Numbered from the stretch's first letter, positions 1 to 64,000 are shown. The stretch: DNA of 64,000 nt from Macrostomum hystrix (GCA_950097015.1 CATNEN010000008.1:4402001-4466000); one strand, 5' to 3'. Notes: generated by a model from the sequence alone, not told the origin. A program made the numbers and translations.

Positions 1-1345
1 CGCGGGCGCGTTCTCGCACTCTCTTTCTCCTCTGTCTTTCCTGTCTGACCCATGCCAATACGGCAATAGCTTGAATCTTCTCCAAGCGCTCCCCCGCTCC
101 GTCATACCTCTCTTCCCCCCTCACTCCCGTTTTTACTCTTAATAATAAGGCTCCAGTTAACGCAATAGCGAGGCCCAGACACAAGAGACCTAATAAATAG
201 CAGTGCAAAAGAAGGAGTAGGACAAGTTCAGTAACGCCCGTAACGGAAGGTAGTAGTTTAGTTAGAATCGCTAGTGAGAAGTCTCCTTGTTGCGTGGCGT
301 GGCATCCAGTTTGTTTTTTTAGATTAAAAATTCGCAGATTGTTTGCATATGTGTAACAAAGTAGAACTATGAAATAATAGCAAAATAAAGAAATAGACAA
401 AGAGTAATAAGGCAGTCTAAAGTTACACGATCCTAAGCGGTCAACAAAAATAGATCCCATTGTTCCTATTATTTTGGTTGCCATCCAGTCCTAACATTAC
501 GCTATCTGCATGAACAGGCGCCGATTACCCGTTATTCAATTCGTGCATCAGGCCGACCCAAAGGGAGTTGTCGCCAGGTAAGTCAGATAACCCAGGTGTA
601 TTTATTTAATTATCCTGTACTTACAGTTTACAGTAAACGAACCCCACTTAGCATCTCACAGTAGCACTTAAGGGAACAGCTGGTTCGGTGGGGTGGAGTC
701 TGTCTGGCCAGATCACGAAGACAAATTCCGAACAAACTAGATATATAAAAGTGCACGCTGCCACTGGGATCCGACCGCGTGGGAGAAAGGATTTTTTCGA
801 GCCTCAATTCGGATGGTTCGTTGAGGTAACGGAGGACTCGTCGAGGGGGGGTCCGTCCGGGCCTCAAGCTGATTACGCGAACAGCGACGGGCCGTGGGCT
901 TTGAGTTGGGACGGGAGAGGGAGAAAAATAGACGATTCGATAGGCCCTTCCACTATTCCTCTATGGAGGCGCGTCCTGATTCTCTCCCATCTCACCATAC
1001 GTATGTGTGTATATAGCTAACTGCCGGCATTCTCTCATCTTCCCCCAATTTCCAATTCTACATTTGGGTGAGCTGTGGGGCCAGCGAGCGGGCGGAGGAG
1101 GGATAAGAGTACGGGGGAGGGGCTAGAGCCTCCCATTCAAATCAATAGAGAGGGGTAGACGCTTGGCTGCTGGGCAAGATGTGCTGCTCATTCAAGCATT
1201 CCCCGGCCATTTAAAACTGTTTTCACCCTGCGCTGTTAGTCCCTCTTGTCCTCGATCTCTTCAAGCTAATCATTTGTCGATCAAGTTGATCATCCCAATC
1301 TTCTATTATGTACTTCATGTTATAAAACTTAAAAGCAGCTTAGCA

Positions 1346-2240
1346 GCTGACCAAAATCATTGATGAGGTGATGCTGCTGACCAAAATCATTGATGAGGTG
1401 ATGCTGCTGACCAAAATCATTGATGAGGTGATGCTGCTGACCAAAATCATTGATGAGGTGATGCTGCTGACCAAAATCATTGATGAGGTGATGCTGCTGA
1501 CCAAAATCATTGATGAGGTGATGCTGCTGACCAAAATCATTGATGAGGTGATGCTGCTGACCAAAATCATTGATGAGGTGATGCTGCTGACCAAAATCAT
1601 TGATGAGGTGATGCTGCTGACCAAAATCATTGATGAGGTGATGCTGCTGACCAAAATCATTGATGAGGTGATGCTGCTGACCAAAATCATTGATGAGGTG
1701 ATGCTGCTGACCAAAATCATTGATGAGGTGATGCTGCTGACCAAAATCATTGATGAGGTGATGCTGCTGACCAAAATCATTGATGAGGTGATGCTGCTGA
1801 CCAAAATCATTGATGAGGTGATGCTGCTGACCAAAATCATTGATGAGGTGATGCTGCTGACCAAAATCATTGATGAGGTGATGCTGCTGACCAAAATCAT
1901 TGATGAGGTGATGCTGCTGACCAAAATCATTGATGAGGTGATGCTGCTGACCAAAATCATTGATGAGGTGATGCTGCTGACCAAAATCATTGATGAGGTG
2001 ATGCTGCTGACCAAAATCATTGATAAGGTGATGCTGCTGACCAAAATCATTGATGAGGTGATGCTGCTGACCAAAATCATTGATGAGGTGATGCTGCTGA
2101 CTGATAGAATTGATGATGTGATGCCGCTGACTAATGGAATTGATGAGGTGAGGCTGCTGACTAATGGAATTGATGAGGTGATGCTGCTGACGGATAGAAT
2201 TGATGAGATGATGCCGCTGACTAATGGAATTGATGAGGTG
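1346..2240. repeat. 30-bp minisatellite (CTGACCAAAATCATTGATGAGGTGATGCTG), about 25 near-identical copies plus about 5 degenerate copies at the 3' end
   Basis: Identical 60-nt lines from 1381 to 1980 show an exact 30-bp period. There is a single GATAAG variant near 2022, and the array degenerates from 2100 to 2240. Confidence 0.98.
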
Positions 2241-3480
2241 ATCTATGGGATGAACATTTTATTTGAGTCATTTTCCTGTTATCCCGAGTAAGCTAAGTAG
2301 TCTTTAATTCCCATTGGTGCGAGCTTCTGTATCTGAATTTTGAGTTGTCGATGCTGACCTCATTACGTTTAAATGGGGAAAATAAATCGACACTGGCTGG
2401 CCCTTGGTGCTCACAGAGCTGAGTAGTGTCGCTTCGGGCAAAAAGAATTGAATCTTGAGTACATTTTAAGGTTATATTGGTCTCCAATGCAATATAATCG
2501 ATCAAAGTTTCTTCTGCTGTTGCTGTGCTAATTTTGAGACTTTCAAAAAGGTTAAAAAGCTATCTTTGGGTCAAGCAACGCAATCAAGAAGTCAAACCCG
2601 TAGAGAAAATTGCATTTCTGCGACATTGAGGAGCGGAGCTGCAATTTTTTCTGAGACCATGAAATCTACATCAGTTTTTTTCTGCTCACTGTGCTCACAG
2701 TACACTCGATTTGCCAGCTGCTCAGGCGATAGAGGATGAGCCCAAATCCTTGGGCCACTCCGATCTCAGGGTGGGGGAGGGGGTAAGTGTTTGGACGAGC
2801 AAATTGAGAATCTATAAGATATAGATTCGAGCACTGGTCTCTCATTGATGGGTTCAAGTCCACGCGAACTTCATGCTGTCCCCTCCCTTCCTCCCTGGCA
2901 ACTCTGTCCCCGTTCCCTCATCACCTCAGATCCCCTCGCTGAGTAGATTTGAACTTCTAACAGTCTGCGCGAGCTTCATTCCTCACTGGCTGTGTCCTCG
3001 AAAGAATTCTGGTTTGACCCCTTCCGTTGGACGGTATTACCTAACTGCACTGCTGCTTTAGCTGAGACTCATACCTAGTAAGTGAATTCTTTTTCTCGTC
3101 TCTCCCACGTCTCTCAGCCCCCCGTGTTGTCGCAGCTGGATTGCGTAACCAGCTTGACCAATTCAATTGCCCCCACCCCAAAGACGTCTCTCTTGCCCTG
3201 CCCTCACCTGACCTCCGCTGACCTCCGGGCCTCCCCAACACCCAACTGAAATCTGACATTCGATTCAACAGCGCAAATTTATTCATCTGTACTAGTTTCT
3301 AGTTTTACAGTTTTTAAGCTTGCGATAAGTTATCTCTTTAGTAGGCAAATTATCGCCTTAGTAGGCCAATTATACCCTCAGTTCATCCCACAGTGCAAAT
3401 CCCTTCAAACTGTCCCCACCCGAGATTGACAAATTATCAGCCTCACGCTGGTAAATTAATCCCACCTTAATTTATCCCAG

Positions 3481-5947
3481 CGACCAGCCGCAGCGCAACT
3501 CGGCGGCGTCTCCCTCGGATGCAAAATTAGGAAAGTCGCGACTGTCCTTATTGAATTGCACGACGACGACGACGACAAACGCTGACGTCGGATCCGACGA
3601 TTTGGCCGATTCGCCGAGTGGGGGCGGCGCCGACTCGTCCGACCTGGGGTTCAGCGTCAAGGAGGAAGCCTCGGTGGACGCTGCCGGGGCGGCCAGTCTG
3701 GGCGGCGCATCGGGGGCCGCCGGCATGTCTAGCGGCGACGAAGACAGTCTGACTTCGGGCGGCGGGCCGCCGCCAGCCAAGAAGTCCAAGTCGTCAGCCG
3801 CCTCCGGGGCGGCCTCTGGCGCGTCGCTGAAGAAGGACGAGAAGTACTGGGAGCGGCGGCGGAAGAACAATGAGGCCGCTAAGCGGAGTCGAGAGAAACG
3901 ACGGCTCAACGATGTGGCGATGGAGCAAAGGATTAACGAGCTGACGCAGGTGAGCCTTGAAGTCATCGTTTTTTTGTTCTTTTTTTCTGAAAACCTCGTA
4001 TTGTTTCCGAAATTGGTTAATCATGTTAATCAGTTAAATTTGATTTCTAAATTTTAAATTCGTGTTTCGGAGTTGTAGATTCGGGTGTGGAATTTGTAGA
4101 TTCGGGTTTGGGATTTGTAGATTCGGGTTTGGGATTTGTAGATTCGGGTTTGGGATTTGTAGATTCGGGTTTGGGATTTGTAGATTCGGGTGTGGGATTT
4201 GTGGATTCAGGTGTGGAATTTGTAGATTCGGGTGTGGGATTTGTAGATTCGGGTGTGGGATTTGTAGATTCGGGTTTGGGATTTGTGGATTTAAGTGTGG
4301 AATTTGTAGATTCGGGTTTGGGATTTGTAGATTCGGGTTTGGGATTTGTAGATTCGGGTTTGGGATTTGTAGATTCGGGTTTGGGATTTGTAGATTCAGG
4401 TGTAGAATTTGTAGATTCGGGTGTGGGATTTGTAGATTCGGGTTTGGGATTTGTAGATTCGGGTTTGGGATTTGTGGATTCAGGTGTAGAATTTCTAGAT
4501 TCGGGTGTGGGTTTTTATAGATTCGGGTTTGGGATTTGTAGATTCGGGTTTGGGAGTTGTGGATTCGGGTTTGGGATTTGTAGATTCGGGTTTGGGATTT
4601 GTAGATTCGGGTGTGGGATTTGTAGAATCGGGTTAGGGATTTGTAGATTCGGGTGTGGGATTTGTAGATTCGGGTGTGGGATTTGTAGATTCGGGTTTGG
4701 GATTTGTAGATTCGGCTGTGGGATTTGTAGATTCGGGTTTGGGATTTGTGGATTCGGGTTTGGGATTTGTGGATTTGGGTGTGGGATTTGTAGATTCAGG
4801 TGTGGGATTGTAGTTTCGGATTTGGGATTCCAAATTTCGGGACAGTTCCTTGGTAAGCAGGATCTACTATAAAAATCACAGCTTTTTAGCCTAGCCTCTT
4901 TTGTGGTAATTTCCTATCTATCTAGAAAATTTTTCTCCCAAAATCAGCTCAGCTGCTGAACAGGCCTTTGAGCATTCGTTTCAGTCTGTGAGCATTGTGA
5001 GCCCTCGTCTTTTGAAGTCTTGTTGCCGCGGGTGCGAATCTGAAATCGGTATCACCTTCTGTGTCTAACAAGCTTTCCAATTAGACGTGATGTTATTTTT
5101 AGTAGTGCCTATGCTATCATCTTCAAAGCAAGGACCACAAGAAGAAGGACGGGACACTTTGTTTCTTGGAAATGTGAACTTCCAACTTCCAATGTGAAAA
5201 TGTAAATTTTCCGTGAAATTCTGCTATTATTCAACTTTCCAGGAAGCGAAGTGTCCAATCCCTCTTCTTCTAGTACTCCTTGTCTTAAAGACGCATTCAT
5301 ATTGATGTCTATGGTTGATATTGCAGGAGAACGCGCTGCTCAGAATCGAGCTCAACACAATCAAGAAGCGATTCGGTTTGCCGATCAGCTCAGCAGACAG
5401 CGCCTCCGCTGCCTCGGCTGCGGCTGCGATTGCGGCGGCCGCCTCCATTGGTTCCGCCGACGAGGATGAGTCGGCGAAGCCCTCGCCGGCGCCTTCGCAG
5501 CAGCCTGCTTCGCCGCCTCCACCTCCGCCGCCACCGCCGCCGCCGCCGGCACTGCCGACTCTGTCGTCTCAACCGACGGCAACAGCAACAGCAGCGTCGA
5601 CTCCTTCACTGACATCGTTGGATAATGAGTCAAGTTTATCAAAGAGTTCGGCGCCGGCCGCAGACGCGGCAGCCGTCAACTTCGGCCTGGTGACGACTGG
5701 TTCGCCCGCCCAGATCGGCAGCCTGTCGTTTTTCAACCTGCTGTCGAATTACGCCGCAGCTGCGCCGCAGGGCCTAGCCTGCGGCCTGGCTTTTAAGCCA
5801 GCCATCATGACAGCTCCGACTGTAGTGGCACCCGCGCCAGCAGTTGTGCCCGCTGCTGATCAGGCCGAACCGCTGGATCTAACATTGTGCCAGGGCCAGC
5901 TGCAAATTGCTGGTGAGAAGCCAAATCTGCACTTTCTGTCTTTTTAG
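3481..5947 (+). CDS. NFIL3: NFIL3/E4BP4/vrille-type bZIP transcription factor; exons about 3481-3949 and 5327-5947; true 5' end uncertain
   Basis: Splicing CAG|GTGAG (3949/3950) to TTGCAG|GAG (5326/5327) in phase 0 gives [58 protein letters not shown]. This matches the NFIL3/vrille basic region and zipper ([28 protein letters not shown]...KFGL). The frame stays open back to the acceptor at 3480, and the first in-frame ATG is near 3725. A possible further donor, G|GTGAG, lies at 5912/5913. Confidence 0.88.
4065..4830. repeat. 21-bp minisatellite (GGGATTTGTAGATTCGGGTTT) inside the NFIL3 intron
   Basis: Direct tandem periodicity of 21 nt with point variants (TTT/TGT, TAG/TGG). Confidence 0.97.
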
Positions 5948-5984
5948 CAGCATTTTCTACTTCCTAGATTGTTGCTTCACTCTA

Positions 5985-6530
5985 CATCCACTTGGATTCT
6001 CAGCTGTTTCCACTTCGTTGCTCGGCTGTTTCCACTTAGTTGCTCGGCTGTTTCCACTTAGTTGCTCGGCTGTTTCCACTTAGATTCTCGGCTGTTTCCA
6101 CTTCGTTGCTCGGCTGTTTCCACTTCGTTGCTCGGCTGTTTCCACTTAGTTGCTCGGCTGTTTCCACTTAGATTCTCGGCTGTTTTCGCTTAGATACTTG
6201 GCTGTTTCCACTTAGATTCTCGGCTGTTTCTGCTTAGATTCTTGGCTGTTTCCACTTAGATTCTCGGCTGTTTTCGCTTAGATTCTCGGCTGTTTTCGCT
6301 TAGATTCTTGGCTGTTTCCAATTATATTCTCGGCTGTTTCCACTTCGTTGCTCGGCTGTTTCCACTTCGTTGCTCGGCTGTTTCCACTTAGTTGCTCGGC
6401 TGTTTCCACTTAGATTCTCGGCTGTTTCCGCTTAGATTCTGGACTGTTTTTCCACTTAGATTCTCGGCTGTTTCCGCTTAGATACTTGGCTGTTTCCACT
6501 TAGATTCTCGGCTGTTTCCGCTTAGATTCT
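5985..6530. repeat. 22-bp minisatellite (CTCGGCTGTTTCCACTTAGATT/TTG) filling the gap between the two bZIP ORFs
   Basis: Tandem 22-nt units are visible from about 6000 to 6530. Confidence 0.95.
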
Positions 6531-6583
6531 CTAGGTATAAGGATAGCTGGCCTGAAGGAGGGTTGCTGAGGAGTGGAATCAGA

Positions 6584-7198
6584 ATGAAGGACAGAATGTC
6601 AAGCCTCCCAATCAAACCTTCATCCTCGCCAGCCGCAGTGCGTCGGCACCAGCTGCACCAGCACCTGCAGCACCTTCACCAGCAACGGCAGCAGCAGCTG
6701 CAGAGGCCGCGCGCCGCCCTGGTTAGCAGCGACAACGACTTCGATCGCGATGATCGCGACGCCGGTCAAGTCGCCCGCGGCCCCAATGGGCAGGCCGAGG
6801 CTCGGCAGCTCGGACTCCGCATTGTGTCGGATGACCAGCCGGCCCTGGTCCTGCCGCACTCCGTTGAAGACGAAGAAGAGAACAGTGACCGCGCCGAGGA
6901 CAACGATGATGACGGGGTTGGCAGTCAGGGCAAGCAGTACCAGGAGCACCGCAGGCGGAACAATGAAGCTGTGAGAAGATGCCGGGAGAACAAGCGCCAG
7001 CATCAGCAGCAGCAGCCGCCGCAGCAGCCGCAGCTACAGTTGCAGCTCAGGCCTGACACGGGCAGCCGGTTTGAGGCCGAGAACCGGAAGCTCAGGCAGG
7101 AGCTCACTAGCCTCAGCACCGAGGTGCAGGAGCTCCGGAATCACGTGCTCGGTGGCGGTGGCGGCGGCGCCTCTGTTGTTAAGACCGAGTCCAGGTAG
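6584..7198 (+). CDS. C/EBP/PAR-like bZIP protein with a Gln/Pro insertion between the basic region and the leucine zipper
   Basis: ORF 6563-7198 has its first ATG at 6584. The basic region YQEHRRRNNEAVRRCRENKR and the zipper FEAENRKLRQELTSLSTEVQELRNHVL resemble C/EBP-type bZIPs. Codon usage is GC-rich and coding-like. Confidence 0.78.
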   Translation: MKDRMSSLPIKPSSSPAAVRRHQLHQHLQHLHQQRQQQLQRPRAALVSSDNDFDRDDRDAGQVARGPNGQAEARQLGLRIVSDDQPALVLPHSVEDEEENSDRAEDNDDDGVGSQGKQYQEHRRRNNEAVRRCRENKRQHQQQQPPQQPQLQLQLRPDTGSRFEAENRKLRQELTSLSTEVQELRNHVLGGGGGGASVVKTESR

Positions 7199-8861
7199 AC
7201 AGACGCGTCCTTAGCAACGAACCGTCGGGTGTGCTCAAAGAGGTTTAGCTCTCAAAGTAATTATCTATTGATAAATTCACGTTCTCTGCTCTCAAAATAT
7301 TCGGAGACATATTCTTGCATTGTTACTGTTAGTAGTCTGAACTCATTAGCACGATTGCTTAGCGCCAGCGGTTTCCAACTGTTTGCCTGTTGAGATCTAA
7401 TCTTTTAATATCCCATATCTATGGGCGTACTTCTGCACAATATTCTGCATGGAGGTCTGCTAAGGCATTATTTTTCTCTTTAACAAACTCCTTATTCTGC
7501 GCCACTGTCCAGCCTACCAGCCCCTTTAACTATCAGTTATTCGAGCTCTGTCTCCATGAGCTTTCTGTTTTGTTGCACTTTCCGAATGTGTGTACAGTTA
7601 TTTTTTGTAAATAAGTGTCTCTATTGTTTGTTTGCTTAAATTTGAAATATTATTTTACCATTGGCAGTGGTATGCAGTTTTTTTGGAATGCCACTTCTTT
7701 TACTCGCAGATTGTTATTAGTGTTCCCATTTTGGGATTTTTCTTGCTATGATCTTGTGCGCTTGTACACTTTTCAAGCGGATGTATTTTAGTTAAAAAAG
7801 ACTTGTCATTAATCAAGATGTTTAACTAGGCAACAGAAATGTCACCTTAGCAACGAGAGTTTCCCTTAGCAACAGAAACCGTACCACCGGGCGCTAAACT
7901 TAGTTAAATATGGTTCGCCTTAGAATGCTTCCTTAGTAACAAATTGTCTCTCCCTAGCAACGAAAGCCTCCCTTATTGTTTTGGGTTATTTACTATTATG
8001 GGTAATAACTATTATGTACAACTAAAGTATCTAAAGTAGCCGATAATGTATTTTAAAATAGTTGCATTGTTCTTATTCATGATTTTTTTGTAAAAAACCG
8101 CATTCAGTTTCGATTGTACACACCCACGCACTCACGACGCCACCAATACATTGTCACTGCTAATATACCTTTATCTCTGTCAGCTTTTTGTTTGTTTGTT
8201 ATGTTATAAATTTGCTTCCGCCGACGAAACGAAGAAAAAGAAAGCTTTACTTTCCCATTTTATCTGCCAGATATACAGTTAGTACACAGCGTCACTACTC
8301 AATATCTTCCCGTGCTCGATAACTGAAGCACCAGTTCTGTTCTGTACGACCTGTTTCTGCGCCATATTCATTCATCTCATCTCTTTTTGTGTGTTTGTGT
8401 TTTTTAATTCGCATATATTCAACCCAGTCGCTTGCAGCTACTCACGAATCATTCATAAAAATACTACTCGCCGTAGTAGTATATGTTTAGTTTTTACTAA
8501 AACTGACAACAGATACTACTTAAAGTAGAATGTTTTTAATGAAATCCACAAGATCACAAGCGGAAATGCAACATCTGGCGAGTGTGAAAGCAGTAGATTG
8601 TTCGGCAAACAATTTTCACATCACTCTATATCTCCATTTATGGTACATTAATATTTTTTCGATTTTATAGCACGTGTTTAAATATATATCTGTCCCTGAA
8701 ACTGACACGGAATCGGTATTGCGAATATTTGACGGCCTTGAGCGATGACGACCTGAATTGACGCTCGTCAGCCTTCTGTTGCTTATTTTAGAATAGTAGT
8801 AGTTTTGCCAGAACTTTCCTTGTCATTTAGTAGCTCGACTAGTACATGTACATTCCCGGTC

Positions 8862-9272
8862 ATCTAGTAACTCGGCAAAAACATTCCCTGTTATCTAGTA
8901 ACTCGGCCAAAACATTCCCTGTTATCTAGTAACTCGGCCAGAACATTCCCTGTTATCTAGTAACTCGGCCAGAACATTCCCTGTTATCTAGAAACTCGGC
9001 CAGAACATTCCCTGTCATGTAGTAACTCGGCCAGAACATTCCCTGTCATCTAGTAACTAGGCCAAAACATTCCCTGTTATCTAGTAACTCGGCCAGAACA
9101 TTCCCTGTCATCTAGTAACTCGGCCAGAACATTCCCTGTCATCTAGTAACTCGGCCAAACCATTCCCTGTTATCTAGTAACTCGGCCAGAACATTCCCTG
9201 TTATCTAGTAACTCTCGGCCAGAACATTCCCTGTTACTAGTAACTCGGCCAGAACATTCCCTGTTCTCTATG
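8862..9272. repeat. 31-bp minisatellite (ACATTCCCTGTTATCTAGTAACTCGGCCAGA), about 13 copies
   Basis: A period of 31 nt was measured from 8881 to 8912 and continues to about 9270. Confidence 0.96.
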
Positions 9273-10554
9273 TAGGTCTATAAATAATGTGTTGTTAAAT
9301 TCAAGTTCAGCAGAACCAACAAAAACGTAATCCATGTTATGTGTAGCAATAGAAGCTTTTACTTTATATACCATAACTTTTTGCTGCGGAGTTGAAGTAA
9401 TAAAACAAAAACTATGTTTTATTTCTGTAGTTTTAGTAAGTCGTTTTTATAACGTGATTTTAGTAAATTTTTATAATTTATATACATATATTCTTTAAGA
9501 ATTTATATATGCTTAAAGAGAAAATTGTATTCGCGCAGTAATGTAAATGCATTTTCAAAATAGTTTTTCGTTTTTCGTTTCGCATTAGATATAAACGTTG
9601 AAGTTTCCGTAGATAAGTATTGATAATTTGTGTTTCGTTAGTAATTCCAGTTGAGTATTTGGTGCCTACTGTTTTACTAATATTAGAATGGCATAGCTTA
9701 TCTGAACCTGTTGGTGTTTGTAAAGTTCCGCCAGAATATATTGTTATAGATTTTGTATTAGTTTATTTAGTTATGATACTTGTTCCTTGCTGCAATTATA
9801 TGCATCATTTCAGTTTTATTTACGTCAATTTTATGTAGCAATCCAGTTTGTGCAAAGAAAAAAGCAAGCTTAACATAATTTTGAGAAGTCAAGTATTGTC
9901 AAATAAAAATTGATAGTTTAATTCCAAGATATTGATATATTATATGAAAAAACTATGTACCTTAAAGATATATCCCATTATTCCCTGTTGTTAACACAAT
10001 AAGGTGAAAAAACATGACAAATAATTTTTTTATTGCTTAAACTAAGTAGCAAAATTCTGTAGTCTATGTTTAAGAAAGAATTATAGAGTCAGACAGTTGT
10101 GACAATGAAGTATTTTTAGACTGTAATAATAATCAATGCATACTTTTTTGTTAAAAAGTATAAGGACAAATGAGTTTCAACTGCTTTAAAAAATGTTTAT
10201 TTGATCATTTGATTTGGTTATTCAGGTGCATTATAATTTTCTTCTTTGCTCATAAGAAATATGTAAAAATGACTATGACACAAAAAACTTATGAAAAGTA
10301 ATACTAACTATGTCTCGTATTATGTATCTATGTATCTAGGTATATATCTATATCTATCCATGCATGTACTATCTATGTAAAAGTTCTATGGTGAGTCCCA
10401 GCACTGCTGACCATACTGGCAGAAACAAAGTTATTCTGATGTCTGGTGATGGCATGCAATGTATTACATCCAATGTGCCTAGAAATCACCATTTTAATCA
10501 CCACTTACAGCTACTAGCCAATCACAAGCCAGGCGAGCACACTGCTGAGCAGAG

Positions 10555-13500
10555 ATGCACTCACGTGGCATAATTCTGCGAGGCCAGTCTGAGAGCTTGA
10601 CTGACCGAATCCGTGGCCTCCTAGCTGAGTACTCCGATGGCCTGGCGGTGCCCAAGGAGCTGCTTCAGAACGCTGACGATGCTGGTGCCACAGAGGTGAC
10701 ATTGGTGCTGGACACGCGTAGCCACCAGGACCGACGCAGCACCCTGCTGGACCCGCGGCTGGCCGAATGGCAGGTGAGAATATTAGCTGGGTTTGTGGCG
10801 GCTTGAGTTGAAGAAGGCAGCCTAACTATCAGTGGGCAATGGTCAACAATCTCCGTTTTCCACGCTGGTGTCCATGCAGGGTGCCTGCCTGTGGGCCTAC
10901 AATGATGCCGAGTTCACACAGCGTGACTTCGAGAATCTCTGCCGTCTAGGAGGTGCCACCAAGCGAGAGCGGCTGGACGACGGCCAAGTTGGAAAATTCG
11001 GACTCGGATTCAATGCCGTGTACAATCTCACTGACGTTCCGTCAATTCTTAGCGGCCACTGGCTGCAGGTGAGCGTTTGCTGGGCTTATAGCTGTTAGTC
11101 GTCGGGGCGTTCTATTTTTTAAGCGAAACATCAGACTCTTCCTAGCTCGAGTTCATTGAACGTTTCCTGTGTAGAATTTACGCCACAAAAATATATAATA
11201 ATAATTAATTGCAGGAGGGATGCAGGAAATGGCACACCATTTAGTGACACCCGCACCCAGCGAGGAGGCCATTCTGCCCATTCCACTGACTCCTGAGCAC
11301 ACACTCACACAGGTGTGTACATCTGCCCTGACTTTCTCACCTTGGAGGTTGGCCCTCATGTGCGTAAACTTCCCGAAAAGCCACCGAGCCTTCTCTCCGC
11401 AAAGAATCTGGCCTTGCCGCGGAATCGAGCTCAGGGACCTTGGTGCGAGAGGCAAACGCGTGAACCGCTCTGCCACCGACCCCCCCCCCTATATGTAGTA
11501 CATGTAAAAGCCCAATTCCTTCTTCATCGCAGATACTGGATCCGCACAGCGACCTAGTTGGTGGAGGTCACCTAGAGGATCTGTTTCAGCGAATGGGACA
11601 GCGACAGACCGGAGTGACGCTGGACATCTCAGCGGATGAGGAACTCGTGCTCAGGGAGTTCAGAGACCAACTGGCTCCATTTCAGGTAATTCTTAGGGCT
11701 TAAACGACTTTTGTTTCGAGACAGGATACGTTGTTCAGCTGTCTGAACAGGCTTTAGCCTGAGCAAGTCCTTTATATAAGACATGCTTTTCTTTTCTATC
11801 TTAGAAATCTCTACCGCCGATTGAGTCTTCTCACAGGTCCATTGGTTAACATAACTTGTGAGATTATGGCTAAACTGTTATGAGTTTATCGCTAAGCTAG
11901 GCTTGTGCGTATGCTATGTGCATCTCAAATTGCTGAGCAGCTATTATTTGACAGGGCGTGCTTGAGGCTAAGACAACGAAGTCACATTGCCTACCATCCA
12001 CGCAATTTCCTTCGCCAGGGCATGCTAGGCTGCGACCTGCGGCTTGGCCAGGCCTTCCGTGGCACGCTGATCCGCATGCCGCTGCGGCCGCAGTCCCTGG
12101 CCAGGAGGTCTCGGATCTGCCAGCGCGCCTACTCGGTGAGCGATGCGTGGTCGCTGCTGCGCCAGACTGCCGAGCGGGCCTCAAGCCTCATCATGTTTGC
12201 CCAGTCAGTGCGACGACTGACTCTGGCGTATAGGGGCGAGGGCGACACCGACTGCAAGGTTCGGTTTGAATGCGATTGTGGCGGTGGGAACTCGAGTTCG
12301 GGTTTCAGACTCACAGGTATTGTGTAGGTGGGAACTCGAGTTCAAGTGGTCTGTCGCACATGGCCATGCATCTCCCGCAGATTCTGCTGGTGGTCGAGCG
12401 CAGTCTGCAGCAGTGCTACTCGGGCCACGGCCTGCCGACACCGGGCGTGACTGAGCCGCTATCGGTGCAGTGCAGCCTGCTAAAAGCGTACCGGGCCCTT
12501 CTGAAAAAGCAGCAGCAGCAGCCAGTGCTGTGCAGCTTTACGATGCTTGTGAGCGTCCGTCAGCCGCTATGTTTGTCTCAGCAGGCCAATCAAGGATTTG
12601 GGATGAGCAGAATCGCGGAAGTCGGTGAGCACCGCTGGCTGGTGACTTCAGCGCTCGGTGGCTCAGAGGCGATTCGGATGGCTGCCGATCACCCCAGCCT
12701 GGCTCTGTCACCTGTTGGCTCAGTTGCTGTCCGTATGGAGGCCTCTTCAATGACACCATTGCCGCTGCCGACCTCTGAGGCGGCCGTGTTCTGCTTCCTG
12801 CCGCTGCCGGCTGGCGCAGAGACGCCGCCCTTCCCGGTGTTGCTGAATGGCGCCTTCGCGCTCACGTCCAGCCGACGCCACCTGCTGGAGTCGACAGGGG
12901 ACGACAGGCGCGGCGAGTGGAGCCCGGGCCAGTGGAACGCCTGTCTGTTGTCGAGTGTGCTGGCGCCAGCCTACCTGAAGACACTACAGCTGCTGGCAAG
13001 GTATCGAGCTCCTGCTCAGGCAGCTCTGGGTCTGTGGCCTCAGAGCCAGGTGCGTTTATGCAGTGTTGCTCGCGCTCAGCCATGTTTGTTTTATTTCGAG
13101 CTTAAATTCACGAAAAGTGCAGTCTAAGATTTTCATGATTTTATAAAAAGAAATTTACGTTATGCTGATCGCACTTCGCTAACTGCTCTTCGACCCTCAG
13201 ATAAGCCGCCTGTGGGAGCCGCTCGCCCTCCAGTTGTACAATTTAGCCTTCAGCAAAAATGGTCCGGCTCTGTTTCCCAGCTCTGAAGGCTGGCGCGGAG
13301 TCGACAACTGCAAGTTCGCCGATCCGAGCTTGAAAACTCTGACCCCGGTTGCTGAGACACTATTGAACGCCATCTCTGACGGACTCGTGTGGTTCACACC
13401 TGAGATGCACGCCGCCGCAATGAAGTTTGCAGGTGCTATGTACGAGAGCCGGTTCCTGTCCGCTGAAGACGGAGTTCTGCTTGTTCTCGACTCCGCCTCG

Positions 13501-16500
13501 CGTCTGTGGCAGAGCCCTCGGACACGATCGAAGCTGGACGAATTCGTTGTCTTTCTCCTTGGGCTTGTTGGCAGGCGCAGCTTTGCCTTCGACTACTCGA
13601 ACAAGATCGTGACTGACAGAGTTCGGAGCAAGCTGCGTACCTGTTGCTGCGTGCCAGACGGTCGCAAAGGTCTCAAGAAGGCGGAGCAGCTGCTCAGCCC
13701 GAAGTGCCCCGCTGCAGGTCTGTACAGTCGTGGTCCCGAATCAGAGGACGAGGCAATGTTCCCTCGAGGAGATCTGTGCTCTGACGACAGTATACTAAAT
13801 GCTCTGGGAAGCCTTGGCATGCGCACTACCATCACAGGACAGGAATTGGTTGAGCGTGCTCAGAGTGTCGCCAGGTTGAGCGACTCTCGTTCTCGGTTCG
13901 CGCGCGTACAGAAACTGCTAAGCTTCTTGCATCGAGCTCCAAATATTGTCAAAAGTACTTCCAAAGCACTCCGTAGCGTTAGCTTTCTGCCAGTTTTTGG
14001 TGAAGAAAAACTGGCTTGTCCATCGGATCTATTCCGATACTCGTGTGCTGATTTAGTCAGCTTTCACCATTATGTGCTTGACGAGATTAACGTTAGCACT
14101 GCTGACTTAGGCGATGTTCTCAAAGAAATTGGCGTTCACGATGAGGTGAGCTGGGATCTAGCCTGGCAACAGCTGCAGTCTCTGGTCACTAGCCGTCTTT
14201 TGGTATCGCCACTGCGAACAGCTTCCATGTGCGAAGCGATCTATACTCACCTTTCAATGTTTCACAGTTGCAGGAATGAAATTGCAGCCAGACGATCTGA
14301 TGAACAGCGACTGGTTTTTCATCCAAATGGCGGCTTCCTTCATCCGCAGCAGGTCTCACTCGCAACTTCAGACATTGATCTGCCGCCTCATTTGTTCACA
14401 ATGCGACACCTTCAAGATCAAAAGAGTAGTGAGCCGTTTCTTCTTGCTCTTGGTGCTGCTCAAGTTTTCAACGCCAGGAGCTACTCTCAGGCTCTTGCGC
14501 GTATTCATGAGCGGAGTGGTGACGTTCCGATGTCACAGGAGAATCTACGCAGCTGCACCGATCTGCTTGGTCGTTTAATTGCCTGTCTTGATTCTGAGGA
14601 TACGCCTTCAGCGGAAGATATTTTTGCCCCGGACAGTCAAGGCGTATTGCGTGCATGCTCAGAGCTCTGCTACAACAACCTGCCATGGCTGAGTCAGCTG
14701 CATCCTGTTTCTGGTCTGTTCTTCACGCACAATAGCTTGTCGTTTGCCACATGCGAGCGTCTTGGTGTTCCGACTCAACGTGAGCAGACGCTGGATCAGA
14801 TCTGCGAATCATTTGGTCAACGCGAAAATCTGACAACTCGTTTAGCCGGCATCCTCAGTGGCTACCCACTCGGCATTGAGCTTTTCAAAGAACTCATCCA
14901 AAATGCTGATGATGCAGAGGCGACGGAGGTCACCTTTATCAACGACATGCGCAGCTTGCCCACGAAGCAAGTTTTGAGCGACGCCTGGCAAGAGCTGCAA
15001 GGTCCTGCGCTGCTGGCATTCAGCAACTCAGTGTTCACTAATGCTGACCTTGAAGGCATCCAGAGCCTCGGCGTCGGTTCGAAGCGATCGGAAGCTTGGA
15101 AGACTGGGCGTTTCGGCATTGGATTCAACTGCGTGTACAATGTGACGGATGTTCCGCAATTTATCAGCAACGGTGAAATATTCTGCGTTCTGGACCCGCA
15201 CTGCAAGTACACCCAACTTGCGGCTCGAGGAGTCCCTGGTGCCAAATACTCACTGACTGAGAGGCACAAAACGATGTTCAAAGACGCATTCGAAGGCTTC
15301 CTGCCCAGCCAACTCAAGCAGGCTGGGTGTACAATTTTCCGACTGCCTTTGAGAACTGCGACTCAGGCTGCAAAATCAGAGATCTGTCGCACTTCAGTCA
15401 GCAGCTCAATGATCGCCAATCTTTTTAATGAATTCCGCACGGAGATCGCCAGCACAATGCTCTTTCTGACGAATTTGAGGCGTATCAGCTTGCAGGAGAT
15501 AAAACCTAATGGAGAGATTGGTCAGGTCTGCGTTGTCAATGCACGGGCTTCGACTTTGACGGGAGACTTAGTGAGGTTCAACACGTGTTGCCGGGACAGC
15601 GGGCTGGCACTGAAGCAATCGGGAGCTGCATTGAACAGTCTGGCCTGCCAGTCAGTTGCTTACACTCTGGAGATTATCGAGGAAATTGTGCATGACTTAT
15701 TGTGCAGCGAAAAATGGATGGTTGCCCAGTGCGTGAATCTGCCATCCAACAGGCGACACATCGAGCCGCCAGAGGAGCTGAGACGCAAAGTTGCGGTTGG
15801 AGGCTGGCCGATCTTACCCAAAGTAGGCGTTGCAGCTAGACTGTCTGAGGACAACAGCAAAACTTGTCGCGTATTCTCGTTGCTGCCGCTGCCAGTCCGA
15901 ACTAGACTGCCTGCTCACGTGAACGGTTGCTTCGCACTGGACCCATCGAGGCGGGCTCTGTGGTGCGGTCACTCTGCAGATGCCGAGACTCAGTGGAACG
16001 AGCTGCTGACGTGTAGCATTTTGCCACACTGTTATGCCATCATGCTGGAAGCAGTCACTAAGCAGCCTGCATTGGCTATTAAGCGATACCGCAAGCTGCT
16101 GCCAGAGGTTGGTGGAGACGAAAACTCGTTGTGGACGAAGCTTGCTAAAGAATTTTACAAGGAACTTATTTTAAGCCAGTGGGCTCTGCTTCCGTGTCGT
16201 TCGAGGAACGCGATTACATGGCTTCCGTTGGCCACTTCAGACGATTCAGTTGACGGTAAAAGCTGCTTTCTTGTTGGCCGATCAGGCATCGATGAGATCC
16301 GACCAGTGCTGATGCGGCTTGGCGTTCCTTTGATTCACGAGAATTTGGAATACCTGAGATCGCAGTTCTGTAGCGCGAGCGAATGCTACATTGCTGACCT
16401 CAGTCCTGCAGTTGTCGCGAACTACCTGAAGGGTCCGCTGTGCGCCAATCTTCGAGGCCAGCTGCCTGAGTCGGTAGAGAAAACGGGCTTCAAGAAGCCT

Positions 16501-19500
16501 GAGAGTGTCGCCTGTCTCGTCGATTTTATCACAAAGACGCCAGCTAGTGTCATCGAAGCCACTGAGCGATTGTGGCTTCTGAACGGGACTCCGCTGAATC
16601 TTACGGCTGACGATGTGCTCGACATGCTGACTGTCGAAAAGGCAGCTTTCCTCACGCCATGGCAGTTGTTTTCAACTGGAAGCGCTCAGAAGCTATTTGC
16701 CCACAAAGCAATTTCAAATTGTCTGCAAGCTGCTCAGTTCGAATTGTCAACAGCTGAGATGGAACTTAAATTGGACAGATTAGCAATAAAATCGACACTC
16801 TTCAAGCAGTTCAACGTTGCCGAGTTTTTCAATCTGCTGTCAACATTTTATCCCTTCTATATTCGCAGTGCCGACAGCGTGATAAAAGTCGCTGTTCCTG
16901 ATGCATGGTTAGATAATGTTTGGGACTTCTTGAGCTCTGAGTCATCCTATCAGCCGTCGATACAAAAAATTTCCATACTCTCAAAGGCAGCCCTGGTTCC
17001 TGTGGTTTCAACGATCGACAAAATTTCGCCTGCCCGTCACAAGCAACCAACAAGCCATTTGGCCACTGTCTCTCTTGCTTCTTCTGTGCTTTGCGTAGAC
17101 CGCATGTCCATGAGCACTCTGAGCAATTTGAACAGCGCGCTTCTGAGTAAATTGGATGAACTGGCGTGCCCAAAGTTGAACTCAAACAAACAATTTCTAA
17201 TGGATCTTTGCGGCTGCGTAGACAAGCCAGCAACTATGATTAGTGTTCTCACGTACGCTTTAAAGACTAACTCACCGAGCTGCAATCAAGTCGGTGTTAT
17301 TTCAATGTACATTCAGGAAAACTGGCAGTCTTTATCGTCCGTACACCAGTCGCAAATCCTGTGCTCTATGGTAAAGCAGCTTCCGATCTTTGTCACCCTT
17401 GATGACCGCTGTGTCAGTGTTGCAGAAAAGACCGTTTGTGTGCTGTCGGCCAAGTTGGCGGACTCGGAAGTGCACCTGTGGAAGTGCGACCAATCAACTG
17501 TACTGCTTAAGCAGTCAATGGAACTAAAAAGTCTGTTCTCCTGCTTAGGATTTTCTAAACTGGATCAGTGGGAAGCGTATTCCAAGTTCATTTTACCGGT
17601 TTTTTCTCAGCTTTCATTTAAAGGAAAGGCAAAACATCTTTCTGTGTTGCAGAAGAAGTTTCAGAAGTTGATCTGTGGAGCCCAAATGACTCCTAATCAA
17701 AGGAAGGTCGTGACTCTACTCAAATCAACAGCCATTGTATTTAATGGTGGTCAGTGGCATTTGGCTAGCCAGTTCTATGATGACCGCGTTGAAATCTTTA
17801 AACACCAGCTTTCGAAGGACAAGTTCCTTCCTGCCATTTGGAACAAGCCCGAGTGGCGAAATCTGATGATGCATGCAGGTTTGGTCTGCCAGTGCTCAGA
17901 AGATCTGCTCCTCCGCTTTGCTGCTTGCTTGGAGTCTGAAGGACGTAGCAGTGTCACTCCTGAACTTCCTGAACTAAGGCGCAAATCAATCGCAATAATT
18001 TCGCACATCTCTGCTGAGCCTTCCGATTTTTCTGCTAATTGTCTTAATACATTAGCGAACACTTGCTTTGTCGTTTCCGAAAGTCTTGACAACTTGCGGA
18101 GCTTCGCAGAAGTTCAACAGCCAAAGATGATAAAGTTGAGAGATTCAGTTCAATACGAAAGTCATTTTATTTGTTGGACGGCAAGCACCGTTTGTCCGCA
18201 ATACACTAATAAGGCTGTGAGACTCTTTAAGCGTCTTGGAGTTCGTGAATTTCCAACTCCAGGTGACTTTGCAAAACACCTTTGCACCTTGCTTTCAAGC
18301 ATGGCTTTTCTCTCTGTCGATATGTCGGAGCACGTGGCACTTCGCAAGCAAATTATGATGAATACCTATCACTACATGCAGATGCATAGCCTGAATGAAC
18401 CGAAGAATCTGGACTTTCTGCAATGTGCTCCATTTGTACTGGTGGAGGGTGGGTCGTACCTTCTGCCAGCGAAGTGCATCTGTCTCGTGCCCTCCGCTGG
18501 AATTCCACCTTACATCGTCTCTTGTCCAACGGAACTGCTGCAGTTTTCAGAAGTTTTTCAAAGGTTTGGTGCAACCAGCGAAATCGTCATGAGTCAGCTT
18601 TACCATGTATTGCAAAGTGTACAAGAGAAACTGAAAGGCGCTGGTCTTGGCGATGTTGAGAAGGATGTAGTGTCGAGATGCTTGAGTGCAATGATTTCTC
18701 TGCTGGAGCGCAATCAAAATCCACAGCCAGAAAGAATGCCCTTGTTCCTTCCAACTAGCTCAGAGCATGAGAGAAGCCAGATTTTCCTTATGAGCGATGT
18801 GCAGCTCCTCGTTATCAACGATGCCCCAGATTACTGCAAGCGCATCGGAAACAACAGCGACTTGCAACTGCTAGACGTAAGCTTCAGCAAGCTAAAGTCG
18901 GACAAGATTTGGCTGCTTCACAATTATTTACGGTGCAAACTGGGTGTCCGAAGTCTGACTGGAATTGTGAGCGAGCGACTTGCCGACAGCAGTAAGTCAT
19001 GCAACATCAACGGCTGCACTATTGGCCAAACTGTGAAGAGCAAGTTGACCCATCCAAGTGTTCTAAATGGAATGGTGAGGGTTCTACTGAATGCGAGAGT
19101 CAGCGGGCATCTGGACAGCCAGACCGTCGGCGAAAGACTAAAAGCTGCACTGGACGATCTAAGTGTAGAATGCATGCAAAGCCTGGTCTCAGTACTGTCC
19201 TTAGGTGACAAGGTATTGAGTGATTCCCAAAAGTCAAAGAGAAGCTTTCTGGTGACCAAAAAAGTATATACGGCTCACATCGAAGCTGACTGTGGAAACG
19301 ATGACGTTACATTCTGGTATAAGGAGCTCGCGGCCGTTGTAAATTCATTCGCGACTTCTGTGCTCGGAGCACCGACTGACTTGTGCAGCGATCTGCAGAC
19401 TTGGCTGCGCCTTGACAATCTCGACCTGATCGAAGACGAGCTGGACAGGGACAATTTGGCACCTTGTACGTACGGCAAAGATGGCATTGAGGAGTGCGCA

Positions 19501-20679
19501 GGCCGTGGGATTTCGCTGGGCAGTTTAATTCCCGCAATGCAGCGCAGTCAGCTACAGGAACTAACCAGCTTTAAGCGTGATCGCCTGTTGCAGTTTGAGC
19601 CAGGCGAGATAGTCGCTCTTCGTCAGCAGACTGCGGATATTGACTCTGAGACTTTCGTGTATGCTCGCATTGTTGCTAAGGGTCGCAAGAAAAGCTCAAA
19701 CTTGTGGCTTCAGAATTACTCGATTCAGCTCGGAGATGGAGACACAAGAAGTAGTAGCGCGCTAGAACTCTTCAATATCCAAAGTATAACCGGCTGTATT
19801 GACATAGATTTGCCTACAGAGAGAGATGCGGCGCCTCAAACTGAGTTATCACGGCTCTTGGATCATGGTCGGTCTCTCACAGATGCCAGCGATCGAAGCC
19901 TGGCCCTACGTCGAGTTGCTCAGTTTTGTAGCCCTGCTCGGCATTCAGCTGCATTCCATGCTGGAGTTGTTGATAGCAGAAGCTTGTCAATTATTGAGGA
20001 AATGCACAATTACACAAACACGTGCTTGGCTCGGTTTGGAGCCGAATTAGTGCGTCAGTGTGAGAGAGATGCTGCTGACATCGGTGCTGCGAGTCATTTG
20101 CTATTAGACCGTATGCCACAGTTGACTGCATCATTACAGTCTGCATGGGGGAAGCGACGCGCAGGCGATAACATTGATTTCAGTCTTTGGCCTAAGCTTC
20201 GTCGTTTCGCAAGCGGCGGCGGCGGCTGCTTCAGCCCAGCGACCGAGCCACCAAGTCCAGACGCTGCTATGCGCTACTGGCGTGTCGCTTGTAATGACCT
20301 ACGCGCTGGTGAAAATGATTTGGGCCGTGGGCATCGTTTGGCCGCGAATTGGGCTACCTACAAGGCACACCAGGCGGCGGAGAAGGCCATGAAAGCGGCA
20401 GTGCTGGCAGCGGGAACCTCAGCGGTAAAGAGTCACCACCTAGCTGATAACTTAAGCCTCATCCAAGACCAGAAGCTGCAGCGTCATCTTTCCAGCCCTG
20501 CTGGCACATTGGCTCAGAAGCTGCGCTCCGTTGACTGTCGGTATCCGATAGGTAGCACTGAGCCGTCTTCAATAGACCGTCAAGATGCAGAAATGGCGCT
20601 TGAGGCTTCGAAATGCATTCTCGCCCAGATTAGCAGCTTCCTTTGTGACCTTGGTTTTAATGATGCTCAGCTAGAGTAG
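10555..20679 (+). CDS. SACS: Sacsin-like protein, about 2982 aa: SRR1 (GHKL/HSP90-like), SRR2, degenerate J-domain, HEPN. Exons 10555-10773, 10880-11068, 11533-11685, 12019-12258, 12381-13049, 13201-20679
   Basis: All five introns are GT-AG and phase 0, and the exon lengths (219, 189, 153, 240, 669, 7479) are multiples of 3. SRR1 motifs: GQSESLTDRIRGLLAEY..ELLQNADDAGA, NDAEFT, GKFGLGFNAVYNLTDVP, GTLIRMPLR. SRR2 motifs: FGQRENLTTRLAGILSGYP..ELIQNADDAEA, GRFGIGFNCVYNVTDVP, TIFRLPLR, LPAHVNGCFALDPSRR. The C-terminal FEPGEIV..YARIV..YSIQLG..SALELF segment, J-like helices and HEPN occur in the same order as in sacsin. Confidence 0.93.
11188..11490 (-). mobile_element. tRNA-derived SINE, family A, in sacsin intron 2
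   Basis: The reverse complement begins GGGGGTCGGTGGCAGAGCGGTTCACGCG...GAGCTCGATTCCGC (A and B boxes) and ends in an ATT-rich tail. It is colinear with copies at 29422, 33100, 43360 and 62113. Confidence 0.85.
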
Positions 20680-21974
20680 ACTGATTCGTGCATTGACGAC
20701 TTTTTTTACAGTACCAATTGTTGCACTAAATAGGTAAACATTTTATTGCGCTATGTTCTTCTTGCGCCAGGCACGTTCAGGATGTTTTATAAATATTTTA
20801 ATCAAATGAAATATTTTATAGTGTTTTAACATAATGGGTTTATTGCACAATTAATAAAATAGTTCTGTGGGTTATTGTACATTTCTTGCTTAAAATGCAC
20901 AGCGGCCTGAAATATTCTAAGGAGGGTACTCGAGATTCCTGGCGCGAGGCAAATACGAGCGTTAGTAATGATAAAACAACTCGATAATGCTCATGATTAC
21001 ACAATAAATTACTACCCACCTGTTGACGATAGCCCTTCATATTTTTACCTTCATACTTCCTCGAGCGATTTACTTAAGCTTATGATAGTCTTCACAATCT
21101 TATAAACACGTGTGTTAACGTTTTACATTTTCACTAAACATTCAAAGGTTTTTTAAGTACTCTGATTAAAAGGACTTTGCATAGCTTCTTCCAGTATTAT
21201 CCAATATCCTATTTTTTATCCAAGATGAGCTTGTAAGACTAAGTTGCAAGCTTCAGCAATTTGTTTAACTCTGAGAATTTTTTCCTCTTAATTGCCTTTT
21301 CAAGATGTGATTTTTATGTTACTGATTGCCACTTCCGCTAAATCACAATGCTATTTTCGACGCTTTATAAGGACTCTTTAATTAGCCAATACGGACAGAC
21401 ATCAAAGAATATGATGTGTCCCAGCAGGATGTACCTCACCGCTGTATTGAGAATATTCCATTTTGAAACCCCACTTTTGTTAAGGGGCTACTACATGATA
21501 TGATGCTTTACACAGTCAATTTTTCCGTCATAACGCAACGCCCTTCTTAATTAACTATTCTTTTCAACACTAACCGATCATTCTGTAACTTGGCAGACAG
21601 ACATCTGCTGTTGCCCCTTTGAAAAATTAATTATTTCGTGTGTTTTCTTATGAGCGCGAATTTTTTTCGATTGAGCCTGCATGTTTTTAAAAAATAAAAC
21701 TGATTATAAAAAAACACGGTGTGCCCTTGTGCGTGAAAATTAATCATGTCCGTGAACAAGGATAATTGTGAACACGAATGGTTGCCTATACGAATGGTTT
21801 TGTGACTATATACGAACCACTAACTAACAGAATGGTCGAGAGTCCACCACACTAATGTATAATTGAAATGCGCATATTCTACTTATGGGGATGAAGACTG
21901 AGTAGCTTAGTTAAATAAAATCAAACGCATGTCGATTTTCTCCTAAATTTCCCTTCAACGAATAAAATTTGATT

Positions 21975-22251
21975 AATTAATATTATTTATTGATTAATCT
22001 TGCCCCAATTGGGACAGATGTCTAGCCGACAGCACAGTCGCAGCTATTGCGCGGCGTATCTGAAGGCTGCGCTGCGTACAGCTTTTCAGTCCATGGACTG
22101 GGGGGACGCCACACCCACCCTCAATTGCCCCAACTGATGCTGGTACCCATTTAACAGCTGGGTGAACTGTAGAGTTAAGTGTCTTGCTAAAGGACACAAA
22201 TTGTTCCAGTGGAGTCAGGATTCGAACCCGTGAGTCCGACGCTTTAACCAC
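21975..22251 (-). mobile_element. tRNA-derived SINE, family B, with a CORE-like central domain
   Basis: The reverse complement reads GTGGTTAAAGCGTCGGACTCACGGGTTCGAATCC (A and B boxes), then GTGTCCTTTAGCAAGACACTTAACTCT...CAGCTGTTAAATGGGTACC. It is colinear with the copy at 60014-60290. Confidence 0.85.
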
Positions 22252-22478
22252 AAAGTCTGATTTAAAGTCTTAATTCTTTGACGCAGCTAGAATAAATGCG
22301 GTAGGAACATTCAACTGGCTGCATACATTGATATGTTATGAAAGTGATATATGTTAGCTACATTGAAAAGCGCATCTACGAAGATTAGCTAAACTTGCAC
22401 AAATAGATCAGCAGCTTAATCACACATTCCGTGGGCGCGACTGCGTGTAATTGCCAATGTATGTGATCCATTTGCTTT

Positions 22479-22731
22479 TGTGAGAGATACAATTCAGACT
22501 ACTGACAACAGTAGAAAAGCAAAGACTTGGCTGCAAAACTCTCACATAACACTAAAAAAGTATCGCCATAAAAATGGCAAGCTTAAAAGAGACTTTTAAC
22601 ACTAAGAGTGCACACTAAGAGTGGTGGAAGAGGACGGCGTGTGGCTATTGCTGACTGACGAAGGCAAACAAGCCAGAAACCGGTCTCGGTCTGCCAGCGC
22701 GAGGTTCGTTCCCCACTTTTAGTGTGTTACA
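22479..22731. mobile_element. Solo LTR (253 bp), same family as 29170-29411
   Basis: Termini are TGTGAGAG...GTGTTACA (TG..CA). The flanks are GCTTT (22474-78) and GCTTC (22732-36), a 5-bp TSD with one mismatch. Confidence 0.8.
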
Positions 22732-23139
22732 GCTTCACTGCTGCTGCAATTCCATGGTTAGGAAAGTGCCGGCTTCCATCGCTACCATCCTTCAGTCACA
22801 GAAATCGCCGTCGGTCAGTTGAATCCATCACCAACTCACTCTGGCATTTCTTGTAGCATTCGCGATTTAAAGAACTTTAAATGTGCGCATAACCTCCCAT
22901 GTACACAGCCTTTTACATTTACATCGATGCCCTACGATAAAATAAAAAATGTCAAGAAGCTAGTCTAAAGGCGCTAGTCTTGATGCCCCGGAGCAGCGGT
23001 GAGCTGTAATCATTCTCGCGATTTTTTTTAAGATTTCCCACATCAGGTTGTTCCTGACGGTCATTCATTGGCATAATTTTTACAGCCGTAGGACGCGCAT
23101 TGCCGGTGCGAAGCGAAAGCATGACAATTGCCTGCACAC

Positions 23140-23842
23140 AATTGACTGCGCAACATCTGCCTGCGCGACAACTGCCTGCGCGACAACTGCGTGCACAACT
23201 GCCTGCGCGACAACTGCCTGCATGACAACTGCCTGCGCGACAACTGCCTGCGCGACAACTGCCTGCGCGACAACTGACTGTGTGACAACTGGCTGTGCGA
23301 CAACTGACTGTGCAACAACTGGCTGTGCGACAACTGACTGTGCAACAACTGACTGTGCAACAACTGACTGTGCGACAACTGACTGTGTACAACTGACTGT
23401 GCGACAACTGCCTGCGCGACAGCTGACTGTGCGACAACTGGCTGTGCGACAACTGACTGTGCGACAACTGACTGTGCAACAACTGACTGTGCGACAACTG
23501 ACTGTGTACAACTGACTGTGCGACAACTGCCTGCGCGACAACTGACTGTGCGACAACTGACTGTGCGACAACTGCCTGCGCGACAACTGACTGTGTGACA
23601 ACTGACTGTGCGACAACTGCCTGCGCGACAACTGACTGTGTGACAACTGACTGTGCGACAACTGACTGTGTACAACTGACTGTGCGACAACTGCCTGCGC
23701 GACAACTGACTGTGTGACAACTGACTGTGCGACAACTGCCTGCGCGACAACTGACTGTGTGACAAATGACTGTGCGACAACTGACTGTGCGACAACTGAC
23801 TGTGCGACAACTGACTGTGCGACAACTGACTGTGCGACAACT
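23140..23842. repeat. 15-bp minisatellite (GCGACAACTGACTGT, variant GCGACAACTGCCTGC)
   Basis: Tandem 15-nt units; all overlapping ORFs are repeat translations. Confidence 0.97.
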
Positions 23843-26800
23843 TTCTGCGGTGCTTTGTTATTAAAAATCAACACTTCTATTACTCCGAGTTATCAACACC
23901 ACAGCAGTTACTATTTAATTAGACAAGACAAAATACCAAGCAAATAAATTCGCGTAACAAGTTTATAAATGTATTAATTGTATTCATTTTATTATAAGCA
24001 TACTAAGCTGCTAAGAATGAGAAATAGAGAACTCGATCTTTGCAGCATTGATTTCGTTCCTTGCTGCAGCAGCATTTTGTTCTTAGCTATTGGCCATATC
24101 TAGTTATTTGTACTAATAGTTGTTGCTTGGCATTGAAGTCCCTACTGATCTTAATTGAATTTCACATACTAAATGCTTTGGAAAAAATTTCCAAAGTAAA
24201 GGTCCTTGGAGAAAATACTTTGTCTAGTAATGTTTCGCGAGTTTCATATGATATTTTTACCAAAGGACCACTAGAAGAAGATTTGCTCTTCTTCTAGTGG
24301 TCCTTGATTTTTCATGTACACACATTACTCGCAGCTCAGCGGCAAGACACATAAAAAAGAATTTTAGTAATCGAAAATAAATAAATAACTTATTTTTTTA
24401 TTAGCTTTAAATTAAAATTGTGTCTAAATTTTGTTACAACTAACGTGTCTTCGCTCGCGAATTTTGATTTGCTCTAAATCGGACTAAATTATTAGAAATG
24501 ACAGCGCTTCAAACTGATTCCATTTTCATCTGAAGATAGTTTTTTGTCTTTGGATACATGATTTAATGATTTTATATTTGGTACTTTTGTCAGAGGGTAC
24601 ACGTTCGTGGGCACCTATTTTCTCAAGCAATTGTCTCATATGCATTTGTTGATGTAATTTATTTATGTGCTCGCCATTGCCATGGCCCACACGTCTTCAA
24701 GTTTATGTCGTATTTGCATTTATGCTCATGTTCAAAGTTTTAAAATCATATTTTTGTGCAAATCAGTTAAATTCAGTCTTATAACCTCAATTGAGCGCTA
24801 CATATTTATGGTAACATTATCCCTTTGATATGATTCTGTGCTTCCTGACCTTAGTTATAAACAAAAAATAGTGTGATTTTTATAAGGGCTTTAGTCAAGA
24901 AATTTATGAATAAAACAACAGATGGCTAATTTATTCCTGAAGATAATTTTTTAAGTTGTAACATTTTTGGAATTAAATGAACTCTACTGGGCTACTGGCC
25001 ATCAATTACTATTAGGCCTACTTTTAAAGTAAAATTAGTAGCAGAGCTTTTGAAGTAGAGTAAAAACTGCTTATAAAATTTTATATAAAAATTGGAATCA
25101 AGATCTGTTCTCAAAACCAAAAAATAGTCAGTTAGCTAAACAAAACCTTTTTCCTTTTCCAATATAGAAAGAATATAAAAATGTGTGGACACAAATTGTA
25201 GGGCCTATGAGGAAGGAATGTCGCATGGGGATAATTTTTCCAGATGGGATATTGAATGGGGATAATTTCTCCACAAGGGATGTACATGTAGGTTGACTTT
25301 GATCTTAGACCTGAGTCTTATGAGACCTAGTACCTTATTAGGGTTTCTATGTTGAGTGTCTCATTAATAAAATGTACATTTTGGCATCATTTGTGGGGAA
25401 TTGTCATTGAAATTTTCCTACTCATTTAGCTTATAAGCTGTAAAATGTAGTACTTGTGTTTTGAGATTTTGTACTTTAAGTTCACTATTTGGGGTTGAGG
25501 CAATTTCCTATTTTTAAATTCTTTTCTTCCTAGGTCTATTTCAAGCATTTTGACAGTATTTCAAGTTATGAAAAGCAACAGTGACACACCAAAATTGAAA
25601 CAAAGTCATGGGAGTCAAATAAATGCTAGTTGATGGGATAGTAATGGGCAATCCAGTACATAATTTGGCCAAATTGCCTGGTAGGGAATTGCCAGTGCCA
25701 CATGAGCCCTGTCATATTAACCTTTTGCAAGTCCTGTAAGCCTAGCATATATTTTCATAAATTTGCAACTGACTCAACATTGGTATCCACAATGCTGGCG
25801 TAGGCAATAAAAACATTCTATAGAATTGCACAGCAGGCCATAGGTAGCAAGCCACTTGATACATGAGTCAGTCTCCCTAGTGAGGACCAGTAGCTCTGTG
25901 TGTTTGATGTTCAATTCACAGAGCTCATTGGTGGGCCTCAGAAGGTTCAATGATAAAATGTGGTGCCTGAGTTTATCCAGCCATAGTTAGCTGAAAATAT
26001 GGAAAAAATAATTTAGAGTGGGAAACTAGGAAATTTTCTGGGGTTGGTATATTTCTTCAGTGCTAGTGTCAAGCAAATATGAAAGACTTTAATGACTAGG
26101 TCTTGTCTAAGGCAGATAGTTATATAATATGTTTTAACATTTTCTTCTCTGGCTAAGTTTCATTTAGCTCACTAGATAGCAGAATCTTTATAGAGAAAGC
26201 TTAACTCAATGGTTGCAAAGCTGAACATTAGCTAATTTAAGCCAAAGTATGAACAGTTGAATTTTGGCTTAGATTTTTTCTATATTCTCTCTGGCCTATA
26301 ATTTTGGTTATTTATCAAGCTTTTTTGCAGAACGATATTTTCTTTTAATAATCATTTAAAACAAGTATTGTGTCATATTTATAATTTTGGCATGTTTGAT
26401 AATTCTGTACATTGAGTTTTGTACTCATTCTACTGATATTCTTACATGGAACAAACTTTATTAAATACATAGGAAAAATTAATCGTTCATAATTATATTG
26501 CATCCAAATCATAATTCTGTCACTTGATGTCAATGGCAATTTTGACAATTTGTTAAGCCTATACCAATAGCACTATTGTCATTTAATCTATTGATTTATT
26601 CTCTAATAGTTATAGATGAAAAACTATTAAAAATCATTAGTTACCATTTTATTTTGAATTTTTCTTTGTTATTGCTATAACAAACTAAGTTTGTAGCACT
26701 ATAGTCTCGAGTTAGTCCTTACTACTACATTAAAATTGTTGTAATGTGTTATTAAGTGGCTAACTAAAAAAATAAAATAAAATCAATAACTCAATGTTTT

Positions 26801-26985
26801 TATTGAATAGAATTATATTTGAAATCTTTGAGAAATTATTAAATCACTATAAATTTTCTGATTGCCAATAAAACATATATAAGAATGACATGCGAGTTTA
26901 AATATATTCTGGGGGTTGTCAATCACAGTTTTTACATGTTGTGATTAGTGGATTATTGAAGTTAGTCTTTTAGCATGCAGTAGCA

Positions 26986-28728
26986 TCATGCTGAGTCATC
27001 ATTTTCTAACTGTGTCGCACTAGTCTCCATGGCAACAGCAGAGTCAGCATCAGCAACCTTGGCAGAGCCTGCACAGAATTGGAGGCGACCGCCGCCACTT
27101 TGCACAAACTGTTCACCATCGTAGATGGTCTCTGGTAGAGACTTACCAACTGTCTCTGGTAAAAAGTAGATTACTAGACAGGCGAGCAATGGCCCAACAC
27201 CGAAAATGACAAATGGCAGCGGGCCCCAGATTGAGCGAAGTGGTAGCAGCTGCGTGCTGAGAATCGCGCCCACCCTGGCCATGGTTGAGCCGGAGCCAAC
27301 TCCGGCGCTGCGAATCACAGTTGGAAATAATTCGCTGTAGTAGAGCCACACAGAGTCAAAGGCGACTGTAATACTTAGCTTGCTTAGGACGGCCAGTGCC
27401 ACATTCGCTGCCGCTGTACCGGCTGCGGACTGTTCGAATACGCCAACCATTGCTGCTAGGAACACGGCGGACGAGGCGAAGGACGCGTAGAGTACTGGCT
27501 TGCGGCCAACGCGACAGATTGATAATAGCATGCCTAGAAAGCGAGCTGGCACTTCTACAGCAGAGACTAGGGCCAAATTCAGGAAGACATCACCACCGAT
27601 AGAATCGGCACCCAGGCTGATGCCGTAGTAGGTCATGGACGCTGCGAACCAGTGCAGCCAGCTCAGTAAGGTGGCTCTGCGCAGTCCAGGCGTGCGAAAC
27701 AGATCCATTAGGTTGCCGGCTTTGGGATCACTGCCAGTCCCCGTTTGCTTTTCATTCGTGTAGATCTCCTGGGCTGCAAAATTATCAGGCAGGTTGTCAA
27801 TAGTGCGGTTCAGTCTAGCCGCTCTGCCAATGACAGCGTCGGCTCGAGCCACCCGGCCGGTGGTAACCAACCATCGGGCCGACTCGCCAGCTAATATTAA
27901 TAGCAGGTACAGCGGTATGCTAGTTGCACACAGCCACAGTAATTGGGCTTGATAGTTTCGCTCCAAATAGGCAACTAAAGTGACGGTGAATATGCCTAGC
28001 GACCAGCCTTGATTGATGGTGAAGCCCCACACTAGGCGGTGCGCCGAGTCCGTGCACTCAATAACAGCAGAGTAAAGCACTGTGATCAAACCTCCAGTGC
28101 CAACACCGGCAAGCAGCATAGCAACAGCGTAGAGCCAGTAGAATGGAGCTAGCCCTGCCATAGCGGTGGTCAGCGTCAGATGTGCCATGCTAATCAGACT
28201 GGCAGGCATTCGGCCAAACTTGTCTCCGATCATGCCGTACAGGCTGGCTCCAACGAGGAAGCCGGCAAAGAAACCGGTTGTAGCTAAATCAGCCAGGTAG
28301 CTATGTCCGCAGACCAAGCGAAATCGGCTTGCCACAGTCTCGGTGAAGATCGACCTATCGAAGGTCCAATCGACGCAGGCCAGATTGTCTAGCGTGCCAC
28401 CCGCCAGATTGGTGCAGTTGAGCGATACTCGACACTGGTCTGGCATAGCCTCAGCTGACCAACAGCTGGCCAGAAGTTCGGAGCCCACAGTGGCGTTTAC
28501 GTCGCAGTAGTGCTTCATCAGTGACGACCTAGCGAATGCGTGTGACAGTGTGACCATTCCGGGAAAGGCTTTAGCAAGGCTTAGACAGGCTAGCAACATT
28601 AGCTGATAGCGACCACTAGCTCCCAGTAGAGCAAGCAAGGCTTCAAAAGTGCGCGGTCGGCCTTCGGACGAATCCGAATTCTTTGCTGATGAATTCGACT
28701 CATTGTCTGACTCGCTTTTCACTGACAT
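26986..28728 (-). CDS. SLC22-family (OCT/OAT-like) MFS organic ion transporter, 580 aa, single coding exon
   Basis: The ORF is uninterrupted from ATG 28728. It shows hallmark motifs TFEALLALLGASGRYQ, a Cys-containing extracellular loop ending WTFDRSIFTETVASRFRLVC, GDKFGRMP, ESARWL, DLFRTPGLR, VGRK, YYSELFPTVIRSAGVG..ARVG and LPETVGKSLPETIYD. Confidence 0.95.
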   Translation of the reverse strand: MSVKSESDNESNSSAKNSDSSEGRPRTFEALLALLGASGRYQLMLLACLSLAKAFPGMVTLSHAFARSSLMKHYCDVNATVGSELLASCWSAEAMPDQCRVSLNCTNLAGGTLDNLACVDWTFDRSIFTETVASRFRLVCGHSYLADLATTGFFAGFLVGASLYGMIGDKFGRMPASLISMAHLTLTTAMAGLAPFYWLYAVAMLLAGVGTGGLITVLYSAVIECTDSAHRLVWGFTINQGWSLGIFTVTLVAYLERNYQAQLLWLCATSIPLYLLLILAGESARWLVTTGRVARADAVIGRAARLNRTIDNLPDNFAAQEIYTNEKQTGTGSDPKAGNLMDLFRTPGLRRATLLSWLHWFAASMTYYGISLGADSIGGDVFLNLALVSAVEVPARFLGMLLSICRVGRKPVLYASFASSAVFLAAMVGVFEQSAAGTAAANVALAVLSKLSITVAFDSVWLYYSELFPTVIRSAGVGSGSTMARVGAILSTQLLPLRSIWGPLPFVIFGVGPLLACLVIYFLPETVGKSLPETIYDGEQFVQSGGGRLQFCAGSAKVADADSAVAMETSATQLENDDSA

Positions 28729-29169
28729 CGTTCGGTCTGACAGAGCCAAATCGGTTCGGAAAGTTTACTTTCACTTTTCGCTTTCAAGAGAAGTGCCTTA
28801 ATTAAATACGCTTAACTGTATTCCCCTTAGTCTGTGCCCTATCTTATCTTGCTACAGGCTTTGAAAAGCTAAAGATAGGCTTTTATTCGAACTATTTTAA
28901 ATATCAGCTTTGTACTTTTTCTGTTCAGTTCAACTTTCACATACAAGCCAAAGATTAGATTTCACAGCTCTCGCGCGATAAAAGTGTCTACAACGCTAGC
29001 TGCAACAGCAAGGCCTGTCTTTCAATTGATTAACTTTCACCGCAATTTACTTAAAGGCATGTACGAGCTGTTGGAGATAACTAGAAATTAATTTTGACTA
29101 ATTTTGAAAGTGAACAAGTAGAGGTCAAATGATTGTTCTAGTCTTCAAAGTAAAGCAAGACTATCTCGT

Positions 29170-29411
29170 TGTGAGAGATACAATTCAGACTACTGACAAC
29201 AGTAGAAAAGCAAAGACTTGGCTGCTAAACTCTCACATAACACTAAAAAATATCGCCATAAAAATGGCAAGGTTAAAAGAGACTTCTGTGCACACTAAGA
29301 GTGGTGGGAGAGGACTGTGTGTGGCTATGGCTGACTGACGAAGGCAAACAAGCCAGAAACCGGTCTCGGTCTGCCACCGCGAGGTTCGTTCCCCACTTTT
29401 AGTGTGTTACA
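29170..29411. mobile_element. Solo LTR (242 bp), same family as 22479-22731
   Basis: Termini are TGTGAGAG...GTGTTACA, with a perfect 5-bp TSD CTCGT at 29165-69 and 29412-16. It is near-identical to the copy at 22479. Confidence 0.88.
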
Positions 29412-29421
29412 CTCGTCTCAT

Positions 29422-29806
29422 GAGGGAGTGAGTAGCAGAGTGGTTGACGCGTTTGCCTCTCGCGCCAAAGTCCCTAAGTTCGATTCCGCAGCGAGGCCAC
29501 GTTCCGCATTCGTTTTGGGTGCAGCCGCGGAGAGAAGGCTTCGGGACTTGTCGTGCAATTTGCGCACTTAAGGGCCAACCTCCAAGGCATAGTGAAGTGT
29601 ACACTGCCTGACGATGAGAGACTCAGGGCAGATGTACTCACCCCTGTGTGAGAGCGTGCTTGCTTACGGTGTCTGTTTGCGTGTGTGCTGAGGAGTCAGC
29701 AGAATGGGCAGAATTGCCTCCTCGCTGGTTGCGGGTCTAGTGACACTAAATGATGTGTCATTACCCGCAGCCCTCCTGCAATTATATTTATTGTTATTAT
29801 TATTAT
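29422..29806 (+). mobile_element. tRNA-derived SINE, family A, near full length
   Basis: GTAGCAGAGTGGTTGACGCG...AAGTTCGATTCCGC head, a body shared with the other copies, and an (ATT)n tail ending at 29806. Confidence 0.85.
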
Positions 29807-29862
29807 CCTGTCGGAGGAAAACCTTAGTCTCTTTAACAATGACTTAATGGATTATTTCAGCC

Positions 29863-32426
29863 ATGGACCGAGGACTGCCAACCGTTCTGGCTTCTGCAAA
29901 GCTCAGAGAGTCCTCCTTGTCTTCGTCGTCTATATCCTCAGATTCGATGGAGAGTCCAAGTCCGAGTTGCGATGTCCGACTGTCCATTCTGCACGGTCGC
30001 ATCAAGGCCGCCCTACTGCAGCACTGCATCAGCAGCTGCGGTCAGGCCGGCCAATTCCGAACTGGATTTGACGAGCTGCGACAAGTTAGAAAAAAAATGG
30101 TCAGCCAATTGCGCAAAGAACTGTTACGCAGCGGCTGCGCACAACAAGCGGACGAAGTAATGCGCATTCTCGGCCTGGCCACCTCCAGGGCGATTGCGGA
30201 GGCGGCCGACAGGCTAAACGGGCGCGGCTGGTCAGTTTCCCAGATCACGGAGGCGCTCAACCGCCTAGTAAGAAACCATTGTAACTTTGATTTTCATATC
30301 ATTGAATTCTGAATAGGAATTTATACCCAGAATTGTAAATGGAATTTCCCAACCCTAGGATTCAGAATGGGGTTTCCCTACCAAAAGATTTCAAATCGGA
30401 CTTCCCTACCCTTGGATTCCGAAAAAGATTTCCCTACACTAGGATTCCTAATTGGATTTCCCTACCCTAGGATTCCGATTGATATTTCCTAGGAGTCAGA
30501 AAGGGATTTCCCTACCCTAGGATTGTAAATGGGATTTCCCTTCAATATTATTCTAAATGAGATTTCCTCACTTGATATTCCAAACGGGATTTTACTACCC
30601 TACGATTCAAAAGCATGTAGGTTTTCTCTACCCCTGGTTCTAAATGGGATTCTTTAGCATTTAAGATTGTAAATAGAATTTCCATACCCTAAGATTCCAT
30701 ACGGGATTTCTAAGTTAAAATATTCTACTCTACGATTCTATATAGTATTTTTCCACCGTTTTAATTCCAAGTAGGATTATATCCTGGATTCGTGTTATAA
30801 TAAAATGATTTATGTGGTTTTTTAATTCCTAATAGACATTTCCTGTCCCAGTTTCCAAAGGGATTTCCATTTTGTCGAGAATATAAATTGGTGGTAGTGT
30901 TTTTTTGAAATATTTAACATTGCTAAATGAGGCCTTGTTATCCCACCTTTCGGCAGATATCCCCCATCCTAATCGACCTTGGCGTACCTGATCACGACGC
31001 CATATTGAGCATCAGCATGCCGGTGCTGTCAGTATCGGCTCATTCCCGGCCCTCCTTTATTGTTTCCCAACGCTCGCTGCCGGCCAATCACGCCTGGAAT
31101 CAGCCCGAACTCATGCGCCTATTGCACCCATTCGACGAGTTGCTCACGCTGCGCTGGACTCTGGCTGGCGCCGCCCACCTGCCCGACGGCCTCCTGCGAC
31201 CCGAGTTAATCAGCCAGCTGGGCAACCTGGCAACCAGGTCCTGCCGCTTGGCCGCCGAGAGATTTCCCAGCCAGCTGACCGACTGTCTTGGCAGCCTGGC
31301 CCTCGCCGGCTTTGTCAGGCTGGCTGGCACGCCGAGGTCTCCTCGGGTGTCGCTCTGCACCAGTCGCTACGTGGCCGACACGCTTTGGCCGGCCTATCGC
31401 CAATTGCTGGCCTCCTTGACTAGCAAGCACGTCGCTCCCTGGGCTGGCGCGGCTCTGTGGCAGCGTCTAGCGGACGCCGATGTTTGCTCGATGGTTGCCA
31501 CGGTGCAGGCTCGGCTAAAACTGTACGCCCATAGCGGAGATAGCGCAGACGCCAAAGCGGATGCTACTAGACAAAACGGCGGCGACCGACGTCATCGACA
31601 GTCAGCAACGCCGCCTACGTCGACAAAACGAAAATTGTCGCCTACGTCTATCAGGGAATCAGCGACCAGGTTAGTTTAACTTTTAGTTTATAAATGTTTT
31701 CGAAAAAAACGATGAGAGTAGCCAATCCTATATTTTAACTATGAACTGCTTCGTCATACAATTAGGCCAGGGGTTCGTCAAACTCCAACCCGTTGCCCAT
31801 TTCAACACCTATAGTATCCTGTCTCATCTGTCTCTCATCTGAAGATGGAAACTCTCATCTCTTCCCGGTCTTATCTCTCCCATGTCTCATCTCTCCCCCG
31901 TCTCATCTCTCCCCTGTCTCATATTCCTACAGTTAATGCGGCCCGCTGTCGTCTTCTCTCTGGTTCTCTCCATGGCCCGCACGCTAATAAGTTAGCTGAC
32001 CCTGAATTAGGCCTCACGCAAGCCAGTTCATTTCCAATTGTTAATCTTGCTTTACACCAAACGATGACAATGTTTCCATGACAACGATCTTCACTAATCG
32101 AGTCTGTAGCATCTATTCTTATTGTGAGTTGTTGTCATTGTCGAGTTAAAAGACAATTCAAATCGACTCAATTGATTAGGCCCAGAATCAATCGGCTATC
32201 GCCAAGCCAGCGACCAAACCTGAGACCAAAAACAGTTCAGCCAGCGCGGAAATCAGCGGCGACATCGCGCGACTCGTCCGACTCTGACACCGACGCCGGC
32301 GCATTCAAAGTCGAGGATTGTTGGTACGCCGGCGCTGAAGGCAACCGTGACGACGGTGACGCAGTCGGAGACGGTGCGGGCAACGACAGTAAGGCTCGCT
32401 GCGACGCCAAGCGAATCTATTTCTGA
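29863..32426 (+). CDS. Uncharacterised protein A (454 aa), exons 29863-30267, 30957-31669, 32180-32426
   Basis: Splice junctions CTA|GTAAG to CAG|ATA (phase 0) and AG|GTTAG to TAG|G (phase 2) join three GC-rich ORFs. The 1365-nt total is 455 codons. No family was recognised. Confidence 0.75.
30340..30870. repeat. Degenerate ~28-bp minisatellite (GGATTTCCCTACCCTAGGATTCC...) in intron 1 of gene A
   Basis: GATTTCCCTACCCTAGGATT recurs with about 28-nt spacing and decays toward the 3' end. Confidence 0.8.
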
Positions 32427-32469
32427 TGGCGCACAGTTTCGGTGCTGGTTTGGTTGTCAATGAAACGCA

Positions 32470-32625
32470 GCTTGTAGCCCAACCGTTAGAGCTTTGGATT
32501 CCTGATCGAGAGGTCAGGAGTTCGATTCTCATCTCAAGGGAAATATTTTGTGTCATTACGAAAGGCACTTGAATTCCCAAGTGCTACTGTTCACACAGCT
32601 GTAAAACTTGACTAATCCATGGACT
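32470..32625 (+). mobile_element. Divergent, truncated CORE-like SINE with a tRNA-like head
   Basis: TAGCCCAACCGTTAG (A box) and GAGTTCGATTC (B box) are followed by GTGTCATTACGAAAGGCACTTGAA...TTCACACAGCTGTAAAA and CCATGGACTG, which resemble family B. Confidence 0.6.
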
Positions 32626-32680
32626 GCCTGGCCAGTCGTAGACAGTCGTAGACAGCCGTAGACAACCATTCATAATACTT

Positions 32681-33099
32681 CCCGCTAAAAATAGGGATGT
32701 TTCTTTGGGTGATTCCAGTTGGAATCTGCGGTTTTTCCAGAAAAAGAAACAGCCGAACGCTGGAAACATACCAATCGGATGATTCCATGCTTAGAATCTA
32801 CCCAACTGGGCGTTTTCTCTGTACTTCTTGGTGGCGAAATGGAATCACCCAAAGAATCCTCCAGTTCGGAAGATTCCATGCTCAGAAACCGCCGAGGAAT
32901 CGCCCGTAAATAATTCTCTGGTTGTCCCATGGGCCACTGGTTCGGGTGATTCTTCGGCGGTTTCCGCACAATTTACGGTTACATCGGCTGCTTCTTGGGT
33001 GGTTTCTTTAACTCTTGCGAGATAGGGGGGATTTTGGTAGATTCCACTCCTATTTTGCACAAAAAACCCGCCGAAGAAGCAGCCGATTTTTTTACAGGG
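32681..33099. mobile_element. 419-bp non-autonomous DNA transposon (MITE, CMC/EnSpm-like), copy 1
   Basis: Imperfect TIRs CCCGCTAAAAAT...ATTTTTTTACAGGG, many GGAATC/GATTCC subterminal motifs, and a near-identical 419-bp copy at 58283-58701. Confidence 0.75.
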
Positions 33100-33410
33100 T
33101 AATAATAACACTAGACCCGCAACCAGCGAGGAGGCAATTCTGCTGACTCCTAACCACACACGCACTCAGATACTGTACACAGGCATACGCTCACACAGGT
33201 GTGTATATCTGCCCTGACTTTCTCATCGCCAGGCAGTGTACACTCTCACTGTGCCTTTGAGGTTGGCCCTCAAGAGCGTAAATTGCATGACAAGCCCCCA
33301 AGCCTTCTCTCCGCGGCTGCGCCCCAAATGAATGTGGCCTCGCCGCGGAATCGAACTTAGGGACCTTGGTGCGAGAGGCAAACGCGTTAACCGCTCTCCC
33401 ACCGACCCCC
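33100..33410 (-). mobile_element. tRNA-derived SINE, family A
   Basis: Reverse complement of the 29422 copy: head GGGGGTCGGTGGGGAGAGCGGTTAACGCG...AAGTTCGATTCCGC, and the AATAATAA tail abuts the MITE. Confidence 0.85.
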
Positions 33411-33974
33411 TTGTAGACAACCATTAGAAGCGACTGGCTGTAGATCTGGTCCACCTGGGCTAGGTGTTAATTCTATTGCCGTCCGTCATTCGCAATTAAC
33501 TCTCCTGTCATAGGGTAACTCCGGTTGGGAGGATTATCGCTAAATTCCTTCTCGTATTTTATTACCTGAAGGTTATTCGGAATAATTATTAGCAATCTGA
33601 GCTGTCAAAAGGTTAATAAATAGCCCTTTTTAAATAAAATAAGCAATAGTGCCTCACACGGTTAGTACTTAAAATTGCGCACACCTCCACTGGTTTTCAT
33701 TCGAATTCTTATTCTGTTTTTAGTCGTTTTTACTGTCAATGATTCAATTATTTTCTTATGCATTTTTCTCCTAAAAGACTGTTTGCTGTTTTATTTAGCT
33801 ACAATTTTCAATTATGTAAAAATTAATTTTTGGAATTACTTTTTAGCAGTCGCAAACCGCTTGTTCAGTTTTCTTTGTATATTAAGGCTCAAATCAATAA
33901 TTCATCTCGAGCACTTTGATATTTGCTATATTTTGACACTTTTTATCTCATTTAGAAGTGAGTGCCTCGCTGTT

Positions 33975-36900
33975 TTAACTAGAATCGTAGCAGTAAATAT
34001 AGCTAGAATTGTAGAAATACTCTGACAGGCTGGAAACTTGCCATAGTAGTATTTCGCGAGTAGCTGTATAATTCTGTAATCGCAGAAAGAAAGGTAGCTG
34101 AAACTTTATCAGAAAACGAGAAGAAATTTAAGCAGGAACCGTAGCTAGAATCGTAGCAGAAAACGTAGCTGGAATCGTAGCAGGAACCATCGCTAGAATC
34201 GTAGCAGGAATCATCGCTAGAATCGTAGCAGGAACCATCGCTAGAATTGTAGCAGGAATCATCGCTGGAATCGTAGCAGGAACCATCGCTAGAATCGTAG
34301 CAGGAACCGTAGCTAGAATCGTAGCAGAAAACGTAGCTGGAATCGTAGCAGGAACCATCGCTAGAATCGTAGCAGGAACCATCGCTAGAATCGTAGCAGG
34401 AACCATCGCTAGAATCGTAGCAGGAATCATCGCTAGAATCGTAGCAGGAACCATCGCTAGAATTGTAGCAGGAATCATCGCTAGAATCGTAGCAGGAACC
34501 ATCGCTAGAATCGTAGCAGGAACCATCGCTAGAATCGTAGCAGGAATCATCGCTAAAATCGTAGCAGAAAACGTAGCTGGAATCGTAGCAGGAATCATCG
34601 CTAGAATCGTAGCAGGAACCATCGCTAGAATTGTAGCAGGAATCATCGCTAGAATCGTAGCAGGAATCATCGCTAGAATCGTAGCAGGAACCATCGCTAG
34701 AATCGTAGCAGGAACATCGCTAGAATCGTAGCAGGAATCATCGCTAGAATCGTAGCAGGAAAACGTAGCTGGAATCGTAGCAGGAATCATCGCTAGAATC
34801 GTAGCAGAAAACGTAGCTGGAATCGTAGCAGGAACTCATTGCTAGAATCGTAGCAGGAATCATCGCTAAATCATCGCTAGAATCGTAGCAGAAAACGTAG
34901 CTGGAATCGTAGCAGGAATCATCGCTAGAATCGTAGCAGAAAACGTAGCTGGAATCGTACCAGAAATCATCGCTGGAATCGTAGCAGGAACCATCGCTAG
35001 AATTGTAGCAGGAATCATCGCTAGAATCGTAGCAGAAAACGTAGCTGGAATCGTAGCAGGAATCATCGCTAGAATCGTAGCAGGAACCATCGCTAGGAAT
35101 CGTAGCAGGAACCATCGCTAGAATCGTAGCAGGAACCATCGCTAGAATCGTAGCAGGAACCCATCGCTAGAATCGTAGCAGGAATCATCGCTAGAATCGT
35201 AGCAGGAATCATCGCTAGAAATCGTAGCAGAAAACGTAGCTGGAATCGTAGCAGGAACCATCGCTAGAATTGTAGCAGGAATCATCGCTGGAATCGTAGC
35301 ATGGAACCATCGCTAGAATTGTAGCAGGAATCATCGCTGGAATCGTAGCAGGAACCATCGCTAGAATCGTAGCAGGAAACCATCGCTAGAATCGTAGCAG
35401 GAATCATCGCTAGAATCGTAGCAGGAAATCATCGCTAGAATCGTAGCAGGAATCATCGCTAGAATCGTAGCAGGAATCATCGCTAGAATCGTAGCAGAAA
35501 ACGTAGCTGGAATCGTAGCAGGAATCATCGCTAGAATCGTAGCAGGAATCATCGCTAGAATCGTAGCAGGAACCATCGCTAGACTCGTAGCAGGAATCAT
35601 CGCTAGAATCGTAGCAGAAAACGTAGCTGGAATCGTAGCAGGAATCATCGATAGGAAATCGTAGCAGGAACCATCGCTAGAATTGTAGCAGGAATCACGC
35701 TAGAATCGTAGCAGGAACCATCGCTAGAATCGTAGCAGGGAATCATCGCTAGAAGCGTAGCAGGAAACCATCGTGCTAGAATCGTAGCAGGAACCATCGC
35801 TAGAATCGTAGCAGGAATCATCGCTAGGAATCGTAGCAGAAAACGTAGCTGGGAATCGTAGCAGGAATCATCGCTAGAATCGTAGCAGGAACCATCGCTA
35901 GAATTGTAGCAGGAATCATCGCTAGAATCGTAGCAGGAACCATCGCTAGAATCGTAGCAGGAAACATCGCTAGAATCGTAGCAGGAATCATCGCTAGAAT
36001 CGTAGCAGAAATCATCGCTAGAATCGTAGCAGGAATCATCGCTAGAATCGTAGCAGGAATCATCGCTAGAATCGTAGCAGGAATCATCGCTAGAATCGTA
36101 GCAGGAATCATCGCTAGAATCGTAGCAGGAATCATCGCTAGAATCGTAGCAGGAACCATCGCTAGAATCGTAGCAGGAATCATCGCTAGAATCGTAGCAG
36201 AAAACGTAGCTGGAATCGTAGCAGGAACCATCGCTAGAATCGTAGCAGGAATCATCGCTAGAATCGTAGCAGAAAACGTAGCTGGAATCGTAGCAGGAAT
36301 CATCGCTAGAATCGTAGCAGAAAACGTAGCTGGAATCGTAGCAGGAACCATCGCTAGAATCGTAGCAGGAATCATCGCTAGAATCGTAGCAGAAAACGTA
36401 GCTGGAATCGTAGCAGGAACCATCGCTAGAATTGTAGCAGGAATCATCGCTGGAATCGTAGCAGGAACCATCGCTAGAATTGTAGCAGGAATCATCGCTG
36501 GAATCGTAGCAGGAACCATCGCTAGAATCGTAGCAGGAACCATCGCTAGAATCGTAGCAGGAATCATCGCTAGAATCGTAGCAGAAAACGTAGCTGGAAT
36601 CGTAGCAGGAATCATCGCTGGAATCGTAGCAGGAACCATCGCTAGAATTGTAGCAGGAATCATCGCTGGAATCGTAGCAGGAACCATCGCTAGAATCGTA
36701 GCAGGAATCATCGCTAGAATCGTAGCAGGAATCATCGCTAGAATCGTAGCAGGAATCATCGCTAGAATCGTAGCAGGAATCATAGCTAGAATCGTAGCAG
36801 GAATCATCGCTGGAATCGTAGCAGGAACCATCGCTAGAATCGTAGCAGGAATCATCGCTAGAATCGTAGCAGGATTCATCGCTAGAATCGTAGCAGGAAC

Positions 36901-39900
36901 CATCGCTAGAATCGTAGCAGAAAACGTAGCTGGAATCGTAGCAGGAATCATCGCTAGAATCGTAGCAGGAATCATCGCGAGAATCGTAGCAGGAACCATC
37001 GCTAGAATCGTAGCAGGAATCATCGCTAGAATCGTAGCAGAAAACGTAGCTAGAACCGTAGCAGGAACCATCGCTAGAATCGTAGCAGGAATCATCGCTA
37101 GAATCGTAGCAGAAAACTTAGCTGGAATCGTAGCAGGAATCATCGCTAGAATCGTAGCAGAAAACGTAGCTGGAATCGTAGCAGGAACCATCGCTAGAAT
37201 CGTAGCAGGAATCATCGCTAGAATCGTAGCAGAAAACGTAGCTGGAATCGTAGCAGGAATCATCGCTAGAATCGTAGCAGAAAACGTAGCTGGAATCGTA
37301 GCAGAAAACGTAGCTGGAATCGTAGCAGGAATCATCGCTAGAATCGTAGCAGAAAACGTAGCTGGAATCGTAGCAGGAACCATCGCTAGAATTGTAGCAG
37401 GAATCATCGCTGGAATCGTAGCAGGAACCATCGCTAGAATTGTAGCAGGAATCATCGCTATAATCGTAGCAGGAACCATCGCTAGAATCGTAGCAGGAAT
37501 CATCGCTGGAATCGTAGCAGGAACCATCGCTAGAATTGTAGCAGGAATCATCGCTAGAATCGTAGCAGGAATCATCGCTAGAATCGTAGCAGGAACCATC
37601 GCTAGAATCGTAGCAGGAATCATCGCTAGAATCGTAGCAGAAAACGTAGCTGGAATCGTAGCAGGAATCATCGCTAGAATCGTAGCAGGAACCATCGGTA
37701 GAATTGTAGCAGGAATCATCGCTAGAATCGTAGCAGGAACCATCGCTAGAATCGTAGCAGGAATCATCGCTAGAATCGTAGCAGGAACCATCGCTAGAAT
37801 CGTAGCAGGAACCATCGCTAGAATCGTAGCAGGAATCATCGCTAGAATCGTAGCAGGAATCATCGCTAGAATCGTAGCAGGAATCATCGCTAGAATCGTA
37901 GCAGGAACCATCGCTAGAATTGTAGCAGGAATCATCGCTGGAATCGTAGCAGGAACCATCGCTAGAATCGTAGCAGGAATCATCGCTAGAATCGTAGCAG
38001 AAAACGTAGCTGGAATCGTAGCAGGAATCATCGCTAGAATCGTAGCAGGAATCATCGCGAGAATCGTAGCAGGAACCATCGCTAGAATCGTAGCAGGAAT
38101 CATCGCTAGAATCGTAGCAGAAAACGTAGCTAGAACCGTAGCAGGAACCATCGCTAGAATCGTAGCAGGAATCATCGCTAGAATCGTAGCAGAAAACTTA
38201 GCTGGAATCGTAGCAGGAATCATCGCTAGAATCGTAGCAGAAAACGTAGCTGGAATCGTAGCAGGAACCATCGCTAGAATCGTAGCAGGAATCATCGCTA
38301 GAATCGTAGCAGAAACGTAGCTGGAATCGTAGCAGGAATCATCGCTAGAATCGTAGCAGAAAACGTAGCTGGAATCGTAGCAGAAAACGTAGCTGGAATC
38401 GTAGCAGGAATCATCGCTAGAATCGTAGCAGAAAACGTAGCTGGAATCGTAGCAGGAACCATCGCTAGAATTGTAGCAGGATCATCGCTGGAATCGTAGC
38501 AGGAACCATCGCTAGAATTGTAGCAGGAATCATCGCTATAATCGTAGCAGGAACCATCGCTAGAATCGTAGCAGGAATCATCGCTGGAATCGTAGCAGGA
38601 ACCATCGCTAGAATTGTAGCAGGAATCATCGCTAGAATCGTAGCAGGAATCATCGCTAGAATCGTAGCAGGAACCATCGCTAGAATCGTAGCAGGAATCA
38701 TCGCTAGAATCGTAGCAGAAAACGTAGCTGGAATCGTAGCAGGAATCATCGCTAGAATCGTAGCAGGAACCATCGGTAGAATTGTAGCAGGAATCATCGC
38801 TAGAATCGTAGCAGGAACCATCGCTAGAATCGTAGCAGGAATCATCGCTAGAATCGTAGCAGGAACCATCGCTAGAATCAATCATCGCTAGAAGCGTAGC
38901 AGGAATCCTCCGTAGAATCGTAGCAGGAATCATCGCTAGAATCGTAGCAGGAACCATCGCTAGAATTGTAGCAGGAATCATCGCTGGAATCGTAGCAGGA
39001 AACATCGCTAGAATCGTAGCAGGAACATCGCTAGAATGTAGCAGGAATCATCGCTAGAATCGTTAGCAGGATATCATCGCTAGAATCGTAGCAGGAATCA
39101 TCGCTAGAATCGTAGCAGGAATCATCGCTAGAATCGTAGCAGGAGTCCATCGCTAGAATCGTAGCAGGAATCATCGCTAGAATCGTAGCAGAATCATCGT
39201 ACTAGAATCGTAGCAGGAACACCGTCAGCTAGAATCAGTAGCAGGAATCCATCGCTAGGAATTCGTAGCAGGATATCATAGCTAGGAAATCGTAGCATGA
39301 ACCATCGTCTAGATCGTAGCGAATCAGTCGCAGGAATCGTAGCAGCATCGCTAGCTGATCGTAGCAGGAATCATCGCTAAATCGTAGCAGAAAACGTAGC
39401 TGGAATCGTAGCAGGAACCATCGCTAGAATCGTAGCAGGAATCATCGCTAGAATCGTAGCAGAAAACGTAGCTGGAATCGTAGCAGGAACCATCGCTAGA
39501 ATCGTAGCAGGAATCATCGCTAGAATCGTAGCAGAAAACGTAGCTGGAATCGTAGCAGGAATCATCGCTAGAATCGTAGCAGAAAACGTAGCTGGAATCG
39601 TAGCAGGAACCATCGCTAGAATCGTAGCAGGAATCATCGCTAGAATCGTAGCAGAAAACGTAGCTGGAATCGTAGCAGGAACCATCGCTAGAATTGTAGC
39701 AGGAATCATCGCTGGAATCGTAGCAGGAACCATCGCTAGAATTGTAGCAGGAATCATCGCTGGAATCGTAGCAGGAACCATCGCTAGAATCGTAGCAGGA
39801 ATCATCGCTGGAATCGTAGCAGGAACCATCGCTAGAATCGTAGCAGGAACCATCGCTAGAATCGTAGCAGGAACCATCGCAGGAACTCATCGCTAGAATC

Positions 39901-42660
39901 GTAGCAGGAAAACGTCGCTAGGAATCGTCAGCAGGAATCATCGCTAGAATCGTAGCAGGAAAACGATAGGCTAGAATCGTAGCAGGAATCCATCGCTAGA
40001 ATTCGTAGCAGGAATCCATCGCTGGAATCGTAGAGGAATCCATCGCTAGAATTCGTAGCAGGAATCCATCGCTAGAATCGTAGCAGGAACCATCGCTAGA
40101 ATCGTAGCAGGAATCATCGCTAGAATCGTAGCAGGAATCATCGCTAGAATCGTAGCAGGAATCATCGCTAGAATCGTAGCAGGAACCAATCGCTAGAATT
40201 GTAGCAGGAATCATCGCTTGGAATCGTAGCAGGAACCATCGCTAGAATCGTAGCAGGAATCATCGCTAGAATCGTAGCAGAAAACGTAGCTGGAATCGTA
40301 GCAGGAATCATCGCTAGAATCGTAGCAGGAATCATCGCGAGAATCGTAGCAGGAACCATCGCTAGAATCGTAGCAGGAATCATCGCTAGAATCGTAGCAG
40401 AAAAACGTAGCTAGAACCGTAGCAGGAACCATCGCTAGAATCGTAGCAGGAATCATCGCTAGAATCGTAGCAGAAAACTTAGCTGGAATCGTAGCAGGAA
40501 TCATCGCTAGAATCGTAGCAGAAAACGTAGCTGGAATCGTAGCAGGAACCATCGCTAGAATCGTAGCAGGAATCATCGCTAGAATCGTAGCAGAAACGTA
40601 GCTGGAATCGTAGCAGGAATCATCGCTAGAATCGTAGCAGAAAACGTAGCTGGAATCGTAGCAGAAAACGTAGCTGGAATCGTAGCAGGAATCATCGCTA
40701 GAATCGTAGCAGAAAACGTAGCTGGAATCGTAGCAGGAACCATCGCTAGAATTGTAGCAGGAATCATCGCTGGAATCGTAGCAGGAACCATCGCTAGAAT
40801 TGTAGCAGGAATCATCGCTATAATCGTAGCAGGAACCATCGCTAGAATCGTAGCAGGAATCATCGCTGGAATCGTAGCAGGAACCATCGCTAGAATTGTA
40901 GCAGGAATCATCGCTAGAATCGTAGCAGGAATCATCGCTAGAATCGTAGCAGGAACCATCGCTAGAATCGTAGCAGGAATCATCGCTAGAATCGTAGCAG
41001 AAAACGTAGCTGGAATCGTAGCAGGAATCATCGCTAGAATCGTAGCAGGAACCATCGGTAGAATTGTAGCAGGAATCATCGCTAGAATCGTAGCAGGAAC
41101 CATCGCTAGAATCGTAGCAGGAATCATCGCTAGAATCGTAGCAGGAAACCATCGCTAGAATCGTAGCAGGAACCATCGCTAGAATCGTAGCAGGAATCAT
41201 CGCTAGAATCGTAGCAGGAATCATCGCTAGAATCGTAGCAGGAATCATCGCTAGAATCGTAGCAGGAACCATCGCTAGAATTGTAGCAGGAATCATCGCT
41301 GGAATCGTAGCAGGAACCATCGCTAGAATCGTAGCAGGAATCATCGCTAGAATCGTAGCAGGATTCATCGCTAGAATCGTAGCAGGAATCATCGCTAGAA
41401 TCGTAGCAGAAAACGTAGCTGGAATCGTAGCAGGAATCATCGCTAGAATCGTAGCAGGAATCATCGCGAGAATCGTAGCAGGAACCATCGCTAGAATCGT
41501 AGCAGGAATCAATCGCTAGAATCGTAGCAGAAAACGTAGCTAGAACCGTAGCAGGAACCATCGCTAGAATCGTAGCAGGAATCATCGCTAGAATCGTAGC
41601 AGAAAACGTAGCTGGAATCGTAGCAGGAACCATCGCTAGAATCGTAGCAGGAATCATCGCTAGAATCGTAGCAGAAAACGTAGCTGGAATCGTAGCAGGA
41701 ACCATCGCTAGAATCGTAGCAGGAATCATCGCTAGAATCGTAGCAGAAAACGTAGCTGGAATCGTAGCAGGAACCATCGCTAGAATCGTAGCAGGAATCA
41801 TCGCTAGAATCGTAGCAGAAACGTAGCTGGAATCGTAGCAGGAATCATCGCTAGAATCGTAGCAGAAAACGTAGCTGGAATCGTAGCAGGAACCATCGCT
41901 AGAATCGTAGCAGGAATCATCGCTAGAATCGTAGCAGAAAACGTAGCTGGAATCGTAGCAGGAACCATCGCTAGAATTGTAGCAGGAATCATCGCTGGAA
42001 TCGTAGCAGGAACCATCGCTAGAATTGTAGCAGGAATCATCGCTGGAATCGTAGCAGGAACCATCGCTAGAATCGTAGCAGGAATCATCGCTGGAATCGT
42101 AGCAGGAACCATCGCTAGAATCGTAGCAGGAACCATCGCTAGAATCGTAGCAGGAACCATCGCTAGAATCGTAGCAGGAACCATCGCTAGAATCGTAGCA
42201 GGAATCATCGCTAGAATCGTAGCAGGAATCATCGCTAGAATCGTAGCAGAAAACGTAGCTGGAATCGTAGCAGGAACCATCGCTAGAATTGTAGCAGGAA
42301 TCATCGCTGGAATCGTAGCAGGAACCATCGCTAGAATTGTAGCAGGAATCATCGCTGGAATCGTAGCAGGAACCATCGCTAGAATCGTAGCAGGAACCAT
42401 CGCTAGAATCGTAGCAGGAATCATCGCTAGAATCGTAGCAGGAATCATCGCTAGAATCGTAGCAGGAATCATCGCTAGAATCGTAGCAGGAACCATCGCT
42501 AGAATTATAGCAGGAATCATCGCTGGAATCGTAGCAGGAACCATCGCTAGAATCGTAGCAGAAAACTTAGCTGGAATCGTAGCAGGAACCATCGCTAGAA
42601 TCGTAGCAGAAAACATAGCTGGAATCGTAGCAGGAACCATCGCTAGAATCGTAGCAGGAA
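33975..42660. repeat. About 8.7-kb satellite array of a 24-bp unit (ATCGCTAGAATCGTAGCAGGAATC, with ...GGAACC and GTAGCTGG...GAAAAC variants), about 360 units, with a ~1.08-kb higher-order repeat
   Basis: There is a continuous 24-nt period. Lines 36961 and 38041 are identical (offset 1080 = 45 units), and rare variants recur at matching offsets. Confidence 0.98.
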
Positions 42661-43359
42661 GCGAAGGTGCTTATGTCAGAATCGTATTATGGAAAGTACA
42701 GTGCTTTTTAGTCCTCTTCGTTTGTTAATTTACGAATACTATTTTATAGGTGATAATTTACCATTTTTAACTCATTCGTACCTGCAAGACATGGACTTCT
42801 ATATCTAGCATCTAGATGCTAGCAAAATTTATGTCGGATCTTTGTGGCAAGCAAGTAGCATACGAGCAATTTATTAAATATCTTTGCCTTACTAGTGAAT
42901 TTCTTGTTTGTACAGGCCGATTCATTCGATTGTCTCATCTCCGCTTTCAACGCAGCTCGTGGTCGTGTCTTTTTTAATTCTATCCTAGGCCCACTAGTAG
43001 TATATGTTCCCGATCGCTGTTCTATGTAATAATATCGCGCTACACCTGATCCCTTTGTTTAATTAGAAAGTACACTGCTGTACTCTGCATATGGTGTTTT
43101 TCTTTGATCAGTCGTTGTATATTGCTGTTATCACTGTATATAGTTGACACGCGATATTTCATGAGTATTGTCTACATACATAAAGAAATTAGCTTTTTCG
43201 AGTTGTTTGTCTTTTTAGCTTTCTTTTGCGAATGAAGTATTAGCATTAGCAATTGTCTGATCTGACAAGATAGGTCCCGGTAAAAATGGTATCGTGAGAA
43301 CCGGCGTTTTAGACTAAACGCTTCTATGATGACTAGATCGCCTCTATAACGTTGAAATT

Positions 43360-43595
43360 GGGGGGTCAGTAAGGTCAAGGTCGCTGAGCTCGAGTCCGCG
43401 GCGAGGTCACATTCATTTGGGGTGCAGCCGCGGAGAGAAGGCTTGGGGCTTGTCGTGCAATTTACGCTCTTGAGGGCCAACTTCCAAGGCACAGTGAGAG
43501 TGTAACACTGCCTGACCACGAGAAAGTCAGGGCAGATGTACAAACCTGTGTGAGCGTTTGCCTGTGTACAGTATCTGAGTGCGTGTGTGCTCAGA
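43360..43595 (+). mobile_element. SINE family A, head internally deleted and 3'-truncated
   Basis: GGGGGGTCAGT start, then GAGCTCGAGTCCGCGGCGAGGTCACATTC...GCCGCGGAGAGAAGGCTT, colinear with the 29422 copy. Confidence 0.8.
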
Positions 43596-43737
43596 ATATA
43601 ACTCTTACAACTCTATTGCCTTTGCGTTGTTTCAGTCGTTTGAGCTCACGCGTCGATAAAGAGCGTAAATTGTACAGAGTCCTACTAAGCATTCCGTATA
43701 CGACCATTGAGTTGCTCAACTCTCATCCCACAGCGCC

Positions 43738-45714
43738 ATGTCAGCCGAGGCTGAGACGGTGGACATCAGATTCCTGCGCATGCTGCTCACACTGCGCTGG
43801 AGCCTGCCCGGCATAACCGAGAAGGATACTCTGCAACTGATGAAGCGGGCCGCCCTGGTCGAAATCCAGCGACTGCAGGTTTGAGCCCGACAGCATACCA
43901 CTGTGTACTCGTACACTTGCCTGGCGGAGCAACCGCTCCGCCATTCTCCATGGAGCTCTGAATCTAGAAACTGGGAGACCCCCATTTTCCGTACCAGTGT
44001 AGGCTGACTAACTGTCCCGAAAATATTTCATTTCTAAAATTTCCTTTGAGCACAGCTCACTAGCTAAAACAGGTAGACGCGCAAGCTTCAGCTGAAATAT
44101 AGAGAATTTATTCAGCTTTCTAATTAAACTTACTTTTGAAAATATATATGCACGATACATAAGTTATCTGTGTTTTTCTCCAAGTAGTGCATCAGAATTT
44201 CATATCTGCCCAGTGTATTTTCAGGACAGTCAGTCAGCCTACACTTGTACGGAAAATGAGGGTTTTGCGGGGAGTTGTCTCTCCAGTTTCTAGTTTCACA
44301 GCTCCATGCATTCACCCACCCCTACCTGCTGCTTCCCGTCAAGGCCCGCTTCTCGACTTCGGAGCTGCGCCGCGTTCTGTGCCACGAATTGCTCCACGCC
44401 TTCGCCTCCATCGCTCTGGAGCCGGCTCTGCTGCCAACCCTTGCCGCCGGCGAGAGATTCGTGCCCACCGCGGCTAGCGTGGCCAAGTCCTGGTCTACCT
44501 GGTGCGAGCTCTGCGTGGGAGCTCTGCGCGATGTGACGCAGCTGGGTGGTTTATCTAGGCCAGTGTTAGAGGTTAGTGACTTGCAGGGCGTTATCAAGGG
44601 CATCGAAGACGTCCTAGTTGATAAGATAAGGAATCGCTGGTCTAATCTGCAAGCGCTGGAGTGCATTGGGCGAAGGCCGCAGGTCTCAGCTGATGCTGCA
44701 CCGCTTGTTGCCTCATCTGAAGCCTCATCTGTACCTGGTACTATAGCGTCAGCTGATGAACCTAAAAAGAAATTAGCTGAAGAAGACCCAACGGCGACCC
44801 AAACGCTCCCTGCCTTTTCATGCTCAAATTTAATTGTCGTCAGCTCATCAACTGACCAAAACGGCTCTCCAAGCGATGTCGGCTTAGTTACAAATTTAAC
44901 AGAGGTGCCAGTACATGAGGCATTTTTTCACCAACAGCAGCAGCAGCATCAGCAGCCAAGCGCTTTATCGCCGCATTTTATGCCGCTGCCACTGATCAAT
45001 TCTGTTGGCTCGATCTACAGTATGTTGCCACTGCCGCCGCCGCCGCCGCCTCCTGCTCTGTTTTATTTTTGCAACTCCTCGATACCGCCTCCACCGCTGG
45101 TGCCTCTTATTCCCTTGCCATTCTTCGGACCCCCTTTTCACGGCTATTGTCCTAACCTACCGCCTCCGCCTCTGCCACCAAATAACTATTTCCCTGCCAA
45201 GCCTGTAGCATATAGCTCAATTGGTGATCAGGATAAGCCTGAAACTTCTACTTCTAACACTGCCGCATCATTGCACGACAACTTAAGTGCAGCCGCTTCT
45301 ACAGTAACTGCTGCATCAGAGCTTGGAAATTGTGCACCTACTCCTAAAGCAACTGCTGCATCAGAGCTTGGATATTTTGCACCTACTCCTAAAGCAACTG
45401 CTGCGTCGGTAGCTGAATACCGTACGCTTGTTCCGAACACCTCAGCACAAGATAGACCTACTGGACCTATTTCTTTCTCGACTGCATCCGTGCAAGACAA
45501 ACCTGAGAACGGCGAAGGCTCTAAAAAATGGTTGCCTGCCAGCGCAGTTTGCCTGGGCCGAAAGTGGCATGGCAGTCTCGCTGGCGATTCAGCGCCACCA
45601 AAGTCCAACAAGTGTTACTCTAGTGTGGCTCTTTCGGCTAATGACGGAACAGCGGCCGCAATTTTTCAGATTGTCGACGGTTGTTTGGAAGAAAGCGAAC
45701 TCAAACCGGATTAG
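43738..45714 (+). CDS. Uncharacterised protein B (about 517 aa), exons 43738-43878 and 44302-45714; probable paralog of protein A; Pro-rich C-terminal half
   Basis: Exon 1 is MSAEAETVDIRFLRMLLTLRWSLPG...QRLQ with donor CAG|GTTTG, spliced in phase 0 to CACAG|CTC. An alternative in-frame acceptor lies at 44286. It shares LLTLRW(S/T)L.G with gene A and carries a 45-bp internal duplication (TAASELGxxAPTPKA x2) at about 45307-45405. Confidence 0.72.
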
Positions 45715-48700
45715 AATTATTAAATTATAATAGCAGGTGCTAACTTAATTGTAGTTATTAGGATTCTATCTCACTAGAAATCAAGTAAGGAAGTTTTATT
45801 GATCAGATATTTTGCAGTATTTAATCCTACTAAGGTATTTTAAATACATTTACACGTCTCAATAGTGGAGGTTTCCGCTTCAGCAATTTCTACTCGGATC
45901 AACCCTCATATATCAGGGTCCATGTAGTGTAGCCTAAATTTTATTATTTAATATTTTAAACCTTTTTTTCTTTCTTTTTTTGTCTACATTTTTGCTTTTT
46001 GTCTGCCAGTCTTCATTTGCTACTTGCACAACCTTTCTTAGGCAATTTCCCTTTGTTAAGTCAACAATCTGCATGCACATTTTACTCACATTCGGCCTTT
46101 CGAAAAGTCACAATTCGGTAAAAAGGATTTTACCTTACTGCTGCACTCACTGCCAATATTGCTTCCACGTGAATTTCTTTTAGCATTAATTTACTATCAA
46201 TTCTAACTCTAATAATGCCCTTAATTGCTTTCATTGCTGACTGTAGATTGATTACATGTACTGTATCAATTATTATACTATCCTTGCGTTTTGCACACTT
46301 ACGTAATTATAATAAATAACTTCATTAGAGGCTATTGTGCACCTTATTGTTAACACCTTTTTTACAGACTTGGAGCCCTTTGCCGTTAATAAAGTTAAAC
46401 GTTTTTGCACGTTAATCATATAGCGGTTTGAAGATAAAGCAAAAGAGGTTGTGTTTCAACTTCAATCCAGGGCAAAATTGCTTTAACTTAGTAAATATAC
46501 TTATAGTATTATTTTCAAGGTAGAATAATATGTTTACATTTGTGGATACTCGTATGTATATAAACAGGCTTGTATTTGTGGCCTGTACGTTTGCCTTAAT
46601 GTGACCTTTTGGAAATATTTCTACCCATGCCTTATATATAAATTATGTACCTAATATGGGATATTTAGGTTAATATTTTTTGTTACATGATACTATTCTC
46701 AGTATTATTTCCACATGACATCCATATTATTGTACAGATTCGTCGAGATCTGGCTAAACTTGCTTAACAGATAACATAACACTTTAACATACTGAAGCGT
46801 GCTTAACTCTTCACGAAAGAACTAAAAGTACTAAAATGAATCTTAAAGATAACCATCCACACATAAATGCGCCAGTATGAACCATTTAGTTTTAATCAAC
46901 GGATTTGAACACTAGTCAGCCAAGCTTTTAAATATCTGTGCGAACGTACGTCTGAAAGGTAGAAAGAATTTAAATTGGTCTATAAAGGCGCATTCAGTCA
47001 ATCCAATGAGAGAATCGCGTATTAGAAAGTTGCAGTCACATCTACAGTCAAGCCACAACCAGGCTAAATGTACACTGCGCATGTAAAGTCCTTTAAAGGT
47101 TTGGGCGTTAGGCCAGTTGGGGTTGGTGCAATTTTATCGATCTGTTTTGGTCCTCCTTAACCCTTATGACCCCCTGTTTTTCTATCCCCCAGTCTAACAC
47201 TCCCCTCCGGCGTGAAAAACCACCCTTTCATTTGCTTAAAATGCCAGGATCGCACGCCCCGTCTTCATTTTACGCTCCCTATCTAGTTTACTCTGCGCGT
47301 AGCCGTGACTCGTTTTGGATTTTGACGCGCTTTCATCTGACGCTTTCTTGGCTCAACTATCAAACCAAATCTTTTTTATTTAATATATCGATTATGTGTC
47401 ATAGTCATAGCACCACGGAGGAGATTCTAAATAATATAGCTCGTACATGGGTAAGCTAGATTATTTTCTAGAAATAGTCCTATTCAATGCCAGTATATTT
47501 GAGCTTCTAGAATTTTAAAATTCTAGTTACCAATCACAGCATCTGATGTAAATATCTTCCGTCTAAAATGTCTCGATTTTCTTTTGTTTTTGTCATTGTT
47601 TACTTATTATAGACTGCCACAATTTTTTTTAATTAATAAAGACTTTAATACGATTTACTTCTAGTAATAGTAATAGTGGCATATTTCGCAGTTCCGCAGA
47701 TAATTATTGTATGTTTATTATCCCAAATTTTAGTGTATTACGAAATTAATTCTTTTTAAATATAAACAAGTGAAACTCCGTATTGCTGATTGCGCTATTA
47801 AATTATATCCTTTCCAAAGTAATCGCTTGAAGAAAAATGTTGTCGTTTTACATTCCAGCTACGTCAGACTGAAATTTCACCATGAGAAAACGAACTGACA
47901 ATGAGGAAGTTGGACAGAATCATCGATCCGGTTTTCAACTAATCAACCAAGTGTTCATGAATTTGTTTAATGATGAGAAGAGGATAATCTCAGCATAGTC
48001 AAGTCGACCGTTTCTAAAAAGACAGTAAGAAATTTCAGGTATTTATTGATAAAGGAAGGATACGCTTTAACAAAAATATTTTGCTGCAAGCAGGTGCGGT
48101 TTGACTGCAAATAATTTCATTGGCGAACACAACTGTCTGACCATCAACATCAAAAATTAACTGGCCTCCGATGGACTCAAGTGCAAACTATTTAAACTTC
48201 GAGATTTATACTTCAATTAAAAGGAGACAAAAGTACAAGCAAAGGAGAGATGAAGAGATTAAGTTCATTAAGAGCTGATGCTATTAATATAGTTTTAATA
48301 GTTGACAAATTAAAAAGCGAACCCTAGCGAATATTACTAACGAGTAGTATTATAAAGAAACTTTTGGATATAGTTGCTACTTAGCCAAAACAGTAATTTT
48401 ACTGCTATGTAGTTGCTAATTCATATGTGAAATTTGAATTACTCTTTCCTAAGATACCCTTACTAGATTTTTATGTTCGGAGTTCGGTATTAAAAATTTT
48501 ATGTTCGGTATTAAAAACACTCGTCGTAGCGGACACTCGTAGGCAATAAAAATATTTTTCGCTTCAGTTCTGTCTAAGGTAAAAACACCAAGCAAAGCCC
48601 GAAAGTGGATTGATGTGGTCTCTAAAGATTCGTCTATGACTCTATGGCAATGACAGGGACGGGTAAAAATGTATAAGTCAGCGGCCCACCACTTCATTTA

Positions 48701-51002
48701 ATTCTTAAGGCTCTGAGGCGAGCCGCTGTTTCAACCTCTGCCTGCGTCCTAGTCAGAATAAATGCATCCATTTTGCATTGAAAAAAAGCATCGCGTTTTT
48801 CTTCAGACATTGATCATGAGATAAAAAATCTTTATTTGATTTTGGTCTGATGTTTCAATATAAAAGTCCGACATTCAAAAGTGAGTCTACTGCAGCTAAA
48901 GCTACTCAAACAGCATTTTTACCAAAACAATACAAACAACTCGAGTGAGTCTAATCAAAGGACCAATTAGACTAACAACAGCTACAGCTACAGCTTCTGT
49001 GCAATTTCGAAGCACCTTTCACTTGTTACAGCTGATATTAAAGAATCGCAACGAGGATGAGCTTCGCCGCAAACAATCAGGAAATGGAAAATAATGGTCA
49101 GTATTAAATTAGAACCGACAACATTGTTCGCTTCACGAAACGAACAGCAAAGACATTTATTGCGCATCTAAATGATCAACTGACGGCAATAAAATGAACT
49201 AATCAATCATTTCTCTCCCTTCTCTCCAGTTAACCTTCCAGATTTCAACGATTGTGCTGAGATGGCCTTTGTGTTGAAGATCTGATGAAGCATCACCTGA
49301 GCTCGTATTATTCACGGTTGAGGCATCATTTTCGCGTAAGTTTTTAAACTGTAGTTTTAGTTTTAGTTTTATAGCAACCTTTACAAATACTAAGTACTCT
49401 GACTTCTGATACTGCTGCGACAAGTATTATGTGCTTATTGGCATTTTTTATTTTCGTTTTTTAATCAAAGCAATTAGGATGCTTCTTGTAGGCTAAGTTT
49501 TGCTTCCTGGATCGTGGTTAGAGCTTAAAATAACAACAACAAAGGGTAAATACAGTTAGAGAAGATCTACAGTCTGTCAATTGGTTGCAAATCGAAAGTT
49601 AGCGAGGCCATTATGTTATGGGATTCACGGTTTACGCATGATAAATTTTGCATTAAACTAACTAGTAAGTAAGGAAATCGTCTCAATGTAACCCAATGGA
49701 ACTGAGATATGCCCTGTCTCCTTCCCTCGGAATAGTGTGCTTGTGAATAACTCAATTGGCTATTCAAATGCGCAGAATGGTTGAGTCATGTTGATATCGA
49801 TCTTTGTGGGAGGTCTTTGTGGGACTCCTCTCTGTTCGAGCGGCCATTTGCTCTTGTGAGTAGGCCCTCGAACCCCTGCACATGTCACACAGACATATCA
49901 AACAACCCAAACCACTCTTTCCTCATTGCAGCCTTACCCAGTCCTGCGCGCCAGGTGAAACAGATTGGGAAGCAAACAGAAAACTAACTATAAACACAGA
50001 CTAGCTCGATAGTCACTGGCTGTGAGGGGATAGAAGCAATGAAAACTGGCAGTGGCAGCCTGTACATTATTGACTTTTGGGGGTTTCGTTCTCCACCCAC
50101 CTCTCCTGCTCCCAGGGGATATAATTGCACAACCTCTATAGTTGTCCGACCACCTTTTTAGGACCCCCTTCGTTCGGACCGAAGCATAGTCTAGGCCTAG
50201 ACAGTGTCGAATCTTTGCAGTCTTATCTATTTTGCAGTAAATCCCAAAAGAATAGATTAAATTGCCTCGCTAAAATACATAGCTATTATAACTTATAACA
50301 CGAGCCGATTTAAGCAGATTTAATCTTTTTACCTAGCTATTAAATCAGTGGGCGGCTTCTAGAATCCCTAACATCATTTGTAATCCTAATTCCTAAGCCC
50401 TAACTCCTAACTAAACCAAAACTTTTATCGTTTCAGTCTGCATCAAATTGGAAGCAGCCGAGAACCAATCTGGAGTTGGACATGACCTACCTGGCATATC
50501 TGGATTAGAACTATTTGCTGCGACCAGCCATATAGTTATAGTTATAGATATAGTTATTTTATTTTATCGCTTAAGCCGCTACTGCCGAGACCTTTTCATT
50601 TCATGCAGAAAATTGATTCTAATGCGATTTTGTCTAAACTTTCAAGACTTTTGTCTGTCATCATGAGATATTTTTCCCAAGTTGATTAGTGTTTCGGTTG
50701 AAGTTCAGAAAATTTTATTTGTACTTAAAAATATTTTCTACTACGACAGAACGCCATGTTTTTCTAAATGTTGAATTTTACCTAACTTTCTTTGAAGCCT
50801 TGTTTTCTATGCATAGAGCTGAATTGGATTACCCCTTCTATTATAGTTATTCAGGGTTTCTGATTCGTATTGAATAATAGCTATCTAGATAAACAACTAT
50901 TTGACCCATCAGCGACCATCTCCTAGCCTAGGGCTATTTAATTACAATTATTTTAGACCAAATGTCGCCTACAATTATTGTCCGCGCATTAACTTATTCC
51001 AG

Positions 51003-54000
51003 GCTTTAAGGCATAAAAAATCAACAGCAACCAGGGAGACGGCTCCCTCTACAGCTTCAGCGAAGCGGCCCCTGGACATCATCAGTGAGCGGATTCTGGA
51101 TTCTGACGTGCTGCGCCAGATGCCTAAAGTGCCACGGGTGGTACACAGTTCTAAAGGTGAGGAGTGACGACTCTCTGATGCAGACCAGCCAAATCATTTA
51201 ATAGCCAATTTAATCATTTTAATGCATATCGTTCCACTGCTTGCGCCTTTGTTGCAGATCCGCTGCGACCTGTAAAACCCAACTCAGATGAGTATCATAA
51301 CGATATCGGCTGCATCATAGCGCGCAGCTTCCTAGAGAAGGAACTGATTAGCCAGTTCAATGTTGTCACCGCCTACAGAATTGTTAACTGGCACTTGCAG
51401 GAAAAGGTAGGGATTGATTAGTTCCTCCTAGTCATAGACAGCTTGACACCTGATATCCCGCTTATTTCACTTTTTCTTCTACTGGCTTCAGTAGCATCAT
51501 CGAGTTTTGATGCAAAAATATAAACCTTAACTTACGCGATTCTTCATTTGCGCAGTTCAAAGCCAAGAAGGCAGAGATTCAGGCGGCTATAGCGGAAGAA
51601 AGCACCGACGATCCAAAGGTCATCGTCAAGCAGGAGGTGCGGCACGGATTTCTCTACCTGGCGCCTGGAAAGAACGCTTTTAAACAGGTACAACAGTTGG
51701 CCGAATCCGGTGTACAACGCGGCAACCTGCCCGACTCTACTCTGGCTGTCGGCACTGACGGCGTCTCCCTCAGCCGGCACGCCGATCGGAGCTCGCCTAG
51801 CAGCGGCCTGGCCGAGAGTGGCTGGCTAGTTGTCTGTCGCTACATTCCCGGCCGCACCCATCGCTGGACGGAGGGCGGCAGCGTGGTTGAGCCGCAGCCT
51901 AATTATGATAGCCACGAAAGCATGCGCTACTCGTGCCCTTTAGAAACAGGCGAGATTAGAAGGGTCAGCTTAACCGCCAGCTTTCACAGCAGCCAAGTAT
52001 TCCTATTTGAATATGGACCAGATCAGGAGCTAGTGGACTGTCCCAGGCATGTGCTGCCTGTGGCCGCGGTACAATTTGAGTTCACCGGAACGGTTAGTCT
52101 TGCGGGCACTCCGCAGTAGTTGTACACGGGTGTGGGTTTCTAATTGAATAGACATCAGATTGGTAGCTAAACAAAAAAAAGTAGTTTTAACGAGTAGGCA
52201 ATTTGTTAACTTAATTGGTAGTTTAGCAGTTAATAGTCGTTTGCAGGTTGCTAGACTCAAAAAAATCGCATATCATTTAGTTACCACAGCCGTCGTCAAC
52301 TATTGATGATGCCTGACCTCCTTCATCCTTGGTTAATAAAATGATTCCTAGAAAACGAATCGACTTGTTCCTAGGACCTCGGTGTTAATGCTGTCTGTTT
52401 TCTGGGCCCGAACTGTTTTTTGCCTTGTTCCCAAGCAAATTGGCTTAGCATCCTGCTGTCCTGTAATCTGGAGCTCGAAGCGATAGCAGAAAGTGACAGG
52501 CGGAGCTGAAATAAGTTGCCAAATCAAATAAATTTTTCTGTTGCAAAAAACGAAGCTAGAGAATTTTGCGACATTGCTGCTTTCTGTTATTTTTTGCTTG
52601 GAACTGCCGACTGAGTTACTAATGACTTTACTAATTACTAATGAGTTACTAATACCAATCCCCCACCTGTCAATTCCACCTGTCAATTTTAGATCCGGGA
52701 TCGCTGCCTGAAGCGGAAGGCTGGCCAGCCGCAGCAGCAACGCCAGACAAAGCACTCAGCGCCGCCGCCAACGATGCCTCAGCCGACGAAATCGCAACCG
52801 ACGCAGCCCGCTCAGCAGCAGCCACAGATGCCGCCGCCTACACTGAATGCATCAGACAAGGAGAACAACTCGATGGACCCGCCGATGACCTCGTCCTCCT
52901 CATCCTCATCGTCTCCCGAAGAAGCCAGGCAGCAGAAGCGCCGGCAGAGGCAGCCGCATCCTGACCGGCATCAGCTAGTGAAGCCTTTCAGCGGTAGCAA
53001 TCTGATTGGCGAAGTGCACCTGCCAGTCCTAGACGGCTGGTTCCTCAAGCTGGGCCTGGCCTCGCTGGAGCCTAGGCCGTGCGTCTTCCCATTCTTGCAG
53101 CTGGGGTCGAAGCCGGCCGCGTTCGCCTGCCGGATTGTTTGCGCCGCCGAGCTCGAGGCCTGCTTAGCCAATTGCGGCTCCCTGTCCATGGTTGACGAGA
53201 CCCCAGTATGCCGTCTGGCCAGTTCAACAGCCGGCTACGTCAGCTATCTGGCCGGCATGCTCCATCCGTGGTGCGCCAATCGGGCCCGGACCCTATTTCA
53301 GATGCTGGCAGCTCAGGGCCGCCTACTGGTGGCGCCGATAATGGAGCCCACCGACGGATGCGCCGCTCTGTGCTATCTAGTACCGACGGCGTCTACGCTG
53401 GCTACTAAGTTGCGCCTAAATGAGACCGCATGCCGGACTCTTGGCACGGGCACTATTCCCAACCTGGTGCATGTGCTCATCTGGCTGCCGAAGCCGCGCA
53501 GGCAGTTGTTGAGTAGCGTCGATACCGGCGCCCAATGGGAGCCCGTGTGTCAGAGCGCTCGCTATTACAATTATGAGGACTGCTTCAGCGGCCTGGCTGA
53601 TCGATTGCGCCTTGCTGCCGGGCAGCGACGGCGAGTGGCGGATGCGGTCGCAACACCGGCAGCGCCGGTACCGACCGCAGCTCTAGACCATCGAGATCCC
53701 AGGTTTCGTCCTGCGAATTCAAGGTTGTATGCAAATTTTGCAGCCTCGGCTTCACTCTCGACGTCATCTGGCGCTGGAGTGCCCGATTCACGTGCACCTG
53801 TTGCTTGCGCCTCTACACCTGTGCCAGTGTCTATAGCGACTACGGCTCCCGCTGTCACACCTGTGCCAGTGTCAATAGCGACTATGGCTCCCGCTGTTAC
53901 ACCTGTGCCAGTGGCTAAGGCGTCACCTGCCTCCACCGTCACACCTGTGCCAGTGTCAATAGTGACTACGGCTCCCGCTGTCACACCTGTGCCAGTGTCA

Positions 54001-56145
54001 ATAGCGACTATGGCTCCCGCTGTCACACCTGTGCCAGTGTCTAAGGCGTCACCTGCCTCCACCGTCACACCTGTGCCAGTGTCAATAGTGACTACGGCTC
54101 CCGCTGTCACACCTGTGCCAGTGTCAATAGCGACTATGGCTCCCGCTGTCACACCTGTGCCAGTGTCTAAGGCGTCACCTGCCTCCACCGTCACACCTGT
54201 GCCAGTGTCAATAGTGACTACGGCTCCCGCTGTCACACCTGTGCCAGTGTCAATAGCGACTATGGCTCCCGCTGTCACACCTGTGCCAGTGTCAATAGCG
54301 ACTATGGCTCCCGCTGTCACACCTGTGCCAGTGTCAATAGCGACTATGGCTCCCGCTGTCACACCTGTGCCAGTGTCTAAGGCGTCACCTGCCTCCACCG
54401 TCACTCCTGTGCCAGGGTCCAAGGCGTCACCTGCCTCCACCGTCACACCTTTGACAGGGTCTAAGGCATCACCTGCGTCCATCGTCGCACCTGTGCCAGG
54501 GTCTAAAGCGTCACCTGCCTCCACCGTCACACCTGTGCAAGGGCCTAAGGTTCTGACTGCCACAGCACCTGTGAACTCCGAGAAACTCTGCGCACCTACT
54601 GCCTCCGCTGCTTCGTCTGTAAATGGACCTAGGTTTTACAGCACACCTGCAGCCACCACTGCCAAAACTGTTCCAGTGCCAGACGCATGCAGCATATACA
54701 CACCAGCGGCTGCTACACTCCCTGCCACACCTGCCACATCAACAGCCACACCTGCGACACTCACTGCCACACCTGCTACATCAGCAGCCACACCTGCTAC
54801 ATCAACAGCCACACCTGCGACACTTACTACCACACCTGCTCCGTCAACAGACTCACCTGCTACATCAACAGCCACACCTGCGACACTTACTACCACACCT
54901 GCTCCATCAACAGACTCACCTGCTATACTCACTGCCTTTACTGATACATCAGCAGTCACACCTGCTACATCAGCAGCCACACCTGCTACATCAGCAGCCA
55001 CACCTGCTACATCAGCAGCCACACCTGCTACATCAGCAGCCACACCTGTTTACTGCACAGCAACACTTGCTGCATCTAAGGCCGCAACATATCTGTCTGA
55101 TGCCACACCTGTTGTGTCTTCCGTCGCGCCTGCTGAATCTTCTGCCTCTACAGCAATGCCTGCTACTTCTGCTTTCTCGGCCGCACCCCTGGCAGCTTCG
55201 GTTAAATTTATCGCCACATCTGGCCCAATGCCTACTGTGGTAGCCACAGGTGTGCCAGCACCCGACCAACCCGTTGGCGCTGGCATCTCAAGCCGCGGCG
55301 CTTGCAACAATCGGTACAGTCTTAGTGTCACGCGTGCTTACAATGCACATATCCTAAATCATTTAAATAGTTGGCAGATTAATTACCTATTTTATTTCAA
55401 TTGCAGGAGGTGCAGCAGGGACAGCGGCCGTACCAGCGGCAGCCGCAGCAGCAGCCAGTCAACTCATAAGAAATTTAAGCGCGAAGGTAGCCGCAGTCAC
55501 GGAAGCGGCGGCAGAATCAGTGACCGTCATCTTAATAGTGACAGCAGCCGCTATCACAGCAGCAACAGCCGCCGCCGACGACACCACACGAGCAGTAGTC
55601 ACAGAAGCGACAGAGACCGGCGGCGCAATATAAGCAGTAGGCGCAGCCGCAGCAGAAGTCGGACCAGCGACGAACGGCCTCACCGGGAGAGGCATCGACA
55701 GACCGAATCGTCGACGTCGCCTAGACCGCAGGATAATGAATACGACTTCGATTTCAGTGACGATCACCGAGACCGGAAAAGCAGCTTTATTTATCCGGCC
55801 CAGCCGCGGTCAGAGTCTAAGCGGAAATTTAGCATGATTGAGGCGCTGGAACAATTAAATGCAGAAGAAAGAGCTCAAGCAGATGAGATGCTTAACAAAC
55901 TTAATGCCTTCCTCATGAGCAAGCGTCGCCGCTTAAATGAAAGCCACTTGGCGTCGCCCAGTTCATCAGCCTCATCTAAGGCTGTCACAGTTGCTGCAGC
56001 CTCCGACAACAACGTCGCTGCTACCACCGACAATGCCGCTGCCACCGCCGCCTCCGCCGACAATGCTACCACCGCGACAGGCGGCACGGCCTACTCGGCA
56101 TTCTACCGACAAGATATCCTGGCCTTCTTAACTGATTCATTTTGA
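51003..56145 (+). CDS. TASOR: TASOR/FAM208A-like protein: DUF3715 pseudo-PARP, SPOC-like domain, Pro/Thr repeats, Arg/Ser-rich tail. Exons 51003-51156, 51258-51406, 51556-52092, 52693-55313, 55407-56145; 5' end uncertain
   Basis: The exons join with consistent phases (1, 0, 0, 2) and total 4200 nt. The spliced product has PLRPVKPNSDEY..IARSFLE..FNVVTAYRIVNWHLQEKFKAKKAEI, GFLYL, LAESGV, GVSLSRHAD, VEPQPNYDSHES and SQVFLFEYGPDQELVDCPRHVLPVAAVQF. These align with remembered human TASOR motifs (GSREFEDVVNILHSSYLE, AFLMV, ICEKGL, GVYLSRYAD, LDPTPKHECHVS, TQYYFYEYGFDELRRRPRHVCPYAVVSF). A candidate first exon, MKHHLSSYYSRLRHHFR|GTAAGT at 49285-49335, is phase-compatible but unproven. Confidence 0.85.
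53810..55050 (+). repeat. Coding tandem repeats in the TASOR-like gene: 42-bp units (VTPVPVSIATMAPA / VTPVPVSKASPAST) and 21-bp units (TPATSAA)
   Basis: In-frame repeats within the long exon, which stays open across them. Confidence 0.9.
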
Positions 56146-56209
56146 TGCCGCAGATCCAGACTTGCAGTGTAGATAATGCTCGAAATTAAATTGTCAATCA
56201 GAAATTCTT

Positions 56210-56215
56210 AATAAA
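56210..56215 (+). other. Probable polyadenylation signal of the TASOR-like gene
   Basis: AATAAA 65 nt after the TGA, followed by T-rich sequence. Confidence 0.5.
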
Positions 56216-56924
56216 ACATGAAGCTTTGTTTTGTCTTCCAAGCGCATTGTCCAGCTCTTGTCTATATATATGCCGTATTATTTCTTTCTTTTAGTCAGGG
56301 AAATCTACCCTTGCATGTATCGAGTTTCTTGTTTGTTAGTTTCTTGTTAAATTCTTAATTATTCTCACACGCCTCGTTTTTTGCTTCGGGTCTTTCTATC
56401 TCCGAATCTGCATTGCAACAAATTTGTCATAGTGAAGGTAAATGAAAACTGGTGCACTTTTTTTTATCAGTACTGCATCGTTTCGTTTGTTCTAGTAAAT
56501 CAGGTTGATATCTGTTTTGCTTAATCATGCTGGGAGAATATATTCAAAGTTAATTAATGCCAGATTGCTCAATTTAAGCTCTTATAATTGCGCAGGTAAT
56601 GCTAGAATTTATTGCTACTGCAGTTAAAAAAACAACATTCACTAACTTAGCCTTATTTCGTATCCCTATATGTAACCGTTATAATCAAACCTCTGTTCTC
56701 TTTAGCTATATAGAAATTACCATAATTTCGATTAATACTTAAAGCATTCTACATTTATAAAACCTTGCGTAAGCGCAGTACGAAATACATGTACCTTTGC
56801 CTTGCTCTTTGTCTTTAAATATTGCTTAAAATTGAGATAATTTTTGTACAATTGTATATGGCTTTTCAATTATGCTGCGTTTTTTTAAATCTACAACCAG
56901 ATCAATTCCATAGCACAAATGCTC

Positions 56925-57560
56925 AACAAAACAACTGCCTCACTCCAGACTCCGAAACTAAACACCCACCTCACTCCCAAACTTCAAAACGATGCAACCA
57001 CCTCACTCCCAGGCTAACAAAATAGTCACCCACCTCACTCCCAAACTTCAAAACTAAACAACCACCTCACTCCCAGGCTTACAAAATTGTCACCCACCTC
57101 ACTCCCAGGCTTACAAAATTTTCACCCACCTCACTCCCAGGCTTACAAAATTGTCACCCACCTCACTCCCAGGCTTACAAAAGTGTCACCCACCTCACTC
57201 CCAGGCTTACAAAAGTGTCACCCACCTCACTCCAAGACTTCAAAACGAAACAACCACCTCACTCCCAGGCTTACAAAATAGTCACCCACCTCACTCCCAA
57301 ACTTCAAAACTAAACAACCACCTCACTCCCAGGCTTACAAAATTGTCACCCACCTCACTCCCAGGCTTACAAAATTGTCACCCACCTCACTCCCAGGCTT
57401 ACAAAATTGTCACCCACCTCACTCCCAGGCTTACAAAATAGTCACCCACCTCACTCCCAGGCTTACAAAAGTGTCACCCACCTCACTCCCAGGCTTTCAA
57501 AAGTGTCACCCACCTCACTCCCAGACTTCAAAACTAATCAACCACCTCACTCCCAGACCC
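56925..57560. repeat. About 32-bp minisatellite (CACCCACCTCACTCCCAGGCTTACAAAATTGT) with an interleaved variant
   Basis: CACCTCACTCCC recurs every 32-33 nt. Confidence 0.95.
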
Positions 57561-58282
57561 CAAACTCTTTCAGTACACAGCGCACCCCATTTCCCAAGCG
57601 GCTGTTAGAAGTTAGTCTGCGCGATGTGTGTTTTTCATATACTCACTGCTTTTAATACCTACTCGTATAAATTTTCCGCCCAGTCATTGCCACGACAATG
57701 ACAAGTTATGCACCATATTCTCATGTTTTTATTTGTTGTTGCTATACTATTCTGTGAGCTTTTTGCTCCTTTGCTTATTTGTAAAACGCATCAAAGAGAA
57801 CTTATCACAAGCAGAGTGGAAAGTGCTTGACAATTGTGCATTTTTATTCGATAATTTGTTTAATTTGTTTGTCAGAATTCAAACCTGCAGGTTCAGTTGT
57901 CCTTTGTGCTTGGTTTTTATATTTTTATATTTTTTGTGTAAAAACTTGTTCCTATCTGCTGTTTTCATCTATCGATTATTAACTTTTCTTTCTCATAGTT
58001 ATACCTGTTTCTTCCGCGCTTTACAGAGTTATAATAAGCACACAATCAGTGCCTGATTGCGAGTAAATAAAAACATTTGTTCTGCCAAGTTTTCAGTTCT
58101 CAGTCAGTTTTCAGTCAGTGCGTCTATTACGATAACAATTTTTTGTTCGTGGTTCCAGACTTTTAGTTTAAATTTTTGGTTTTATGATTGTTAAAAAATC
58201 TAATTTTTATCTATCTACTTGGTATATTCTATCTTATTACGTTTGTTAAATGGGGGAAATTGTTCTCTGCTAAACGTTCTTT

Positions 58283-58701
58283 CCCGCTAAAAAATAGTGA
58301 TGTTTCTTTGGGTGATTCCAGGTGGAATCTGCGGTGTTTCCAGAAAAAGAAACAGCCGAACACTGGAAACATACCAATCGGATGATTCCATGCTTAGAAT
58401 CTACCCAACTGGGCGTTTTCTCGGTGCTTCTTGGTGGCGAAATGGAATCACCCAAAGAATCCTCCAGTTCGGAAGATTCCATGCTCAGAAACCGCCGAGG
58501 AATCGCCCGTAAATAATTCTCTGGTTGTCCCATGGGCCACTGGTTCGGGTAATTCTTCGGCGGTTTCCGCACAATTTACGGTTACATCGGCTGCTTCCTG
58601 GGTGGTTTCTTTAACTCTTGCGAGATAGTGGGGGTTTGGTAGATTCCACTCCTATTTTGCACAAAAAACCCGCCGAAGAAGCAGCCGAATTTTTTACAGG
58701 G
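58283..58701. mobile_element. 419-bp MITE (CMC/EnSpm-like), copy 2
   Basis: Same length and near-identical sequence as 32681-33099, flanked by TT on both sides (possible 2-bp TSD). Confidence 0.75.
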
Positions 58702-59197
58702 TTGCTGCTGGAGGGACATTTTTCGTTAGAACATCTCGTAGAGATTATTGACCAGGACACACTATTTAAATAATGTTCTTTAGATTCACCATATTTTCAG
58801 TTTAACTTCACTTTCACTTCAACTGATAAAAAATAAATTATAAAATGTATTTCTATTTCAATGTGCCATCAATCACGATAAATCTGGATTCATATATAAT
58901 AAGTATTCGGCGCATATATTCAATATGGGCAGCAGAAAAGCAAAGACTAGATTTTCGCATCGTAGTTAAGAATTAAAATAATAATATACTCGTAGTCTAA
59001 TAAGTATATAGACAGCACTCTTCTGTCGCTATAGCTCACTAAAAATGGCCAACGACGAGAATTGGACATTTTGAACACATGCAGCGTTTCAAGTTAAACG
59101 AGGCCTTGCTTTATGTGTGGGTTCTGTAGTGTTCTATTAGCTTGTTGTGTAGGGTATTTTGTAAAGCTTTTTTCTCGAGTGAGTGCGGTGTTTTGTA

Positions 59198-59676
59198 GTG
59201 CTATTTAGTGAGGTAGGTGTTTTCTGTTTTTGGAGTCTGTTGGGTGTTTTCTGCAGGGTTTGAGACGGATTTTCAACAGTAGAAAGACCTCGTGCTATTT
59301 AGTGAGGTAGGTGTTTTCTGTTTTTGGAGTCTGTTGGGTGTTTTCTGCAGGGTTTGAGACGGATTTTCAACAGTAGAAAGACCTCGTGCTATTTAGTGAG
59401 GTAGGTGTTTTCTGTTTTTGGAGTCTGTTGGGTGTTTTCTGCAGGGTTTGAGACGGATTTTCAACAGTAGAAAGACCTCGTGCTATTTAGTGAGGTAGGT
59501 GTTTTCTGTTTTTGGAGTCTGTTGGGTGTTTTCTGCAGGGTTTGAGACGGATTTTCAACAGTAGAAAGACCTCGTGCTATTTAGTGAGGTAGGTGTTTTC
59601 TGTTTTTGGAGTCTGTTGGGTGTTTTCTGCAGGGTTTGAGACGGATTTTCAACAGCAGAAAGACCTCGTGCTATTT
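59198..59676. repeat. 94-bp tandem repeat, five near-identical copies
   Basis: GTGCTATTT starts at 59198, 59292, 59386, 59480, 59574 and 59668. Confidence 0.97.
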
Positions 59677-60013
59677 CAAATGCCAACAATATTTCTTTTT
59701 TCTGTATCTCCTAAAATATTCAACCAATCGACATGAAACTCCAAATAACGGGCTAAAATTTTCCGCTCTATCCGATAAAACAACTTCCATAATGACAAAC
59801 ATTGACATCGTCAAGATATTCAACGATTCTAGTCGGGGAGTCAGGTGGCAAAATGCATTTAGGAAATAGTTTTCTGCTCAGAAAAATTTTATCACGGAAC
59901 CATGTCAGCTCCACAAACCATGTCAATCAGTAGTAGCGACTGATTGGGTCAGATAATCGAACCAATAAAGATTCGTCACAGAGGTTTGTACAGAGTCACG
60001 ACTCACGACTCAC

Positions 60014-60290
60014 GTCGGACGTCGGACTCACGACTTGAAGGTCGGGGGTTCGATTCCCGACTCCACTGGAACAATTTGCGTCCTTTAGCAAGACACTTAA
60101 CTCTACATTGCTTTAATTCACCCAGCTGTTAAATGGGTACCAGCATCAGCTGGGATAATTAAAGGTGGGTGTGGCGTCCCCCCAGTCCGTGGACTGAACA
60201 GCTGTACGCAGCCTTCAGATGCGCCGCGCATTAGCTGCGGCTGTGCTGTCGGCTGCACATCTGACCCAATTGGGGCAGGTGTAAAAAAAT
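60014..60290 (+). mobile_element. tRNA-derived CORE-like SINE, family B
   Basis: B box GGTTCGATTCCC, then GCGTCCTTTAGCAAGACACTTAACTCT...CACCCAGCTGTTAAATGGGTACC. It is the reverse complement of 21975-22251. Confidence 0.85.
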
Positions 60291-60470
60291 ACAGAGCAAT
60301 GGTAGTTGTCCTTGTCACCAGGGTCTTCGAATCGCTTGTCACCAGAATCGCTGAATATCTCGACGTTGCTGACTCGAAAGGCTTTGAAAGTTGGTTCATC
60401 TTGGAGGGTAGAAAATTTTGAGCCATGGTGGACTTCCACGAAAATCGGCCATTCGGTGTGGGAGCAATCT
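60291..60470 (-). pseudogene. Possible decayed LINE apurinic-endonuclease fragment, interrupted by the SINE
   Basis: Frameshifted minus-strand peptides MADFRGSPPW and LQDEPTFKAFRVSN...DNYHCSVFF loosely echo the APE GDFN..W, EPT..SN and SDH motifs. The resemblance is weak. Confidence 0.25.
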
Positions 60471-60679
60471 TGAAGAATCTATTATCCCGGGGGAAATAGC
60501 ATAGTCTTTCTACTGTTAAGGGTTTAGTAGCGGATGTTTTATAAATTGGCTTTAAGAGGGGGGTAAATGTTTTGTGGGGAGTGAGGTTGGTGTCAGATTA
60601 GGCTTGTTCTGCAGTAGCCACAAAAGTTCTAATAGAGGAACCGCATGTCTAAAGTCTCAGAAATTGCCATCAGATTCAC

Positions 60680-63600
60680 TTAGCCAAAGCCGCAAGAGCA
60701 GCCCTTGTGGCAGCGCAGTTCGGGTTCCAGCATCTTGTCCTTCTTCTGGAAAGTGAACCAACACCTGGCGTTGACAAAGGTCAGCAGGTCGTGAAAGGTC
60801 TTTACTTTGAACTTCTCCTGCGCCTCGGGACTCATGCGAGCTCGCAGACCGGCTGGCAGGCCGATGATCAGCGGGCCAAGCTGGGCGGCGAAACGGCGCA
60901 GGGCGTTGCGCTCGACCTCCGGCTGGATGACGCCCTTGGCCTCCTTGTGGCTGATGCCGGACTTCAGGCGCAGGCGCCACACCCGCTTGTAGATGTAGTA
61001 GTTGATGCTGTAGTTGACGTTTCGCATCACAAAGCGAAGCGTGTTGCTACGAGTGGGCTGCATGCCCATCAGCTCCTTGCGCACCTGTGTTTTCGGGAAG
61101 GCAAGTTGCGCTACGAACATGTACGCGTTGGTTTGACCTTGAGAATGACTTTGGAAAGAGACCGCTAGTATGATTCTTGGACATGTGTACATTGATTTGA
61201 CCTTGAAAATTACTTTGGAAAGAGACCGCTAGTATGGTTCTTGGACGTGTGTTATTTGATTTGACCTTGAGAATGACTGTGGAAAAAGGCCGCTATAGTA
61301 TGATTATGAGACTTGTGTACATTGATATGACATTTAGAATGGTATTTGAAAAGAGACTGTACATTGATTTTTACCTTGAGAATGACAAGCGAATGGTGTT
61401 TGGAATGGAAAATATACCGCTATTATGATTCTCGGACGTGTGTACTTTAATTTGACCTTGAGAAGAGAAGAGACCGCTATAGTATGATTATTAGACCGTG
61501 TGTGTATTGATTTGAGCTTGAGAATGAAAACGGAAAGATTTGAGTGTGCTAATAAAGCTTAGACAGATTTACTTTGGTTTGACCTTGAAGAAAGCTTAGC
61601 AAAGAATGATGTTTCATGTTTGCTTGTGTGGGAGAGAGCACATTGCTTGATACTTAAGGAGAATCGCGATGTTTGGATTGGGATTTTTCTCGTCTAAACT
61701 ATATGCTCTATCTGATGCCTTTGGCAATGCTATTGCTCACTCTGCTTTTGAGAGCAAGCTGATTGCAGATGTCTGATCTTGAGTTCACTTAGATAGTCCT
61801 TCTGATGCCTAACCCCTGGGGTCTCATCTATTCCAATTATTATTTATTATGTTTTTGTGTCTGCGTTTGTCCTAGATGCTTGGTGCAAAGCTTTACGCCC
61901 GTAGCTGCGTGGACGCTGAGACGGCTGATTGGATGAAGCCCCAAATTTAGCTTGGTAGCTTAGTCTATGGTAATATTGAGCCGAGTTACGATGCTTTATG
62001 TACTTTTAGCGAGTGTCCGGGACTCCTCAAAAGTCTATTCTAAATTGCTTTAGTCTATGGTGATTCTTTCCTTTAATTTACTGTGACAGAAAGGATAATA
62101 CATATAATGTATATAATAAAATCATAACAACTGTAGGAGGGCTTCGGGCAATGGCACATCATTTGGTGACACTCAATTTGGTGACAATCCGGTGTGTACA
62201 TCCGCCCTGATTTTCTCAGGTTAACCGTTAACGCGTTAACCGCTTTGCCACTGACCCCCAGTAGACAGCAAGCAAGTGCGCTGGAGTGGTTGCTCTATCC
62301 GACTATATTCTTCAATTATTGAAGCCATCTCTTAACTAGAGTCCCTATTGTGTAAAACTGGCACATTTCTCAAGATAATTAACAGTCTCTAATTACAATG
62401 GTCCGACTTTATCGCTAGAGCGACGAAATTGCCGACTTACTCACAGGTGCGGCATTGATTAAAGTGCGTCTGAACTAAAATGAATTAGCTGCAGATTTTC
62501 CCACTCGTGAAAGAATTCCTCTTAAATCCCCTTTCTTTGGGCCTGATTATCAACAGTGAGTAGGCAGGCAGGCAGGCAGGCAGTTCATCGCGAAATGAAC
62601 CCCATGGAACATTGCTTTGAGTGTTACAGGGAATTCCAGGTAACTCATCAGGGAATAAGGCTATAAAGTAAGAAATGAGACACTTGTATTTGTGCTGCTA
62701 TCCGCAATTGGACTGTGGGATTTGATGAGGGCTTATCGCGATCCCACTGCCACTCTCTCCCCCTCACTGCCTCGCCTCGTTCGCCCAACTCCCTATCTCT
62801 GTCTCTGCTTTCAAGCAGCTGATTGTCTTCCTTTCTACCTTTGTTTGAGTCCAGAGTCTGAGGCCCCATTTCAACCGTTTTTATAATGGGACATCTCGCC
62901 ATTCTTCTCATCATTGCCCCTCTCTGCTCTCTCACAAGTACTCAAGCTAGCTTCTGCTTATCAACCATACCAGTGCGTGCTCAGCGCGGCCTTAGCAACC
63001 GGCTGTGTACACTAGTTACCAAGCCGTCTGCCAGAGTACGAGGTCCGATTGAGAATGGAGAAGTTGCTTACTAGCTTTGTGGCATTGCATTTGTTTTTTT
63101 GCAATACCTGCTTTGCACCATCTCAGACTAGCCTGTTATTAACTGTAGTCGCTGAGCTTATATTAGTGCAAATAAAGTCTTATTCAAAAAACTAACAACT
63201 GCTACTATGAGCTACTTCTAACTCTTCAGCTAAACCAAAGATATAATTTACTAATTTAGTTTTTGTTTGCCTTGTTTTCTTCGCCTCTTGTTTTCGTTGT
63301 ATCTTTCGATTCGATTTGATTCGAAATTGTTATAATGAGATCTCATCCGCTTGATAGAGTTGCACTTTTGTAGTGCTCAACTCCGCAAGTCTGTGCTAAC
63401 CATCCATAGATTTGCGAGAAGCTATGAGGCTTTAAGCGTTATAACTTGCCAAAAATAAGTAATTTTTAATTGGATAAATCTCAAGTTGATGGATTTCAAA
63501 TTGATGGATTTCAAATTGATGGATTTCAAATTGATGGATTTCAAATTGATGGATTTCAAATTAATGGATCTCGAGTTGATGGATTTCAAATGGATGAATT

Positions 63601-64000
63601 TCAAGTTGATGGATTTCAAATTAATGGATTTCAAGTTAATGGATTTCAAGTTAATGGATTTCAAGTTGATGGATTTCAAATTGATGGATTTCAAATTGAT
63701 GGATTTTAAATTGATGGATTTCAATAGAATGAATTTCAAGTTGATGGATTTCAAATTAATGGATTTCAAACTGATGGATTGAAAGTTGATGGATTTCAAA
63801 TTAATGGATTTCAAACTGATGGATTTAAAGTTGATGGATTTCAAATTGATGGACCTCGAGTTGATGGATTTTAAATTGAGGGATTTCAAATTGATGGATT
63901 TCAAGTTGATAGATTTCAAATTGATGGATTTCAAGTTGATGGATTCTCAAAACAGAGTTCACCTGAGCTCTGAGTTTGTTCTTGGCCTGGACCTCCTCTG
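60680..64000 (-). CDS. 3' part of an uncharacterised gene: exon running off the window edge to 63963, then terminal exon 61084-60680
   Basis: Minus-strand EEVQAKNKLRAQ|GTGAAC (donor at 63962) and ACACAG|GTGCGC (exon starts 61084) are both phase 0. They give ...KLRAQVRKELMGMQPTRSNTLRF...HKGCSCGFG*, with strongly GC3-biased codons. Confidence 0.65.
61133..61590. repeat. Degenerate 64-bp tandem repeat just inside the last intron of the minus-strand gene
   Basis: TTGACCTTGA at 61133 and 61197 and onward, with a recurring GAGACCGCTA(TA)GTATGATT. Confidence 0.85.
62113..62259 (-). mobile_element. SINE family A, internally deleted copy
   Basis: Retains the head (GGGGGTCAGTGGCAAAGCGGTTAACGCG) and pieces of the 3' body (GTGTACATCCGCCCTGA, ATGGCACATCATTT). 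Confidence 0.7.
63470..63945. repeat. 15-bp minisatellite (TTGATGGATTTCAAA)
   Basis: Direct 15-nt periodicity. Confidence 0.97.

Follow-up and report, generated by a model that had tools for sequence, protein, structure and literature searches.

Results

A five-exon gene at 51003-56145

The window analysed here is a 64,000-nucleotide stretch of Macrostomum hystrix DNA (GCA_950097015.1, CATNEN010000008.1:4402001-4466000), and all coordinates refer to it unless another sequence is named. Its plus strand carries, at 51003-56145, a real, expressed and correctly spliced five-exon gene of the TASOR-like family (Table 1). All four introns begin with GT and end with AG, and one reading frame is kept through the five exons.

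Table 1. Exons, coding repeats and domains of the TASOR-like gene, in window coordinates
Feature	Position	Strand	Description
Exon A	51003-51156	+	N-terminal, ~51 codons; ends 1 base into a codon
Exon B	51258-51406	+	49 codons; completes the codon split with exon A; presumed N-terminal strands of the pseudo-PARP domain
Exon C	51556-52092	+	179 codons; core of DUF3715 / pseudo-PARP (RDTS); both ends on codon boundaries
Exon D	52693-55313	+	Q/P/S-rich linker, second globular domain, then long A/T/S/P/V-rich tandem repeats
Second globular domain	52957-53625	+	~220 residues; probable divergent SPOC-like beta-barrel plus C-terminal helix
Coding tandem repeat	53815-54538	+	42-nt period, 14-residue P/V/T/A units, ~17 copies (Tandem Repeats Finder, ORF translation)
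Coding tandem repeat	54710-55076	+	21-nt period, 7-residue A/T/P/S units (Tandem Repeats Finder, ORF translation)
Intron 4	55314-55406	+	93 nt, in frame, GTACAG..TTGCAG, inside the long ORF
Exon E	55407-56145	+	Arg/Ser-rich tract (~55408-55820), C-terminal conserved helical segment (~55822-56142), stop 56143-56145

Contigs from four public runs were compared with positions 50500-56450; runs X3, X4 and X5 belong to one 2020 study, with the run type not recorded, and X1 to a second study. The introns at 51157-51257 and 51407-51555 are exactly absent from contigs of X3, X4 and X5, the intron at 52093-52692 is skipped in contigs of X3 and X4 (joint 52092/52693), and intron 4 is skipped in contigs of X3, X4 and X5 (joint 55313/55407). 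One X1 contig stops at 55314, and its 13 loose letters correspond to 55408-55420, which places the intron 4 joint in two studies. A single X4 contig of 2,038 letters runs from 51003 to 53867 across the first three joints. Since the introns are skipped exactly, the contigs represent spliced transcripts, and the junctions are right to the base. A chance ORF, a pseudogene and an assembly artefact were each ruled out as accounts of the locus by the exact spliced contigs from two studies together with full-length orthologue conservation; the sole observation in their favour was the incomplete contig coverage of the tandem repeats.

The long ORF at 52774-56145 (1,123 codons) reads straight through the 93-nt intron; this intron is in frame, and 31 residues of the ORF translation are therefore not in the protein. 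From 55407 to beyond 56450 the contigs are unspliced, giving a 3' UTR of more than 300 nt, and the stop codon at the end of exon E is therefore real. Within the tandem repeats the transcript contigs break, leaving 53868-54508 unspanned, as expected for short-word assemblies. The original prediction, made from the sequence alone, had proposed exons at 51258-51406 and 51556-52092 and an exon start at 52693, and each of these proved exact in its AG/GT bounds, its frame and its contig joints. The exon set itself was incomplete: every junction that was named is correct to the base, but the fifth coding exon, which the contigs reveal behind the in-frame intron 4, was missed.

Three other features of the window are recorded here. 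A 2,481-codon ORF at 13234-20679, on the same strand as the TASOR-like gene, has Pfam matches to Sacsin (E 9e-71) and, at its C-terminus, to HEPN (E 6e-9) and is sacsin-like. On the minus strand, the 587-codon ORF at 26989-28749 matches Pfam Sugar_tr/MFS (E 1e-27) and is therefore a transporter gene. The 8.5 kb at 34131-42660 are a satellite of 24/48-nt units (~177 copies of the 48-mer) with strong AT and GC skew, which yields long spurious minus-strand ORFs.

The 5' end and the start codon

The original prediction placed the start of the gene at 51003, and the genomic match of the X3, X4 and X5 contigs indeed begins at the AG acceptor immediately before this position, with exactly 22 extra letters on the 5' side. 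In Macrostomum, trans-splicing gives 10-30% of genes a 35-nt leader with a terminal ATG (PMC8629364, PMC10468722). The 22 extra letters fit such a leader; unitigs of 31-letter words are expected to break some 22 letters inside a shared leader. If an ATG stood immediately ahead of 51003, it would be in frame with exon A; no in-frame ATG lies between the upstream stop and 51003, and the sole ATG of exon A (51120) is in frame. The first acceptor is also common to the M. lignano locus L001 (~8990-9010), where TTCCAG precedes GC.TT.AGGCA, and the first codons there are likewise ALRH.

From the 22 extra 5' letters, the frame that a leader ATG would have and the conserved acceptor, we infer that the mRNA is trans-spliced at 51003 to the Macrostomum spliced leader, and that the ATG at the leader's end is in frame. 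The protein would thus have about 1,400 residues with the leader ATG, or 1,360 if the internal ATG at 51120 is used. The M. lignano gene model starts instead at an upstream ATG, which probably lies in the outron. Approximately 250-340 nt upstream of the 51003 acceptor, at 50667 and 50755, lie the ends of two further transcript contigs, 1,002 and 1,688 letters long; they may represent the 3' end of a gene that precedes this one in an operon-like arrangement.

Exon C encodes a DUF3715 domain with a degenerate PARP site

The exons were searched separately rather than as a joined protein, using Pfam hmmscan on each exon at E up to 1. Exon C matched PF12509 DUF3715 with E 6.6e-12 (46.1 bits, the cut-off being 28.5; profile positions 24-150 of 150). 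This was the sole match: exons A, B, D and E, searched singly, gave no Pfam domain at E up to 1, and as exon B alone was without a match, profile positions 1-23 stayed unmatched. Exon C additionally matched the crystal structure of the human TASOR pseudo-PARP domain (6TL1) at E 3.5e-6. The two matches confirm the prediction of a TASOR-type DUF3715 protein in an invertebrate.

TASOR numbering was taken from the crystallised construct, which comprises residues 110-332 without 261-269 (PMC7532188), so that chain index 187 is Y305. The FEYGPD motif of exon C aligns with TASOR YEYGFD, and its Tyr corresponds to Y305 of the beta8-beta9 loop and is conserved; mutation of Y305 abolishes silencing by TASOR (PMC7532188). 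TASOR Y217, the only catalytic-site residue left in TASOR, aligns with Ser in exon C. Judged by its sequence at the Tyr and His positions, the domain is a predicted pseudo-enzyme with a degenerate PARP active site, because the Y217 position is Ser and the His of an RHGF motif in exon C is Tyr (RYGF) in the 60%-identical M. lignano orthologue. The RHGF motif superficially recalls the PARP His-Gly motif and is the feature that would speak for an active ADP-ribosyltransferase. This reading is nevertheless highly improbable, given that the candidate His is replaced in that orthologue, that the Y217 position is Ser, that the best relatives are all pseudo-PARPs and that there is no Pfam PARP match.

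A related observation concerns the 786-residue M. lignano protein P0001: searched whole with hmmscan at E up to 0.1, it gave no DUF3715 match, yet its domain matches 6TL1 at E 2e-9. The HMMER bias filter may have dropped DUF3715 on this Q-rich protein.

Relatives and phylogeny

A search with the exon D region returned three M. lignano proteins at 58-60% identity, two of which are named "DUF3715 domain-containing protein" in UniProt. The M. lignano proteins (A0A1I8H9D3, A0A1I8H023 and BOX15_Mlig000723g14) are collinear with the window protein at every exon, with 50-60% identity, and share with it the pseudo-PARP domain, the second globular domain, the C-terminal helix, the intron site after DUF3715 and the first acceptor; they differ in that the window protein has, in addition, tandem repeats amounting to about 650 residues and an RS-rich tract. 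As judged from these relatives, the window derives from a Macrostomum-like flatworm distinct from M. lignano. Against P0001, with which every exon is collinear, exon A corresponds to residues 78-118, exon B is 50% identical to residues 121-168, and residues 1-320 of exon D are 50% identical to residues 353-682. The C-terminal part of exon E matches only the M. lignano orthologues (E 3e-7). The intron that follows the DUF3715 domain occupies the same place in the M. lignano contig NIVC01004496.1.

Two forms are found in M. lignano (L001, 11648-12745): P0001 skips about 1.1 kb, and P0002 reads into this segment and ends in P/V/S-rich repeats. The repeat region thus seems to be alternatively spliced in M. 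lignano and to be exonic in the window gene as far as the contigs reach.

An exhaustive HMMER search among 1.84 billion representatives retrieved 45 DUF3715 relatives for exon C. Those with names belong to molluscs, annelids, a nemertean, a brachiopod, a nematode, arthropods and deuterostomes, the latter including fish TASOR, and the flatworm relatives outside Macrostomum come from Opisthorchis, Spirometra and Echinococcus. Named relatives (molluscs, annelids, flatworms) are labelled "protein TASOR-like" in NCBI or "TASOR pseudo-PARP domain-containing" in UniProt. Maximum-likelihood analysis of DUF3715 grouped the window gene with M. lignano (100/99) as sister to Opisthorchis, Spirometra and Echinococcus (90/90). 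The tree otherwise roughly follows the species tree, with the flatworms together inside the metazoan TASOR-like family. With a length of 1.84, the stem of Macrostomum is long, and the flatworm grouping could partly reflect long-branch attraction.

The second globular domain

The mixed alpha/beta segment that had been predicted at about 52960-53560 falls within a conserved block at 52957-53625, a second globular domain separated from DUF3715 by an 85-residue low-complexity linker. This domain is conserved with M. lignano and is itself predicted to be mixed alpha/beta.

The second domain has no Pfam SPOC (PF07744) or DUF3699 match at E up to 1; Pfam SPOC does match the relatives from Mytilus, Argopecten, Mizuhopecten and Dimorphilus. 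A PDB sequence search with the initial 336 residues of exon D gave no real match, the domain searched singly found no relative among 5.8 billion proteins apart from M. lignano, and a feature search of the ESM Atlas returned no usable match. A search started from the SPOC region of Dimorphilus retrieved that region only. An HMM of the Macrostomum second domain likewise matched none of the 46 relatives. SPOC-like HMMs built from the DUF3715 relatives recover a domain downstream of DUF3715 in 30 of the 33 long relatives, directly after it in most, and find nothing in the window gene. Parasitic-flatworm copies keep a recognisable SPOC-like domain, further downstream (hhalign 94.5%), and no bridging match from the second domain was obtained via these copies.

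Alignment of the second domain with the SPOC-like set by hhalign gave a score of 19.3 (P 0.034) in the right register, a score reached by one of 40 column shuffles; by this test, divergent true SPOC-like members score 96-99%. In a MAFFT alignment the domain runs collinear with the SPOC-like set and shares an invariant Glu with it.

AlphaFold on a mixed alignment produced a model with pLDDT 71.7 (core 80-95); 24 of the 26 rows were SPOC-like, so this model leans to that fold. Among its Foldseek matches, the SHARP SPOC domain accounts for the two best (probability 0.91-0.92, E 0.1), and the best six are all SPOC. The model from the four Macrostomum sequences only has pLDDT 36 and is unusable, and a fold search with it found no SPOC. 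The secondary-structure elements agree one for one between the models with and without SPOC rows. The original assignment of a SPOC domain thus stands in part: a globular domain does occupy the position at which TASOR has its SPOC, but there is no Pfam SPOC match, hhalign reaches only P 0.034, and AlphaFold gives a SPOC fold only when SPOC rows are supplied.

Repeats, RS-rich tract and TASOR interaction regions

Downstream of the second domain, the middle ~650 residues of the protein consist of A/T/S/P/V-rich tandem repeats, and the first 140 residues of exon E are 26% Ser and 23% Arg. The C-terminal ~100 conserved residues, which include a short helix, match M. lignano only, and no similarity was found to any other TASOR-like C-terminus.

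The interaction regions of TASOR were sought in the same part of the protein. Approximately 45 conserved residues lie after the barrel and before the repeats, too few for the 110-residue DomI. An HMM of DomI from four fish TASOR sequences found no match in the window protein; this HMM matches vertebrates only and no invertebrate relative, and therefore has low power. Exons D and E gave no Pfam match for DomII/PIN and offer no room for a DomII/PIN pair. A Periphilin-binding region like TASOR 1000-1085 was not found in the window protein, and neither was a Pfam match to the TEX15 domain. The predicted TASOR-centred silencing pathway in this animal was not supported as a HUSH pathway: neither DomI nor DomII/PIN nor any similarity to other TASOR-like C-termini was found.

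Discussion

The locus as a member of the TASOR-like family

Taken together, the gene is likely to be a flatworm orthologue of the metazoan TASOR-like family, with a product of about 1,360-1,400 residues. TASOR-like proteins with the architecture DUF3715-SPOC-DomI occur throughout Metazoa (Schopp et al. 2023, PMC10578480). The find was therefore to be expected from published surveys and database annotation, and the gene is an ordinary further member of this family. The novelty attached to it in the original prediction was overstated, given the published metazoan TASOR-like proteins (PMC10578480) and the M. lignano orthologues already labelled DUF3715. The accompanying remark on functional work in this kind of lineage held up: a full-text search found no publication combining TASOR and flatworm.

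Compared with the invertebrate TASOR-like proteins of Argopecten, Mytilus, Dimorphilus and Opisthorchis, the window protein has a DUF3715 domain that is 31-36% identical (E 1e-10 and weaker) and, like them, a globular domain directly following it. Their second domain, however, is recognisable as SPOC by Pfam or HMM, whereas that of the window protein is not; most of them are much longer (1,200-7,700 residues), and no common C-terminal region was found. With human TASOR, the scaffold of HUSH (6TL1; Douse et al. 2020, PMC7532188), the protein shares a pseudo-PARP domain with a degenerate site, the Y305 Tyr and then a probable SPOC-like domain. It differs in having Ser at Y217 and an RS-rich tail of its own, and DomI (MPP8 binding), the Periphilin-binding region 1000-1085 and DomII/PIN of TASOR were not found in it. 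TEX15, which is vertebrate-specific (PMC10578480) and acts in piRNA-directed silencing, has the DUF3715/RDTS domain in common with the window protein, but is without SPOC, as the window protein is without the TEX15 domain.

Identity of the second domain and choice of partners

The second domain is probably a strongly diverged SPOC, homologous to the domain directly after DUF3715 in most relatives. A different reading is that it has a lineage-specific fold, in which case only the pseudo-PARP domain would be shared with TASOR, the protein would not be TASOR-like by the published definition, and, given its RS tract, it may have taken on a different nuclear RNA function, such as one linked to splicing. 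We regard this as rather unlikely, although several results agree with it: no profile of the second domain matches SPOC, its only relatives among 5.8 billion proteins are those of M. lignano, the model built without SPOC rows matches no SPOC, and the tail is 26% Ser and 23% Arg with neither DomI nor PIN found. What argues against a new fold is position, since the domain lies where 30 of 33 relatives have SPOC. The collinear MAFFT alignment with its invariant Glu and the weak hhalign signal in the right register point the same way, as do the order of secondary-structure elements, which fits SPOC in both models, and the SPOC domain kept in the sister flatworm copies.

The start of HUSH itself is placed in cartilaginous fish (PMC7619638), and this analysis provides no evidence that the protein acts as HUSH in this animal, together with MPP8 and Periphilin. 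An alternative that concerns partners and not family is that it acts not in a HUSH-like manner but downstream of a nuclear PIWI protein, like TEX15 in the germ cells of mice. Such an arrangement would agree with the abundance of PIWI in the stem cells and germ line of free-living flatworms, with the exchangeability of the TEX15 and TASOR DUF3715 domains in silencing assays (PMC10578480) and with the failure to find a HUSH-specific interaction region; it is set against the lack of a TEX15 domain in the protein and the reported restriction of TEX15 to vertebrates, and we consider it improbable.

Possible function and meaning

A silencing role for the window protein is suggested purely by analogy with the other members of its domain family, TASOR and TEX15. 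On this analogy, the protein would act in the nucleus on nascent transcripts and help to repress transposons; the pseudo-PARP domain would be the effector module, and the SPOC domain and the disordered RS tail could together form a platform for partners or RNA. A more specific and doubtful proposal is that Macrostomum has a stripped-down, single-polypeptide form of RNA-directed silencing, with the pseudo-PARP domain and diverged SPOC fused to the protein's own RS-rich, repeat-laden disordered tail, and this tail would perform the RNA binding and self-association of Periphilin without MPP8. If true, this would represent the ancestral TASOR-like role prior to the assembly of HUSH in vertebrates.

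The gene is of interest for the questions of what TASOR-like proteins do in animals other than vertebrates and of how the pseudo-PARP domain works. RNAi and transgenesis are available in Macrostomum, a flatworm used in the laboratory. The compact, verified gene model, with its Y305-type Tyr, probable SPOC domain and no recognisable MPP8 or Periphilin docking, is a starting point in this setting, and may be used to ask whether transposon silencing by pseudo-PARP proteins predates HUSH.
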